From: Patescibacteria group bacterium
Lineage (GTDB): Bacteria; Patescibacteriota; Patescibacteriia; UBA9570
NCBI GenBank assembly: GCA_041665365.1
Contig: JBAYIY010000005.1
Location: 5,946-69,945 of the forward strand
Length of the DNA: 64,000 nt
Direction: 5' to 3'
The position numbers and the translations under genes were made by a program. The notes beneath the pieces were generated by a model that had not been told where the DNA came from, made no database searches, and saw only the letters and a program-made list of their open reading frames with translations. Positions 1 to 64,000 of this stretch are shown piece after piece (positions within the stretch are counted from its first letter, which is position 1; each line of letters starts with the position of its first letter).

Positions 1-118
1 TGGAGAATCTCAAGGCACTGCAGTGCAAGCCGAGCTGGGTAGAATTGAACGCTGGATTAGTTATGCCGAAATGCTATAATGATGATCGCTTATCATTCAA
101 CTAACCCGTAAACAATCT

Positions 119-1021
119 ATGTCGAGTTTACCACAACCTCCAACCAAATCTTGGTACAAACGCTGGTGGATCTGGCTGTTAATAATTGTTGTCCTGCTCG
201 CTGTTGCCGGTGTAATTGTACAACAAGTGCGCAGCTCAATAAGCTCAAGCAGTACAACCGCTGAACAAACCGTTATAGCAGAGCGCCGTGACTTAGCTAA
301 AACTATCGTGACCACTGGCAAAATTGCCCCAGAACACAGTGAAGCGTTATCTTTTAGTTTTGGTGGTAGTATCAAAGAATTAAACGTTGCGGTTGGCGAT
401 GAAGTAAGTAAAGATGATGTTTTGGCTAAAACTTCAAACCAAAGTTTGAAAGCGCCGTTTGATGGTCGAGTTATTTCTGTCAGTACCTTTGTTGGCTCCA
501 CTGCTACGCCTGGTATTCCAGTGATGGAAATTGGTTATCGCACAAACTTTATTGATTTTATCGCTTCCGAATCGGAGGTATTTGATATCACTACTGGTCA
601 AACAGCTGAACTAACTATCCCTACTTACAACACTGGTTCAACGGTTTACCATGGTACTGTTGAAACGGTGAGTTCTAAAAAAGTCATGTTAAGTGCTACT
701 GAAAACGGTTATCTGGTTCGTATTCGTCCAACTGATCTACCGGACACTGTGAACAATCGAATTGATTTAACGGTTAATGTTAAAGTTCTGATTGCCGAAA
801 AAACAAATGTTTTGTCGGTCGAACGCGCGGCGATTCAATATGACAGCGTTGATCGACCGTTTGTTTGGACGCCAAATTCAGTGACGCCAACCGAACCGAT
901 CGTACAAAACATAGTTACTGATTTTGAAGGAGATGATTATATCGAAATTACATCTGGTATTAAAGCGGGTGATACTATTTTGCTCAATATTCCTAAAGCG
1001 TCGACCAATTCAATTTTCTAA
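119..1021 (+). CDS. efflux transporter periplasmic adaptor subunit (HlyD/MacA-type membrane fusion protein)
   Basis: 300 aa with an N-terminal TM helix (WWIWLLIIVVLLAVAGVIV) and a lipoyl-like hairpin segment (GKIAPEHSEALSFSFGGSIKELNVAVGDEVSKDDVLA). It sits directly upstream of, and abuts, the MacB-type ATPase and permease genes. Confidence 0.55.
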   Translation: MSSLPQPPTKSWYKRWWIWLLIIVVLLAVAGVIVQQVRSSISSSSTTAEQTVIAERRDLAKTIVTTGKIAPEHSEALSFSFGGSIKELNVAVGDEVSKDDVLAKTSNQSLKAPFDGRVISVSTFVGSTATPGIPVMEIGYRTNFIDFIASESEVFDITTGQTAELTIPTYNTGSTVYHGTVETVSSKKVMLSATENGYLVRIRPTDLPDTVNNRIDLTVNVKVLIAEKTNVLSVERAAIQYDSVDRPFVWTPNSVTPTEPIVQNIVTDFEGDDYIEITSGIKAGDTILLNIPKASTNSIF

Positions 1022-1701
1022 TGAAACCATCCGGCACGCCAGTTATTAAAGTGGTTAATTTGGTAAAAACTTACTGGAGTGGCAGTGTAGCCGTAGAGGC
1101 CTTACGCGGTATTGACTTGGAAGTACCAGAGGGTGATTTCTTAGCCTTAATGGGTCCATCTGGTTCGGGTAAATCTACTTTAATGAACGTACTGGCTTTC
1201 TTGGATGCTCCCACGAGCGGTGAATATTGGTTTGCGGGCACTAATATCACCTCGTTTGATGATAACTACCGCGCCGAATTACGTAATGCAGTGTTGGGAT
1301 TTGTGTTTCAACAATTTCATCTCCTGGCTCGTACCACCGCACTGGATAATGTCGCCCTTCCCCTACTCTATGCCGGTGTAAAAAAATCCAAGGCGCGTGA
1401 ACGCGCATACGCAATGTTAAAAAAAGTTGGTTTAGCCCATCGCATTTATCACCGCCCGAATGAACTATCCGGTGGTCAACAACAACGTGTTTCTATAGCT
1501 CGAGCTTTAGTTAATAATCCAACAGTGTTGTTTTGTGATGAACCAACCGGTAATTTAGATTCAAAGACATCTAACGAAATCATGGAATTAATTGGTACCT
1601 TACATAAAGAAGGTAAAACCATTGTCATGGTCACCCACGAAGAAGAAGTGGCTGCTTTTGCGGCTAGAAAGATTATTTTACGCGATGGTAAAATTATATA
1701 G
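1021..1701 (+). CDS. ABC transporter ATP-binding protein (MacB/LolD-type)
   Basis: Walker A GPSGSGKST, ABC signature LSGGQQQRVSIARAL, Walker B VLFCDEPTGNLD and an H-loop (VMVTHEEE). Confidence 0.9.
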   Translation: MKPSGTPVIKVVNLVKTYWSGSVAVEALRGIDLEVPEGDFLALMGPSGSGKSTLMNVLAFLDAPTSGEYWFAGTNITSFDDNYRAELRNAVLGFVFQQFHLLARTTALDNVALPLLYAGVKKSKARERAYAMLKKVGLAHRIYHRPNELSGGQQQRVSIARALVNNPTVLFCDEPTGNLDSKTSNEIMELIGTLHKEGKTIVMVTHEEEVAAFAARKIILRDGKII

Positions 1702-1704
1702 ACT

Positions 1705-2949
1705 ATGATGCTTATTACTCACGTTCAAACTGCACTACGCCAATTACTCTCCAACAAAGCCAAATCAGCTTTAACCATGTTGGGTATTATTATCGGAATC
1801 GGTTCAGTTATTTTAATTATGACCTTAGGTGAAATTGCCAAACAGTTTTTGTTGGGTCAGATTTCTCAATTTGGTACCAATGTGATAGAAGTTGCCTCCA
1901 CTGGTTCGTTCGGTCCTTTCAAAGAAGAAGAACCAATCACTTTTAGTTTGCAAGATGCCGAAGCCCTCGAGCGTTCCAGTTTATTATCTGATATGGAAGC
2001 GATCTCAGCGGCTTATACTTCAGCTGGTACCTTAGAATACGACAGTAAAAAATATCAGATCATGATTTGGGGAGACAAGCCAGCTGTATTTACCATAAAC
2101 AAACTGGATGTTTTAGCGGGTAGAACTTTCACTGATGCTGAAGTAAATCGTAGTGATCGAGTGATTGTATTATCGCAAAAATTTGCTGAAGATGTGTTTG
2201 ATACATCGGCTAATGCTATTGGTAAAACAGTAACGGTGTCGGGTCGCGCCTTTACGGTTTTAGGTGTCGTTAATGATCCCCCCATGAGTGGTGGACCTTT
2301 TGGCGGTAGCTATACATATTTTCCTATCACCACCACTTATGCATATTTAGCCCCAGCGGCCGATAATAATAAAGTGATTTTTTTAATGATTTCTACCAAA
2401 CCAGAAACTGACACTGAACTATTTAAAGATCGCCTCTCATTTGAACTAAAAAGAATTAAACATTTAGACGATGCCCAGATGGAAGGTATTAGCGTGGCCA
2501 GTCGTGAACAAATGCTCAGTATTTTTAACAATGTGTTGCTTGGTATCCAAATGTTTGTCGCCGCTATCGCAGGCATCTCACTGTTTGTTGGTGGTATTGG
2601 GATTATGAATATCATGTTAGTGACAGTTAAGGAACGCACCAAAGAAATTGGTTTACGTAAGGCCGTGGGTGCCAAAAATAGTTCAATACTGATTCAATTC
2701 TTAATTGAAGCGGCTGTGTTAACCACGGTGGGTGGTTTGATTGGTATTGGTAGTGCCTTAGGTTTAGCTAACCTGGCTGTATTTGTGGTTAATATTGTGC
2801 AACCCACTTGGGCTATTCATTTTGTACTGGTGCCATCAGCTATTATTTTAGCCTGTGCTGTATCTATGAGTACCGGATTCATTTTTGGCCTGTATCCAGC
2901 GATGAAAGCCGCTAAATTACACCCTATCGAGGCACTCAGGTATGAGTAA
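1705..2949 (+). CDS. ABC transporter permease, FtsX/MacB family
   Basis: 414 aa with an N-terminal TM helix, a large periplasmic domain and three C-terminal TM helices (FtsX-like). It follows the ABC ATPase. Confidence 0.8.
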   Translation: MMLITHVQTALRQLLSNKAKSALTMLGIIIGIGSVILIMTLGEIAKQFLLGQISQFGTNVIEVASTGSFGPFKEEEPITFSLQDAEALERSSLLSDMEAISAAYTSAGTLEYDSKKYQIMIWGDKPAVFTINKLDVLAGRTFTDAEVNRSDRVIVLSQKFAEDVFDTSANAIGKTVTVSGRAFTVLGVVNDPPMSGGPFGGSYTYFPITTTYAYLAPAADNNKVIFLMISTKPETDTELFKDRLSFELKRIKHLDDAQMEGISVASREQMLSIFNNVLLGIQMFVAAIAGISLFVGGIGIMNIMLVTVKERTKEIGLRKAVGAKNSSILIQFLIEAAVLTTVGGLIGIGSALGLANLAVFVVNIVQPTWAIHFVLVPSAIILACAVSMSTGFIFGLYPAMKAAKLHPIEALRYE

Positions 2950-3439
2950 AATATACACCAAAACAGGAGATAAAGGCACGTCGGGGTTGTTTGGGGGTGA
3001 ACGAGTAAAAAAAAATCATCCAAGATTAGAGGCGTATGGCACATTAGATGAATTAAACAGCCATGTGGGTTTAATTGTGGCTTTACTCCCCGCTCAGCAA
3101 ACTCAATTACAAACTATTCAAAAAACCATTCAAAATATTGCGTCACACCTGGCCCTCGCTCCCTTACCTCAATTGTCACCTGATTTAATTACTGATCTGG
3201 AAAAATCTATTGATAAAATGACATCTACTCTACCTGAACTGCACGAATTCATCCTACCGGGTGGAAATATCATTTCTAGCCAAATTCACATTGCCAGAAC
3301 AGTCTGTCGCCGGGCAGAAAGAAATATTATTACCTTGGCTGAAACAGACACAATTGATCCGTTAATTATTCAATATATAAATAGATTATCAGATTGGTTA
3401 TTTACCCTAGCCCGTTATGTCCAATACAATAGCCACTAA
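2942..3439 (+). CDS. ATP:cob(I)alamin adenosyltransferase, PduO-type
   Basis: N-terminus MSKIYTKTGDKGTSGLFGGERVKKNHPRLEAYGTLDELNSHVG matches the PduO/MMAB-type adenosyltransferase signature (TKTGDxGxT...R..K......EAxGxxDELNS). Confidence 0.7.
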   Translation: MSKIYTKTGDKGTSGLFGGERVKKNHPRLEAYGTLDELNSHVGLIVALLPAQQTQLQTIQKTIQNIASHLALAPLPQLSPDLITDLEKSIDKMTSTLPELHEFILPGGNIISSQIHIARTVCRRAERNIITLAETDTIDPLIIQYINRLSDWLFTLARYVQYNSH

Positions 3440-4412
3440 AACCAAAGTCCAACCACAACTCCAATTACAGACGACTGGTTTAGTGTTAGGTTTAGATGTG
3501 GGTGCTACAAAAACCACTGCAGCCATCGGTGATAGTAAACGAATTTATAGTCAGGGCGAAAATGGCCCGGGTAACATTCATGATAATACACCAAATGACA
3601 TTATAACTCATTTACGTTCTGCCACAGACCAAGCTGTTAAACAACTGCACCTCGCGCAACTTCCGCAATTTCGCGCGATCGTAGTGGGTATGGCCGGCAT
3701 CGATTCACCGCACGATCAATCGTTAGCGGAAAAATTAGTTATACAAGCTTTGAAAACCTGGTTGGCACCGCACTGCCAATTACAAGTCATGAATGATATT
3801 CATATCGTTAGAAGTAGTGGGAGCGATGATCCGTACGGTATGGCTTTAATTGCCGGTACTGGCTCGCATTGTTTTGGTATAAATCATAAAGGTGAATTGG
3901 CTCATGCTGGAGGTTTAGAATATATATTATCTGATGAAGGGAGTGCTTATGAAATGGGTCTCAAGGCCTTACGCGCCGCGATTCGTAGTGGTGATGGCCG
4001 AATTAAACCAACTGGCCTAGAAAAGGCTGTTCTTAAACATTTCAAAGTAGGTACAATCAGATCACTGGAACCGGTTGTTTATCATGGAACCGGTTTAAGA
4101 AAAACCGACATTGCGCAGTTAGCCAAACTAGTTGACGCTCAAGCTAAAAAAGGTGATTGGCGCGCTTTAGAAATTATTGACGAAACCATGGCTGAACTGG
4201 TTTTATTAGTCTCGGCTGTTGTGCAGCGTCTTAAACTGCAGGCTGTCCCATTTGATTTAGTTGTAGTCGGCGGTGTCTTTAATATCAGTGCGCTACCATT
4301 CTTAGATACATTCAAAAAGAAGATTAAACCAATCTGTCCACGAGCCGAAGTGATACAACCGAAATACCCACCGGTATATGGCGCTGTGCGTTTAGCGGCC
4401 GCTATGGTTTAA
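3417..4412 (+). CDS. BadF/BadG/BcrA/BcrD-type ATPase (N-acetylglucosamine kinase-like)
   Basis: ASKHA-fold motifs: an N-terminal phosphate-1 motif LGLDVGATKTTAAIGD and a later GTGS block (ALIAGTGSHCFG). Confidence 0.55.
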   Translation: MSNTIATKTKVQPQLQLQTTGLVLGLDVGATKTTAAIGDSKRIYSQGENGPGNIHDNTPNDIITHLRSATDQAVKQLHLAQLPQFRAIVVGMAGIDSPHDQSLAEKLVIQALKTWLAPHCQLQVMNDIHIVRSSGSDDPYGMALIAGTGSHCFGINHKGELAHAGGLEYILSDEGSAYEMGLKALRAAIRSGDGRIKPTGLEKAVLKHFKVGTIRSLEPVVYHGTGLRKTDIAQLAKLVDAQAKKGDWRALEIIDETMAELVLLVSAVVQRLKLQAVPFDLVVVGGVFNISALPFLDTFKKKIKPICPRAEVIQPKYPPVYGAVRLAAAMV

Positions 4413-4578
4413 CAATACAATAGTGGGTTTCGTCATTATGGTAAATGACACCACACTTATCACATTGATTCATTTCCACTAACGCCCTACCGTGTTGTTC
4501 GCAGGCATCAGCCTGACAATTACCTGGTTCACCGGCTTGCCCATGGCAAGACCCAGCACAGACATAAACTTGAGACAT
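4402..4578 (-). CDS. small Cys-rich protein (58 aa), putative metal-binding
   Basis: Not in the ORF track (below its length cut-off). ATG at 4576-4578 (minus) is preceded by GGAGGAAAGG at 7-nt spacing. Translation is MSQVYVCAGSCHGQAGEPGNCQADACEQHGRALVEMNQCDKCGVIYHNDETHYCIVKP (8 Cys, 4 His). It lies immediately downstream of queG on the same strand. Confidence 0.3.
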   Translation of the reverse strand: MSQVYVCAGSCHGQAGEPGNCQADACEQHGRALVEMNQCDKCGVIYHNDETHYCIVKP

Positions 4579-4645
4579 AACCTTTCCTCCAGGTTAATAA
4601 TAAATTTACTGGCGGTAGTATACAAGTCATGGTCATCTTGTGCAA

Positions 4646-5701
4646 CTATTTTTGTAATCTATTCAATCCCCATTCAGCATGTTCCCTAATTAAAGGATCA
4701 TTATCATGGACTAACCACTCTAAGGTTTTAATATGCCCTGTGTGACCAGAATTACCTAGAGCCACGGCCACATTGCGTAATAAACCGGATCGTTTCACAC
4801 GCATAATCGGCGTTCCTTTAAACCGTTCCAAAAAAGTTGCTTCAGTTAATTGAGCCAAGTCTGTTAAATATGGTGCCTGCCGCTCTAACGCTGCATCAAA
4901 CCAGTCATTCTGAGTCTGTTTAGCCTGCTCGGTTCCATTCCACGGACAGACTTCCTGGCAGATATCACAACCATAAATGTTATTTTTCAATAACGGCCTA
5001 AATTGTTCTGGAATACTAGTTTTACTTTCAATGGTTAAATAAGACAAACACCGTCTGGCATCTATGACTTTATTTTTTACAATGGCCTGAGTTGGACAAT
5101 TTGCCAAGCAAGTATGACAGGTTCGGCAACCACCAGTTTTTTTATAAATAACTGGTGCTAAATTCTTATTCACAATAATCTCACAAATAAATAAATATGA
5201 GCCATACAGCGAATTTATTAACATTGAGTTATTACCGATAAAACCCAGTCCAGCGCGTTCGGCTAAGTCTCGTTCTAAAATTGGCCCAGTATCAACATAA
5301 GCGCGTGCTGAGACTGTATCCCCTAATTGTTCTTCTAAATATTTAATTAACACTAATAATTTTTTCTTGATGACTTTATGGTAATCTTTACCCCAAGTAT
5401 ACCGCGCAAATATCCCGCGCCTCGGATCATTTTTGATCGCATCTGGCAGATCACTAGTTCGATACGTATAAACCAGTGTAATGACAGATTGACCAGTCGG
5501 CAAAATATTACGAATATCAGCCCGTTTCTCTTTTCGTTGATTAGTTTCTAACCAGTTCATGTCAGCTTGATAGCGATGATCTAACCATTCACTAAATTGT
5601 GGAAAAGTCTGCGCTGGTTCAGTCGGTATTATACCCACTCGTAGAAACCCCAAGTGAGTTTGAGCCCAGTGGACAAGTTGCGCACTAAAATCTGGTGTCA
5701 T
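4646..5701 (-). CDS. queG: epoxyqueuosine reductase
   Basis: Two 4Fe-4S ferredoxin motifs (CRTCHTCLANCP and CDICQEVCPWN) and a HEAT-like C-terminus. Overall layout is typical of QueG. Confidence 0.8.
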   Translation of the reverse strand: MTPDFSAQLVHWAQTHLGFLRVGIIPTEPAQTFPQFSEWLDHRYQADMNWLETNQRKEKRADIRNILPTGQSVITLVYTYRTSDLPDAIKNDPRRGIFARYTWGKDYHKVIKKKLLVLIKYLEEQLGDTVSARAYVDTGPILERDLAERAGLGFIGNNSMLINSLYGSYLFICEIIVNKNLAPVIYKKTGGCRTCHTCLANCPTQAIVKNKVIDARRCLSYLTIESKTSIPEQFRPLLKNNIYGCDICQEVCPWNGTEQAKQTQNDWFDAALERQAPYLTDLAQLTEATFLERFKGTPIMRVKRSGLLRNVAVALGNSGHTGHIKTLEWLVHDNDPLIREHAEWGLNRLQK

Positions 5702-5717
5702 GTGGTAAAATATATTT

Positions 5718-6476
5718 ATGAGAACCGATTGGAATAAAGTATCTATCTGGTATGGTAAACATCTGCAAAAACCAGATACTTACCAACATAGTTTAATTTT
5801 CCCCAAAACACTGCACTTATTACAACCACAACCAGATAAACATTACCTAGATATTGCCTGTGGTGAAGGGGCGTTGGCCGAGCATATCATAAAAACCAAA
5901 AATACTCACGTCACCGGGGTAGATCTTGCCCCAAATTTAATCGCTCAGGCTAACAAAAAACAGTTACGTAACTGCCACTTTATAGTAGGTGATGCCACTA
6001 ATTTTCCCAAACAAATTCTTGAACACCAGTTTGATGGCGCCACTTGTATTTTAGCTTTACAAAATATCGCAGATATCACACCGATTTTCAAAGCCACCGC
6101 TAAAGTTCTAAAACCAAACTCCCCTTTGATTATTGTCTTAAACCATCCTTGTTTTCGTCCACCGCAACAAAGCGGCTGGGGGTTTGATGAACCACGTAAA
6201 CTCCAGTATCGCCGGATTGATACGTATATGAGTAGTTATCATGTGAACTTGACGGCCCATCCCGGTAAAAAAACCACTGTGAGTACAGTATCATTTCATC
6301 GCCCGTTACAAGATTACATAAATGGTTTAGGAGTCGCTGGTTTTATGATTGATCGCCTCGAAGAATGGACCTCCAATCGTGCCAGTCAACCGGGTGGTCG
6401 TGCCAAAGCCGAAAATCGATCCCGCCAGGAGTTTCCGTTGTTTATGGCGATTAGAGCTTATGTCACCTCTTTCTGA
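5718..6476 (+). CDS. class I SAM-dependent methyltransferase
   Basis: Motif I LDIACGEGALAEH, an acidic post-I residue (VTGVDLAP) and motif II/III-like blocks. Confidence 0.7.
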   Translation: MRTDWNKVSIWYGKHLQKPDTYQHSLIFPKTLHLLQPQPDKHYLDIACGEGALAEHIIKTKNTHVTGVDLAPNLIAQANKKQLRNCHFIVGDATNFPKQILEHQFDGATCILALQNIADITPIFKATAKVLKPNSPLIIVLNHPCFRPPQQSGWGFDEPRKLQYRRIDTYMSSYHVNLTAHPGKKTTVSTVSFHRPLQDYINGLGVAGFMIDRLEEWTSNRASQPGGRAKAENRSRQEFPLFMAIRAYVTSF

Positions 6477-8089
6477 TAACAACCTTCACAGTAAACTAAT
6501 TCTTTACGCTCCGGTGAATAGGTAGTAGAAAATTCTGTGCTGCACCGCCCGTGATGACTGTGATCAATTTGGGTGCACATACACTGCCGTTGCCACAGTT
6601 GTCGCGGATTGCGTAGCTGAAAGCGTTGTCGACGCCGTTCATCTGGACACAACTGTGGAATTGGTAAACCCATACGCTGATAAAAATCCAATTCGGCCTG
6701 CACAGTGCGATATGGTTTACCAGTCACGGCGCAAACTAAGGTGTTACTGTTTGTTACACTAGAGCCCGCTGCACTCGTATTTTCCCGCCACAACCAACCA
6801 TGATTACGTGTTTGCTCAGACGTTAATGGGTACCACATTTGCGCCATCGATTCATTATAAGCAAACGGTGACATTGTGATTGGAAAGAATTCACCCCATT
6901 CGCCGGTTTGCTTCATATGGGTAATCAACTTTTGCTGTAACTGTTTATAATCGGTTTCTGAGTAGGGTTTATTAAGAATGCAAAATTTTTCTTGCTTTAA
7001 CCCAACACACCCAAACAAATCATGGCCTTTTTCAATTTCGATACTATACACACAGTTAGTCGCCGACCACGCACCTATGGAAAATTTACAGTTATATGAT
7101 TGATACCCCAAACTACTACCTTCATAAGCTAATTCTATATCGGTAGTATGACAAACATCCATTAAATCTTTCACATGAAAACCAGTATACACATAAGCAC
7201 ACTGATCGATACCAGTTACATCGTAACACTGATAAGCAGCATGCGAATTAAAAATAAAATCACCCGATACTTGCTCGCTGCTGGCTTGCTCTAATGGCCG
7301 ATGAATAGCCTTGATCTTTAGTTCCTCAAATTTTGTTAACAATTCAGTCAGTTTACCCTGTCTTAATTTCTCCATAATCAGGCCCTTCTCTTGTGTATAT
7401 GCCTCCGGTGAATAATGTTTATTATAAATATAATATTGTTTATTTCTTAAATTGGTAGAGAATAAACAATCGGTGCAACCACGACAATCGAACAAAAACA
7501 AGCTATCGGTACAATGCTTACAATTTTGCGCAAACCACAAACGATAACATTTTTCCACATCAACTACCTCATAACAATCTTCACTTTCAATGCAATTCAA
7601 AGTATCCACACAACTAATCGATTTTATGATCTGACTAGAATACAAACAATCTTCATCGTAATCTCCGGCAAAGACCAAATAACAATCTTTGCAATGTCCG
7701 GTCATATTAACATAATTGGAATTCTCATTAGCAATGACTGTTAAAGCCATCTTTGGAACGGCTTTGAAAAGTTTATTCCATTGCGTAAAAAATGGCTGCG
7801 CGAAATCAATCTCTTGACCATAATCTAAAGCAGTCCATTGATCTGATAACCAACAATCGGAACAATATATTGTATAGACTGTTTCAGCTGGATAAATTGA
7901 GATTATTGGTTTATGACAAAGATCACACGGCCGATTAAACATCGTATGCTCATTCCGCCACGCCAAGCGCCGCTGTTGCCGACAATCTGGACACAAGGTT
8001 GGTGCTGGTACAGAAATCTTCTGATAAAAAACCTGATCGGAAGCTGTGATTTGAAAAGTTTTACTGCACTGTTGACATTGTTTGGTCAT
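6458..8089 (-). CDS. Cys-rich double-zinc-ribbon family protein, paralog 1 (unknown function)
   Basis: 543 aa. N-terminal CQQC...CPDCR and CDLCHK...YCSDCW ribbons, a central run of NC..C dyads, the conserved block FGCVGLKQEKFCILNKPYSETDY...GEWGEFFP...SPFAYNE, and a C-terminal block RNPRQLWQRQCMCTQIDH...TTYSPERKELVYCEGCY. The third ribbon is degenerate (CAVTG...LCPDERR). Its start overlaps the paralog 2 stop in ATGA. Confidence 0.8.
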   Translation of the reverse strand: MTKQCQQCSKTFQITASDQVFYQKISVPAPTLCPDCRQQRRLAWRNEHTMFNRPCDLCHKPIISIYPAETVYTIYCSDCWLSDQWTALDYGQEIDFAQPFFTQWNKLFKAVPKMALTVIANENSNYVNMTGHCKDCYLVFAGDYDEDCLYSSQIIKSISCVDTLNCIESEDCYEVVDVEKCYRLWFAQNCKHCTDSLFLFDCRGCTDCLFSTNLRNKQYYIYNKHYSPEAYTQEKGLIMEKLRQGKLTELLTKFEELKIKAIHRPLEQASSEQVSGDFIFNSHAAYQCYDVTGIDQCAYVYTGFHVKDLMDVCHTTDIELAYEGSSLGYQSYNCKFSIGAWSATNCVYSIEIEKGHDLFGCVGLKQEKFCILNKPYSETDYKQLQQKLITHMKQTGEWGEFFPITMSPFAYNESMAQMWYPLTSEQTRNHGWLWRENTSAAGSSVTNSNTLVCAVTGKPYRTVQAELDFYQRMGLPIPQLCPDERRRQRFQLRNPRQLWQRQCMCTQIDHSHHGRCSTEFSTTYSPERKELVYCEGCYQKEVT

Positions 8090-9771
8090 ACTGCTTCTTT
8101 TTGATAACAGTCTTCACAATAGAGAATCTCCTTACGGTCTGGCGAATAGGTTGTTTCAAAGTTCACGGCACAACGGCCTGCATGTTTATGGTCAATTTGT
8201 GTGCACATGCATTGACGCTGCCAGAGCTGGCGAGGATTACGTAAAAATCGACGTTGCAGATGACGACAGTAAAAACAAATATTTGGTAGTGGAATAATAC
8301 GCGCACGGTAATACTCTAGTTCATGGGTGGTAATCTTGTAGTTTTTGCGGCAATTTTGGCAGGCTAGAATTGCAGTCAATATATCATCATTCACTTCCTT
8401 AATATCATCCGGTAAAATGGTCATTGTTTCTTGTCCAACTGTACTAGGTAATTGCTCTTGCCAATGATAGCCCTGAGCTTGTGCCATAGATTGAGTTAGT
8501 GGGAACCACCATTGAGCAGAGGTTTCATTGTAGCCAAATGGACTGATCACCGCAGGAAAGTATTGTCCATATTCACCACGGTCTTGCATGGCCGTTATTA
8601 ACTTAGTACGTAATTCATAATATTCACTCGCCGCATATGACCGATTTAAAATGCAAAATTCTTTTTGTCTTAATGACACAGACCCAAAACAGTTTTTACA
8701 GCCAGATGAGCTGATACAGTATTCCATGTTACTGCTACCATCAAACACTTGGTGACAAAACTTAATGTTATAACAGTTACCCCCGACAATGGTGCAGTCA
8801 TAGATCAATTCGGCATTTAAACCATACTGATAGTAGTCATAACTATCTTTTACGTGCATGGATAACTGCGAACAGAATTTACTGTTCTCCACTTCTCGGC
8901 AATCATAACTAGCCAAGACATTTTTGCTTTGATAAATGTTATTACCGGTGCAATCTTCCGTCTTGTTGCTTTGTTGATATTTGTAAAACCTCGTCACTTG
9001 ATATTGATGTATTTTTTCCAACCAATACTGAACTTGGCTGTGCGAACCAAAATTTATGGCTTCGAGACGATGATTATACTCAACCTCAGTGAGCTGCTTA
9101 TTCAACCAATAATATTTTTGGTTACGTAAACCAACCGATCCAAAGCAATCATGACAACCCACACAATCCTTAAGCATGAAACTGTCCGAACAATTCAAAC
9201 AATCTTGCGACCACTTGAGATTATACGAATCATGACAATCTATACAGTTATAGCAAAGCTCACAGTTGAAATTATTATAACCATCCATGGTATCTTTGGA
9301 TTGTTTTAGGCCGTAAGTGTATAGACAGTTTTCGTTGAGGTCAGCATGAAAGATTAAGTAACAATTTTTATTATCACCGGCATAATTTGTATAATCGCTA
9401 TTTTCATTGTTTCCACCAACATCAGTCGCTTGATGTGGAATACATTGATCAAGTGCTTGCAATTGCGGAAAAAAAGGTTTAGTTAAATCAATCTCACTGC
9501 CATAGTCTAATGGATCCCACTTATCACTCCACCAACAAGCACGACAATATGAAACATAAGGCGAATTTGGTTTATAAATGGTCAGAATTTTTTTGTGACA
9601 CAATTGACACTCTCCTGGATATAAAATCATTTCATTACACCATGTCAGGCGCCGCTGTTGTCGGCAATCTGGACACAAGGTTGGTGCTGGTACAACAATC
9701 TTCTGATAAAAAGCCTGATCGGAATCTGTGATTTGAAAAGTTTTACTGCACTGTTGACATTGTTTGGTCAT
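8086..9771 (-). CDS. Cys-rich double-zinc-ribbon family protein, paralog 2
   Basis: 561 aa. The first 44 residues are near-identical to paralog 1 (MTKQCQQCSKTFQIT.SDQ.FYQKI.VPAPTLCPDCRQQRRL). C-terminal CQNCRKNYKIT...CFYCRH plus RNPRQLWQRQCMCTQIDH...YCEDCY. Confidence 0.8.
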   Translation of the reverse strand: MTKQCQQCSKTFQITDSDQAFYQKIVVPAPTLCPDCRQQRRLTWCNEMILYPGECQLCHKKILTIYKPNSPYVSYCRACWWSDKWDPLDYGSEIDLTKPFFPQLQALDQCIPHQATDVGGNNENSDYTNYAGDNKNCYLIFHADLNENCLYTYGLKQSKDTMDGYNNFNCELCYNCIDCHDSYNLKWSQDCLNCSDSFMLKDCVGCHDCFGSVGLRNQKYYWLNKQLTEVEYNHRLEAINFGSHSQVQYWLEKIHQYQVTRFYKYQQSNKTEDCTGNNIYQSKNVLASYDCREVENSKFCSQLSMHVKDSYDYYQYGLNAELIYDCTIVGGNCYNIKFCHQVFDGSSNMEYCISSSGCKNCFGSVSLRQKEFCILNRSYAASEYYELRTKLITAMQDRGEYGQYFPAVISPFGYNETSAQWWFPLTQSMAQAQGYHWQEQLPSTVGQETMTILPDDIKEVNDDILTAILACQNCRKNYKITTHELEYYRARIIPLPNICFYCRHLQRRFLRNPRQLWQRQCMCTQIDHKHAGRCAVNFETTYSPDRKEILYCEDCYQKEAV

Positions 9772-9800
9772 ACTTCGATAAACTCAGTATAAATAAACTC

Positions 9801-10580
9801 CTATTTACTCGACTCAACGGATTGATGCCACAACGTATAGAAGATATGTGCCTGATGATTGGCTAATTCTTTATTATGAATCGTAATACCAAATAGTTCT
9901 TGCCCGGGGAAAATGTAGGCTACGTGATCGGCGTAAATTAATTGATCACAGGTAGCACCAAGTTGACGCTGGCTTGATTCTGGAATTATTTCCTGAATAG
10001 TACTGCGCGCGACCGTATATGAACCGGAGGTTTCTAGAATCATTTTCAAGTGTAGATCTTTTTCCTTGCTGCGTAACATGATCTCCTCTAAAAATTCTAG
10101 ATACCGGCCATGCAGCGTGGGTGTATAATCCACCGCCGCGAGCACTAATAAATCGTCACCCTTTTTGGAATAAGTTAAAGCCTCATCCCAAATTTTGGCA
10201 ATCGCTTCCTGTGCGCGGAAATAATGAATCTCCAAATCTTCCGGTACTGACGCATAGAGAACATTTAATTCGCCAATTAGATTAGGCATGTCGGTGGCCA
10301 ACTTATCCAAATTGCGGCGCTCTTGTTCAAACACGGTCAGTAATTTAGCCGGTTTGGCCACTTTGCATTTTTGCCCATAGCTGCGCACATCCATATCCGC
10401 TAGCCCCTTTTGATTCAAGACTTTAAAAATATTGTAACCAGTCATGCGGGATAATCCAGCCCGTTCGGCAATTTGCGGAATCGTGGCTAAACCCAACTCT
10501 AATCCGGCCACATAAAATTTTATATCGTTGTCCGTTAAACCAAGTTGTAAAAGATCTTTCTTAATTTTGCTTGTGATCAT
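9801..10580 (-). CDS. TrmB-family transcriptional regulator
   Basis: N-terminal wHTH typical of TrmB (LGLTDNDIKFYVAGLELGLATIPQIAERAGLSRMTGYNIFKVLNQKGL) followed by a C-terminal effector domain. Confidence 0.65.
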   Translation of the reverse strand: MITSKIKKDLLQLGLTDNDIKFYVAGLELGLATIPQIAERAGLSRMTGYNIFKVLNQKGLADMDVRSYGQKCKVAKPAKLLTVFEQERRNLDKLATDMPNLIGELNVLYASVPEDLEIHYFRAQEAIAKIWDEALTYSKKGDDLLVLAAVDYTPTLHGRYLEFLEEIMLRSKEKDLHLKMILETSGSYTVARSTIQEIIPESSQRQLGATCDQLIYADHVAYIFPGQELFGITIHNKELANHQAHIFYTLWHQSVESSK

Positions 10581-10690
10581 AGGTTATCATGTGCCGTAAC
10601 GTGGTCAAACGTGATTATATTTCTACCTGTGGAAAATGAATAAAATAGCTAGCCTTAGGTTAGCAGATTAACCAAACATGTCAAATCAAC

Positions 10691-12307
10691 TTATACTACA
10701 GTTTTTGTATAACAGTCTTCACAATACACTAACTCTTTTCTATCTGGTGAATAAGTGGTTTCAAATTCGGTTTTACAACCAGTATTCATGCATTGTTTAT
10801 GCCATAATTGATACGGCACACGATGTTTCATACGCTCAATATGTCGGCAGTCTGGGCAAATTTCTGGCCAGGGTATGTTCTGAGTGGCGTAAAACTTCAA
10901 TTCTTGCGGAATTAATTTAAAACTCTTGTGACAGTGTGTGCAATCATAAATTTGTTTAGTCGCATCGGCTTTACCATAAGTGCCAGGCAGCTGATCTTGC
11001 CACATCCAACCGCTAGCGCGCGCTTGCGCTTTGGTTAGCGGAAACATTTCTTGGGCCATCGTCTCATTATACGCATAGGTAGACAGCGCCGGCGAAAAGA
11101 ATTGACCCCACTCGCCGGTTTGTTTCATGTGCTCGATTAATTTATCTTTCAGTGTATTATAATCTGTCTCAGAATACTGTTTATTTAAAATGCAATATTT
11201 TTCATTTTTTAAACCAATACAACCAAAACAATTTTCCGGTCCATTTAAACATTGATCACAGTACAAGTTATTTTGCCCATGCCAAACAATATTACAAAAC
11301 CAATTACCATACGCTTGTCCACCACAAGCATGCGCTTCATAGAGCAGCTCGGCTTCTTCACCGTAAACGGTAAAATCGTAGCAATCTTTCGATTGAAAGA
11401 TGCCAAAACAATACGCACAATGTTCTGAGGTTTTTGTTTGAAAGGAAAATGTTGTAGCCAGATTGCCGACTAAATAATCACCACTACTCATCTCATTGCG
11501 TAAACCACGATAATACTTATACGGTACTGTCAGGGTGAATTCATTAAACTCATCACGCGCTCGGTTAATGCCTGCCCGAGTATCTAATTGATAACTAGCT
11601 AACTTTTTAGCATAGTCTTCCGGGTTATATTGCTGATTAAAAATACAATACGATTTGTTCCGTAAACCCACCGACATAAAACAATTTGAACATCCATTAC
11701 AATCTGTTAAAAAATATGAATCGCGACAATTATTAACATGCCACGAGTAATTGACATTGTAACAATCCTCACTATGCGTGGTTTCGTAACACAGCTCACA
11801 TTTGTGGTTATAACTGCAATCAATTGAATCTTTTACATAGTAGATGCCCAACGAATATAAGGAATTTTCACAATCAGTGGCATCGTACACCATGTAACAA
11901 TTCTTTAATCTATAAACGTGATTACAATAATCACTATTTTCCCCGGTGGCATCATTCATTAAAGCAATGCGCGGTACACGCTGTTTGAGCTCTAACAGTT
12001 GATCAAACAACGGTCGCGTAAAATCAATGTCTTGACCATAATCAAGTGGGTTCCATGTATCACTCCACCAACACGTGCGACAATACACTGTATACTTTTT
12101 ATCCGGTGAATACACAGACAAAGTATTATTACCACACACCGCACACTGGCGTTGATATAAAGTATGTTCATTACGATTCGTTAAACGTAATTGAAACCGA
12201 CACGCCGGACACCGTACCGGCTTAGGTACGCCCAAACGCTTGTAATAAGCCTGATCCGCCTCAGTAATGATGAAACTATGTTGACAGTGCTGACAAGTTG
12301 TTTCCAT
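10691..12307 (-). CDS. Cys-rich double-zinc-ribbon family protein, paralog 3
   Basis: 538 aa. METTCQHCQHSFIITEADQAYYKRLGVPKPVRCPACRFQLRL, central Cys dyads, the FGCIGLKNEKYCILNKQYSETDY...GEWGQFF block, and C-terminal CTHCHKSF...CPDCRH...TTYSPDRKELVYCEDCY. Confidence 0.8.
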   Translation of the reverse strand: METTCQHCQHSFIITEADQAYYKRLGVPKPVRCPACRFQLRLTNRNEHTLYQRQCAVCGNNTLSVYSPDKKYTVYCRTCWWSDTWNPLDYGQDIDFTRPLFDQLLELKQRVPRIALMNDATGENSDYCNHVYRLKNCYMVYDATDCENSLYSLGIYYVKDSIDCSYNHKCELCYETTHSEDCYNVNYSWHVNNCRDSYFLTDCNGCSNCFMSVGLRNKSYCIFNQQYNPEDYAKKLASYQLDTRAGINRARDEFNEFTLTVPYKYYRGLRNEMSSGDYLVGNLATTFSFQTKTSEHCAYCFGIFQSKDCYDFTVYGEEAELLYEAHACGGQAYGNWFCNIVWHGQNNLYCDQCLNGPENCFGCIGLKNEKYCILNKQYSETDYNTLKDKLIEHMKQTGEWGQFFSPALSTYAYNETMAQEMFPLTKAQARASGWMWQDQLPGTYGKADATKQIYDCTHCHKSFKLIPQELKFYATQNIPWPEICPDCRHIERMKHRVPYQLWHKQCMNTGCKTEFETTYSPDRKELVYCEDCYTKTVV

Positions 12308-12314
12308 AAGGTGA

Positions 12315-13877
12315 TTAATATATTAGCTTATTGTAACACCCTTCACAATACACTGTTTCTTTTCTATCTGGTGCATAAGTGGTTTCAAACTCTACCTGAC
12401 ACCCTTTATTCATACATTGACGGTGCCATAAGCGACGCGGATTGCGTAATTTCATTCTATCCAAATGTCGGCACTGCGGACAAAGCTGCGGTACTGGCAA
12501 ATGCCATTGCTGATAATAGGCCAGTTCATTAGCAACTAGGCGATAATTTTTCGCACAGCGCTGACAGGTTGGTAGATTATCAACCTGGTTGTCTAGCTGT
12601 TTTGTGACAGTTTCAGCCATAGGAAAATACTCCTGAGCCACTGTGTCTTGATATGGAAATGGCGACAGTGACAATGGAAAAAATTCTCCCCACTCCCCGT
12701 GTTGTGTCATACCTTGTTTAATTTGTTTTACCAAAGTATTATAATCTGTTTCCGAATAAGACTTATTTAAAATACAATATTGTTGTTTACGTAAACCAAT
12801 GCAACCAAATAAATTCTGGCTGGTAAAACAATGATCACAATAAAACAAATTGGAATTCCCATCCCAACAAATATTTAAACCAAGACTGTTTTTAGTCTGT
12901 AAACTACTATGACATTCGTAAGTTAACTCATTCTCAACTCCACCAATAAATAAATCCCGACTGTCCTTTGTTTGCCGCACATCAAATACATAAGCTGTTT
13001 GCTCCTGGTCAATCACATCAAACCCATAAGTAGTTTGGTAACAATTTTTCATTAAATCACCGGAAGATTGTTCACAATTAATTTGCTCACTGGCTAAATG
13101 CGGTAACGCTATTTCTAGTTTAGCTAGTTGAGCGCGATACTGTGCAATCGTTTCATGTGTCCAATTAACCGCCGCTAAACGTGCTCGGTAGTCAGCTTCA
13201 CTTAATTGTTCATTGAACCAACAAAACTTTTTATTGCGCAAATTAACACAGCCAAAACAATCGCTGCAGTTACGACACGCATATGAAAAATAACAATCCC
13301 GACAATTAACACAGCGTTGTGAAAAAAACACTTGATAACAATCACTGCACTCAACTATTTCGTAACACAATTCACAGCGATACGGCATAATAAAATCCAT
13401 ACAGTCACGCGAGTGAAATGGAAACATACCATACAGACAATTTTCATTATCAATGCCACCGGCTGACAAATATAAATTTTTCCCGGCTACTGCCCACGGC
13501 GCATAATCGCAATTTTCACAATTGCGAGTGGTAATGGCCATGCGCGGCACCACTAATTGTAAAGCCCGAATTTGCTCAAAAAAAGATTGACCCGGTTGAT
13601 ATACCCGACCAAAACTAAGTGGATCCCAAACATCAGACAACCAGCAAGTTTGACAGTATATGGTGTATGGGCTATCTGGTGCATATAATGAAATCACTGC
13701 TTTGCCACATAAGCGGCACTTATCTGCGTACAAACTCCGCTCATTCCGCCACGCCAAGCGCCGCTGTTGCCGACAATCTGGACACAAGGTTGGCTGCGGT
13801 ACAGCCATACGTTGATAAAACTCCAGATCGGCTGGATAAATGGTAAATGTTTGCTGACAATTAGTGCACTTACTCAT
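12315..13877 (-). CDS. Cys-rich double-zinc-ribbon family protein, paralog 4
   Basis: The track start is 13904; I prefer Met10 (MSKCTNCQQTF, ATG 13875-13877) by alignment to the other paralogs. That start lies 2 nt after the RelE stop. Same conserved blocks (FGCIGLRKQQYCILNKSYSETDY...GEWGEFFP...; C-terminal CPQCRH...TTYAPDRKETVYCEGCY). Confidence 0.75.
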   Translation of the reverse strand: MSKCTNCQQTFTIYPADLEFYQRMAVPQPTLCPDCRQQRRLAWRNERSLYADKCRLCGKAVISLYAPDSPYTIYCQTCWLSDVWDPLSFGRVYQPGQSFFEQIRALQLVVPRMAITTRNCENCDYAPWAVAGKNLYLSAGGIDNENCLYGMFPFHSRDCMDFIMPYRCELCYEIVECSDCYQVFFSQRCVNCRDCYFSYACRNCSDCFGCVNLRNKKFCWFNEQLSEADYRARLAAVNWTHETIAQYRAQLAKLEIALPHLASEQINCEQSSGDLMKNCYQTTYGFDVIDQEQTAYVFDVRQTKDSRDLFIGGVENELTYECHSSLQTKNSLGLNICWDGNSNLFYCDHCFTSQNLFGCIGLRKQQYCILNKSYSETDYNTLVKQIKQGMTQHGEWGEFFPLSLSPFPYQDTVAQEYFPMAETVTKQLDNQVDNLPTCQRCAKNYRLVANELAYYQQWHLPVPQLCPQCRHLDRMKLRNPRRLWHRQCMNKGCQVEFETTYAPDRKETVYCEGCYNKLIY

Positions 13878-14139
13878 AAACGTCACGCCGATGTCCAACA
13901 TCAAGAATGATTAATTTAATTGTCGAAAAAGATTCATGACTTAATTGTAAAATCACCCGATAATCACCTACCCGCAAACGATGTGTGGCTGGAGCAAAAT
14001 TATGCAACGGTTTTAAAACCGATATTATATCCGGATGGGTTTTAAGCTGTTTTAGTTTGCTGACAATTCGGCTCTGTTGTACGACATGTAATTTTTTGAA
14101 TCGTTTCTCAGCCCACTGACTAAAAACAAAAGTAACCAT
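13870..14139 (-). CDS. type II toxin, RelE/ParE family
   Basis: 89 aa. C-terminal RVGDYRVILQL...LDVGHRRDVYE matches the RelE/ParE core motif. It lies 3 nt downstream of the antitoxin gene. Confidence 0.8.
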   Translation of the reverse strand: MVTFVFSQWAEKRFKKLHVVQQSRIVSKLKQLKTHPDIISVLKPLHNFAPATHRLRVGDYRVILQLSHESFSTIKLIILDVGHRRDVYE

Positions 14140-14141
14140 GT

Positions 14142-14390
14142 TTAAATGACTAAACTACTAAGACCAGATTTAGCTGATTGTTGATAACGCCGTTGCAATT
14201 TTTCAGCATTTTTATTCATGGCAAAATCTTCTAAATAATCACTAATGGTGTCATCACAACCATCAAAATACGGTAACATAACAATTCTACCTTTGCCGTG
14301 ATTGGTGACAATATAGCTTTTGTCTGCAATGGCAGTAGAAATGGTTCCAATGCGTTGTTGTACTTCAGTTGTAGTAATAATACTAGTCAT
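14142..14390 (-). CDS. type II antitoxin, Phd/YefM-like
   Basis: 82 aa with the Phd/YefM-like pattern (TTTEVQQRIGTISTAIADKSYIVTNHGKGRIVMLPYFDG). Upstream of and tightly coupled to the RelE/ParE gene. Confidence 0.55.
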   Translation of the reverse strand: MTSIITTTEVQQRIGTISTAIADKSYIVTNHGKGRIVMLPYFDGCDDTISDYLEDFAMNKNAEKLQRRYQQSAKSGLSSLVI

Positions 14391-14441
14391 AGTTATATTT
14401 TATTTAATATATATTATCGTATACTATTTCATATATTTATG

Positions 14442-16013
14442 TCAAGCTACTATTCTTTGATAACAGTCTTCACAATACACTAACTCTTTTCTATCTGATG
14501 CATAAGTGGTTTCGAATTCGTTTTTACAACCTTTATTCATGCATTGACGATGCCACAAGGTCATTGGGTTTTGAAATTTGAATCGTTCCGCCAGACGACA
14601 GTTTGGGCACAAGTGTGGTTGGGGTAGACGCATCTTTTGATAAAAAGCTAGCTCTTGGGCAATAATCTTAAATGGGTGGGTACACTGGGTGGTTTTGGTT
14701 TCAGTTAATGGAAAATATGCTTGAGCCAAAGTTTCATTATAAGTATACATGGATAAATCTAATGGAAAAAATTCACCATACGTGTATCTCAGACCTTTGG
14801 TATCAACGTACGGCATGTCGATCATGTGTTGTTTAATTTTTTTGACTAGATCGTGGTAAGCAGATGCAGAATACTGTTTATTTAAAATACAATACTGTTT
14901 TTTTCTGACACCGACACAACCGAAGATATCGGCTGAATTTATGGCTAACAGCGCATATTCTAAATTACGACAATCCGGCCAGCTCATGATACTAAATTTC
15001 ACATTGTAAACATTCTCCCCTACCCCCACACATTCATAGGCTCGCTCCACATTATTACCCCAGGATAAATAATCATAAGAGTCACGTATGGGATTAAGCC
15101 CACTTAACATAATGTATTTGCAATTTTCGGCCTGACTAACTTGATAAGCCTGATAAGTATGTCTAGAATTATCAACATAATCGCCAGACACACTGTCATT
15201 TTTTTTACCATGCATGTATTTTACTGGGTATTGCAACCAATTATTACTCGCTTCAGTTTTGAGCCGGTGTATTTCAGTATTAGATGTAAAGTCTACGCTC
15301 GCTAATTTAGCCAGGTAGGTGTCTTTATCCAGTGGCTGATTAAACCAATAATAATTTTGATTATGCAAATTAGCTGACCCAAAACAATTGGTGCAACCAA
15401 CTAAATTTCGTGAAAAATATATATCACTAGAATCATTACAATCAATCGAGTAAAAGGTGCGATAACATTTTTTTATGTTACTACTCCAATAACACAATTC
15501 CGACTCGTCAACCATGTTGCAATCAAAACAATCTTTAGATTTAGTGATATTATCGCAATAATAAGAATCTTCGACATAATCAGAATGAAACACCAGATAA
15601 CAATTTTTTAAATGACCCACATTCATACAGTAGTCACTATTCTCCAATGTGGGAGTGTCAGAGCATAATGCCATCAAGGGCACGCGCTGCATGAGTTGTT
15701 TAAATTGTGTAAAAAACGGTTTAGAAAAATCATAGTCAGTGCCATATGTCATCGCCTCCCACTGGTCAGACCACCAACAAGTGTTACAGTACACTGTATA
15801 AGGTTTATCTGAGGAATACATTGATAACATTGACTTACCGCATAAATCACACTGGTCTTGATACAACGACCGCATGTTATAAAAACTCAACCGCCGAATT
15901 AACCGACACTGTGGACACCACGTGGGTGGTGGCACAGCCATTTGTTTATAAAAATCTAAATCCATTTGATCAAGCACAAAGCGTTGCTGACAGCGAACAC
16001 ATTGTTTAATCAT
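14442..16013 (-). CDS. Cys-rich double-zinc-ribbon family protein, paralog 5
   Basis: 523 aa. MIKQCVRCQQRFVLDQMDLDFYKQMAVPPPTWCPQCRLIRRL, Cys dyads, FGCVGVRKKQYCILNKQYSASAY, and a C-terminal CPNCR...NPMTLWHRQCMNKGC...TTYASDRKELVYCEDCY. Its start overlaps the stop of the 923-aa gene (ATGA). Confidence 0.8.
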   Translation of the reverse strand: MIKQCVRCQQRFVLDQMDLDFYKQMAVPPPTWCPQCRLIRRLSFYNMRSLYQDQCDLCGKSMLSMYSSDKPYTVYCNTCWWSDQWEAMTYGTDYDFSKPFFTQFKQLMQRVPLMALCSDTPTLENSDYCMNVGHLKNCYLVFHSDYVEDSYYCDNITKSKDCFDCNMVDESELCYWSSNIKKCYRTFYSIDCNDSSDIYFSRNLVGCTNCFGSANLHNQNYYWFNQPLDKDTYLAKLASVDFTSNTEIHRLKTEASNNWLQYPVKYMHGKKNDSVSGDYVDNSRHTYQAYQVSQAENCKYIMLSGLNPIRDSYDYLSWGNNVERAYECVGVGENVYNVKFSIMSWPDCRNLEYALLAINSADIFGCVGVRKKQYCILNKQYSASAYHDLVKKIKQHMIDMPYVDTKGLRYTYGEFFPLDLSMYTYNETLAQAYFPLTETKTTQCTHPFKIIAQELAFYQKMRLPQPHLCPNCRLAERFKFQNPMTLWHRQCMNKGCKNEFETTYASDRKELVYCEDCYQRIVA

Positions 16014-18781
16014 ATATTTTTCAGCTCATTTAGTCTTTTTTTCACTCTTTCATGAACTGATTGAGCCACGGCTGATTTATCTGAATCCATAAAACAACTC
16101 TCTAGTCTGGTTAATATACTAGATTGCGTTACAGCTTCACCAGCCCCAAATACTCGTTTTCTAATGGCAAGATTAATTTCACGTATTACTATTTTTTTTA
16201 ATTCTTGTGCCAGTGCTCTAACTTGATTTGGTAATAATACTAACACCGCTTTTTGAAGATTATCTATTGATCCAGGGATCAATTTCTTTACTTCAGCAGT
16301 TGTAGAGTTATGCTGAAACATTACTACACCTGACCAAAGGGCAGCTCTGTAATCTTCTTGGTAACACAGACGCAGAGACAATTGATCAATTGCCTGTTCA
16401 CCCTGTTGCATGCTAATAAAACCAGGATCATTTGGAATATATTGTTCAGCTAAACGAAATAACTTTGTCTGCCAATCATGTTTGTAATTTATTATATTAT
16501 CAAAATATATATTATCAAAAAGATTAGGATCATCATCTCTCATTTTTTTTAAAGTATCTCTCCACTGATCTAAAGTTGTAATTCTATCTATTTTTTTTGT
16601 TTTAGGTTGGCCTTCTTCATAAACTGTAACTTCTTGTGCTTCAAGTGGTTTGGCAAACTCAAGTAAGGCATTATACTTTGGATCAAATAATTTTTGTAAT
16701 AAAACTTTCCGGTCGGCTTCGGGCATGGCTTCAATAATCGCCTCAAAATCACCCTCGCGTACTATTCTACCCCATTGTTCTACAAATTGATCAGGTGTTA
16801 CGATGCGTTGTAGTACCCGATATATCGCTCCCGGTTCACCGTTTGGTCGGTAATTATAAATTGTCTCTATATATTTTTTAAATTTCTCTGATTCTGGAAC
16901 ATTTGGGTCATCTTCAATAAGACGTTGCCCAATAATAAACACTTTACTATCTACTTCTTTCGCCATCGCATAAAGTCTAGTTGGTTTAAGAATTTTTCGC
17001 CAAACTGCTGCCACAGTTTTTGGTTTAACCCCCTGTCTTTTTTGCCAGGCACGACGTGCTCGTTGAAACGTAGATTCATCTTTCATAGCTTGCGCCTCAC
17101 GTTCTACTAATCCATCATACCATTTCAACCATTGTTCTTGAGTGATATTTGGATGCGCTTCCCATACATCTCTTAATCCAAGTTGACGATCCAGTCGATG
17201 TAGTCTTTGTTCTTTAGTCAAATCATGCTGAAATTCATCACACAGTAACGCTGTATCAGATACAGTTTCCCAAATTTGTAAGCGCATATCTTCAAATATA
17301 GGTCCAGTTAGGGTTTTTAATTTCATAGTTCCAACACGAGCCTCTTTAATTTTTTTAATCTCAGGATCATTTTGCATAACTTCAGGTAAACTATTCCAAG
17401 TAGCAAAAAATACATCTGGAGTACCAGTTTTAAGACGGTGTAGAGTTCTTTCACGTTCGGCAAAGGAGACAACTTTCAACATGGCTTCAAGATCATGGCG
17501 GATTTTGTACCCCGGCATAAACTGCATATACATACCAGCTAACAACACTGGGTGAACTGTTTGCTCAGTGGCCGCTTGTCTAAATTGAGCATCAATAGTG
17601 CGCATGGCAGCATCAGAGATGGCGGTTAATTCCGGCATGGGGGTATCAACCTCAAGTAAGGCTTCAACTCGTTTTTTAAATAGTTGTAGACCTTCATTAT
17701 CTTCTGGAATGGATAAATGTAATGACCGATATAAGGCGAGATGAAACACATTACCAAATACCCCACTGCGAGCGGCGGTTGGCTCGGCATAATCATGGCC
17801 AGGGGTAACGCCGATCATTTGTAAAAACAATAATGGATTAGTAGCTTTAACTTTTTCAGCAGCATTAAGTAAGGCAATAACATCTTCAGAATCACCATGG
17901 GCAAAGTGTAGCGTGGCGCGATAATCAGCCAGTTCAGCTGGAGACATGTCGTCTCGTAATAGCTTACTGTGTTCATCAATCCAAGTAATCAGCGTTTGAT
18001 AAGCCGCGTGATCCGGGGCATGTTCTAAATCATAGGCTAAAGTATCTGATCGACGCCGTAATTCATTGGGTAAAGTACGTGGTGCCCTATCACGCCTGAT
18101 CTCTAATCTGGTTTGCCAATAGTCTTGATGAGTTGCACCATCTAATGGATCAATTTCTCCCACCCATTTAATAGCTTCTTTACCGGGATGAACCGGGGTA
18201 GTGAAATCTAAAATTGGAAAAGTAGGATCTTGGTCATGCACTGCCTGCATCAAACCAAATAATGAAGTGACGCGTTCGGCACCGGCTTCCCCCCTGTATA
18301 GACCAGTTTGAACAGCATCTAAAACATCAATCGTTCTAATCAGTTCCTGTAGATTATAAAATTTTGGGTTTAATTCACCAATTAAATATCCTTGTAAGGT
18401 GCGTAGTTGAGTTTGTTCAGCTGGGTTTAATGGTGCACCATTTCCTGCCGCGCGATAGAGTAATGCTGGATACGATGTATTTACAGCAAAAGCCTCTAAG
18501 CGTGTTTCAATGTCCCCCACTAATACCACTGCATCAGACTTATCCGCTACTCGTCTGGATAAACTCTCTAAGGCTCCATCGTTGGTACCAGTTCTAAAAG
18601 TAACATCTAAAACTTGCTGCGCCGACTTAGGTGGGACAGTTTTGATCTCATCTTTAACTATTTCTACACCAGTATCGGCAGGTTGCAATTTACGACCTGT
18701 ATCCACAGTTCTTGCTTGTTTTCCTCTTCTCCCTCTACCTCGAGTTTCTACAGACATAATTACTCCAACAAGTCTTTCCAA
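16010..18781 (-). CDS. large hypothetical protein (923 aa), Arg-rich N-terminus
   Basis: Long uninterrupted ORF with the same codon usage as its neighbours. Basic N-terminus (RGRGRRGKQARTVDTGRK). Predicted soluble and helical. No motif I recognise. Translationally coupled at both ends. Confidence 0.7.
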   Translation of the reverse strand: MERLVGVIMSVETRGRGRRGKQARTVDTGRKLQPADTGVEIVKDEIKTVPPKSAQQVLDVTFRTGTNDGALESLSRRVADKSDAVVLVGDIETRLEAFAVNTSYPALLYRAAGNGAPLNPAEQTQLRTLQGYLIGELNPKFYNLQELIRTIDVLDAVQTGLYRGEAGAERVTSLFGLMQAVHDQDPTFPILDFTTPVHPGKEAIKWVGEIDPLDGATHQDYWQTRLEIRRDRAPRTLPNELRRRSDTLAYDLEHAPDHAAYQTLITWIDEHSKLLRDDMSPAELADYRATLHFAHGDSEDVIALLNAAEKVKATNPLLFLQMIGVTPGHDYAEPTAARSGVFGNVFHLALYRSLHLSIPEDNEGLQLFKKRVEALLEVDTPMPELTAISDAAMRTIDAQFRQAATEQTVHPVLLAGMYMQFMPGYKIRHDLEAMLKVVSFAERERTLHRLKTGTPDVFFATWNSLPEVMQNDPEIKKIKEARVGTMKLKTLTGPIFEDMRLQIWETVSDTALLCDEFQHDLTKEQRLHRLDRQLGLRDVWEAHPNITQEQWLKWYDGLVEREAQAMKDESTFQRARRAWQKRQGVKPKTVAAVWRKILKPTRLYAMAKEVDSKVFIIGQRLIEDDPNVPESEKFKKYIETIYNYRPNGEPGAIYRVLQRIVTPDQFVEQWGRIVREGDFEAIIEAMPEADRKVLLQKLFDPKYNALLEFAKPLEAQEVTVYEEGQPKTKKIDRITTLDQWRDTLKKMRDDDPNLFDNIYFDNIINYKHDWQTKLFRLAEQYIPNDPGFISMQQGEQAIDQLSLRLCYQEDYRAALWSGVVMFQHNSTTAEVKKLIPGSIDNLQKAVLVLLPNQVRALAQELKKIVIREINLAIRKRVFGAGEAVTQSSILTRLESCFMDSDKSAVAQSVHERVKKRLNELKNI

Positions 18782-20823
18782 GATACTTTATTGGCTGGCG
18801 CATTGATTTGCGGTGGAGTGATTGGTTTTGGTTTAACCGGTTGTGGTTGTACAGGTTTATTTGGTTGCGGTGGTACCTGTTGGGGCAATTCACCACCTCT
18901 ATTTCGCCGTCGTCGGCGCCGTTTGCGTTTTTGTCCATCACCGGTTGGAGTTGGTTGAACATTCTGTGGTTTTGGTTGTTGAACCACGGGTTTTTCCAAA
19001 ACAACACGTGGAGCCGTACCATTTTTTAATGCCTGTAGGGGCAATTCATGAATTGCCCCTACAGGGTGAATTGGTTCAATCTCATCATCCGGCACATCTT
19101 CGAACTCATCATCATTATCTTCATCAACAACCAGATCAACTTTCTTACTCCCCTCTCCTGCAGAAGGAGAGGGGCTGGGGGCGAGGTCTCTCAATTGATG
19201 ATTAATAAAACTAATCCGTGGCCGAGTTGATGCATTATTATTTTCTACTTCATCTTCTTTAATAGCTTTTGCTAATTCGACTACTGCTGGTTTATTTGGT
19301 TTTGTTTGTTCAACTTGAATTGGCTTAGCTGGTACTTCACCGGGAATAAAATTACTGGTATCAACCTGCCCATTAGTTGCTTCGGCTTCATTGACGGTTA
19401 GCTGTACACCCTCTTTAGACATTTTAGCTGGTTTGTCATCGTCTGATAATTCAGGTTCAGCAGCGGTGATAATTTGATCCGGCCAATCCATCTCATCGTC
19501 TTTGGGTGAGGTTGTTGGAGCTATCTCGGGGTTAACATTGGGTCGATTAATTTGTACGCCACTCCAACGAATAATCCGATCTTCCACCACGGCTTGAGGG
19601 CGAGCATACCGTTCGCGTGAGACTTTAATCACTTTGTCTTTATTGTCGGTGGCACCGGTGGCTGGTGGTAAACCAATAGCTGAGAATGGTTCGGTGGCCA
19701 CACCATCAACCATTAAACGCATGCAAACAGTATATTTTTTCAGATTAACAATATCGGCTGGTAAAAACTGTGGCGCGAATTCTAACTCTAACTCGGCAGC
19801 ATCAGTTGCACCCACTCGAAACACAATCATTGTCCCGACGTTACCAAACACAGCGGCTTTTACCACATCACCTAATTGTTCAAAATACTGATGCGCCATG
19901 ATTAAACACAAGCGATATTTTCTGGCTTCAGATAAAATTCCAGCAAAACTATCGGTGGCGAAATTTTGAAACTCATCAACATATAAATAGAAATCTTTCC
20001 GCTCCTCTTCTGGAATATCTACCCGGCTCATGGCCGCAATTTGCAATTTTGTAATCATCATGGCTCCCAGCAAGGCCGAATTTTCTTCACCAATTCTGCC
20101 TTTAGCCAGATTCATAATTAAAATCTTCTGATTGTCCATCACATCACGCATCTCGATAGTGCTCTTCGATTGTCCGACAATGTTACGAATAATCGCTGAA
20201 GCTAAAAACTGACCGACTTTGTTTTGAATTGGCGCAATCGCTTCAGTTCTAAATTTTTCTGAATAATTGGCGTATTCATCGGCCCAAAAGGTTTTCACCA
20301 CTGGGTCGGTCACTTTATCAACCACTTTTTTACGATAGGCTTTATCGACCAACATGCGCATTAAACCCAACAACGTGCTGCCGGGATATTCTAATAACGC
20401 CAAAATGGTATTGGTCATAATGTACTCCATGCGTGGTCCCCAAGAATCAGCCCAGATTTTCTTGAACACACCCACTAAACCATAGGCCACTAGATGTTTA
20501 TAATCTTCGCCAATACTTTCTAAAATATTAAACGCAATCGGATATTTGGTATCAGACGGATTAAAGTAGATCACATCATTAACCCGATTAGTGGGAATGA
20601 ACTCTAAAATCTTTTCGGCTAAATCACCATGTGGGTCAACTACGGCTACGCCATGCCCAGCCCGAATATCACTAATAATCGCATTTTCCAACATGGTGGA
20701 TTTACCCATGCCGGTCTTACCCACTAAATACATATGCCGGCGCCGATCATCCCGTTTAATACCAAATTTACGCCGTTGGTTACGGAAGTTAGTTTCGGCA
20801 AAGACGGCAATTTCGCTGGACAT
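18760..20823 (-). CDS. P-loop ATPase, TraD/VirD4 (type IV coupling protein)/HerA-FtsK-like
   Basis: Walker A MYLVGKTGMGKST and Walker B FYLYVDEFQNF. T4CP-like motifs VVDPHGD and LIMAHQYFEQL. The ~200-aa C-terminal tail is disordered, Pro/Asp/Glu-rich, and ends in KRKRRRRRRNRGG plus a P/Q-rich repeat. Confidence 0.75.
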   Translation of the reverse strand: MSSEIAVFAETNFRNQRRKFGIKRDDRRRHMYLVGKTGMGKSTMLENAIISDIRAGHGVAVVDPHGDLAEKILEFIPTNRVNDVIYFNPSDTKYPIAFNILESIGEDYKHLVAYGLVGVFKKIWADSWGPRMEYIMTNTILALLEYPGSTLLGLMRMLVDKAYRKKVVDKVTDPVVKTFWADEYANYSEKFRTEAIAPIQNKVGQFLASAIIRNIVGQSKSTIEMRDVMDNQKILIMNLAKGRIGEENSALLGAMMITKLQIAAMSRVDIPEEERKDFYLYVDEFQNFATDSFAGILSEARKYRLCLIMAHQYFEQLGDVVKAAVFGNVGTMIVFRVGATDAAELELEFAPQFLPADIVNLKKYTVCMRLMVDGVATEPFSAIGLPPATGATDNKDKVIKVSRERYARPQAVVEDRIIRWSGVQINRPNVNPEIAPTTSPKDDEMDWPDQIITAAEPELSDDDKPAKMSKEGVQLTVNEAEATNGQVDTSNFIPGEVPAKPIQVEQTKPNKPAVVELAKAIKEDEVENNNASTRPRISFINHQLRDLAPSPSPSAGEGSKKVDLVVDEDNDDEFEDVPDDEIEPIHPVGAIHELPLQALKNGTAPRVVLEKPVVQQPKPQNVQPTPTGDGQKRKRRRRRRNRGGELPQQVPPQPNKPVQPQPVKPKPITPPQINAPANKVSWKDLLE

Positions 20824-20825
20824 AT

Positions 20826-22319
20826 TTATACAAATGGTAAATTAGATGGCGCTTCTGGTTCGACTTTAATTGCTGGAGTTGCGGGAGATGTTTGAGTTGT
20901 TGGTGTTTCCATGACGGGTTCAACCATGACGACAGGTTTAACAGTAACACCACCGCCTTTTTCTAACTGCACCGGAATGGCAGCACTAGCCTCAGCTTCA
21001 TCATAGCGCAATAACGTCGGCGGTTCCACACCACGCGATTGCGCCTTAGCCACATACGGCGCTCGCACATCAATTGACGGAAAGTGAAATAAAGCCGTAA
21101 TCTCTTCGGTTGATAAAATAAACCCTTCATGTTCACCTCGTTCCATGTCGCGTGACTTATATGCCCAATACATCCGGCGATAACGATTCAATACCCGATA
21201 CTTTGGAAATACAAACCGCCAAGATAAACAATTTTGATCAGTCCGCGTAATTTCACCCTCAGTAAAAGAATTAATATAACGATACAAACGCAAACCGCTT
21301 AACATACCACGACGAACTTTTTTGGAATCAACCATAGCCGGTGGAGCAAAATACATAAAGCGCACTTTTGAATGAAACGGCCAACGCGAGGCTTTTTTAT
21401 CAACTTCCTCAACAAATTCCTGTTCTGGTTTAGTCATACGCTGTCTTTCTTCTAAACGAGTATCATCGTGTGTTTCGGCCGCCGCTGATTCACCGCCAAA
21501 CAGAGCCTGATTAGTCATTTGCAGTGTTGATATGACAGTAGATTGAACGTGATCCATAATATCCGGGCCAGCATGGCCAGATTTGCCTGGCTCAACTAGA
21601 TTCATGATGGTTTCTTGTGCCCGGATTTTAAGTTTACCAAGATCGGCTGGTTGAATCATAATTTGATACCACAATTTTTCACCGGGTTGCAAGCGACTCA
21701 TAAATTCCAAAAGGTTGGCAAATGGATCAACCGCCTTCTGCGCTAAACTATGTTCAAACGCCGGATAAGGTTTAATCGGTAAAACATCGTCACCTTCCAA
21801 ACGCATCTCTGATCCCCATCCGGTCACTTTACGAGAATTAATCATTTCTAATGAGATATCTTTCGTATAATCTTCGACTTCAGACATGATGGCATCGGGG
21901 TAATGAGAATAAAATGCCGCCTGCACCATTTCTTTATAATATTTTGGAGCACGTACATAATAAGTAATATAGCCACCATCACTGACAATTTCGAAAGAGT
22001 ATTGCTCTTGTACAAAACCCAACCACCAAGTTTCGTACCAATCGGGTTGGTTATAAATACCATGCAGTTGTACAAAAATCTGTTCTACTGCCTTCATACT
22101 CTGCTCATTGTTCAGCGGCACTTCAATGCGATACATGACATGTTTGGTATGGTGTTTAAACTTTTCTTGAATCCAAAACAACCAACCGGTAAAGGCCATT
22201 TTTATCATGATCGGTATAAAAATCAATGCCCCACCATGACCAAGCAAAAACCATAACGCTTGAAACGGGTTATTGCCGTACTCTTTTAAAATATATTCAA
22301 GCAGCGGGGGCATACACAA
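20826..22319 (-). CDS. membrane-anchored hypothetical protein (497 aa)
   Basis: Two N-terminal TM helices (ALWFLLGHGGALIFIPIMI / FTGWLFWI), a large soluble domain and a low-complexity Pro/Thr-rich C-terminus. It ends 3 nt before the ATPase gene starts. Confidence 0.7.
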   Translation of the reverse strand: MCMPPLLEYILKEYGNNPFQALWFLLGHGGALIFIPIMIKMAFTGWLFWIQEKFKHHTKHVMYRIEVPLNNEQSMKAVEQIFVQLHGIYNQPDWYETWWLGFVQEQYSFEIVSDGGYITYYVRAPKYYKEMVQAAFYSHYPDAIMSEVEDYTKDISLEMINSRKVTGWGSEMRLEGDDVLPIKPYPAFEHSLAQKAVDPFANLLEFMSRLQPGEKLWYQIMIQPADLGKLKIRAQETIMNLVEPGKSGHAGPDIMDHVQSTVISTLQMTNQALFGGESAAAETHDDTRLEERQRMTKPEQEFVEEVDKKASRWPFHSKVRFMYFAPPAMVDSKKVRRGMLSGLRLYRYINSFTEGEITRTDQNCLSWRFVFPKYRVLNRYRRMYWAYKSRDMERGEHEGFILSTEEITALFHFPSIDVRAPYVAKAQSRGVEPPTLLRYDEAEASAAIPVQLEKGGGVTVKPVVMVEPVMETPTTQTSPATPAIKVEPEAPSNLPFV

Positions 22320-23391
22320 CAGTATAACGACCGTCTGGTAATTTACTAAATAATCGACGATTAGTGAGGGCTAAATGAATGGTATTTTTTTTCACAATCC
22401 GTTGTTCCAATACGGCTGTGACAAGTTGATCGCGTGTTAATGGACCACGCTCGGTTAAGATTTTTTTCACAATATCAGCTACGGCGCCTTTTTCGTAACC
22501 CCACTCCTTAAGAGCATAAATGCCACGACCCACTAACACATACTGGCTATTTAAAATTAATTCATTATGCACCGTGGGTGGATGGGCTTCTTTTTTAAAA
22601 ACTTCGGTAATTTGCTGAGCAATGTCGACAAAATGCATCGGTTTACTTACTTTTTTCAAAATTAAATAGATTTTATCATTCATGCGTTTTGGTACCACGC
22701 TCCCCCACGCCCGTAAACCGTATTCATCAAATGGATTATGATCGATCGCATCACTCACTTCCAATAAAGCGATAATAGTTTTTTCAGTTAATCTTGCATC
22801 AGGTGGAATTAGGTTCATAATACCAGCTACATTGAGAGGGATATTGGCCGTACCAATAGTGCGCACTAACAAATCGAGCGACTCGGTAATAAACTTGATG
22901 TCAGCGGTCTTAATGCGCCAACTTTTCATAAAAGTTTTGTCCGGACCGACTGACATTACCCGTGCACTGAGCAATTCAGTCAAAATAAACACTAAAGCCG
23001 CCTCCAGTTCGACCGTACTTTTTTCCAATAAAACCTCACTTAATAAATGGCTCTCTTGCATGATACCCCCGTGCTCTTCCAAGGTGGTTAGAATAACATG
23101 CTCAATCGGTTTTAAAACTACTTGTAAACTTGGATGTAATTTAATTTTACTCACAGCTAGGTTTTCGATCTGACGAATCCGTTCCCGAGTCACGGTATAT
23201 GATACTCCGATCGCTTCTAGGGTTTCTTTTGGTACACCATTTAATCCGTAACGCCGCTGTAACACATCAGCTTCTTTATCATTTAATTTGGCTAAAAGTA
23301 CACGAACAACATCACCAGGTTCAAACTCCTGTTTTTCTTGATCCTCTTTGCTCGCAATAATGCGATCAAGAATAGAAACTCCCATATCCAT
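22297..23391 (-). CDS. sigma-70 region 4 domain protein with a ~290-aa C-terminal extension (non-canonical sigma-like DNA-binding protein)
   Basis: Residues ~35-85 (DVLQRRYGLNGVPKETLEAIGVSYTVTRERIRQIENLAVSKIK) are a textbook sigma-70 region 4.2 HTH. No region 2 or 3 is recognisable. Overlaps the downstream gene by 23 nt. Confidence 0.75.
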   Translation of the reverse strand: MDMGVSILDRIIASKEDQEKQEFEPGDVVRVLLAKLNDKEADVLQRRYGLNGVPKETLEAIGVSYTVTRERIRQIENLAVSKIKLHPSLQVVLKPIEHVILTTLEEHGGIMQESHLLSEVLLEKSTVELEAALVFILTELLSARVMSVGPDKTFMKSWRIKTADIKFITESLDLLVRTIGTANIPLNVAGIMNLIPPDARLTEKTIIALLEVSDAIDHNPFDEYGLRAWGSVVPKRMNDKIYLILKKVSKPMHFVDIAQQITEVFKKEAHPPTVHNELILNSQYVLVGRGIYALKEWGYEKGAVADIVKKILTERGPLTRDQLVTAVLEQRIVKKNTIHLALTNRRLFSKLPDGRYTVVYAPAA

Positions 23392-23400
23392 AATAAGCGG

Positions 23401-23429
23401 AGTATATCACTTTCTTTACAATCTGTCAA
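23401..23429 (-). promoter_or_regulatory. near-consensus sigma-70 promoter, TTGACA-17 nt-TATACT, 9 nt upstream of the sigma-r4 gene ATG (leaderless or near-leaderless)
   Basis: On the minus strand: gatTTGACAgattgtaaagaaagtgaTATACTccgcttattATG. Confidence 0.45.
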
Positions 23430-23449
23430 ATCTATGGCCTGACCTGATA

Positions 23450-24334
23450 TTATTTTTTATTGAGTAATCTTTGCCAGATTAAAAGTGATGGGCTGGCGAT
23501 AAAGATTGAAGAATAGGTACCAACTCCAACACCAATTATTAAAGCTAAGATGAAATAGCGAATACTCTCTCCCCCGAAAAGTAACAAGACAGCCAATACA
23601 ATAATGACTGTCGTTGAGGTGTTTAATGACCGCATTAATGTCTGTTCAATACTATGTCCAATTATTTCAGCAAAAGTACTCCGAGCAGACCGATGTAAGT
23701 TTTCCCGAATTCTATCAAAGACTACAATGGTGTCATGAACGGAGAAACCCAAGATGGTCAATAAAGCCGTGATAAACATGACGTTTATTTCGACACCATA
23801 ATATTTACCTAACACCACAAACACACCCAGCGGGATCGTAATATCATGTAACAAAGCAATGACTGTAGATAAACCATACGCCCAAGATGGCACCGGACCG
23901 TTAGACACTGAGCGGAAAGCCCAGGCGATGTAGATAACAATGGCTACCACTACCAGGATAATAGCCGTAATGGCTTTTTGCCTTAATTCTTGGCCGATCG
24001 TTGGACCGATTGATTCAAAACTGTCTTCAACCGCCCCTGTGCCTAAAGCCGCCAACACGGCCACCCGCTGATCATCACTCATGAATTGAGTTTTTAAAAT
24101 ATAACTATCGTCATTAACCGGTTCCACTTGCACCTCACCCAAATTTAATGCGGCGACCTGACTTGAAACCGTTTCTGGACTAGGACGTTGTGTGGTGTAT
24201 TTAACTTGTAATAAAGTACCACCGGTGAAATCAATGCCCAAATTGAAGCCGAAGATAATAATTAAAACGATACTACCACCCACCATCAAACCAGAGATGG
24301 TATACCAGACTAAACGTAAGCGTAAAATACCCAT
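23450..24334 (-). CDS. secF: protein translocase subunit SecF
   Basis: 294 aa with six TM helices. Directly downstream of secD. Conserved SecF blocks (GIDFTGGT, ILGFSVHDTIVVFDRIREN). Confidence 0.85.
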   Translation of the reverse strand: MGILRLRLVWYTISGLMVGGSIVLIIIFGFNLGIDFTGGTLLQVKYTTQRPSPETVSSQVAALNLGEVQVEPVNDDSYILKTQFMSDDQRVAVLAALGTGAVEDSFESIGPTIGQELRQKAITAIILVVVAIVIYIAWAFRSVSNGPVPSWAYGLSTVIALLHDITIPLGVFVVLGKYYGVEINVMFITALLTILGFSVHDTIVVFDRIRENLHRSARSTFAEIIGHSIEQTLMRSLNTSTTVIIVLAVLLLFGGESIRYFILALIIGVGVGTYSSIFIASPSLLIWQRLLNKK

Positions 24335-24335
24335 A

Positions 24336-25976
24336 TTATTTTTTAGAAGATAACACTTTTAATAATGTCCGCGTCACCGTGATAGCGGTAAACATACTCA
24401 AAACAATACCAATGGCTAAGGTGACAGCAAAACCTTTAATCACTGAGGTACCAAACCAAATTAGAATCACACAAGTAATTAATGATGAGACATTAGAATC
24501 GCGAATTGATAACCAAGCCCGTTTAAAACCATCGTCAATGGCACTTTGTTTATCTTTACCGCGTTTTAATTCTTCTTTCATTCTTTCAAAGATTAAAATA
24601 TTGGCATCAACCGCCATACCTAATGACAAAATAAACCCGGCAATACCTGAAAGCGTTAAAGTAATCGGCCAAAGTTTAAATATGGCTAAGAGCACTAAAC
24701 CATACACCGTCAAAGCACAGATTGCCAGTATACCTGGATACCGGTAATAACCAACCATAAATACTGCCAAACAGATCATAGCTAATAGGCCAGCTAAAAC
24801 ACTACGCTCTAAGGCCTCTATACCCAAACTAGGGCCAATGTTGCGCTGATTAACTAATGTAATTGGTACTGGTAGAGCCCCTTCATTTAAACGGCGGGCT
24901 AAGGTTTTAGCTTCATCTAATGTGAAATTTCCTTCAATGGTAGCTTGACCACCACTAATCGCTTCGTTCACCACTGGCGTACTGATAGCGCTACCATCTA
25001 AATAAATCGCAATCGTTTTACCAACATTATCTCCGGTAATTTTTTCAAATAATTTTGAACCTTCATCGTTAAACTGCAAAGCTACCAGTGGCACTGATGT
25101 GGTTTGGTCAAATTGGACTGACGCTTTTTTTAATTGTTTACCGGTTAATTCAGTATCATCATACTGTGGACCAAACACACTAATATCTAAGGGATACTTT
25201 TTATATTCAATAGTACTTATTTTCACAGCTTCGATGGTGGCGGCACCTTCCGGAGCTGTTGTACTGATACCATTTAAAACATCTAGCACACCGGTTTGTT
25301 TATCTTCCACTTTTAATATTACATAGGCATCACTTTTATCGATCAAATTCGGTATCACAGCCCCACTGTTTGCTGAAAACGCAGTATCGGCTAAGGCTGG
25401 ATCAATTTGCACACGAGAGACATAACCTAAAGCCGTATAATTATCAGGCGCTAACGTAGCAAAATCTTCCCCCGCTTTGGCTTTATCCAATGTGCCTTGC
25501 GCTTGGGTTTGTGTTTGGACATTAAGGCCATCTAAGAAATTTTTTTGATCAGCGCTGAGCGTTTGATCAGTGGACTCAGTTTTAAATTGTAACGATGGCG
25601 TTTCACCAATTTGTTTTATGGCGGCATTGATGTCGGTGATACCGGGTAATTCCACCAACACCCGCCAGTGTTCGCCCGACCGGCTACTTTGTACCACTGG
25701 CTCAGATACACCAAAAGCATTAACGCGCCGTTCAATCACATCACGTAAACCAGCTAAAGCATCGGCTTCTTCACCGGCTGCGACGCGAGACAAATCGGCT
25801 TCATATACTAAAGCCGTACCACCTTGTAAATCAAGACCTAACTGCACTTTTAATTCACGCACCATTTTGCCTTGCCAGGTGATATCCGGACCATTCGGGT
25901 AATCCACTACCGCGGCCACCACCGCCAAAGCCATAATACCACCAAACAAGCACCAAAGTTTCCGACGCACTGTCAT
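24336..25976 (-). CDS. secD: protein translocase subunit SecD
   Basis: 546 aa with an N-terminal TM helix, a large periplasmic domain and C-terminal TM helices (LGLDLQGGT, GPSLG, SMFTAITVTRTL). Confidence 0.85.
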   Translation of the reverse strand: MTVRRKLWCLFGGIMALAVVAAVVDYPNGPDITWQGKMVRELKVQLGLDLQGGTALVYEADLSRVAAGEEADALAGLRDVIERRVNAFGVSEPVVQSSRSGEHWRVLVELPGITDINAAIKQIGETPSLQFKTESTDQTLSADQKNFLDGLNVQTQTQAQGTLDKAKAGEDFATLAPDNYTALGYVSRVQIDPALADTAFSANSGAVIPNLIDKSDAYVILKVEDKQTGVLDVLNGISTTAPEGAATIEAVKISTIEYKKYPLDISVFGPQYDDTELTGKQLKKASVQFDQTTSVPLVALQFNDEGSKLFEKITGDNVGKTIAIYLDGSAISTPVVNEAISGGQATIEGNFTLDEAKTLARRLNEGALPVPITLVNQRNIGPSLGIEALERSVLAGLLAMICLAVFMVGYYRYPGILAICALTVYGLVLLAIFKLWPITLTLSGIAGFILSLGMAVDANILIFERMKEELKRGKDKQSAIDDGFKRAWLSIRDSNVSSLITCVILIWFGTSVIKGFAVTLAIGIVLSMFTAITVTRTLLKVLSSKK

Positions 25977-26521
25977 AAGCGTTTACGATAGATATAATAA
26001 CCGGCTGATAAAATAAGTAGCACACCAATCACTCCTCCTACCACCCACGGCCAGTATTTTACGGCATTAGTGTCATCCAGTACAATCGGTTTATTCCGTT
26101 CTTGCGTAACAGCATCACTAGTATAACTCCCATCAGCTTTAATATTGATAGTATGATAACTGCGATTTTTATCACCCGCTTCCAGCGCTGTGGCTAAACC
26201 TGTCACTGAATATTGAGCGACGGCAGCTTGTTGATAACTTTGTAGGATAGTTTGATCGGTCAGATTAGCCACCCGCGGATAACCTTCCGGCAATTGATAA
26301 AATGTGGCATCAACTGAGGCTTGCTCACGAAATGGCGTTAAACTACACCGATTACCCTGACAAGTGTAAATCGTAGCATCATTGGCTAAAGTAAAAACAT
26401 AATTATATCGCGTTTGTTGTTCATCGGATTGGCCATCATGCAACAATACCACATCTGATGGCTGCGGTAGAGACACAGCTTGAGCCATTAGTGGAAATAA
26501 TAAAGTTAAAAACCAAATCAT
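25973..26521 (-). CDS. hypothetical exported protein with C-terminal membrane anchor
   Basis: 182 aa with a signal peptide (MIWFLTLLFPLMAQA) and a C-terminal TM helix followed by KRL. Confidence 0.55.
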   Translation of the reverse strand: MIWFLTLLFPLMAQAVSLPQPSDVVLLHDGQSDEQQTRYNYVFTLANDATIYTCQGNRCSLTPFREQASVDATFYQLPEGYPRVANLTDQTILQSYQQAAVAQYSVTGLATALEAGDKNRSYHTINIKADGSYTSDAVTQERNKPIVLDDTNAVKYWPWVVGGVIGVLLILSAGYYIYRKRL

Positions 26522-26524
26522 AAC

Positions 26525-27916
26525 TTATGGAACATTTATTACAACATCGCCCACTTGACCCCAATTATACAACCATTCGGCATTGGTCGCATCAATGTTA
26601 ATACAACCATGACTCATTTTGTGACCAAAGTTGTGATGCCAGTAGGCATAGTGTAGGTGAAATGGTCCAGAAAAACGTAGGTTCCATTTGACGTTCTTTA
26701 AATCATAGTTATCAGGATTGTTTGTACCATAATTCCAGGTATAATCTTTCATGAATATTTTTTCTTGCACAGCAAATTGACCAAGCGGTGTGGGATATTT
26801 ATCAATCCCGGTGGAAACATAAAACTCTCGGACTAATTCACCATATTCGTAGACGCGCGTTTTTTGTTCGGATATATCAGTTTCAATATAGCGAATTAAA
26901 TCCGCTCGGCCTTGGGCGCGATTCTTGCCCGGGACGGTTACGACGTCAATCTTACCATCGCCAGTCACATCACCCAGTGCCAGGTTTAAGCCACCGCGAA
27001 AATCTGCTGGGTAAGCAAAAAAACTTTTACTGGTGTTCGCTCCATACCCTTCAAAAAAAATAACTTGTGGGCCACCACTTTGCCGAGGCGTAACCGCTAC
27101 TTCAGCCATACCATCATGATCAATGTCACCCGCGGCTACATTAGTACCACTATATAATCCGGAAAAAGCTTTCCAGTTCCCTAATATGTCACCGTTATTT
27201 TTATAAACTTTCACCCAATCTTCACCGGCTGAATAAATTGACATGACCAGTTCATCATCTTTACCACCATCCACATTGGCGGTTGTTATAGCGACACCAC
27301 CAACATTGTCACTGGCAAAAGGATGAAACTCAGTCCCCAAAAAACGACCTTTACGCGAAAACACGCGCACATCCGCAGCACCCCCTGGGCCGGCCGCGAC
27401 CGCTATTTCAGAAATGCCATCGCCGTTATAATCACCCACGGTAACATCACAGCCACCGCGAAAATTAGAAGCAAACGCAAAAAAACCTGGGCCAAATACA
27501 CTTTTGCCCGCAGCATCAAACACCCGCACCTGTGGCCCACCGCCAGCACCAACTCCGGTGATAATCTCCGCTTTACCATCGTGGTTCAAATCACCGGTGG
27601 CAACTTTTACACCAGTGCGTAAAGACTGATCGTAAGCAAACCACTGTGATACTAACGTACCGTCACCTTCAAACACTTGCACCATTGGGCCACCGTCCCG
27701 GCCGGCTCCAACCACAATTTCATCAACTCCATCGCCATCCACATCACCCACTGCTACATCAAGACCACCATCAAAACTACCATTGAGGGCGTTAAAACTA
27801 GTAGTTTGATTAAAAGATTTATCAAATACTCGTACCTCGGGTGCCATACTATCGTAGGCCAAGGTCAGCACTGGAAAACACAAACTAAGTGTTATTACTA
27901 GACCATATTTATGCAT
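26525..27916 (-). CDS. FG-GAP repeat protein fused to a C-terminal L,D-transpeptidase (YkuD) domain
   Basis: Signal peptide, then repeated GDVDGDGVDEIVVGAG..GGP.V.VF units (FG-GAP/VCBS). C-terminal YkuD catalytic motif YWHHNFGHKMSHGCINIDATNAEWLYNW. Confidence 0.8.
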   Translation of the reverse strand: MHKYGLVITLSLCFPVLTLAYDSMAPEVRVFDKSFNQTTSFNALNGSFDGGLDVAVGDVDGDGVDEIVVGAGRDGGPMVQVFEGDGTLVSQWFAYDQSLRTGVKVATGDLNHDGKAEIITGVGAGGGPQVRVFDAAGKSVFGPGFFAFASNFRGGCDVTVGDYNGDGISEIAVAAGPGGAADVRVFSRKGRFLGTEFHPFASDNVGGVAITTANVDGGKDDELVMSIYSAGEDWVKVYKNNGDILGNWKAFSGLYSGTNVAAGDIDHDGMAEVAVTPRQSGGPQVIFFEGYGANTSKSFFAYPADFRGGLNLALGDVTGDGKIDVVTVPGKNRAQGRADLIRYIETDISEQKTRVYEYGELVREFYVSTGIDKYPTPLGQFAVQEKIFMKDYTWNYGTNNPDNYDLKNVKWNLRFSGPFHLHYAYWHHNFGHKMSHGCINIDATNAEWLYNWGQVGDVVINVP

Positions 27917-27940
27917 GGCGCTAGTGTAGCAGGTTCAGTC

Positions 27941-29335
27941 TTATTGTTCAATAACCGCAAGGTCGCCCACATTCATCCAACCATAGAGCCACTCGGCATT
28001 GGTATAAGAAATGTTCACACAACCATGGCTCATAGGATGACCAAAATTATTATGCCAGTAGGCACCGTGTAAATAATAATGAGGTCTAAACTCAAGATTA
28101 TATAAGGTATTTGGTAGATAAAAACCAGGACCAGAATATAACTTACTATAGATTTTTCTTAGAATATGATACTCCCCTGGCGGTGTGCCCATACCCGGGA
28201 CACCGGACGAGATTAAAAAACTATTCACCAAATAACCCTGTTCGTATGCATACATTCTTTGTTCACTTAAATCTACGCGCACATATTTAGCCACATCAGT
28301 GCGACCATCTGGTTTTAGTTTACCAGGCAAGGTGACGATGCGATCTTGGTAGACTGCTATATTCACGCCACTGTGAAAATCTTCTTCATAGGCAAAGAAA
28401 CCAGGATTGATATCTTTACCATTGGCCTCATACATTTTTACTTGTGGACCGCCCTTACCATGTACACCTACCACTATTTCAACTTTACCATCATTATCAA
28501 TGTCACTGGCCGCGACATTCACGCCACCTCTAAACCCTTCACCGAAAACTTTAAATTCGTTAACGATAGTTTGTTGGGCATCGTAGTTATAAATTTTAAC
28601 CCAAGCATCGCCATCTTGTTGAATAGTAGTGATCACTTCGGCGGCTGGATCGTTATCGACATTACCAACAGCGACACTGACACCACCCTGGTTGTCATTG
28701 GCAAACGGATGAAACTCATATGTTTTTTGTTTACCGGTCGCTGAGAAAACACGCACGGTTGGTGCCATTTTTTCTCCACTGCCCACTACGATGTCAGCTT
28801 TACCGTCGGCATCAACATCTCCCACGGCGACATTGACTCCGCCATTGTAAGATTGATCGAAGGCGAAGAAGCCTACTGTTTGATCCACCCGACCACTGCC
28901 ATCGAACACGCGAATATGTGGACCACCACCAACTTTTGGCCCAGTGATAATTTCGGTTCGACCATCTCCATCCACATCACCAGCGGCTACATTCACCCCT
29001 GCTAGCATGTTGGTATCGTACGCGTAGAACTGATTAATAAATGAACCATCTAATCGAAAGGTTCTAACTTGCGGCCCGCCTCCTAAACCGGCCGCCGTAA
29101 TTATTTCTGGTATGCCATCTGTTCCTAGATCAGCGATCGCTATTGTACCGCCGCCCGTAAAGGCTTGATCGTAAGCAAAAAAATGAGTAGTTTGGTTGTA
29201 CTGTCCATTACTATTCGAAAACACCCGTACTTCCGGTGCTCGCAAATATGTGGCCGCCTGAACATTGGTGGCGACAGTTGTTCCAATCAGAAGGCAAAAT
29301 AAACTCACTATTATGTAGTGTGTCTTCATAATCAA
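27941..29335 (-). CDS. FG-GAP repeat protein fused to a C-terminal L,D-transpeptidase domain (tandem paralog)
   Basis: Signal peptide, FG-GAP units (GDVDGDGRTEIITG..GGPHIRVFDG) and C-terminal YWHNNFGHPMSHGCVNISYTNAEWLYGW. Confidence 0.8.
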   Translation of the reverse strand: MIMKTHYIIVSLFCLLIGTTVATNVQAATYLRAPEVRVFSNSNGQYNQTTHFFAYDQAFTGGGTIAIADLGTDGIPEIITAAGLGGGPQVRTFRLDGSFINQFYAYDTNMLAGVNVAAGDVDGDGRTEIITGPKVGGGPHIRVFDGSGRVDQTVGFFAFDQSYNGGVNVAVGDVDADGKADIVVGSGEKMAPTVRVFSATGKQKTYEFHPFANDNQGGVSVAVGNVDNDPAAEVITTIQQDGDAWVKIYNYDAQQTIVNEFKVFGEGFRGGVNVAASDIDNDGKVEIVVGVHGKGGPQVKMYEANGKDINPGFFAYEEDFHSGVNIAVYQDRIVTLPGKLKPDGRTDVAKYVRVDLSEQRMYAYEQGYLVNSFLISSGVPGMGTPPGEYHILRKIYSKLYSGPGFYLPNTLYNLEFRPHYYLHGAYWHNNFGHPMSHGCVNISYTNAEWLYGWMNVGDLAVIEQ

Positions 29336-29652
29336 TTCATATTTAAACTACCCTCAACCACTGTGTATTGAGACTTAGTTAATTCAGCTATAACTTCTGC
29401 TAGTGAAGAACCACTAAATTTCAGATCTTTAAAACCTTGCAAAGCCTCATTTTCGACAACTGCTCCGTATGTAGGTGTAATATCGACAGACATCGAACCG
29501 GTACCGACATCTTTTGTCATTACCACGGCAAACTTGACCGGTTGATCGCTCCCTGGAATATTCACATCTATCGTACCACTACGAGTTTGTTCAGGAATAG
29601 AACCGCGTTCATTATTACGGTGCCTCCAAAAATCAGGCTTTAATTCTGTCAT
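29332..29652 (-). CDS. hypothetical protein (106 aa)
   Basis: ORF with a 4-nt overlap onto the downstream LDT-fusion gene. No recognisable motif. Confidence 0.45.
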   Translation of the reverse strand: MTELKPDFWRHRNNERGSIPEQTRSGTIDVNIPGSDQPVKFAVVMTKDVGTGSMSVDITPTYGAVVENEALQGFKDLKFSGSSLAEVIAELTKSQYTVVEGSLNMN

Positions 29653-29892
29653 ATTTTGCTTGTGTTTTAACTACCGTTTTTTATTTTTGAACTAACTCAA
29701 AATCACTATAAACAAAGTATAGCAAAAAAAATGACCTTCGTCAACTAGCTGACAAAATAGACGATCACTCCAACCAAGAAAACCAACGCCACAGCTCCGC
29801 CAAAACCTAAGACGATCATCATGGTGGTACTTAGACCAGACCGATTATTGCGCAAATATTTACTCATACATTTTTGTTTAGTGACTGCTTAA

Positions 29893-31263
29893 TTATTGAT
29901 TAGTTGATAACTTTAACCGACTTTGAATCACAATCACCATTAAGGCCACTACTCCGACTAAGGCTAACAAAATTGAGTATTCCGGAATGGTAACCACTAA
30001 GGGGAAGAAACCCATGAACAATACCAACATGGGCAAGAGGAATTTTATGGAGAATTTACCACCAGCCACGCGCCCAACTAAATACAACATGAGTGCACTT
30101 ATTAATACCCACGCACTGACAAAGGCGCCATACAGTGGCATCGAAAAATATGGGACATTTGTAATGTTGGCAAACACTTCAATGGTTGGATCAATCGTAA
30201 AGCTCGATAAATAATGGAATAGTGGGAAAAATAAAGTATATAGAATTGATAGTAAAAACAAATCGATTAACGATAATGGTTTGCTACCAAACTGATAAAC
30301 TAAAAATAATAAGATGATAATAAAGACTACAAAGATCGGCGCCATCACCACATAAACGCGCGATACTTGCAGTGATGGGTTAACCTTATCCCCGATCGCT
30401 ATAGAAATAGTTGGTTTGGAATAAAGGTCAGGCTTATCCCAAGTGAGTTGCACATAGTTCGCACCAAACTCTCTCTGATCAACCGATAAACCTTTGGCGA
30501 CATCGTAAGACCGAATACCGTTGATGCGTCCGATAAAATGAAAATCCTGCGACCCTTTGGGATTATCAATCCCTTCATAAGTAAACACGGCTAAACCAAC
30601 TGTGTTATAGGTCACATGAACTGTCACATTACCATTAGCCGGAATCTCACCATTCCATTCTAAACCAAGATTTTCCGTGACGCTGGGATAATAATAGTCG
30701 TACGTGTCGGTATTATTTTCCAGTTTAATAGTAGTCTTGGCATTTGAGACTGGTTTACCATCAACCGATAAGGTGGCATTACTAATTTCATTATCACTCG
30801 CTTCGCTGGGGAAAGGAAATCTAAACGACACGGCCGCCGTTTCAGCTAAGGTATTACTTAATACATAATCAGCACTAAATTTTGTGCGGTAAGTGGGTTG
30901 GTAGGTTAAACCTTTTTTCACATAATCCGCGGTGATATCTACTTGACCGGAAGTACTAGTGAGAGAAGTATTCTCAACAAAGCGTTTCACTTTTTCGGCA
31001 TTAAGTTGCTCCTTGTCATACAAAGGTTCAGCCGAATCAACCCCTGCTAAACTAGGCGAAGTTTGTGTGAGTGATCCATTATAAACCGCACTGACAGCGT
31101 CATAATTACTGGCGGTAATATCTTCTCGGGTACTAACCACGGCCATCATAATTAAACTAAATACTCCAATCGACATGGCCAGAATAATCACCGCCGTAAA
31201 ATACTGGATTAATAAATAATTGTTTTTGGCAAGTAGTGAGACTGGTTTTGTTGGTTGATCCAT
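29893..31263 (-). CDS. hypothetical membrane protein (456 aa)
   Basis: N-terminal TM helix, a ~270-aa extracytoplasmic domain and C-terminal multi-TM helices. Confidence 0.6.
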   Translation of the reverse strand: MDQPTKPVSLLAKNNYLLIQYFTAVIILAMSIGVFSLIMMAVVSTREDITASNYDAVSAVYNGSLTQTSPSLAGVDSAEPLYDKEQLNAEKVKRFVENTSLTSTSGQVDITADYVKKGLTYQPTYRTKFSADYVLSNTLAETAAVSFRFPFPSEASDNEISNATLSVDGKPVSNAKTTIKLENNTDTYDYYYPSVTENLGLEWNGEIPANGNVTVHVTYNTVGLAVFTYEGIDNPKGSQDFHFIGRINGIRSYDVAKGLSVDQREFGANYVQLTWDKPDLYSKPTISIAIGDKVNPSLQVSRVYVVMAPIFVVFIIILLFLVYQFGSKPLSLIDLFLLSILYTLFFPLFHYLSSFTIDPTIEVFANITNVPYFSMPLYGAFVSAWVLISALMLYLVGRVAGGKFSIKFLLPMLVLFMGFFPLVVTIPEYSILLALVGVVALMVIVIQSRLKLSTNQ

Positions 31264-31315
31264 AGGGGTTAGTAAATAGTAATAGGTTGTATTGTAATCG
31301 AAAAAAGGGGAAAGA

Positions 31316-31993
31316 TCAACTTAGTTGTGTGAACATGGTTTGCAGTTGAGCTTTGGTTAATTGCCCGGGGGCGGATTGCTCGGCTTTAGTTAACGGGGCA
31401 AATATCATCTCATTGCCCCACAGTGATCCATAGATTCTGGTCACTGTCCCCCATTCGCCCATACCGAGAACAATAACCGGAAACTTTTTAGCTTTTAGTT
31501 CCAGTAATAATTGCAGTAAGGTCAGGGCATTTTTTTTATGTAAACACAGGGTTGAGATTTTATAAATCTTGGGTGCATACCGGTGCATGACATCAATTAT
31601 TTCCCATAATTTTTCCAGATGCGGTGTATTGTGATAATTATGATAAGACACAATTTGTTGAACAGACCAATGGTGGTTTTTGATAAGCTCTAACTCGTCA
31701 GTTTGATCGGAAATATCTAAATCCAACCAAGCCGGTGTGTTACGCACTTGTTGGATAATTCTTAAATGTTGATCGGCATCCAAACGTACTCGAGCGAGCT
31801 TTTGTCTGCGCAACACCAGAATAAGTTTTTTACCCAATTGTTTAATCAGTTGTGGAACAAATGAATCATCCAAATCAGTGATGTAATCCAACCACACTTC
31901 GAAGTAGGTATAGTCAGACAGATTAGCCTGAATAGTTGCTAACACTTCTGCTTGAGTGCTCTTAATTATGGGTAGACAGTATTTTATAGTCAT
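31316..31993 (-). CDS. aroD: 3-dehydroquinate dehydratase, type I
   Basis: 225 aa. C-terminal APGQLTKAQL resembles the AroD SAPGQISVNDL block, and PKIYKIST resembles the catalytic-Lys block PKIALMP. The N-terminal IKYCLPII resembles KICVPI. Confidence 0.5.
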   Translation of the reverse strand: MTIKYCLPIIKSTQAEVLATIQANLSDYTYFEVWLDYITDLDDSFVPQLIKQLGKKLILVLRRQKLARVRLDADQHLRIIQQVRNTPAWLDLDISDQTDELELIKNHHWSVQQIVSYHNYHNTPHLEKLWEIIDVMHRYAPKIYKISTLCLHKKNALTLLQLLLELKAKKFPVIVLGMGEWGTVTRIYGSLWGNEMIFAPLTKAEQSAPGQLTKAQLQTMFTQLS

Positions 31994-32005
31994 AGCATTA
32001 AATTA

Positions 32006-33034
32006 TCAGTTCTGTTTTAATTTGTAATACGTTGCCTTGCCTTTACCGTGTGCTGTAATCATTTTTTGATCAACGAGATAACGCAAATCGGCGGCGCGAG
32101 TTGATTTGGCGCGTTTTACCAATGTGGCATAAAACGCATCATTGATCGAGCCATGGGCTCGAATATAGTTCATGATAATATGGTGATACTCTTTTAAACC
32201 TGAAGCGGGGGCTTGGCTGGTGTTATCTAGCTCAGTCTTCACTCGTATTAGTTCATCAATGATTCCGTCCGTAAAATATTCTAGCCACACCGTAAAATCA
32301 ACTTTCAAATCATAATAACTACCTCTCTCTCCCACCAGAGAAAAATACTTTGTCACATTATTATTATAATAACGCTCAAAACTAAATAATTGAAAAGTAT
32401 TTAAACCTAATCCAGCTAACAATACTTTGGTAGCCAAACGCACGGTTCGACCATTGCCATCAATAAACGGATGAATTAAAACAAATTGTTTGTGAAAAAT
32501 TCCGGATAAGATTAAAGCATCAATCGTGCCTTGTTGAGTAGCAATAAACTCTATTAAATCTCCGAGTAAATTTGGCACATCCTGCTGATCTGGTGGCCAA
32601 TAAACTGTTTGACCAATGCTTGGATCACGTACAAACACTGGCGCAGTTCTTATCACTCCTGAGGATGATTCCAACATGACTCCTGTTGTTACTTGACGAT
32701 GAATTTTTAATATTAAAGATTCATCAAGTATATGTCTGCCAGTTTTTAGTTGATCATTTAACATCATTAAAGCCTGATTATAATTCAACACTTCTCGTTG
32801 GGTATCACGAATATGCGCCGGAGCTTGTTTGAGAAGTTGTTTCACATCTGTTAATGGTAAGGGATTCCCCTCGATACTAGTTGAAGCATGAGCTGACACT
32901 TCACGTGCAATTCGTTCCAGTTCAAATAAAACTACTTGCGGAAAACGCCGGTTATTCAAAATTTCCACTATCTGGCTAATTTTCTTAATATTAGCCAGTA
33001 ATTGATTGGTAATAGTGTACTTGGGTTCAAACAT
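32006..33034 (-). CDS. Fic/DOC family protein
   Basis: Fic motif HPFIDGNGRTVRL and a C-terminal winged-helix tail (AHGKGKATYYKLK). Confidence 0.85.
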   Translation of the reverse strand: MFEPKYTITNQLLANIKKISQIVEILNNRRFPQVVLFELERIAREVSAHASTSIEGNPLPLTDVKQLLKQAPAHIRDTQREVLNYNQALMMLNDQLKTGRHILDESLILKIHRQVTTGVMLESSSGVIRTAPVFVRDPSIGQTVYWPPDQQDVPNLLGDLIEFIATQQGTIDALILSGIFHKQFVLIHPFIDGNGRTVRLATKVLLAGLGLNTFQLFSFERYYNNNVTKYFSLVGERGSYYDLKVDFTVWLEYFTDGIIDELIRVKTELDNTSQAPASGLKEYHHIIMNYIRAHGSINDAFYATLVKRAKSTRAADLRYLVDQKMITAHGKGKATYYKLKQN

Positions 33035-33059
33035 AATTGTCTGATGTATCTATTTATTT

Positions 33060-33088
33060 ATAGACGCATTATAGACGATTCATAGACG
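33060..33088. promoter_or_regulatory. triple 11-nt-periodic direct repeat ATAGACG in the divergent Fic/MFS intergenic region (candidate operator)
   Basis: ATAGACG at 33060-33066, 33071-33077 and 33082-33088, lying 26-54 nt upstream of the Fic start. A TATAAT box at 33144-33149 precedes the MFS gene ATG (33157). Confidence 0.35.
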
Positions 33089-33156
33089 ATTGTCAAACTG
33101 AAATTGCACAGATAGACCACAATATGGAGTTTGTTTTTGTGATATAATACGACACA

Positions 33157-34392
33157 ATGTTAACAACAAGACTCACCTTTTTTCAGGCTTTGCTAACTAA
33201 AGATACCCGAGCAATCTATTACGTATTAGTATTTTCTTTTGATTTCTTAGTTGGTCTAACCGCCACTATTTATTCACTATACCTACTCCGTAACGGCTTA
33301 GATTTATTTCAGGTCAATTTAGTCAACACGGTTTTTATGTTGGGTAGTGTAATTTTTGAAATTCCAACTGGTGCGTTGGCCGATTACGCTGGCCGCAAAA
33401 TATCCGTGCTCCTCAGTTTTGCGTGTTTACCCATCGGCTTTGGAATATATTATTTCTCTTCATCAATCGGTTGGTTTATGTTCGCCGAACTTTGGATTGC
33501 TTTTGCTGTAGCCTGCTTATCTGGTGCTCTCGATGCTTGGGTAATTGATCAAATACAACACCAGGGTTATACCAGTAAAACTGATTTAGTTTTTTCACAT
33601 GGTGGTATCGCTAGTGGTTTAGCTTTACTGCTGGGTGGTGTAATTGGTGCGCAGTTGGGAAATATTTCATTAGGTTTACCATTTGGTTTTGGAGCTATCT
33701 TTGGTTTATTAGTATTGTTATTCACCTACTGGGGAATGATGGAAACAATTAATCACACTAAACGCCGCCAATTTCACTGGCTAACCGGTGTAAAAAGTAT
33801 TAGACATGCCTTTAATCCGGTGGTCATTTGGTTGTTACTGGCGACCGGGGTAGCTAATTTTGCATTTCAACCATTGAACATGTATTGGTCGCCCCGCGTA
33901 ATGGAAATGACTAATCATCAAGTTTGGTTATTAAGTTATGTTTGGATCGGAGTCTCTCTTAGTCTAATGTTGGGAGCTTATTTAGCACAACGCTTTACCA
34001 AATTCACGATGTCTCAGCACTGGTTGTTTGTGATCACAACTTTGATATTAGCTTTACCAATTATTATCATTGCCTCAACCTCCGTAGTATCGACATTGCT
34101 AAGTGGCTTCTTCATTTATGAGATTGGCCGTGGTTTACTAACGCCACTCCATAAAAGTTTTTTAAATAAACACATTCCAGCAAATGAACGCGCGACGTTA
34201 TTATCGTTTGATTCCTTAATAAGCAAATTATGTGCCGGCGCTGGCTTAATTTTATTTGGTTATTTAGCCCGACAATATTCCATTTCACTCACCTGGCTCT
34301 TGGCCGGCCTGATACTATTGTTTCTGATCCCACTTTATTATTACGCTACAAAGAACAGTAAACTGACAGCAGAATATAAACGTGAAAATTAA
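33157..34392 (+). CDS. MFS transporter
   Basis: 411 aa with ~12 TM helices and the MFS loop 2-3 motif (GALADYAGRK). Confidence 0.8.
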   Translation: MLTTRLTFFQALLTKDTRAIYYVLVFSFDFLVGLTATIYSLYLLRNGLDLFQVNLVNTVFMLGSVIFEIPTGALADYAGRKISVLLSFACLPIGFGIYYFSSSIGWFMFAELWIAFAVACLSGALDAWVIDQIQHQGYTSKTDLVFSHGGIASGLALLLGGVIGAQLGNISLGLPFGFGAIFGLLVLLFTYWGMMETINHTKRRQFHWLTGVKSIRHAFNPVVIWLLLATGVANFAFQPLNMYWSPRVMEMTNHQVWLLSYVWIGVSLSLMLGAYLAQRFTKFTMSQHWLFVITTLILALPIIIIASTSVVSTLLSGFFIYEIGRGLLTPLHKSFLNKHIPANERATLLSFDSLISKLCAGAGLILFGYLARQYSISLTWLLAGLILLFLIPLYYYATKNSKLTAEYKREN

Positions 34393-34410
34393 GGTGCTAC
34401 GTTTCTATAA

Positions 34411-34689
34411 CTATTCTTGTATTAGGTGGGCTTTCAAAGCACTAATTTTATTATCCCACACTGAAGTATCACTACTAAGCCACTCGCCAAGTTCTGGAAC
34501 CATTTCACCCTCTTTATATTTACCGCTATATTTTTCGAAGTTATCAAGCTGCTCCCGTTTTCTTGCCGCACAAAAGGCAATTTCACTTTTAATTTCCTCA
34601 TCTGTCATGGGTTGTTCTGATTCTTCCTTTAAGGTAGGTTTCATACCTTCTATATTTTTGGGCTGTACTTTAAAGGGTGATTTTTCCAT
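34411..34689 (-). CDS. hypothetical small acidic protein (92 aa)
   Basis: Glu/Lys-rich ORF between the MFS gene and the second Fic gene. No motif. Confidence 0.35.
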   Translation of the reverse strand: MEKSPFKVQPKNIEGMKPTLKEESEQPMTDEEIKSEIAFCAARKREQLDNFEKYSGKYKEGEMVPELGEWLSSDTSVWDNKISALKAHLIQE

Positions 34690-34711
34690 ATTATTCTTGT
34701 TAATATATAAA

Positions 34712-35770
34712 TTATTTCTTCAAACGATAATACGTCGCTTTGCCTTTGCCGTGCGCTGCAATCATTTTAATTTTCTTCAACTTTTGTAGATGTAATTGAG
34801 CGGTTCGTTTTGGACAATGTAAAATATCCACCACATCACTGATGGTCAGTCTACCAAGCGAACCAAGAAAATCTAAAATAGTAACTTGATCTTTATCCAA
34901 AAATATTTGCGTGTCGATATTTAAATCCTTCAGCTTGACTGGCAAACTGAATATTTTACGTCTCACCAGATCGATTTCTTCTTTAAAGCCATTTATAAAA
35001 TATTCCAACCAAGGGGTAAAATCTTGGCGACGAGTATCATAATCCTTGCCAATATTAATGGCGGCATAATAAGCTGGCCGATCATTGTTATAATAATCTT
35101 CCAACGCAAATAAGTGACGGAAATCATAACCACGCTGATAGAGCACTAAAGTGGCTAGGGCGCGAGCCGTTCGACCATTGCCATCGGCAAAAGGATGAAT
35201 CGCAGCAATTTCTTGATGGACAATGCCTGCTACGATAACCGGATTAATTTGCTCTTTGATACTATACTGCATCCATTCGATTAAATTATCCATTAACTTT
35301 GGTACAGCATTTACCGCGGCAGCTGTGTACATGATCTCCTGTCTACCGTCAGCATATCTACGTACAACATACACCATGTGTTTTCTATATTTACCAGATG
35401 ATCCAACTGGCAATGTATTGGTTGTCACTAAACGATGAATCTTTAAAATAACCTGTTTAGTTATGACCTTTTTTTCTTTAACAACTTGGTCAATATATTT
35501 GAGTGCTTTGAGATAATTTTCTACTTCATAAATATCTCGCACCGGGGCAGTAATCTTTTGTTTGTTCGCCAATGCTTCAACTTCTCGAACATTTAAAATG
35601 TTGCCCTCTATAGCCGTTGAACTATGAGTCATTCTAATTAAAGCTTGCCGACGGAGCTTTAGTTCTTGTTGCGGCAAAATTCGCGCACGTTCAATTACTG
35701 CTTTACCTTCGGAAATAGCAGTTAACAGGTGAACAATTTTATCAGTCAATTGATATTTTGGATGAAACAT
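34712..35770 (-). CDS. Fic/DOC family protein (paralog)
   Basis: Fic motif HPFADGNGRTARAL and tail AAHGKGKATYYRLKK. I place the start at Met30 (MFHPKYQLT, aligning with MFEPKYTIT of the other Fic) rather than the track's 35857. Confidence 0.8.
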   Translation of the reverse strand: MFHPKYQLTDKIVHLLTAISEGKAVIERARILPQQELKLRRQALIRMTHSSTAIEGNILNVREVEALANKQKITAPVRDIYEVENYLKALKYIDQVVKEKKVITKQVILKIHRLVTTNTLPVGSSGKYRKHMVYVVRRYADGRQEIMYTAAAVNAVPKLMDNLIEWMQYSIKEQINPVIVAGIVHQEIAAIHPFADGNGRTARALATLVLYQRGYDFRHLFALEDYYNNDRPAYYAAINIGKDYDTRRQDFTPWLEYFINGFKEEIDLVRRKIFSLPVKLKDLNIDTQIFLDKDQVTILDFLGSLGRLTISDVVDILHCPKRTAQLHLQKLKKIKMIAAHGKGKATYYRLKK

Positions 35771-35803
35771 ACGGCATTGTAATAATACTACAAAAAATCT
35801 AAT

Positions 35804-35831
35804 CGCGCAAGATCCGCGCATAAATCGCGCA
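35804..35831. promoter_or_regulatory. triple 11-nt-periodic direct repeat CGCGCA upstream of the second Fic gene (candidate operator)
   Basis: CGCGCA at 35804-35809, 35815-35820 and 35826-35831, lying 34-61 nt upstream of the proposed start at 35770. Confidence 0.35.
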
Positions 35832-35853
35832 AGCCTGATTAACATTTTACTGC

Positions 35854-35885
35854 CCATGACACTTCTTGAAGTGTTATCTTAATGG
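35854..35885 (-). promoter_or_regulatory. conserved ~32-nt upstream element, copy 1 (CCATTAAGATARCACTTCAA-N7-CATGG on the minus strand)
   Basis: The 20-mer TTGAAGTGYTATCTTAATGG at 35866-35885 recurs at 37188-37207 with one mismatch. Each copy starts exactly 96 nt upstream of a minus-strand start codon (35770 and 37092). Confidence 0.4.
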
Positions 35886-35940
35886 AAAATTTATTATCTT
35901 ATTGACTGTGCCTTTACCGGTGGCGCCAAACTGAGCGCAT

Positions 35941-37092
35941 TTATTGATCGGTTTTAAAACTAACCGAATCTGACCAAGGTGTTAAGACGCCGCCAATTTT
36001 CGCACGCACCCTGACTTGGTAATGATGATTGGATAGTAGTTCAGACAAGGTATGCTTAGCAGCAGTCGTTTTGATCGTATCGAGCACTTTTCCAGAAGTT
36101 GACCGAAGTTGTATCGTGTATTTCTGCACATCGGTAAGTGTATCCCAAGTAACCCGCGCACTACTGTCTGTACGATTAGCTTTCGGTACAGCCACATTTT
36201 GTACACCAACCTTTTTGATTTTATAACTCAACTGGTCAGTTGAATCTTGAGCAGCATCGGCCGCCATTAATGCACTAGTAGTAAAATCACCTCCAGCATA
36301 GGTTTGCACAGCAAAATTCAGCATATCACCATAATCAATATTTTTCAGATTCAATAATCCAGTACCATCGGCATTGGTTAAATTCAAATCCGTTTCAAAA
36401 CCACCAGCGCTATCCACGTTTTTGCCCGACTCCCCACCCTTAGAGGTGTCACCGATTTCTGGATCAATGACAACTAACAAACTATCTTCATCTGGATTAA
36501 ATGCGGCTGTAGCAAAATCTTCAGTTGTGGATTCTTCATAAATAGCCGTGACCTCAGGACCATTTTCCATGCCGATACTATCACGCAAGGCGTGGAGGTA
36601 AACCGCATAGTACAGAATGGAACCAGAATCACCTTTCTGCATCTTAAACACTAACCACATATCCAGGTCAGCGGGTAAACCAACATTGTCACCTGGGCCA
36701 TCTTGGTCACCGAATTCATAGTATTTTTCTTCCACTAGATCATATACCGATAATAAGGGGTGGAAAGAGTCAATATAGAGTTGCAATTGTGTGGCCGTAT
36801 TACAGACTTTTATATTTTCTAAATCACTCATCAGGTCGATGTTGGTAGTATAACGATCTCCACTAGATTCCGTAGTAGACCAACCAGTGTCACTATAATA
36901 GTAACTAATTCCAGTGAGATCTGATCCATCGGTAGTCAGTGACTCAACATCTGCCCAGTCGCCCGTATTATTATCAATGACTACGCCACTGCAGGCGTTA
37001 CCATCGGCTGAGACAACATTGGGCAATAAGGTACTGCCAATGACCAAACTGGTAGAGATGATGCTGATAATAAACACTTTCAATGGAACCAT
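35941..37092 (-). CDS. secreted protein with C-terminal fibronectin type III domain
   Basis: Signal peptide and an Asp/Gly/Thr-rich central region. C-terminal ~90 aa are FN3-like (VTWDTLTDVQKYTIQLRSTSG...YQVRVRAKIGGVLTPWSDSVSF). Confidence 0.6.
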   Translation of the reverse strand: MVPLKVFIISIISTSLVIGSTLLPNVVSADGNACSGVVIDNNTGDWADVESLTTDGSDLTGISYYYSDTGWSTTESSGDRYTTNIDLMSDLENIKVCNTATQLQLYIDSFHPLLSVYDLVEEKYYEFGDQDGPGDNVGLPADLDMWLVFKMQKGDSGSILYYAVYLHALRDSIGMENGPEVTAIYEESTTEDFATAAFNPDEDSLLVVIDPEIGDTSKGGESGKNVDSAGGFETDLNLTNADGTGLLNLKNIDYGDMLNFAVQTYAGGDFTTSALMAADAAQDSTDQLSYKIKKVGVQNVAVPKANRTDSSARVTWDTLTDVQKYTIQLRSTSGKVLDTIKTTAAKHTLSELLSNHHYQVRVRAKIGGVLTPWSDSVSFKTDQ

Positions 37093-37175
37093 AAAATATT
37101 ATTTAATAATCCTATTTTAGTAGTATAACAAACCCTTACTTTAATTAACAAGGCCCTCCCTTTGTAACCTATTGG

Positions 37176-37207
37176 CCATGGCAACGTTTGAAGTGCTATC
37201 TTAATGG
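37176..37207 (-). promoter_or_regulatory. conserved ~32-nt upstream element, copy 2
   Basis: See copy 1. TTGAAGTGCTATCTTAATGG at 37188-37207 with CCATGG at 37176-37181. It overlaps the 3' end of the antiporter gene and lies 96 nt upstream of the FN3 gene start. Confidence 0.4.
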
Positions 37208-38188
37208 GAAGGAATTTAGTATACCTTGCTCCACCAAAAACGCAATTAGAACATAGAGCCCGTAGGCACTCAAAAACATTACCCCAAACCCTTTGCTCAG
37301 ACGTTGTCCCCTATACATTAATCCAGCTAGTAAAAGTGTTAGTAGTAAAACCAATGGCAAGTCAAACTTCCAGAAGCTAGCAGCAACCGTAATCGGCGCT
37401 ATACAGATAGTAACACCTAAGACAATCAAAATATTGAGAATATTACTACCGACCACATTGCCAATCACTAAATCATTTGACTTTCGTAGTGAAGCAGTAA
37501 TGCCGGTGACAATTTCTGGTAACGATGTACCAACTGCCACAATGGTAATGCCAATAAATAATTCGCTCAACTGAAATAATCGTGCCAACACAATGGCATT
37601 GGTCACAACCATCCGTGCACCAACAAATAACAAGGCTAAGCCGGCCAGCAATGCTGCTACTGATACTACTAAATCTTTCCGCTGCCGAATGGCTATGTTG
37701 GTTGCTATATCGTCTCGTTCAATGCCATTATTTTGGCTGTGGTAACGTACGGCTATCCAAGTAAACCCTACTCCACATGCCACCAATATCACCCCATCAA
37801 CGCGACTCAAATAGCCATCAATCACCATAAGATAAAGCAACCCTATGGAACAGAGCAAACCAAATAATTCTAACCGTGACTTTTTAGCTAAACCTAGATT
37901 GATGGGATAAATCAGTATGCTTAGCCCCAGCACGATCCCAATATTCGCCACGTTACTACCCAAAACATTACCAAGTACAATATCGTTTTTCTGCTCGAGG
38001 CCCGCAATAATACCAACGACTAATTCTGGTAAGGACGTTCCCAGGGCTACAATGGTTAAACCAATAATAATCAATGGGACTCGCCAGTAACGCGCTAACG
38101 CGGAACTATGATCCAAGAACAGAGTTGAACCTTTATAGAGAATAAACATCCCTACTGCGCCAAGTACAATTGGGATCACATACGCCAT
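37196..38188 (-). CDS. Ca2+/cation antiporter (CaCA/YrbG family)
   Basis: Duplicated alpha-repeat motifs GNVLGSNVANIGIVLG and GNVVGSNILNILIVLG. The start is moved to the internal Met (MAYVIPIV) to avoid a 95-nt overlap with the secA 3' end. Confidence 0.75.
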   Translation of the reverse strand: MAYVIPIVLGAVGMFILYKGSTLFLDHSSALARYWRVPLIIIGLTIVALGTSLPELVVGIIAGLEQKNDIVLGNVLGSNVANIGIVLGLSILIYPINLGLAKKSRLELFGLLCSIGLLYLMVIDGYLSRVDGVILVACGVGFTWIAVRYHSQNNGIERDDIATNIAIRQRKDLVVSVAALLAGLALLFVGARMVVTNAIVLARLFQLSELFIGITIVAVGTSLPEIVTGITASLRKSNDLVIGNVVGSNILNILIVLGVTICIAPITVAASFWKFDLPLVLLLTLLLAGLMYRGQRLSKGFGVMFLSAYGLYVLIAFLVEQGILNSFPLR

Positions 38189-38210
38189 GTTGAGTAGTAT
38201 AGCAAAAAAA

Positions 38211-40844
38211 CTATTGACCGTGGCACTTCTTATACTTCTTCCCACTGCCACACGGGCAAGGATCATTGCGGCCAACTTTGGCGGGTTCGACATTTTCGTC
38301 ACCACCCATGAGTTTTTGGGGTTGTTTTTGGGCGGGCTCGGGAGCTAGTTTTTTCACATCGGCCATTTTGTAGATACTATACACCACTTGTTTTTGAATG
38401 TTAGCAATCAATTCAGTGAACATGCCGTAAGCCTCATTTTTATATTCTACCAACGGATCTTTTTGGCCATAACCACGCAAGCCAATTCCTTCACGCAAAT
38501 AGGACATTTGATCGAGATGCTCAATCCATAAAGTATCAATGGCGCGCAAATAGAAGCCTCGTTCGATTTGATATACTAAGTTAGTATCGGCGACATCTTC
38601 AATCATTTTAGCATAACGCTCACGGGCTAAATTCATGAGATATTCCACAATATGGGTTCTGGCTTCAACATCGTGTAACTTATCACCACCTTGGGCTTTA
38701 ATGTCTTCTAACTTTTTTCGTTGTTCAGCGGCTACTGGAAAAATAGAATTGACGGTTTCATATATTTCCTGAATATCCCACTGTTTATCTTTTTCCTGAT
38801 TGGTATGAAAAGACACGACATACTCAATTTCGTTTTCAACTAACTCCATGATTAACTTATTCACTTCATTCGGTTGCACCGCTAAGATTTCATTGCGCTT
38901 GCGATAAATTACCTCACGATGCCGATTCATGACATCATCATATTTCACCAAATGTTCGCGGATATCAAAGTTGTGTCCTTCCACTTTTTTCTGAGCCGTT
39001 TCAATCGAGCGCGATACAATGCGATTTTCAATCGGCATATCCTCCGGCCAGTTTAAACTATTCATCAAACCTTTCACTCGATCGGTGGCAAAAATTCTCA
39101 TTAGGTCATCTTCCATGGAGACAAAAAACTGGGAAATACCCGGATCCCCTTGCCGGCCAGACCGACCACGCAATTGATTGTCAATCCGACGCGCTTCATG
39201 CCGTTCCGTACCGACTACCACTAACCCACCGACCGCGCGCACCGCTTCCGCTTCGGCGGCATCTTGCGGATTACCACCTAAAATAATATCCACACCGCGG
39301 CCAGCCATGTTGGTAGCCAAGGTCACTGCCCCCTTCTTACCGGCTTGAGCAATAATCTCAGCTTCACGTTCATGCTGTTTCGCATTTAAGACTTGGTGTG
39401 GTACACCGGCATTAAAAAGTAGTTTAGACAGTAATTCATTTTTTTCAATCGAGATAGTACCAATTAATACTGGATTACCAGCCTCATGATATTGGCGCAC
39501 TTTTTCCACCACGGCAGCCATCTTTCCTTTCTCATTACGAAAAATGGCATCGGGTGAATCTTTCCGCACTAGTGGCATGTTGGTGGGAATCACCACCACA
39601 TCGAGTTTATAAATTTTATAGAATTCTTCTTTCTCAGTTTCAGCGGTACCGGTCATACCAGATAATTTAGTATACAACCGAAATAAATTCTGGAAAGTAA
39701 TGGTGGCCAATGTACGCGATTCACGTTTGATTTCAATGCGTTCTTTGGCTTCTATGGCTTGATGTAAACCTTCACTGTAGCGTCGGCCGGGCATTAAACG
39801 GCCGGTGAATTCATCGACAATAATCACTTCATTCTCTTTTACTACATAATCACGATCGCGCTTAAATAAAGCAAAGGCTTTTAAGGCTTGTTCAATATGA
39901 TGCACTGTCGTCACACCACCACTTTCATAAATATTCCCAACTCCTAACCAATCTTCCATCTTAGCAATGCCACCAGCGGTCAGTGTAGTGACACGCATTT
40001 TTTCATCGACATTATAATCTTCATTTTCCACTAATTTTTCGACTAATTGCGCAAACCGGAAATATTGATCGGTCGCGGCTTCGGCTTCACCGGAAATAAT
40101 CAATGGTGTGCGGGCTTCATCAATTAAAATACTATCCACTTCATCGACGATAGCATAAGCTAAACCACGTTGCGTTTTGCGCTCGTTACTTGTCACCATG
40201 TTGTCCCGCAGATAATCAAAGCCAAACTCATTGTTGGTACCATAAACAATATCCACTTGATAAGCCTCACGGCGTGAGACTGGTTTTAAATTCGACATGT
40301 CTACTTTAAAAGACGCAGTTTTATCTACTTCATTTTCTTCAGTAGTTGGATCAAATTTAAATGACACCATTTGGTGTTGAATGCAACTGACCGATAAACC
40401 TAACCAGTGATACAGTTGCCCCATCCAATCGGCATCTCGTTTGGCTAAATAATCATTCACTGTAACCACGTGCACGCCTTGGCCAGATAAGGCATTCAAA
40501 TACACTGCCGCTGTAGCCGTTAAAGTTTTACCTTCACCGGTTTTCATTTCGGCAATCATACCGCGATGCAACACCACTGCCCCAATTAACTGCACCGTAT
40601 AATGACGTTGCCCCAACACCCGTTTGGCGGCTTCACGCACAACTGCAAAAGCATCAGGCAAAATATTATCTAATGTTTCACCTTTGGTTAAACGCTCTTT
40701 AAGTTTTCCAGTTTGACTTTGCAACTCAGCATCAGACATGGCTTGATAAGCCGCCTCCAACTGATCGACTTGATCAATGATGGGCTGAATGCCTTTGACG
40801 ATTTTTTTACTTTCGTCGCCAAACCATTTATCGAGAAAATTCAT
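38211..40844 (-). CDS. secA: preprotein translocase ATPase SecA
   Basis: 877 aa. N-terminal MNFLDKWFGD, DEAD-motor motifs (LRGRSGRQGDPG) and a C-terminal zinc-binding tail CPCGSGKKYKKCHG. Confidence 0.95.
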   Translation of the reverse strand: MNFLDKWFGDESKKIVKGIQPIIDQVDQLEAAYQAMSDAELQSQTGKLKERLTKGETLDNILPDAFAVVREAAKRVLGQRHYTVQLIGAVVLHRGMIAEMKTGEGKTLTATAAVYLNALSGQGVHVVTVNDYLAKRDADWMGQLYHWLGLSVSCIQHQMVSFKFDPTTEENEVDKTASFKVDMSNLKPVSRREAYQVDIVYGTNNEFGFDYLRDNMVTSNERKTQRGLAYAIVDEVDSILIDEARTPLIISGEAEAATDQYFRFAQLVEKLVENEDYNVDEKMRVTTLTAGGIAKMEDWLGVGNIYESGGVTTVHHIEQALKAFALFKRDRDYVVKENEVIIVDEFTGRLMPGRRYSEGLHQAIEAKERIEIKRESRTLATITFQNLFRLYTKLSGMTGTAETEKEEFYKIYKLDVVVIPTNMPLVRKDSPDAIFRNEKGKMAAVVEKVRQYHEAGNPVLIGTISIEKNELLSKLLFNAGVPHQVLNAKQHEREAEIIAQAGKKGAVTLATNMAGRGVDIILGGNPQDAAEAEAVRAVGGLVVVGTERHEARRIDNQLRGRSGRQGDPGISQFFVSMEDDLMRIFATDRVKGLMNSLNWPEDMPIENRIVSRSIETAQKKVEGHNFDIREHLVKYDDVMNRHREVIYRKRNEILAVQPNEVNKLIMELVENEIEYVVSFHTNQEKDKQWDIQEIYETVNSIFPVAAEQRKKLEDIKAQGGDKLHDVEARTHIVEYLMNLARERYAKMIEDVADTNLVYQIERGFYLRAIDTLWIEHLDQMSYLREGIGLRGYGQKDPLVEYKNEAYGMFTELIANIQKQVVYSIYKMADVKKLAPEPAQKQPQKLMGGDENVEPAKVGRNDPCPCGSGKKYKKCHGQ

Positions 40845-40850
40845 ACTCCG

Positions 40851-41195
40851 TTACACCGCCGACTTGCGGTCGCGACTTTCAGCATTAGCTCGACGATGTT
40901 TTGTTTCTAATTTATTTTTTAAGTCACGTAATTGTCGTTCCATTTCATCCTTCACAATATCAATCGCCGCATACATCGTAGCCGCGACTTCCTCAGTAAA
41001 AAGCACCTCATGCCCAACATGAAATTGAGCCGTGGCTTTAAACTCTTCCTTATGTTGCTCGCGCACATCCTCAAGGGTGACGCGAATTTCAGTGATAGAC
41101 TCATTAAATTTCGCTAAACCACCGATTTTGGTATCGACATATTGCTTGAGAGCCTCGGTCAGCTCAATGTTTTTGCCGGATAGTTGGATATTCAT
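40851..41195 (-). CDS. hpf: ribosome hibernation promoting factor (HPF/RaiA)
   Basis: 114 aa. MNIQLSGKNIELTEALKQYVDTKIGGLAKF is typical of the HPF/YfiA family. Confidence 0.8.
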   Translation of the reverse strand: MNIQLSGKNIELTEALKQYVDTKIGGLAKFNESITEIRVTLEDVREQHKEEFKATAQFHVGHEVLFTEEVAATMYAAIDIVKDEMERQLRDLKNKLETKHRRANAESRDRKSAV

Positions 41196-41213
41196 AGTGG
41201 GGGTAGTATAACA

Positions 41214-42068
41214 CTAGAACCCAATATATTCAATCTCCTCCATTAACTGCACGCCGGTTTTATCGCGGACTTGTTGTTTAATATATGAAATCAGCTGCAC
41301 CACTTGATCAGCGGTGGCATGACCAACATTTAATATAAAATTGGCGTGGGTGTTAGATACCATGGCATCGCCGATTTTGTAACCTTTTAAACCCAACTCA
41401 TCAATTAACTGAGCGGCGGTTTTATCGCCAGGTGGATTGCGGAAAGTACAGCCAGCCGTATCCTCGCCCACATTTTGCTCCAGCTTTTTCTGATTAGCTA
41501 AACCAATCATGGTTTTACGTAACGCCATCGGGTCACCCGGTTGTAACTGGAAAGTAGCATCGAGCACCACTAAGGGTTGATGTTTAAAAATACTATCGCG
41601 ATATTGAAAAGCACAGTCAGCTTTAGTGTAAGTAGCTATTCTCCCTTCATAATCTGTGACCGTACAGGTTTTTAATACTTGAGAAATATCTGAGCCGCGA
41701 CAACCAAGATTCGCCCACACGGCTCCACCGACTGAGGCGGGCACACCTGTGGCAAATTCCAAACCGGCTAAACCCTGACCAACGGCGGTACGAATCACCG
41801 CACTAAGTGGTAATCCGGCTCCGGCTTTAACATAATTATCATTGACAGAAATTCCACCAATATCTACTTTAATCACTAACCCGGCAAAACCATGATCATG
41901 CACTAATACATTACTTCCCCCACCTAACACAAACACCGGCCACTGTTTAGTTTCGGCTTCCTTTAAGGCTGATAATAATTCAGCCGTATTTTTTACCCGC
42001 ACAAAAAACTTGGCCGAACCACCAATTTTTAAAGTGGTAAAAGCGGCTAAGCTGACGTTGTCTTGCAT
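41214..42068 (-). CDS. murB: UDP-N-acetylenolpyruvoylglucosamine reductase
   Basis: 284 aa with the FAD-binding N-terminus (FTTLKIGGSAKFF...VLGGGSNVL) and MurB C-terminal blocks. Confidence 0.85.
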   Translation of the reverse strand: MQDNVSLAAFTTLKIGGSAKFFVRVKNTAELLSALKEAETKQWPVFVLGGGSNVLVHDHGFAGLVIKVDIGGISVNDNYVKAGAGLPLSAVIRTAVGQGLAGLEFATGVPASVGGAVWANLGCRGSDISQVLKTCTVTDYEGRIATYTKADCAFQYRDSIFKHQPLVVLDATFQLQPGDPMALRKTMIGLANQKKLEQNVGEDTAGCTFRNPPGDKTAAQLIDELGLKGYKIGDAMVSNTHANFILNVGHATADQVVQLISYIKQQVRDKTGVQLMEEIEYIGF

Positions 42069-43423
42069 AAGGTATCGGCCACTTCATAAACATCCCCTGC
42101 CCCCACGATCAACACAACATCTTTCGCTTCAACATGCTCGGCCAACAAATGTTCCGTAGCCAAATTATCTTTCGAATATAAAACCATTTTGCCGCGTTGT
42201 TCAATGGCGGTGACTAAATCATGTGAGGATACAGCTTGATCAGAACTGGCTTCACGCCCGGCCACATCGTAAATTTCTTGCATGATAATCAAATCAGCTA
42301 GATCAAACGCTTCAGCAAAACCTTTAAATAATCTTTTTGTACGATTATGTTGATGGGGTTGAAACACAATTACGATGCGTCGATTTGGATACCACTCTTT
42401 AGTGGCTTTTAACGTACTAGTCAGTGCCGTAGGATGATGAGCATAATCTGAAATGACATCGGCTCCCCGATATTGCCCAACTAATTCAAACCGCCGCCAG
42501 GTACCGGTGAATTGATCTAACCCAGCTTGAATGGTTTTAGCATCAATCCCCAAATGTCGAGCATAAGCAATGACAGCTAGAGCATTGTAGATATTAAAAT
42601 CCCCCGGCACGTGAATGGTATAATGTGCTCCATCAACCGAAAAGGTTTGTTGGTGACCAGATTTGGTAATATCTTTAGCCATATAATCGGCTGACTCTTT
42701 GATACCAAATGATACTACTGTGCCATCGAAACCTAACTCTTTACTTTCAGAATCATCGGCGTTACGCACATACACACCGTCACTAGGTAGTTTATCCAGA
42801 TAACTTTGAAAGGTGGCTTGAATATGATCGAGATCGCGATAATAATCCAAATGATCTTCTTCAATATTTGTAATGATGATGGCATTCGGACTTAACTCCA
42901 ACATGTGCGCCCGATATTCACACGCTTCCACCACAATCGTGCCATGATCTTTACCCACGCGCACATTGCTCCCTAAAGATTTTATTGTACTACCCACAAT
43001 CGCAGTGGGATCGTAACCCGCGGCCGTTAAAACTAGTGTCAGTAAAGCCGTTGTGGTGGTTTTACCGTGTGTGCCAGACACAGTCACACGATGATTATAG
43101 GCTGACATTAAATCTCCCACGGCTGCAAAATAAGTTTGAGTTTTATGTTCCAATTTCTTTTCAATGATTATAGCTCGTTCTGGATTAGTGGTTGGCACTG
43201 CATCAGAATAAATGTATAAGTCTGCATCTAACGGCACATGATCAGCTGATTGAGGAATAAGCACTGTAATTCCTTCGGCCTTTAAACCATCTATCACGGC
43301 ACCGCCGGCACCATCGGAACCAGACACGGATTTACCGAGTTGATGGGTGATGCGCGCCAAACCAGATACGCCGGCTCCACCGATGCCAATATAATAGATT
43401 TTTTTCGCTTGATTGATTTTCAT
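42047..43423 (-). CDS. murC: UDP-N-acetylmuramate--L-alanine ligase
   Basis: 458 aa. N-terminal IYYIGIGGAGVSGLARI, Mur ligase P-loop VSGTHGKTTTTALL and C-terminal domain blocks. Confidence 0.85.
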   Translation of the reverse strand: MKINQAKKIYYIGIGGAGVSGLARITHQLGKSVSGSDGAGGAVIDGLKAEGITVLIPQSADHVPLDADLYIYSDAVPTTNPERAIIIEKKLEHKTQTYFAAVGDLMSAYNHRVTVSGTHGKTTTTALLTLVLTAAGYDPTAIVGSTIKSLGSNVRVGKDHGTIVVEACEYRAHMLELSPNAIIITNIEEDHLDYYRDLDHIQATFQSYLDKLPSDGVYVRNADDSESKELGFDGTVVSFGIKESADYMAKDITKSGHQQTFSVDGAHYTIHVPGDFNIYNALAVIAYARHLGIDAKTIQAGLDQFTGTWRRFELVGQYRGADVISDYAHHPTALTSTLKATKEWYPNRRIVIVFQPHQHNRTKRLFKGFAEAFDLADLIIMQEIYDVAGREASSDQAVSSHDLVTAIEQRGKMVLYSKDNLATEHLLAEHVEAKDVVLIVGAGDVYEVADTLCKTTSA

Positions 43424-43437
43424 AGTCCTCCTCTATT

Positions 43438-44574
43438 CTATAGTAGTGGCAGTATTTTGCCAATCAAATAGAGTGAACCAGTAACGATACCAACATCCTG
43501 TTTGGTTAATTTTTTCTTGAAGTATTTAAACGCAGCGGTTGAATCGGTTAATTTTTTGATCTTAATAGTTTTATCCAATTTTTTTACGGCTTTTTCTAAT
43601 TGCGTTAAAGAATAACTATTGGGAAAAGTAGTGAGAATTATTTCATCAACTAATGATAATAATGGTTTTAATGTATTGATTAGATCTTTGGTTGATTTAA
43701 TACTACATAAACAAATAACGGTTTTATCTTTTAATGGTACTAGTTGTTTTAATGAGTGCGTAAACGCCGACATTTTTTGTGGATTATGTGCACCGTCTAA
43801 AATAATTAATGGTTTACGATTAACTACTTCAAACCGCCCACGTGACTGCACGGTTTTTAGACCATAACGAATGGCGGCACTACCGATACCCAAACGTTGC
43901 ACGGCTTCAATGGCTAAAATGGCATTGCGAATTTGATAGTGACCAACCCAATTAAGCTGCACATCCTTTAAATGTTTATAATCAAACACACTACCGGTTA
44001 AATCAGCTTGTTTAAGTTTGAATTTTGATAAATCAATGTAGGTGCCACGTTTAATAAACGTTGAACCAGTTAGGCCAATACACCCAGGTTTAATAATGTC
44101 TTGTTTATCACGAGCAATGATTTGTTTTGTCTTACCTAATATGTCCATGTGATCCAAACCAATATCAGTCACTATGGCCACAGTGGGTTGTACTATATTG
44201 GTGGCATCGAATTTTCCACCGATCCCAACTTCGATCACAGCGTAATCCACCTGACGATCGGCAAAATATGACAACGCTGCTAAGGTATATTGTTCAAACT
44301 CAGTTAAATTAACATCGACTGGCGGTACTAGTTTACGAATCGGTTTACCATTTACCGTGATGCGTTCTGTCTCCGTCACCAAGGCCGGTGAAGTAAACAA
44401 TCCCACATTATAGCCCGCTGCTTGTAAAATACTCGCAATCATGGCACAGGTGGAACCTTTGCCTGATGTCCCACCGACATGAATCACTTTATATTTACGC
44501 TCCGGATGCCCAAACCGTTCGACAGCGGCTTGCATGCGCTCGAGTTGATAATTAACGGTGAGTTGGTTATCCAT
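43438..44574 (-). CDS. Mur ligase family protein, FolC-like (folylpolyglutamate synthase-like)
   Basis: 378 aa. The P-loop HVGGTSGKGST matches FolC's GTNGKGS better than MurD/E/F. It sits between murG and murC. Confidence 0.55.
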   Translation of the reverse strand: MDNQLTVNYQLERMQAAVERFGHPERKYKVIHVGGTSGKGSTCAMIASILQAAGYNVGLFTSPALVTETERITVNGKPIRKLVPPVDVNLTEFEQYTLAALSYFADRQVDYAVIEVGIGGKFDATNIVQPTVAIVTDIGLDHMDILGKTKQIIARDKQDIIKPGCIGLTGSTFIKRGTYIDLSKFKLKQADLTGSVFDYKHLKDVQLNWVGHYQIRNAILAIEAVQRLGIGSAAIRYGLKTVQSRGRFEVVNRKPLIILDGAHNPQKMSAFTHSLKQLVPLKDKTVICLCSIKSTKDLINTLKPLLSLVDEIILTTFPNSYSLTQLEKAVKKLDKTIKIKKLTDSTAAFKYFKKKLTKQDVGIVTGSLYLIGKILPLL

Positions 44575-45565
44575 ATCTAGAAATCAACTGAACCAACCGT
44601 TGCTTCGCTCCGTTTGGTAGCACAGCAATAATATTTTTTCCTAACTGATCAAGTTTAGTTTGATCATGTAGTAGATTGGTAATTTCCTGAGTAAACCTTT
44701 CCGGTGTCAGTGTGGTTTGCTCCAACACCACCGCTGCATTATGTTTGGTAAATATTTTAGCATTATCTTCTTGATGTGAATTAGGTATTGGGATAATCAT
44801 AGTTGGTTTACCCAACTCCGCTAATTCAGAGAGTGTCCCCAACCCGGCACGACACACCACTAAATCAGCTTTATGTATGGCCTCATTAAACTCGTTGGTT
44901 AGTAAAGTATATGGGTGATAACGTGCATGATTAATGGTATGTATCATTTTACCTTCACCGGTAATATGAATCACGTTAACCTGGTTACATAGTTCTGTAG
45001 ACACTAAATCATTAATAAACTGTGCCCCTGTTCCCCCACCCATAATCAACACTGTTGGTACACTACTATCTAATTTAATTTCATTAGTGGTAACAGATAA
45101 ATCTCGCACCGGATTACCAATCGGCTCGACAGATAAAGGTGTTTCAGCAAAGGCTTTGGTTAATACTGTAGCAAATGGTTTCATCAGTTTAGTAGATAAA
45201 CTTAACCGCACATCTTGCTGGTGCACCACCACTGGAACATTGCACCACCAAGCCGCCCACACTAATGGTACAGACACAAACCCACCGGCCGAAACAACGA
45301 CAGTTGGATTATATCTCATGATGTAATACCAACTTTGCCAGAACGCCAATATAATAATAAACGGATCAATAATATTTCGTATAGAAAAATACCGCCGTAA
45401 TTTTCCAGATAATAACGGCAGATAAACCAGGTCGGTCACTAATTGTCTTTCTACTCCTTGATACGTGCCGACAAAAAATAACTCATGCTTTCGCAACTGC
45501 TCAGCGACAGCGAGTAACGGTGTGACTGATCCGGCGGTACCACCACCACTAAACATTATGCGCAT
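44567..45565 (-). CDS. murG: UDP-N-acetylglucosamine--N-acetylmuramyl-(pentapeptide) pyrophosphoryl-undecaprenol GlcNAc transferase
   Basis: 332 aa. N-terminal MRIMFSGGGTAGSVTPLLAV (MurG G-loop) and a C-terminal GT-B domain. Confidence 0.85.
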   Translation of the reverse strand: MRIMFSGGGTAGSVTPLLAVAEQLRKHELFFVGTYQGVERQLVTDLVYLPLLSGKLRRYFSIRNIIDPFIIILAFWQSWYYIMRYNPTVVVSAGGFVSVPLVWAAWWCNVPVVVHQQDVRLSLSTKLMKPFATVLTKAFAETPLSVEPIGNPVRDLSVTTNEIKLDSSVPTVLIMGGGTGAQFINDLVSTELCNQVNVIHITGEGKMIHTINHARYHPYTLLTNEFNEAIHKADLVVCRAGLGTLSELAELGKPTMIIPIPNSHQEDNAKIFTKHNAAVVLEQTTLTPERFTQEITNLLHDQTKLDQLGKNIIAVLPNGAKQRLVQLISRYG

Positions 45566-45566
45566 A

Positions 45567-46730
45567 TTAACGTTGTAAAGATGTTTGTCTGGAAATATTT
45601 ATTAGAATGCCTACCGCGGCTAGAATTGTGGCCATAGATGTACTGCCATAACTGATTAATGGTAAAGGGATGCCGGTTAATGGTAATAAAGACAACATGG
45701 CCATCATGTTAACCACCGCTTGAAATGAAATCCAAGTCACCACACCGGTGGCCACAATTTTTCCAAAACTGTCCGGAGCATGTTTGGCCACCTGCACGCC
45801 CTGCCACATAATCGCCATAAACAAAGCCACCACACTGACTGTAATAATAAAACCCATTTCTTCAGCCACGACCGCAAAAATAGAATCAGTTGCTACTTCA
45901 GGTAAATAATTAAACTTTTGCCGGGAATGGCCTAAACCTAAACCAAACATTCCACCTGATCCAATCGCCAATAAGGCCTGATTGATATGAAAACCAATGC
46001 CCAATGGATCTAAATCTGGATGCAGAAAGACCGACAAACGTTCGGCGCGATAAACAAAAGAAGACATAAATAATGGCAGTACTTTAACCATAACAAAAAA
46101 TGTGGCACCGGCCGCGGCAAAAATAATCCCCAAGTGTTTCCAGGGCGCCCCGGCCACGTAATATGACACAATCGCAATCACCGCAATGACTACCATCGTG
46201 CCCAGATCTTTTTGCAGGCCGGCAATGATTAATACCATAAAACTAACCATGACCATAAATGGCATGAAACCAGTGCTAAAATCATGAATCGCTTGGCTTT
46301 TTTCTCTTGCTTCTAGCCAAACACCTAAGTACAATAAAAAAGTTAACTTAATAACTTCTGACGGTTGAAATAAAATGCCGCCTAAATCAATCCAGCGCCG
46401 TGCTCCTAATAATTCAACACCCACACCCGGAATTAGAACCGCTAACAACAGTACAATATTCAAAAGAATTAATGGAAAGGCCAATTTTTTCCAAATGTGA
46501 TAATCCAAGCGTGAAAAAGCCCACAACGCCGGTAACCCAAGCAACACACCATAGAGTAATTGTCGTTTTACAAAATAATATGGATCACCATGGCTACCAA
46601 AACCGTCTGGCGCACTGGCCGACGACAACATAATTAAACCAAAAATCAACACAATGAAGATTAATCCCACTAAGGTGTAATTAGGATTATGGAAAAAAGC
46701 AGCGGCGCGGGATTTTACACTGTGCTTCAT
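45567..46730 (-). CDS. ftsW: SEDS-family peptidoglycan glycosyltransferase FtsW/RodA
   Basis: 387 aa with 10 TM helices and SEDS blocks. Lies upstream of murG in the dcw-like order. Confidence 0.8.
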   Translation of the reverse strand: MKHSVKSRAAAFFHNPNYTLVGLIFIVLIFGLIMLSSASAPDGFGSHGDPYYFVKRQLLYGVLLGLPALWAFSRLDYHIWKKLAFPLILLNIVLLLAVLIPGVGVELLGARRWIDLGGILFQPSEVIKLTFLLYLGVWLEAREKSQAIHDFSTGFMPFMVMVSFMVLIIAGLQKDLGTMVVIAVIAIVSYYVAGAPWKHLGIIFAAAGATFFVMVKVLPLFMSSFVYRAERLSVFLHPDLDPLGIGFHINQALLAIGSGGMFGLGLGHSRQKFNYLPEVATDSIFAVVAEEMGFIITVSVVALFMAIMWQGVQVAKHAPDSFGKIVATGVVTWISFQAVVNMMAMLSLLPLTGIPLPLISYGSTSMATILAAVGILINISRQTSLQR

Positions 46731-48574
46731 TAGTTTAATTGGTCTAATTGCAAATTACGTGTCACTAAATAATGTAGCTTATGTTTGGCTTCTTGACCAG
46801 CTTGTAATGTAACACGATTTTTCTTGCCTAGTTTAATTCTAAACCCACGCGGTCGCCATCTTTTAGTAAAAGTTTGTGTCTCTAACAGAGACTTGGTTTG
46901 TTGTTTATATAAAAACACTTTTATCTTTCTTTTACTAGGTGTTCTAGTGACAGCGATAAAAAGATATTCATGGCGTGCCGCAAACACCCGCGCTAATATC
47001 TTGCGTTGGGCACGATCATTAAAAGTTAAAGTTTGGACAATGGTATTTGTCGCACAATTAACCACCCAAGCTTGTTGGCCAACTTTTTCAACCACAATGC
47101 GATAGCGTCGATTGCGTGCATACTTACGCAATTTATAATCGGTGGTGGGATAATTAGCTAAAATACCGCCCAAAGTGACAGAATTCTCACAGGTATAAAT
47201 CGGCCAATAACCAATATAAACTTTACCATTGCCGCTATTATACTGACTGGCAGCAACTACAATCTCAGAAGCGCCATCTCCATTAAAATCAACTGCTGCC
47301 ACTTTGGCGGCCGCTAGATCTGCCTCGGCTTCACCAGTAAATGGATAATCATCCGTAACATTATGACTAGTTAACGAAGTACTACCTAACACTAAGAAAG
47401 CCCGCCCGGCTTGGTTGTCTAAATTTGACGGTGCCCCCAACAAAAGATCGTCAATCCCATCATGATTTAAATCCTTTAGCACAGTCACGGCCGTACCTAA
47501 AGCATCATCGGCGAAGGCAGTTGTTAAAATAATACCAGAATTGATTGACTGCGACTCCGGTAAACTGCTCGCTCCAGACATAATATAAACCCGCCCCGCG
47601 TTACTGGCATCAGCATCACTGGCTGGAGCACCAATCACAATGTCATTATAACCGTCACCGGTCACATCACCCACCGCTAAACTATCACCAATCTTTTCGT
47701 TCCGGGTTTGTCCGGCAATATTACTAAAATTATCTAGCGCTTGATTGGTATAATGGGTCGTTTGTCCGGGAACAATATAAACATAACCAGCATCTCGAGT
47801 TGACCCATCATGGCGATGGGCGGTCACAATTATATCACTGACACCATCATTCGTAACATCACCGGCCGCAATGGCTGAACCGGTATAGTCATAACTGTCA
47901 CCTGACAATAAGGTATAATCACCTAAATCTTCAGTGGTTGAGAAACTAGCGGCTTGACCATACACGAGATAGACTCCACCGGATCGACTACTGCGCCAGG
48001 TTGCACCAATGGCAAAATCATCATAACCGTCGCCGTCCATATCGCCAACTCCTTGCACAGCCGCCCCGGCTCCATCTTTAGAATTTTCTCCATAGAAGCG
48101 CGGGAAATTTTTAACCGATTGATTTGTGATATGACTGATTTGTCCATACACAATGTAAATAGTGCCAGGATTAGAATTACTACTGTCATGATAATTTGAC
48201 ACGACAGCAAAATCATCAAACCCATCACCATTGATATCTCCTAACCCACCCAGTTGTTCACCAAGTTTGTCACCGGCAGTTTCGCCTGTTATCGTTGGTT
48301 GATCAGGAAAAACAATTTCATCAATCCGCGCGGCTTGCCCATAGATAATATAAACCGCGCCTTCAGAATTTGTTCCGGCCGATGGTGCTGACACAATCAT
48401 ATCTTGATAACCATCAGCATTGAGATCACCAACGTTAGCCACAGCTGTTCCCGCAAATTGACTGGCCGCTGTATTGGTAATTGAAGCAAAATCAGCCAGA
48501 CTGGTCTCGGCTGCTGCCCGTCCTAAAACCGGTACACTGATACAAACTAAACAAATTAACCAATATCTATACAT
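46730..48574 (-). CDS. FG-GAP repeat protein (secreted)
   Basis: 614 aa with a signal peptide, at least seven FG-GAP units (GDLNADGYQDMIVSAP, GDINGDGFDDFAV, GDMDGDGYDDFAIGA...) and a ~150-aa C-terminal domain of unknown type. Its stop overlaps the ftsW start by 1 nt. Confidence 0.75.
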   Translation of the reverse strand: MYRYWLICLVCISVPVLGRAAAETSLADFASITNTAASQFAGTAVANVGDLNADGYQDMIVSAPSAGTNSEGAVYIIYGQAARIDEIVFPDQPTITGETAGDKLGEQLGGLGDINGDGFDDFAVVSNYHDSSNSNPGTIYIVYGQISHITNQSVKNFPRFYGENSKDGAGAAVQGVGDMDGDGYDDFAIGATWRSSRSGGVYLVYGQAASFSTTEDLGDYTLLSGDSYDYTGSAIAAGDVTNDGVSDIIVTAHRHDGSTRDAGYVYIVPGQTTHYTNQALDNFSNIAGQTRNEKIGDSLAVGDVTGDGYNDIVIGAPASDADASNAGRVYIMSGASSLPESQSINSGIILTTAFADDALGTAVTVLKDLNHDGIDDLLLGAPSNLDNQAGRAFLVLGSTSLTSHNVTDDYPFTGEAEADLAAAKVAAVDFNGDGASEIVVAASQYNSGNGKVYIGYWPIYTCENSVTLGGILANYPTTDYKLRKYARNRRYRIVVEKVGQQAWVVNCATNTIVQTLTFNDRAQRKILARVFAARHEYLFIAVTRTPSKRKIKVFLYKQQTKSLLETQTFTKRWRPRGFRIKLGKKNRVTLQAGQEAKHKLHYLVTRNLQLDQLN

Positions 48575-48581
48575 ACAAATA

Positions 48582-50366
48582 TTATCTTTTTAAAACTGCC
48601 AAAAATGCTTCTTTCGGAATATCTACTTTGCCAATAGATTTCATTTTGGCCTTACCTTTCTTTTGTTTTTCCAGCAATTTTCGTTTCCGGCTAACATCAC
48701 CACCATACAGTTTGGCCGTGACATCCTTGCGCATGGCTGGAATGCGCTCGGATGCTATTATCTTACCACCAATCGTCGCTTGCAGTCGAACCTCAAACAT
48801 TTGGCGCGGTAAAACCTGTTTTAATGATGTTACTATCTTTCGTCCAATACTCTGGGCATCATCACTATAAACAATCGAAGATAAGGCTTCAATGGGTTCA
48901 CCGGCTACTTGAATATCCATCCGTCTAACCTCGCAGGTAGTATAACCCACGACCTCATAATTGAGTGAGGCATAACCAGACGACACATTTTTTAAACGAT
49001 CATAAAAATCAACAATGATACCAGACAGTGGCACCTTATAATGAATCACTACCCGTTCCGGATCGAGATATTCCAAATCACTATTGGATGGTTGCCCCCG
49101 TCGATCTTGCAGTAAAGCCATGATGCCGCCAATATAGGCGGTTGGTGTCACCACATCAACTTGCATGACCGGTTCTTCCACTAATTTCATTTGTGTCGGA
49201 TCAGGTAAATCAAGCGGCGATGAAATAGTAGTAACGGTACCATTGGTCAGAGTCACGCGATACGCCACTGCCGGAACCGTCACAATTAAATCCAAATTAT
49301 ATTCACGGTGTAAGCGCTCTTGCACCACATCAAGATGCAGTAAACCCAAAAACCCACACCGAAAACCATATCCTAAAGCTTTCGAATTTTCCGGTTCAAA
49401 AGTTAAAGCCGCATCATTTAATTTTAATTTACCCAAGGCTTCACGCAATTTAGGAAAATCATCACCCTCTTTGCAAAAAATACTAGCAAACACCATCGGC
49501 TTGGCTTGCCGATAACCCGGTAATGGCACTGCAGCTGGATCTTTCGCTAGCGTAATAGTATCTCCTACTTTACACTCCTCGACAGATTTTAAGCCCGTCA
49601 CCACATAGCCAATTTCACCGGCGCCTAAACTGGGTTGAGCTAAATATTTTGGTTTAAAATACCCCACCTCAATGGCTTCAGAGGTGACTTTGTTAATCAT
49701 AAATAACAATTTACTATGTCTATCAATACTGCCTTGCATTAACCGAACATAAGCAATTACTCCACGATAATCATCAAAGGTGGAATCAAAAATTAAGGCT
49801 TGAGTGGTTTCGCCTACCACTGTCGGCGATGCAACTTTATTAATAACCGCATCTAAAATTGATAAAACATTCTCACCGGTTTTGGCTGACACACAAATAA
49901 TTTCATCATCGGTACAGCCGAGCAAGTGTTTTATTTCTTGCCGCACTTTCGGTACATCGGCAGCTGGTAAATCAATTTTATTAATGACCGGTATGATTTG
50001 CAAATCTTGCTCAATAGCTAAATACAAATTAGCTAAAGTTTGTGCCTCGATCCCTTGGCTCGCATCGACCACTAACAAGGCTCCCTCACAACAGGCTAAT
50101 GAACGCGATACTTCATAAGTAAAATCAACGTGGCCAGGTGTATCAATTAAATTTAGTATGTAACCGTGATATTCCATGCGTACCGGCTGCAGTTTTATGG
50201 TGATACCTCGTTCCCGCTCAATATCCATGGAATCCAACAATTGATCTTTCATCTCCCGTTTGGAGACAGTGCCAGTTAATTCTAACAGCCGATCAGCTAA
50301 GGTTGATTTACCATGATCAATATGAGCAATAATGCAAAAATTGCGGATTTTATCGAGTGGTGTCAT
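48582..50366 (-). CDS. lepA: elongation factor 4 (LepA)
   Basis: G1 motif AHIDHGKST, DTPGH, NKID, and the LepA-specific C-terminal domain. Start placed at MTPLDKIRNF rather than the track's 50402. Confidence 0.9.
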   Translation of the reverse strand: MTPLDKIRNFCIIAHIDHGKSTLADRLLELTGTVSKREMKDQLLDSMDIERERGITIKLQPVRMEYHGYILNLIDTPGHVDFTYEVSRSLACCEGALLVVDASQGIEAQTLANLYLAIEQDLQIIPVINKIDLPAADVPKVRQEIKHLLGCTDDEIICVSAKTGENVLSILDAVINKVASPTVVGETTQALIFDSTFDDYRGVIAYVRLMQGSIDRHSKLLFMINKVTSEAIEVGYFKPKYLAQPSLGAGEIGYVVTGLKSVEECKVGDTITLAKDPAAVPLPGYRQAKPMVFASIFCKEGDDFPKLREALGKLKLNDAALTFEPENSKALGYGFRCGFLGLLHLDVVQERLHREYNLDLIVTVPAVAYRVTLTNGTVTTISSPLDLPDPTQMKLVEEPVMQVDVVTPTAYIGGIMALLQDRRGQPSNSDLEYLDPERVVIHYKVPLSGIIVDFYDRLKNVSSGYASLNYEVVGYTTCEVRRMDIQVAGEPIEALSSIVYSDDAQSIGRKIVTSLKQVLPRQMFEVRLQATIGGKIIASERIPAMRKDVTAKLYGGDVSRKRKLLEKQKKGKAKMKSIGKVDIPKEAFLAVLKR

Positions 50367-51924
50367 GCAGCCCGAGTATATCAGCTTCCCGCGCAAAGGC
50401 AATGTTAGCGAATTGCCACGGTTTATCCATTATGCCCAGCTGAACAAAATGATCAGTGTGTGGTACAGGGATGGGCTGAGTGATAATAGATTGAGGGATA
50501 TCTTCAGACGGAAAAGCATCTGTCACTATAATGACATAACGAATGTTATTGGCCACGGTTAATTTTGAATGATCTGAACTACTCATGACATAATTGAAAG
50601 ATTTCAGAGCATAATCCCGACCCGGTGACACTTCCACTACTTGATAATCGGGTAAGATGTAGGATATTTCACGAAAAGCATCTTTATTGCGTAGTAATAA
50701 ACCATTGGCTGGAGAGGGGTATTGTAAATTGCGCGTTGTTACAACCAAAGTTTGATCGGCCGGATAGTGTTGCGCCAGTTTTTGTACTTCCAACAAATAA
50801 GTTGATTGATTTTGCAAGGCCAGGTAGTTCCACTTAAACAGCTCTGGTGCGTAACGCGCCAGTTTTTGTAAATAGACCTGAGCCCGCGTGTGTGGAAAAA
50901 AATTAGTCTGAGCATACACTGGGCTGAGCAGTAAAAAAATACTCAGATTTAAAACAATTATCACACCGGCTAAACTTAAGCGGCGCTGCACTAACGGTAC
51001 TAATAGTAAGTAGGCTGGTGGTAATAACACTAAGGCGTAACCGACTTGTCCAAAATGAATCAAGCCATAAATGAGCCAAGCCGGACACACCCACGCTAAG
51101 CCAAATAAAATCCATGAGCGCTGGCCACGAATGATCTTGTAAACCGCCCAACCTAAACCAACCAAAACAAGATTCAAACTCAACAATAAAGTACTGCCAA
51201 CAAACTTAATTTGATTCCAGGTCCAGGCGGTATCGGCCGCGGCGCTACCGTACAACTTCCGTGATAATTCTAGATAATTATTCAAGCCACCCGTTAACCA
51301 AACGACGGGGATAAACCATAGTAGTGTCAGTCCAATAATTATACCACTGGTTATTAGCAATAATTTCCAGTTCCGGCGGTGAAAAGACGCCTGATAGATA
51401 AATAATGGTAATAATAACAACAACAGTGAGGGTCGAAAGGCTCCGGCTAATCCTAGTGTTAATGCTCCAAAAATTAAATACTGTCTGTCACGTTTAGTCA
51501 TGGTGAGAAAAACCAAATACCCTAAAGTGATACTCGCCGCCGCATCGACCGTATACGTTAGAGCCACCTCACGATTCAACCAAAATAACGGATTAACCAT
51601 CCAGGCTAAACTGATTAATCCGGCAGTCAGGTTTTTCTTCGATAATTGATAACACAATAAATACAGCATAATAACAGACACCCAACCAAATAGAGCCGCC
51701 ACTAAAGTTAGGGCTATATTATCTGGTAGTACCACACCAAACAATTTTCCTAAGACAATAAATAACGGATAACCTGGCGGATGTGGTTGATGCAGATTAA
51801 CATCATAATGATGTAAAGCGATATTAAATTGCGCCGCATCCCAATTAAACGGCACCGTCGAAAACCATGGTAAAGTTATTGCCCAATAAATGATTGATAA
51901 TCCCACTAACCAGCGTCGCATCAT
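50350..51924 (-). CDS. polytopic membrane protein, possible GT-C-type (ArnT/PMT-like) glycosyltransferase
   Basis: 524 aa with ~12 TM helices and a C-terminal soluble domain. Family assignment is tentative. Confidence 0.45.
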   Translation of the reverse strand: MMRRWLVGLSIIYWAITLPWFSTVPFNWDAAQFNIALHHYDVNLHQPHPPGYPLFIVLGKLFGVVLPDNIALTLVAALFGWVSVIMLYLLCYQLSKKNLTAGLISLAWMVNPLFWLNREVALTYTVDAAASITLGYLVFLTMTKRDRQYLIFGALTLGLAGAFRPSLLLLLLPLFIYQASFHRRNWKLLLITSGIIIGLTLLWFIPVVWLTGGLNNYLELSRKLYGSAAADTAWTWNQIKFVGSTLLLSLNLVLVGLGWAVYKIIRGQRSWILFGLAWVCPAWLIYGLIHFGQVGYALVLLPPAYLLLVPLVQRRLSLAGVIIVLNLSIFLLLSPVYAQTNFFPHTRAQVYLQKLARYAPELFKWNYLALQNQSTYLLEVQKLAQHYPADQTLVVTTRNLQYPSPANGLLLRNKDAFREISYILPDYQVVEVSPGRDYALKSFNYVMSSSDHSKLTVANNIRYVIIVTDAFPSEDIPQSIITQPIPVPHTDHFVQLGIMDKPWQFANIAFAREADILGLHDTTR

Positions 51925-53504
51925 AACAACCGTTTTAATTTAATTAAAGATTGTTTGACAATATTCAATTCAGGAAATTGAAAGATGTAGGCTAAACCCA
52001 TATATATTATAGCGCCTCCAACCATACTGACCAAGGTTTGTATTAATATACCAACATATGTCTGCATATCTACCAGTGGGGCAACTAAATATTTCAAACC
52101 ATGAATCACAAAACCAGTGCTGATAGTTGCCAAACTGATTCGTAAGACCGCTTGAATAATAGCGTTATCTTCCAGATCACCGAATTTTAAACGCAAAGCT
52201 CCTAATAATAACAGCATATTCAACACACTACTAATAGAAAAGGCTAGGGCTAAACCGTATAACCCGTACCACTGACTTAAACTATTGGCCAATAATAAAT
52301 TCGTCAGCACACTAATAATACTGATAACTACGGTGGTTTTTGTATCTTGATGAGCAAAAAAAGAGCGCGCCAAGAGTGGAATTGAGGCTTGCGCGAATAA
52401 GGCGATCGAAAATATTCCGAGCACTTGCGCCGTAGCAATGGTCGCTGTCCAATCAAACGCTCCACTCCCTAAGCCTAAAATCAACCGAACAATTTGTGCG
52501 CGTAACAGCAAAATAACTACACTAATGGGAATTATTAAAAATAGTAATCTGCGAAAATTGTTGGAAAAAACTTGTTTGAATTTTGGCAAATCTTGTTCCG
52601 CAAACGCTTGGGAAAAAATTGGAAACGCTGAAATGGCTAGAGATACGCCAAACATATTGATCGGTACATTCTGTAAATTGTCCGCCCACTTCCAGATGGT
52701 TAAATTTCCAACCGATAAACGCAGGGCATAAGCTGTAATGATAATGGCATTAACTTGAGTAATACCCAAAGCCAAGGCGCGCGGTGGCATTAAGCGTAAT
52801 AATTTTTTTACTCCCGGAGTGCGCCAGGACGCCCACGGTTGATAATGAAAACCAGTGCTAAACACCGCCACACCTTGAATTGTCAGATGCAGTAAAGCTC
52901 CAAGAATTACACCATAGGCTAGCCCAACGACACCAAATTTTGGATACAGCCAGATAATCCCAATAATAATGCCAACATTATATAAAATTGGAGCCAGAGC
53001 AAAAGCGATAAATTGCCGTTTGGCTTGGAGAATTCCAGAAAACACGTTACTGATGCCAAAACAAATCACGCTCAATAACATAATCCGCATGAGTTGGGCT
53101 GTACCAACTTGCTGTTCCAATGGCCGATTAGCCATTAACCAATGCGCGATCGGATTAGATAACACCAGACCGATAACAGTACAAACAATTAAACCAAGTG
53201 TGATGATATTCAACACACTACTGGCTAATCGATTAGCTTCGGCGGTACTGCCTTGCGTCCGTCTTTCAATATAAATTGGTATAAAACTAGCCGATAATGC
53301 CCCTAATACTACTATATTAAAAATAAAATCTGGTACTTGAAAAGCGGCATTGTACATATCTAGTACCGCTCCGGCACCAAGGATTTGCGCAAATAAATTT
53401 TCGCGTACTAAACCGATTAGACGAGACAATAGTGAAGCCAGGGCCATGATAGCGGCACCACCGACTACTGTTTGTGCCAAAGCTCTAAGCCGTTTCCACC
53501 ACAT
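51921..53504 (-). CDS. murJ: lipid II flippase MurJ
   Basis: 527 aa with 14 TM helices and a MurJ/MviN-like N-terminus (SRLIGLVRENLFAQILGAG). Confidence 0.75.
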   Translation of the reverse strand: MWWKRLRALAQTVVGGAAIMALASLLSRLIGLVRENLFAQILGAGAVLDMYNAAFQVPDFIFNIVVLGALSASFIPIYIERRTQGSTAEANRLASSVLNIITLGLIVCTVIGLVLSNPIAHWLMANRPLEQQVGTAQLMRIMLLSVICFGISNVFSGILQAKRQFIAFALAPILYNVGIIIGIIWLYPKFGVVGLAYGVILGALLHLTIQGVAVFSTGFHYQPWASWRTPGVKKLLRLMPPRALALGITQVNAIIITAYALRLSVGNLTIWKWADNLQNVPINMFGVSLAISAFPIFSQAFAEQDLPKFKQVFSNNFRRLLFLIIPISVVILLLRAQIVRLILGLGSGAFDWTATIATAQVLGIFSIALFAQASIPLLARSFFAHQDTKTTVVISIISVLTNLLLANSLSQWYGLYGLALAFSISSVLNMLLLLGALRLKFGDLEDNAIIQAVLRISLATISTGFVIHGLKYLVAPLVDMQTYVGILIQTLVSMVGGAIIYMGLAYIFQFPELNIVKQSLIKLKRLL

Positions 53505-53506
53505 GG

Positions 53507-55615
53507 TTATTCAAAGACAGCGCCCACAAAGCGATCACTAGTTAACGCTTCATCCAACTTTAAGGTGGTGGCCGGATAGCTCCAGGCCAAAGTCCAATTG
53601 GCAGGATAATCCAAGCTGGTGTGCACCATCGGATCAAACGATCCAGGTTGTTTTTGTAATAACAAACTGTAGCGTCCGGGTGCCCATTGGCTACGCGTTA
53701 CTGTGAAGGGTAAACGATAACTGATCGTGACGATACTAGTGCTACCCGGTTCGGTTTGAATCCAATTACCAAATACAGTTTTACCAAACTCCTGATTAAT
53801 TCTGGTTTGTGTCTTGCTATCTACCAAAATAGTTCCACTCACGGCTTGTAAATCTGCATCTTGTTCATAACCAGACTCAACCGGCAAAACAATATTTGGA
53901 TCTGGTTGAGTAAAGCCTTCGGCACTTAATAACTCACTCCCTTGTGGTACATAAATTCTCACATAATCAACGTTTTTTACATTAGCGAAAAGATCATCTG
54001 GCTGCCCGGTATGCTCACGCGTTAACGTAACGGTATCAATCACATTTCCGGCCGCATCAATACTGGCATGATGCTGAATGGAAGTTTGTACAACCTTATC
54101 TGTCTTCCCACCACCGATATTGGTATCAACCACTTCCAAATAATCACCGGGAGTGGATTTTACCTCCCCTGTCCAACCGCGGGCTTGAAATTCTTGCTCA
54201 ATGAATTGATCGTTAAAATACACGAGAATATCTTTTTGTTGCAAACCATTATAGACTACTTGTAACATCGGTAAAACCGTGGTGGCATCAACTGTAAATA
54301 ATTTATCCAGTAAGCGCGGAGTTAAGTCAGCGATGAATTTTTTGGATTCACGCGTGTCATCATATTTCCGTTCCGCCTGGGTTTGGGTGATTAAATAAAA
54401 ATTATCACTATCCACCACAGCATCATACTCGGGCATAGCAATGGGACCGGTAATAGTTAACATTTGTTCAATAATATCTGGCGTTAACGTAATTACACCA
54501 TCAACCGATGGCCCACCACTATGCTCATAAAACCATTGGATTTTTTCAGCTGACGTGGGAAAATCTGGCCACCAGTTAGCATCCTGTAATTGCCATTTTG
54601 CATTCACTAAATGCAACGGCTGTGGAGAGATGACTTGCTCGGTTAGACCACCCATTAAATCATACGGGCCCCCGCCAGGAATTTCTAAACTACTGACTCG
54701 ACCGTGATCAATATCGATTAAAGCAAAACTGCCGATAAAGCCGCCGGTGGCACGAAGTTCGCGATTATTTTGAAACAAAACTAAATACCGTTTTGGTTTA
54801 TCATGTCCCATTAACGTCACTAATGATTCAGTTAGTGCTACCATTTCTTCCAAATTTTTTGTGATAACGGGTAATTCGGTTTGTGCCAAGCGAATTTTAT
54901 CATGATATTCAGCTGGTACAGTGACCAAATTTACTTCGGATAAAGCTAAATTAGCTCGTTGTAAACGCGGTACGATCGGACGAATTAATGAGTGCGCCGC
55001 CACGAATAAATCGACCGGCTGACTATCTGAAGTAGTTTGAGATAATTGTTCAATCAGATTAAATGCCTTCACCATATCGGTGCCAGCTCCGGCAATCTGT
55101 TCACCGGCAATTAACAAATTATCGGTTGAGCCATATACCGGCGACAAAGTGGCATTCAAAGTATGCAATTTATCTTGCGCCTCCTGAAAGCTGATCTCAG
55201 CTTTATCAAATTTACCGGCTTGCATATCATCGACCGCGGCACCACTTAATAAACGGATATCATCAATGGTGGGGTTGGCCTGCCGGAGCATGGCAATGGT
55301 AGCCGCCGGCAATAAAGCTAACCCAGCGACAACAGCAAAAGCCAAAGCCGGCTTCCAGGCAAAGCTTAGATGCCAAGTTGTATGCCTCTGACGTACGACT
55401 GGTGGAGTAACTAATTTGGCTGGTTCGGGAATCGGTTGTACATTTAATACGGCTTTTTTTTCAACTTTAATGACCGGTTTGATCTCAGGTGCCAGTGGCA
55501 CTAGGGCTCTTAAATCAATAATATTATTTTTCGGTACACCTAACTGACCGGCTCGATCAACATGACCAAGACCGTCAGGTGTTAAGTTGGATGTTTTTGG
55601 TATAAACTTTTTCAT
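53507..55615 (-). CDS. hypothetical membrane-anchored extracytoplasmic protein (702 aa)
   Basis: One TM helix around residue 100 (ALAFAVVAGLALLPAATIAML) and a large extracytoplasmic domain. Sits between polysaccharide glycosyltransferases and murJ. Confidence 0.6.
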   Translation of the reverse strand: MKKFIPKTSNLTPDGLGHVDRAGQLGVPKNNIIDLRALVPLAPEIKPVIKVEKKAVLNVQPIPEPAKLVTPPVVRQRHTTWHLSFAWKPALAFAVVAGLALLPAATIAMLRQANPTIDDIRLLSGAAVDDMQAGKFDKAEISFQEAQDKLHTLNATLSPVYGSTDNLLIAGEQIAGAGTDMVKAFNLIEQLSQTTSDSQPVDLFVAAHSLIRPIVPRLQRANLALSEVNLVTVPAEYHDKIRLAQTELPVITKNLEEMVALTESLVTLMGHDKPKRYLVLFQNNRELRATGGFIGSFALIDIDHGRVSSLEIPGGGPYDLMGGLTEQVISPQPLHLVNAKWQLQDANWWPDFPTSAEKIQWFYEHSGGPSVDGVITLTPDIIEQMLTITGPIAMPEYDAVVDSDNFYLITQTQAERKYDDTRESKKFIADLTPRLLDKLFTVDATTVLPMLQVVYNGLQQKDILVYFNDQFIEQEFQARGWTGEVKSTPGDYLEVVDTNIGGGKTDKVVQTSIQHHASIDAAGNVIDTVTLTREHTGQPDDLFANVKNVDYVRIYVPQGSELLSAEGFTQPDPNIVLPVESGYEQDADLQAVSGTILVDSKTQTRINQEFGKTVFGNWIQTEPGSTSIVTISYRLPFTVTRSQWAPGRYSLLLQKQPGSFDPMVHTSLDYPANWTLAWSYPATTLKLDEALTSDRFVGAVFE

Positions 55616-56711
55616 AGAGAGCCAAGGTCTGCTTGGCCATTATTTGCCAATCATAACGCCTAACTTGGCGATAACCGCGGGCAATATAATCCGCCCGTAC
55701 GGCCTCGTCTTGGGTTAAGATTTGGATACCTCGTAGTATACCAGAAATATCATCAGGTTCAAAGTAAACTGCGGCGTCACCCAACACCTCGGGCAAACAA
55801 GAGCTTCTGGCTGATACCACCGGCGTACCATATTGCATAGCCTCTAGTGGTGGTAAACCAAAGCCTTCATAGCGCGATGGAAAAACATACACCGCCGCCG
55901 CTCGATACAAACTAGGTAAATGCGCATCCGGTACAAACCCAACAAAGTGCATCACGTCATCTACATCCTTTGCCCAAGCTAATTGTTTTAAGCGATCATA
56001 AAAATAGTCACCTTTCCCAACTAAAACGCAATGCAGCTTACTCCCCTGTTTCTTTAACTGTTGCATCACACTAACTAGTTGTTCTAAGTTTTTATGCGGA
56101 TAGGCGTTACCCACATATAAAAGATACGGCCAGTTAATATTATAACGTTTTAGAGCAATCGCTTTAGCCTCAAGTTTATCGACTGCTTCATACAAAACGG
56201 TAATTTTGTTTTTTGGTAATGAAAAATAATCGATTAAATCTCGTTTTGAGTATTCCGACACCGTGATAATATGTTGCGCGGCCCGCGCCGCATGACTAAT
56301 TACACTGTGGTAACCCAATTGTTTTATTTTATACATTAATGGCCCTAAGGTAGTGGCTCGTTCGGTGGGAAAACGACTAATGATTAAATCATGAATCGTC
56401 ACAATAAATGGCCGATTATATAATAATGGCACATTGAAATGTGGAAAATGAACCAAATCAAGTTTATAACGACGCAATTTAAGTGGTAATAATATTTGCT
56501 CAGCCAGTGAATACCACCGATAGGGTGCGGCAATAACCGTGACGTTCTTTTGCGGATAAGGCCAAGCTTCCACTAATTCTTCCGGAACAAAAATAAAATA
56601 CTGATTAGTGTGATCAAGTGGGAGTAAATATTTTAAGAGCTTTTCCGTATAGCGTCCTAAACCTTTGGATTGTTCGCCGCCAAAAAAACGGGCATCGATA
56701 CCAATACGCAT
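55575..56711 (-). CDS. glycosyltransferase family 4
   Basis: GT-B fold with the GT4 motif EGFGLPPLEAMQYGTPVV. Start set to MRIGIDARF (56711) by comparison with the adjacent paralog rather than the track's 56771. Confidence 0.75.
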   Translation of the reverse strand: MRIGIDARFFGGEQSKGLGRYTEKLLKYLLPLDHTNQYFIFVPEELVEAWPYPQKNVTVIAAPYRWYSLAEQILLPLKLRRYKLDLVHFPHFNVPLLYNRPFIVTIHDLIISRFPTERATTLGPLMYKIKQLGYHSVISHAARAAQHIITVSEYSKRDLIDYFSLPKNKITVLYEAVDKLEAKAIALKRYNINWPYLLYVGNAYPHKNLEQLVSVMQQLKKQGSKLHCVLVGKGDYFYDRLKQLAWAKDVDDVMHFVGFVPDAHLPSLYRAAAVYVFPSRYEGFGLPPLEAMQYGTPVVSARSSCLPEVLGDAAVYFEPDDISGILRGIQILTQDEAVRADYIARGYRQVRRYDWQIMAKQTLALYEKVYTKNIQLNT

Positions 56712-56716
56712 ATCAA

Positions 56717-57706
56717 TTAGTATACCGCCTGGCGTAGAACTCGCAATGTGTCCCGCGCGGTTTGTTCCCAAGAAAATTTTTTAAGTTGTTCTTTACCAGC
56801 TTCAATTAACCTCGTCCTCAACCTCTCATCCTGCAGTACTGTAGTAACGGCCAGCTGGATATCATGATTCGAATAGGGGTTAACATAGAGAGCGGCTTGT
56901 CCACAGATTTCAGGAATGGCACCGGCAAAACTGGCAATCACCGGCACACCCGCTTGCCAAGCTTCCAGTGGCGGAAAACCAAACCCTTCATATAAACTTG
57001 GGTACACTAGTGCTTGAGCATGTTCTAAAACATACCACTTCTGCGCTTCGGTTAAATATCCCAGGGGTGAGCCATCGCCAATTATAACTACATTGATATT
57101 GGGTAGAACCGGAATATTTTTTCTAGCATCACGCCCACCAAACATCACCACATAATTATCAGGCAAGTTTGGTACCAGTGCACTAGCCACGCGTTGCGGT
57201 GGACCAGATAAAATAGTCGTAACATGATTAGTTTTAACATCTTGCTGCGTAGATTGTGAGACAGTAATAATATGTTTGGCTTGTTTCATCAACCGCGTTG
57301 GTTGAATTAACCGGTGCCAGAGACGTTGTTTACGGGAGAGTAAATGTGGATAAAGATAAAGCGCACAATCATGCACGGTTAAAACATACGGGATTTTTCT
57401 ACTGTGTGGAAAAAAATTCCAATTGGGTAAAAATAGCACATCTACTCCACCTAAGATACGATCTATCTTAGGTGCCAAGCCAAATAAACTCAGCCCATGA
57501 AAGAGCTTATTTGGCCAAGGTAAATGGTGCCATTCAACTTCAGATGGAAATTCCAATTTTGGTTTTGACCAACCAGAGGTAAATAACACCAGCGTATCGG
57601 TACGATCAGGCAAAGCCAACAAAGCTCGAATGAGTTGCTGTGTATAAAAACTAACCCCCGATGGATGCGGCTCTAACAACGAGCGAGCATCAATCCCAAT
57701 GCGCAT
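56717..57706 (-). CDS. glycosyltransferase family 4
   Basis: MRIGIDARS N-terminus and the EGFGFPPLEAWQAGVPVI motif. Confidence 0.75.
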   Translation of the reverse strand: MRIGIDARSLLEPHPSGVSFYTQQLIRALLALPDRTDTLVLFTSGWSKPKLEFPSEVEWHHLPWPNKLFHGLSLFGLAPKIDRILGGVDVLFLPNWNFFPHSRKIPYVLTVHDCALYLYPHLLSRKQRLWHRLIQPTRLMKQAKHIITVSQSTQQDVKTNHVTTILSGPPQRVASALVPNLPDNYVVMFGGRDARKNIPVLPNINVVIIGDGSPLGYLTEAQKWYVLEHAQALVYPSLYEGFGFPPLEAWQAGVPVIASFAGAIPEICGQAALYVNPYSNHDIQLAVTTVLQDERLRTRLIEAGKEQLKKFSWEQTARDTLRVLRQAVY

Positions 57707-58341
57707 TATTGTAGATAGCGTCTAATATAAACCAGTACCAACGCTAATATCCAACCGGCGATTAAAGCTGCCACAGTAATTAATGTCACATTAGTTTCTT
57801 GATACACTACCACCGGCGTGAAGGCTTTTAATGCAAATAAACTGTGATTATTAGTATCCAATTGCGCGTCAGTTACTTCACGGGCTAATACCTTAGTCAT
57901 GGCATTAGCTAAATTAGTGGCCTCGTCAGAATAATACCGGCTGAAGGTAACAGTAAACTCTTGCGATGAATCTTGATCGGTGCGAAATTGACTGGTGAAT
58001 TGAGAAACATTGTCAATGGTATAGCCTAAACCAGCCGTCTCATAAATTTTACTAATCACAGCCGGGCTGCGCAGTAAACTCATGACATGTTGCGTGAATA
58101 ACTCGGCGCCTTTGAGATCGTAATACGAACCATATTGATAATCTGATGTCGGTGAACGATTAACCAATTTTAATTCGTAACTCTGAATAGCTTTATAAGT
58201 AGACGGTCGTTTACTGGCTATCCCAAAAGCCACCACGGCCACAACCACGCCAAACAGAATAATAAATATGATGGAGTGACGAATTAGTGAGATATGATCT
58301 TTTAAATGTGTGGTTGACATAGCCTTATAGTAACGAATCAA
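57706..58341 (-). CDS. polysaccharide co-polymerase (Wzz/CapA-like chain-length determinant), short form
   Basis: 211 aa. One TM helix near the N-terminus (IIFIILFGVVVAVVAFGIA) and one at the C-terminus (LITVAALIAGWILALVLVYI), a PCP-like topology, with flanking GT4 genes. Confidence 0.45.
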   Translation of the reverse strand: MIRYYKAMSTTHLKDHISLIRHSIIFIILFGVVVAVVAFGIASKRPSTYKAIQSYELKLVNRSPTSDYQYGSYYDLKGAELFTQHVMSLLRSPAVISKIYETAGLGYTIDNVSQFTSQFRTDQDSSQEFTVTFSRYYSDEATNLANAMTKVLAREVTDAQLDTNNHSLFALKAFTPVVVYQETNVTLITVAALIAGWILALVLVYIRRYLQ

Positions 58342-59438
58342 TGATTAAGTGTAAACTCACGATAGGCGTTTTCCACGTACGCCTTAATTTTTGTTTGAAA
58401 TTGTTCAGTGGAAAAAGTTAGAGCAAAATCACGAATTGTCTGTGGCTGGTATTTAGTATGATCAAACCGAATGACCATGTCAGCCAAATCTTCCCAGGTT
58501 TGATAGTCGAAAAACTCGCCCGTCACACCAGGCTGAACAATTTCTTGCGCCCCACCGGCGCGATAGGCAATAATTGGTCGCCCTGAGGCCATTGCTTCAA
58601 CCATGGTAATACCAAAATCCTCGATTTGTGGATTAATAAAAGCCATACAACCTTGATATAGTTTAGCTAACTCAGCATCATCAACCCGACCAACGAATAC
58701 AATATTATCACTAGCCAAAGCACGCAAATGATCCAGTTCTGGACCGGTGCCAAAAACAACCAACTTGCGGCCTAAATGTTTAAAGGCTTCCACTACCAAA
58801 TCAAACCGTTTGTACGCCACAATGCGGCCACCGGTTAAAAAATAATCTTTCACCTCACCAATACTAAATTGTTTATTATCAACTGGCGGATAAATAATCG
58901 GCGCCGTTTTATGATAATATTTATTGATGCGGTTACGCACCAAGGTTGAATTAGCCAAAAACTGATCCACACGATCAGCGGCTAATTTATCCCACATCCG
59001 CACATACGTTAAAAAGAACGGCAAGAAACGTTTTACTAACCAGTTGACCTCTAATTCTTGCACATAATCGTGCGTATCACTCCATAAATAACGCGTGGGA
59101 GTATGACAATAACAAATATGTAATGTATCAGGCCGGGTGATAACACCCTTGGCAAAAGAGGCTGTGCTGGAAAGAATCACATCATATTCCATCAAATCAT
59201 AACTTTCCACAGCACTGGGCATGACTGGGAAAAACCACTGATAATGTTTTACGCCACCTGGCCAATGCTGCAAAAATGACGTCCGAATATCTTTATCCCG
59301 AAACGCGGCATTGGCGGCTTGTTTGTTATGCACTAACACATAAGTCGGCGCTTCCGGCCAAATTTGTTGAAAGGCGGCTAAGACTTTTTCGGCACCACCG
59401 TCTTGAGCCAGATGATCATGCACTAAGGCTAATTTCAT
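58338..59438 (-). CDS. glycosyltransferase family 4
   Basis: GT4 motif EDFGITMVEAMASGRPIIA. Confidence 0.75.
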   Translation of the reverse strand: MKLALVHDHLAQDGGAEKVLAAFQQIWPEAPTYVLVHNKQAANAAFRDKDIRTSFLQHWPGGVKHYQWFFPVMPSAVESYDLMEYDVILSSTASFAKGVITRPDTLHICYCHTPTRYLWSDTHDYVQELEVNWLVKRFLPFFLTYVRMWDKLAADRVDQFLANSTLVRNRINKYYHKTAPIIYPPVDNKQFSIGEVKDYFLTGGRIVAYKRFDLVVEAFKHLGRKLVVFGTGPELDHLRALASDNIVFVGRVDDAELAKLYQGCMAFINPQIEDFGITMVEAMASGRPIIAYRAGGAQEIVQPGVTGEFFDYQTWEDLADMVIRFDHTKYQPQTIRDFALTFSTEQFQTKIKAYVENAYREFTLNH

Positions 59439-60862
59439 AGAGCTTTACGTTTTTGCAATAAAATAAAGGGCGTCTTAAAAATAATATATAAATCTAATAT
59501 AATGCTCCAATTCTCCATGTAATAAGTATCTAATCTGATTTCATCAATAAACTCTAGGTCTGAGCGTCCGGAAATTTGCGCCATGCCGGTAACACCTGGC
59601 TTCATACTTAAAATTGATTTTTGGGCATCGGCATATTTTTCTACCTCGCGCGGTTGATGTGGGCGTGGGCCAACTACACTCATCTCCCCTTTTAATACAT
59701 TAATGAACTGAGGAAACTCATCTAAAGATAATTGTCGAATAATCCGTCCAACTCTGGTCACCCGTGGATCATCTTTAATTTTATAAACCGGGCCAGCTTT
59801 AATACTCTGTTCAGCAATTAATTTTTTTTCTAAGTCTAACGCTTCAGCATTGTGGCTATATTGCTCCCCGATACAATATTCTTGTTTCATGGAACGAAAT
59901 TTCAATGTATCAAAAAGTTTACCTTGTTCACCAACGCGCCGATTGCGATATATGACATTACCCGGTGAATCTAATTTCACAGCCAGCGCTGTTAATAACA
60001 TAATTGGACCAAACACAAGCAAAGCCAGTAAAGAAAATATTACATCAATCGTCCGTTTAAATATTTTACCCCAACCTTGCAACGGTGTGCGCTGCAATTC
60101 CATTAAGGGAATATCCGCTACCGGTCGCATCACTACATGAGATAATTTACTATCAAAAATATCCGCCGCATATTTGAACGCCAAATGATGGGTTTTACTG
60201 AAATCAATCAATTGCACAATTTGTTGTCGGGATAAATCTTGATCGGCCACAATAATTTCATCGATTTGTTTGACGCGCACAATCTTTTTTAATTTCTCAA
60301 CAATATCGGTGGAGAGGTGTTGGGCTCGTTCTACTACGACATAACCTAAAGTTGGACTGGTACGAAAAGCCTTATCTAAAATAGCCGCTGAGCGCGAGGC
60401 ACCCAGCAATAACACGCGATGTACCCCAATTCCCCGTTTGAACAAAGCCCGTTCCACTAAAATAACTACCAAACGAGCGCCTGATACTAATACGATGCTG
60501 ATTATCCAAGTTAATAAAATAATATAACGAGACGAAAATAAATCACGGTTAAAAAATAACACGATCATGATGATGAGTATTCCGGTGGAACTAGCTAGAA
60601 CAATTTTTCGTAATTCATCAACAATCCGTCTGGTGCCGGTTGTTTCATACATACCGTTCCAAGCAAAGATAACCACCATCAAGAACGCGCTAATAAACAA
60701 TAGCTTAATAAAATCCGTGTAAGGCAACGGATATTGTACGGCTCTAATACCGGTGACAAAATTCAAAAACCGGCTGTTGTAACTTAACCAACCAGATAAA
60801 ACTACTAAACAGTAGTCCAAAGGCACTAAGATACCTGCGATAATTAATTCGATTCTTTTCAT
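59435..60862 (-). CDS. undecaprenyl-phosphate sugar phosphotransferase (WbaP/EpsL 'bacterial sugar transferase' family)
   Basis: N-terminal TM helices, a central Rossmann-like domain, and the C-terminal catalytic domain with LDEFPQF...SVVGPRP. Confidence 0.8.
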   Translation of the reverse strand: MKRIELIIAGILVPLDYCLVVLSGWLSYNSRFLNFVTGIRAVQYPLPYTDFIKLLFISAFLMVVIFAWNGMYETTGTRRIVDELRKIVLASSTGILIIMIVLFFNRDLFSSRYIILLTWIISIVLVSGARLVVILVERALFKRGIGVHRVLLLGASRSAAILDKAFRTSPTLGYVVVERAQHLSTDIVEKLKKIVRVKQIDEIIVADQDLSRQQIVQLIDFSKTHHLAFKYAADIFDSKLSHVVMRPVADIPLMELQRTPLQGWGKIFKRTIDVIFSLLALLVFGPIMLLTALAVKLDSPGNVIYRNRRVGEQGKLFDTLKFRSMKQEYCIGEQYSHNAEALDLEKKLIAEQSIKAGPVYKIKDDPRVTRVGRIIRQLSLDEFPQFINVLKGEMSVVGPRPHQPREVEKYADAQKSILSMKPGVTGMAQISGRSDLEFIDEIRLDTYYMENWSIILDLYIIFKTPFILLQKRKAL

Positions 60863-60881
60863 GAAGTGATATTGCTACCAA

Positions 60882-61231
60882 CTCAAGTTGATCGATAAGC
60901 CGAATTCTGTCGTGGATGGCTATCTCTCTAGGCGAGCGACCAACCAGATTCGAGCAATTGCTTACCGCATCTGGAAATTTGCTCTTGCACCAAGAAGGGT
61001 TTACCACACAGTTATGTCACCATAACTGGAACAGTGTAGCCTTGCGACACCACTGTACTTTTCACCTTTCCCCTAAACTCAGCTCGCGCTGCGCTCAGGG
61101 TAGTATTGTCTCTGTGGCACTTTCCCTAACCTCACGGTTGGTTGCCGTTAGCAACTTCTTTTTTTGCTGGTGTTCGGACTTTCCTCCCAACTACGCCAAG
61201 GCTTCGTCGGGCAGCCATCTAATCAACTTGA
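60882..61231 (-). ncRNA. rnpB: RNase P RNA, bacterial type A
   Basis: Minus-strand read: 5' CUCAAGUUGAU...GGGAGGAAAGUCCGAACACC (P4 5' half, compare E. coli GAGGAAAGUCCGGGC) ... GGUGAAAAGUACAGUGGUGUCGCAAG ... CUAGAGAGAUAGCCAUCCACGACAGAAUUCGGCUUAUCGAUCAACUUGAG (compare E. coli CUAGAUGAAUGACUGUCCACGACAGAACCCGGCUUAUCGGUCAG). The P4 pairing AAGUCCGAA/UUCGGCUU covaries and P1 forms an 11-bp helix. The ends are approximate. Confidence 0.85.
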
Positions 61232-61250
61232 GTGCCTGGATTGTGCCAAG

Positions 61251-61667
61251 TTATGAGGATTTTGTCAACGCCTCATCAATGGCTTCATTCACTAACCGAT
61301 CAGCGTCTTTATTATATTCTCGCCGCACATGGGTAAAAGTAACCTTGTGGAATTTGGTGGTGAGATTCCACACTTTAAGAAATAGTTTTTGTAATTCCGG
61401 ATTTTTCACTTTATACTCACGCTTTAATTGTTTGACAGCTAATTCTGAATCCATAAAAAACTTGATCTCTTGTAATTGTGGATGATCTTGTTGATAAGCC
61501 ACGGCGGCTTCTAGCGCCAATATAATGGCAGTATACTCAGCTTGATTATTGGTAGCGTGACCCAAATATTTTTTAAATTCACCCAATTCAGGGCTATAAG
61601 CTCCACTAGCAGCCGGGCCAGGATTGCCGCGCGCACCACCGTCGGTAAAAAATGTAATAGTTGTCAT
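61251..61667 (-). CDS. rnhA: ribonuclease HI
   Basis: 138 aa. N-terminal ITFFTDGGARGNPGPAASGA (RNase H DxxG motif) and a conserved Asp/Glu/Asp arrangement. Confidence 0.8.
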   Translation of the reverse strand: MTTITFFTDGGARGNPGPAASGAYSPELGEFKKYLGHATNNQAEYTAIILALEAAVAYQQDHPQLQEIKFFMDSELAVKQLKREYKVKNPELQKLFLKVWNLTTKFHKVTFTHVRREYNKDADRLVNEAIDEALTKSS

Positions 61668-63091
61668 AAGTGTGCAGTGATATATTTTAAAACCATAGTT
61701 TCAGTATACAACTCAACCGGCGCTCGATTATCGGTTAAAACTTGGCGCGCTTGGCTGGGTGAAAAAGATGTAAAACCAGCATGAGAAAAATCTTGCCGTG
61801 ACGCTACCACAACATAGTTAAGCGAGTTCGGTACTGGTTTAATATACACGTACGGATACACCTGTTGCATGGTAGTCAACATAGTTTCAAATAACAGGGT
61901 ATGTTCACTAGTACTACCAATATTCATCGCCACTAAACCATTAGTGGGTTGTCGGGCGGCTAATTCCTCAAAAAACTCAACCGTCGTCATGTGCCAGGGA
62001 ATGTAATACTCATTAGTAAACACATCCATATAAATAATATCGTATTGTTGATCGGTGAATTTAATAAATTGCCGCCCATCGGCTATAACAATATTGATCG
62101 GTTGGTCATCCAAATGAAAGTATTTTTTTGCCACTCCTACTATTGCCGGATCAATTTCCACACCGGTGAGATGTAATGCCGGATACAGTGTAGTTAATTC
62201 ACGCGTTAATGTTCCTCCGGCTAAACCTAACACTAAAGTATTGTTTGGTTGTTCTAATAACTCTGGCACCTGCGCTAGATAATCATAATAACTATCAGTG
62301 TTTATCCCCTCTTTCATATAATAAGATTGCGTGCCTAAACCTTCATTGTACTGCAATAAATACCGATCCGGTTCTTCACTGACAACATAATATTGATAAT
62401 AAGTTTCACCTTGTTCAATAATATTTGTTTCGGCGCGTACGGGTATAGCGTAAAAAATTAGATACAAAACTATTGGTAATAATATTACTGGAATATATTT
62501 TATCTGGCGCAAACTTATCACTCCAATCAACGCCAATGAGAGAGCTGATAGATAAATAGTTTCTCTACTACCTAATAATGGCACGACTAAAAAAGCACTA
62601 CCAAACGTACCTAAAATACTTCCCATAGTAGACCAGGCATACAATGAACCAGCCGTAGCACCGGCGGTATTAATGTTAGATGTGGCCAGGCGAATCATAA
62701 ATGGGCTAACCATACCGAGTAAAAAAATCGGCAGGGCAAATAGGATTACTATTACCACGAACGAACCAATAATACTAAAAGCTAAACCAAACGTGAGGGG
62801 TCGAACCAAAAGATTGGTCATCACCGGTATTAAACTACTGGCGATACTGGCCAATAACACTAATAGACTAACCGTTTTTATATTTGGATAACGATCGGCT
62901 AATTTTCCGCCAACATAATAACCCAGTGAGAGTGCCATTAACACCACGCCGATAATATTTCCCCAGACAAAAATGGAGCTACCAAAAAATGGTGCCAATA
63001 AGCGCGAGGCGGCAAACTCCAACATCATCACGGCAGCCCCACACACAAACACATAAATGTTATAACCAAACTGTTTAGTGGTCATAACCAA
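61664..63091 (-). CDS. membrane-fused spermidine synthase-like aminopropyltransferase
   Basis: N-terminal ~200 aa with 6-7 TM helices. C-terminal spermidine synthase fold (VLGLAGGTLTREL, LTGVEIDPAIV, ADGRQFI, DIIYMDVF). Confidence 0.7.
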   Translation of the reverse strand: MVMTTKQFGYNIYVFVCGAAVMMLEFAASRLLAPFFGSSIFVWGNIIGVVLMALSLGYYVGGKLADRYPNIKTVSLLVLLASIASSLIPVMTNLLVRPLTFGLAFSIIGSFVVIVILFALPIFLLGMVSPFMIRLATSNINTAGATAGSLYAWSTMGSILGTFGSAFLVVPLLGSRETIYLSALSLALIGVISLRQIKYIPVILLPIVLYLIFYAIPVRAETNIIEQGETYYQYYVVSEEPDRYLLQYNEGLGTQSYYMKEGINTDSYYDYLAQVPELLEQPNNTLVLGLAGGTLTRELTTLYPALHLTGVEIDPAIVGVAKKYFHLDDQPINIVIADGRQFIKFTDQQYDIIYMDVFTNEYYIPWHMTTVEFFEELAARQPTNGLVAMNIGSTSEHTLLFETMLTTMQQVYPYVYIKPVPNSLNYVVVASRQDFSHAGFTSFSPSQARQVLTDNRAPVELYTETMVLKYITAHL

Positions 63092-64000
63092 TCTTCCACC
63101 ATAAATTGTAAATCCTTTCGATCATTCCAAACATTCATACCGATATGACCCACTAAATTAATTTTATCTCCTAAATGTAGCTGTTCAGCTTTATCGCCAT
63201 AACCAAACGCAATTACTTTAAGTTGATACTTGTCATCACCCAACACTAATCTAAGATGATTTTGTTTTTGACCCAACACTTGAAAATCCTTTACTGGCAC
63301 ATCATTTAATTTAAATAATGGTTCCCGATTCCCCTCGCCCCAGGGCTCAAGTTGTTGTAATTGCTCAAAGAAATCCCAAGTCACTTCTGATACAGTTAGT
63401 TCGGCTGCCAGTTCGATAACATGTTCGGTCGGTAAAGCCGCTAATTGATCTGCTACAGTAATTAAAAACTGTTTACTAAAAATGTCACGCGTCACATCTG
63501 ATAATAAACTAAAACCACAGGCCATGGCATGGCCACCATAACTAGCAAACTTATCTGACATGCGTTGTAAAGTATGAATCAAATCAACTCCAGGGACACT
63601 GCGCCCAGATCCAAACACTTTGCCTTGATTCAACGTCATAACAAAGGCCGGTTTGTGAAATTTAGAAACCAGTTTTCCCGCTACTAGTCCAATTAAACCA
63701 ATTGGCCAAGCGTCTGCAAAAACAAATACTACCGGCTGATCGGTTTGTGTGTCAGCTTGCAGTTTAGCCTCTTGATACATCGTCTCGGTTTGCTCCTGAC
63801 GAGACGTGTTCGTATCAGATAAATTTTGTGCTTCTAATGTAGCTTGCTCAGTAGATTCAGCTAACAACAGCGCCACGGCCATATTAGCATGATCAATTCT
63901 ACCCGCCGCATTGATCCAAGGCCCAATTTTGAAAGCAATACTACCGGTGGTTACCAGTGCAGCTGGTTTATGCGTTGCCGCAATCAAAGCTTGTAAACCT
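63082..64000 (-). CDS. recJ: single-stranded-DNA-specific exonuclease RecJ (C-terminal part; gene continues beyond the window end)
   Basis: DHHA1 block GGHAMACGFSL plus the RecJ OB-fold C-terminus. The ORF is open to the window edge, so the N-terminus is not in the window. Confidence 0.75.
   Translation of the reverse strand, partial: GLQALIAATHKPAALVTTGSIAFKIGPWINAAGRIDHANMAVALLLAESTEQATLEAQNLSDTNTSRQEQTETMYQEAKLQADTQTDQPVVFVFADAWPIGLIGLVAGKLVSKFHKPAFVMTLNQGKVFGSGRSVPGVDLIHTLQRMSDKFASYGGHAMACGFSLLSDVTRDIFSKQFLITVADQLAALPTEHVIELAAELTVSEVTWDFFEQLQQLEPWGEGNREPLFKLNDVPVKDFQVLGQKQNHLRLVLGDDKYQLKVIAFGYGDKAEQLHLGDKINLVGHIGMNVWNDRKDLQFMVEDWL

Follow-up and report, generated by a model that had tools for sequence, protein, structure and literature searches.

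Two neighbouring genes of a bacterium with a tiny genome, a member of the Patescibacteria (CPR), each join, in one secreted polypeptide, a set of FG-GAP repeats to a C-terminal YkuD domain, and they raise the question of which reaction such proteins catalyse, on whose cell wall, and what the repeats contribute. L,D-transpeptidases (LDTs) are beta-lactam-insensitive wall cross-linkers, whose accessory domains set the place and substrate of their action. Here, the two proteins are called LDT-A and LDT-B, and the window is the whole stretch of 64,000 nucleotides that was analysed (Table 1). The fusion of propeller and LDT is real, common in Patescibacteria, already annotated automatically and unstudied in the literature that was found. 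As to its function, we lean with modest confidence towards peptidoglycan L,D-transpeptidases that act on the wall of their own cell, with the propeller as a wall- or glycan-retention module.

An ORF check reproduced exactly the boundaries and lengths of the two minus-strand genes as given in an earlier, sequence-only reading of the locus, and the exact sequence of LDT-A is also present in a public assembly record. LDT-B starts with a TTG codon that overlaps the stop of the upstream gene; an alternative ATG at 29329, two codons further in, would give a protein of 462 aa. The proteins are paralogs with 43% identity over their full length (E 3e-127), as the same reading had proposed. Orthologs at related loci are closer, with 63% (locus L001) and 75% (locus L002) identity to LDT-A and 58% and 67%, respectively, to LDT-B. 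The duplication is old. Secretion of both proteins, likewise claimed before, is upheld by their signal-like N-termini and by a hydrophobic N-terminal stretch in 60 of 62 family members, among which a lipobox occurs once and further transmembrane (TM) segments were not found.

Table 1. Features of the LDT locus and of other repeat proteins in the window
Feature	Position	Strand	Description
secF	23450-24334	-	Pfam; secDF lie immediately 3' of the 182-aa gene
secD	24336-25976	-	Pfam; 4-bp overlap with the gene of the 182-aa protein
182-aa type I membrane protein	25973..26521	-	ORF; signal peptide and C-terminal TM; between LDT-A and secD
LDT-A gene	26525..27916	-	463 aa; ORF and Pfam; AF2 pLDDT 93.8, pTM 0.87
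LDT-A YkuD catalytic domain	26528..26893	-	Residues 342-463; includes lid-like hairpin 385-416
LDT-A catalytic motif S435-H-G-C438-I-N440	26597..26614	-	Translation; catalytic His422 at 26651-26653
LDT-A six-bladed FG-GAP propeller	26912..27853	-	Residues 22-335; units begin at 47, 98, 151, 203, 253, 305
LDT-A signal-peptide-like N-terminus	27854..27916	-	Residues 1-21, ending ...TLA-Y; low-pLDDT helix 5-12
LDT-B gene	27941..29335	-	464 aa; ORF and Pfam; AF2 pLDDT 94.2, pTM 0.87
LDT-B YkuD catalytic domain	27944..28288	-	Residues 350-464; Pfam PF03734 and translation
LDT-B catalytic motif S436-H-G-C439-V-N441	28013..28030	-	Translation; catalytic His423 at 28067-28069
LDT-B six-bladed FG-GAP propeller	28307..29254	-	Residues 28-343; blade 6 without Ca2+ loop
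LDT-B signal-peptide-like N-terminus	29255..29335	-	Residues 1-27, ending ...VQA; low-pLDDT hydrophobic helix 5-20
FN3 protein	35941-37092		Confirmed real
Third FG-GAP protein	46730-48574		614 aa; seven FG-GAP stretches, 173 bits

The N-terminal part of both proteins matches the FG-GAP model PF01839 (E 3.8e-20 for LDT-A, 6.7e-14 for LDT-B) and FG-GAP_3, the former VCBS model PF13517 (E 7.4e-19 and 2.8e-14). The approximate count of six units in the sequence-only reading proved exact: each protein has six clearly periodic repeats of 50-54 aa (about 52), which is the pattern of a true propeller repeat and not of low-complexity Gly/Asp sequence. The AlphaFold2 models show a closed, six-bladed propeller of 24 strands with velcro closure. 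Residues 22-46 of LDT-A supply two strands that close blade 6; in LDT-B, DSSP assigns six times four strands, and the N-terminal strands at 35-53 complete blade 6. The repeat is homologous to that of integrin alpha and bacterial FG-GAP (VCBS) propellers, with matches to integrin alpha-V blades at E 2e-10 (profile) and 2.7e-5 (single sequence), but the integrin-type propeller has seven blades and those of LDT-A and LDT-B have six. As in these relatives, most blades carry the Ca2+-loop motif D-x-D/N-x-D-G-x-x-D/E. The consensus D-x-[DN]-x-[DN]-G-x-x-[DE] is found in five of the six blades of LDT-A and as three full sites in LDT-B, and across 62 family members it occurs in blades 1 to 6 in 42, 51, 41, 0, 54 and 34 sequences, respectively.

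In the models, a short conserved linker connects propeller and catalytic domain. The pTM exceeds what the propeller alone, with about two thirds of the chain, could yield, which implies that the two domains are predicted in a fixed mutual arrangement. The chain leaves the propeller behind strand B in blade 6. Standard propeller topology would place this exit on the 'top' face, which binds ligands and lies on the other side from the Ca2+ loops.

The C-terminal domain has the YkuD/ErfK fold in both proteins, and the earlier YkuD call holds well above the curated gathering cut-off of PF03734 (23.4 bits), with 77.9 bits for LDT-A (E 1.6e-21) and 72.1 bits for LDT-B (E 9.8e-20). Translation confirmed the reported catalytic motifs, SHGCINI at residues 435-441 of LDT-A and SHGCVNIS at residues 436-443 of LDT-B. 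The Cys lies in the pattern [S/T]-x-G-C-h-[N/R], about 16 residues after the catalytic His. Over 62 sequences, H422, W426, H427, G431, S435, H436, G437, C438 and N440 of LDT-A are invariant or nearly so; the columns of the LDT-B motif and of its His423 are invariant over 56 sequences, and SHGC[VIT]N is kept by all but two of about 169 retrieved family members.

The top sequence and fold matches of this domain are all cross-linking LDTs. Profile matches in the PDB are bona fide enzymes of this kind; the alignment pairs the catalytic His and SHGC-x-N, and only small gaps interrupt it over the lid region. The lid of LdtMt2 and Ldtfm is an extended loop II that leaves two substrate paths, and the corresponding loop of the carboxypeptidase Csd6 is far shorter (PMC4599014). 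The long hairpin of LDT-A (strands 385-394 and 404-416) matches this region in Ldtfm and in M. abscessus Ldt2, again with small gaps. LDT-A and LDT-B resemble LdtMt2 and Ldtfm in the YkuD fold, the His...SHGC-x-Asn arrangement, a Trp four residues past the catalytic His and the secreted location, and their long hairpin would be the counterpart of the lid over the cleft. They differ in that LdtMt2 has Ig-like domains and Ldtfm an N-terminal domain where LDT-A and LDT-B have the six-bladed FG-GAP propeller; identity to such enzymes over the catalytic domain is only about 20-28%, and the activity of LDT-A and LDT-B is a predicted one.

The propeller-YkuD architecture is not confined to this window and defines a large, length-conserved family. 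Its named members all belong to the Patescibacteria, namely to the Kerfeld-, Nomura- and Uhrbacteria, and the existing NCBI annotation reads "L,D-transpeptidase family protein". Literature searches returned no relevant paper that brings an FG-GAP or propeller domain together with a YkuD or L,D-transpeptidase domain and none on LDTs of Patescibacteria or Parcubacteria, and no solved structure spanning both domains was found. Of the classical wall-binding domains, such as LysM and PG_binding, Pfam detects none in LDT-A or LDT-B. The same type of propeller is joined to other secreted enzymes, among them an S8 peptidase, GH18, GH85 and a phosphodiester glycosidase; some of these fusions lie on Patescibacteria contigs. 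These fusions of 580-760 aa, uncharacterised like LDT-A and LDT-B, share with them the repeat GGPxVxVF...FFAY...GGVxVAxGDxxGDG and differ in the catalytic domain. Since one propeller type is fused to several different secreted enzymes, it suggests a reusable extracellular targeting module. The earlier idea that the propeller may give these enzymes a targeting mode unlike that of usual LDTs is reasonable and agrees with indirect evidence: a classical wall-binding domain is lacking, the propeller recurs on other enzymes and the Ca2+-loop consensus is kept.

From these features we infer which reaction the enzymes catalyse, that they work on the wall of the cell that makes them, and what the propeller does. 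LDT-A and LDT-B would leave the cell by Sec export, in organisms that presumably have no outer membrane. The catalytic Cys would attack a stem peptide at the L-centre of its residue 3 and release the terminal D-Ala. An adjacent stem would then accept the acyl group through its side-chain amine, which forms a 3-3 cross-link, or else a free amine would accept it in an exchange reaction. Where other LDTs have LysM, PG_binding or Ig-like accessory domains, these enzymes would rely on the propeller, which would keep them, soluble and without a lipid anchor, attached to the wall, probably by Ca2+-dependent binding of wall glycan or another surface polymer. The envelope biology of Patescibacteria is almost unexplored because few of them have been cultivated. 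The family would add a class of LDT accessory domain, the six-bladed FG-GAP propeller with Ca2+-loop motifs, and if the propeller binds wall or glycan, several secreted enzymes there would share a new kind of domain for targeting the cell wall. At present, the result stands as a solid and testable refinement of annotation, not as a surprise.

YkuD proteins with intact Cys and His may also be L,D-carboxypeptidases, endopeptidases or protein-anchoring enzymes, classes that sequence alone cannot tell apart. Anchoring is exemplified by LdtA-C of E. coli (ErfK/YbiS/YcfS), which attach Braun's lipoprotein to peptidoglycan and have the YkuD domain in common with LDT-A and LDT-B, with different accessory domains; a further difference is that Patescibacteria presumably lack an outer membrane. 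Accordingly, the YkuD domain here could link a surface protein (S-layer, pilus or other) to peptidoglycan and the propeller could select this substrate, which we regard as rather unlikely. JGI names members of the family 'lipoprotein-anchoring transpeptidase ErfK/SrfK', though this is the generic name of COG1376 and carries no functional evidence. Two anciently diverged paralogs could each serve a substrate of their own, and in close relatives the gene of a small type I membrane protein adjoins LDT-A. No candidate substrate was found, however. The small protein of 182 aa matches no Pfam or NCBIfam model and is 57% identical to its counterpart in L002 and 32% to that in L001; locus L003 has no counterpart, and L005 has in its place a gene of 208 aa that aligns at 16% identity only and is probably unrelated. 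With conservation limited to close relatives and no conserved motif ahead of the C-terminal TM, it was set aside as a substrate or partner. Moreover, monoderm bacteria normally anchor proteins by sortases, and the catalytic domain most resembles cross-linking enzymes from Gram-positives and mycobacteria, sharing the Asn after the Cys with LdtMt2 and Ldtfm; at this place, two residues past the Cys, the E. coli enzymes presumably have Arg.

A hydrolytic function, in which an L,D-carboxypeptidase or endopeptidase trims tetrapeptides or cuts links in the manner of Csd6, DpaA/LdtF or ElsL, appears improbable. It has precedent in known YkuD enzymes with intact Cys and His, which perform carboxypeptidase and hydrolase chemistry according to two reports (PMC4599014; PMC10653827), and LDT-B weakly matches the ElsL model NF040925. 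At 15.7 bits, this match falls far short of the model's cut-off of 270, and both the best sequence matches and the best fold matches lie with cross-linking LDTs throughout. The loop II hairpin is long and resembles the lid hairpin of two-substrate transpeptidases, aligning with Ldtfm and Ldt2, whereas Csd6 has a much shorter loop II and no lid.

Patescibacteria are often episymbionts, and propeller-LDTs might bind the surface of a host and remodel or poison its peptidoglycan at the site of attachment; we think this quite unlikely. The proteins look soluble and secreted, without a membrane anchor, the propeller could serve in an adhesin-like way, and the family is apparently limited to Patescibacteria. 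There are also precedents: Bdellovibrio, a predator, uses L,D-transpeptidases to reinforce the wall of its prey (PMC7511926), and effectors with the LDT fold have been described (PMC9638812), with T6SS Tlde1 as an analogue. The genes lie, however, among housekeeping export and wall genes in a conserved order (secA, mur, secDF) and not in variable or secretion-system islands. The family is conserved in length and sequence, whereas host-interaction proteins usually diversify, and an immunity-like partner is not conserved among the loci compared. A low probability likewise attaches to the broader proposal that propeller-LDTs are not housekeeping wall enzymes but interaction factors specific to Patescibacteria, in which the propeller would dock to wall glycan or a surface protein of the host and the LDT domain would cross-link or remodel host peptidoglycan; action on the host wall would offer a molecular handle on CPR episymbiosis. 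In a milder version, which draws on the LDT fusion together with a separate FG-GAP gene coupled to ftsW, FG-GAP propellers may be a general module for organising or retaining wall synthesis in this lineage, in place of PG-binding domains. An artefact, with FG-GAP as low-complexity Gly/Asp or YkuD as a degenerate pseudo-enzyme, found no support and has next to no probability, being refuted by the strict periodicity of about 52 aa, the confident 24-strand models, the homology to integrin alpha-V and the invariant catalytic residues.

Adjacency of LDT and secDF genes is kept in L001, L002, L003 and L005/6 and lost in the divergent L007-L009; it was therefore rejected as functional evidence and reflects lineage gene order only. 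Tight spacing and overlaps suggest that the genes of the LDT locus may be co-transcribed, and a scan of 23000-32200 for promoters and terminators gave counts at chance level. No PBP genes lie within the 64-kb window. The third FG-GAP protein and the FN3 protein noted in the sequence-only reading are both real, but its suggestion that cell-surface repeat proteins are expanded here stands weakly, given that the 614-aa protein is of a different FG-GAP subtype with its own conserved place and does not belong to a local expansion. It was rejected as a paralog of the LDT propellers, since its seven units follow the integrin-like pattern GD.NGDGYDD...GAP...VYIVYG. Its gene occupies a conserved position upstream of ftsW, to which it is translationally coupled in this lineage.

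The sequence-only reading had placed two tandem paralogs at 26525-29335, each joining about six FG-GAP units to a C-terminal YkuD domain of the L,D-transpeptidase (LDT) type, and both ORFs are indeed present, 24 bp apart and 43% identical end to end (E 3e-127). The start codon of LDT-B, a TTG, overlaps with the stop codon of an upstream 106-aa ORF; an alternative ATG lies two codons downstream. In Pfam searches, YkuD PF03734 was matched C-terminally in both proteins (LDT-A, residues 342-460, E 1.6e-21; LDT-B, residues 350-462, E 9.8e-20), as were FG-GAP PF01839 and FG-GAP_3 PF13517, the former VCBS model (E 1e-14 to 1e-20). The catalytic motifs SHGCINI (LDT-A) and SHGCVNIS (LDT-B) had been read correctly, and the repeats are no low-complexity sequence: each protein holds six periodic units of 50-54 aa with the pattern F.GG..VA.GD.DGDG..EI..G.G.GGP.V.VF...G.....F.AY, starting in LDT-A at residues 47, 98, 151, 203, 253 and 305. 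The domain identities are essentially certain. A search of NCBIfam found nothing specific for the pair.

Coordinates of the propeller-LDT pair, of the FG-GAP gene at ftsW and of its counterparts in two related loci
Feature	Position	Strand	Description
LDT-A	26525-27916	minus	ORF, 463 aa
LDT-B	27941-29335	minus	ORF, 464 aa
614-aa FG-GAP protein	46730-48574	minus	signal-like N-terminus, seven integrin-style repeats, basic C-terminal region
ftsW	45567-46730	minus	start overlapped by stop of 614-aa FG-GAP protein gene
Counterpart of 614-aa FG-GAP protein, L011	5001-6896		
Counterpart of 614-aa FG-GAP protein, L012	5001-6788		

The fusion is real and extends well beyond the window. A word-indexed search returned 1,625 matches, the best 120 being nearly all 450-500 aa long with the same FG-GAP and YkuD Pfam make-up, and an exhaustive phmmer search against 1.84 billion cluster representatives gave 3,444 at E <= 1e-30; full-length members of ~450-490 aa make up 58 of the best 150 of these representatives (50% identity clusters). 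A profile from the most divergent members retrieved further ones of unchanged length and architecture. The FG-GAP plus YkuD architecture is that of a large family, common among Patescibacteria and, to the extent of these searches, confined to them: all organism-named members belong to Candidatus Kerfeldbacteria, Nomurabacteria or Uhrbacteria, which NCBI places in its Parcubacteria group, or are called "Patescibacteria group bacterium". One related locus, L002 (CAYLOJ010000005.1), is titled 'uncultured Gammaproteobacteria bacterium', yet it shares synteny with the window and reaches 67-78% identity in LDT-A, LDT-B, SecD and a 456-aa membrane protein, and is therefore probably a mislabelled MAG. 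A public assembly contains LDT-A with exactly this sequence, and family members carry the names "L,D-transpeptidase family protein" (NCBI) and "lipoprotein-anchoring transpeptidase ErfK/SrfK" (JGI), the latter a generic COG name. A literature search found no paper on the propeller-YkuD fusion or on LDTs of these phyla, and Foldseek found no solved structure spanning both domains (best query-normalised TM-score 0.26). The fusion represents a genuine and clearly delimited variant, in its accessory domain, of an enzyme family already known, and one that had so far drawn no comment.

The loci L001 and L002 carry both genes, which pair as orthologs (A-A 63-75%, B-B 58-67%, A-B 43-45% identity), and a rough neighbour-joining tree of 169 members does not group the A clade (24 sequences) and the B clade (10) as sisters: the ancestor they share covers 98 of the 169 leaves. 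The tandem pair is therefore no recent local event but goes back to an ancient duplication, both copies of which have been kept. More distant genomes (L003, L005) have a single copy.

The local gene order is the 106-aa ORF, LDT-B, LDT-A, a 182-aa type I membrane protein, secD and secF, followed by genes for a sigma-70 region 4 protein, a 497-aa protein and a TrwB-like ATPase, with minimal gaps or overlaps. The adjacency to secDF recurs in L001, L002, L003 (a complete Nomurabacteria genome) and L005/6 and is absent from the loci of divergent members (L007-L009), so that it is taken as lineage gene order and a functional linkage is set aside. The 182-aa protein, in which no sorting motif is obvious, is kept in close relatives only. 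The block beyond secF (18760-23391, minus), whose ATPase is of the TrwB/VirD4-like coupling type and whose ~470-500-aa protein is DUF8128 in relatives, follows secF in identical order in L003 and in L005, another Patescibacteria genome. In SecD (24336-25976, minus), a PpiC-type peptidyl-prolyl isomerase domain is inserted into the periplasmic region (residues 156-228; Rotamase_2, E 8e-6); the insert, also recorded in L003 and L005 (PF00639/PF13616), has the look of a lineage-typical fusion of translocon and chaperone. Two Fic/DOC-domain genes lie less than 9 kb from the LDT pair (32006-33034 and 34712-35857, both minus), and a Fic gene (5054-6085) is found just upstream of the pair in L001.

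Both proteins begin with a hydrophobic signal-peptide-like segment (residues 1-21 in LDT-A, 1-27 in LDT-B) and show neither a lipobox nor additional TM segments. Such an N-terminus is present in 60 of 62 family members, a lipobox-like motif in one, and the two paralogs are accordingly predicted to be secreted. Their AlphaFold2 models, built from family alignments, reached a pLDDT of 93.8 (LDT-A) and 94.2 (LDT-B) with a pTM of 0.87 each. The sixth repeat stops after two strands, and the two that it lacks are matched in sequence by a stretch near the N-terminus, PEVRVF...F.A; DSSP assigned six times four strands, with blade 6 completed from the N-terminus. As modelled, the propeller of both paralogs is six-bladed and velcro-closed. 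Structure comparison retrieved the propellers of Brat, phytase, the PknD sensor domain, Kelch and YWTD; the seven-bladed integrin alpha chains scored lower and fitted poorly. In sequence, integrin alpha-V blades are homologues of the repeats (E 2e-10 with a profile, 2.7e-5 with a single sequence), and taken with the models this gives a propeller of the FG-GAP class whose number of blades is non-canonical. Since the propeller is only ~2/3 of the chain, the pTM suggests that the relative placement of the two domains is also confidently predicted. The short linker between them has kept both its sequence and its length (P329...G336...Y343, "GR.D..KYIEVDLSEQ").

Five of the six LDT-A blades have the full integrin-type Ca2+-loop consensus, [DN]x[DNST]x[DN]Gxx[DE], as do three in LDT-B, which has lost it in blade 6; across the 62 members it is kept 42, 51, 41, 0, 54 and 34 times in blades 1-6. 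Blade 4 (LDT-A 199-238, window ~27203-27322, minus) has neither Ca2+ loop nor GGP motif in any of the 62. It carries a motif of its own (P199, N214-V-D-G-G...E222, W233-V-K-V-Y), conserved above the canonical loops, which could be a docking surface for YkuD or a ligand site.

In the catalytic domain, H422, W426, H427, G431, S435, G437, C438 and N440 (LDT-A numbering) are invariant in 62 sequences, SHGC[VIT]N is kept by all except two of ~169 full-length members retrieved, and both paralogs retain all catalytic residues. LdtMt2 and Ldtfm, which form cross-links, have an extended loop II that acts as a lid and leaves donor and acceptor with paths of their own, whereas in the carboxypeptidase Csd6 this loop is much shorter, a lid is absent and there is one route of access (PMC4599014). 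In the LDT-A model, strands 385-394 and 404-416 form a long hairpin that aligns with its Ldtfm and Ldt2 counterpart with small gaps only, and in this respect the domain looks like the two-substrate, cross-linking type.

The functional model given a somewhat better than even chance is that of secreted enzymes cross-linking their own wall. LDT-A and LDT-B would be exported via Sec as soluble proteins with a Ca2+-stabilised propeller and would act on the peptidoglycan of their own cell, which presumably has no outer membrane. Attack by Cys438 on the residue-3 carbonyl of a tetrapeptide stem would give an acyl-enzyme, which a neighbouring stem would resolve into a 3-3 cross-link. LysM, PG_binding and Ig-like modules are missing, and the propeller would take their place and retain the enzyme on the wall. 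Precedents for the model exist in sugar-binding propellers, for example PVL, a GlcNAc-binding integrin-like lectin, and in the rhamnogalacturonan lyases YesW and YesX, both among the Foldseek matches, which have Ca2+-containing FG-GAP-type propellers. No PBP genes are encoded within the 64-kb window. That the YkuD domain serves to anchor proteins is considered improbable. Hydrolytic activity is slightly less probable still; against it, the ElsL carboxypeptidase model gave only 15.7 bits against a cut-off of 270 and the loop-II hairpin is long, unlike that of Csd6. A host-directed role, with a precedent in Bdellovibrio (PMC7511926), is the least likely. The interest of the family would grow only if the propeller proved to be a new wall-targeting domain, or if its enzymes did act on host cells.

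Matches to the propeller outside the LDT family are larger secreted proteins with the identical repeat type, at least some from Patescibacteria-type contigs. Their enzyme partners are S8 subtilases, GH18, GH64 and GH85 glycosidases, a phosphodiester glycosidase and cyclophilin; dockerin, DUF11 and PKD/Ig domains also occur. One phosphodiester-glycosidase fusion shares a 1.1-Mb Kerfeldbacteria contig with an LDT member, and one S8 fusion adjoins DUF4012, MreB and GT4 genes. This range of partners fits a putative general extracellular targeting or retention module.

The third FG-GAP protein, noticed earlier among the mur/fts genes, was recovered with seven repeats of another subtype than the LDT propeller; it is 100% identical to WCV88_03205 of an NCBI Patescibacteria MAG. 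The order lepA, FG-GAP, ftsW, murG is conserved in relatives (FG-GAP identity 42% and 53%), the FG-GAP gene holding the slot of murD in the canonical dcw cluster. Together with the LDT fusion, this associates FG-GAP-class propellers with wall-building genes twice, independently, in this lineage. Between murG and murC, a 378-aa Mur ligase (43438-44574, minus) has the Pfam middle and C-terminal domains only; its 424-aa counterpart in L011 has an extra FOL3_C match. Adjoining the wall-synthesis genes is a glycan-assembly cluster (50350-60862, minus) encoding a TMEM260-like putative O-mannosyltransferase, MurJ, a 702-aa DUF4012 protein, three GT4 enzymes and a Bac_transf initiating sugar transferase, whose product may be a wall-associated polymer and a candidate propeller ligand.

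Elsewhere in the window, four tandem paralogs of 529-561 aa (6458-13904, minus) share an N-terminal treble-clef zinc finger (zf_Tbcl), with no other domain recognised. A bacterial class A RNase P RNA (60880-61230, minus; 204.8 bits) overlaps a listed ORF (60916-61485, plus), which is therefore probably spurious.
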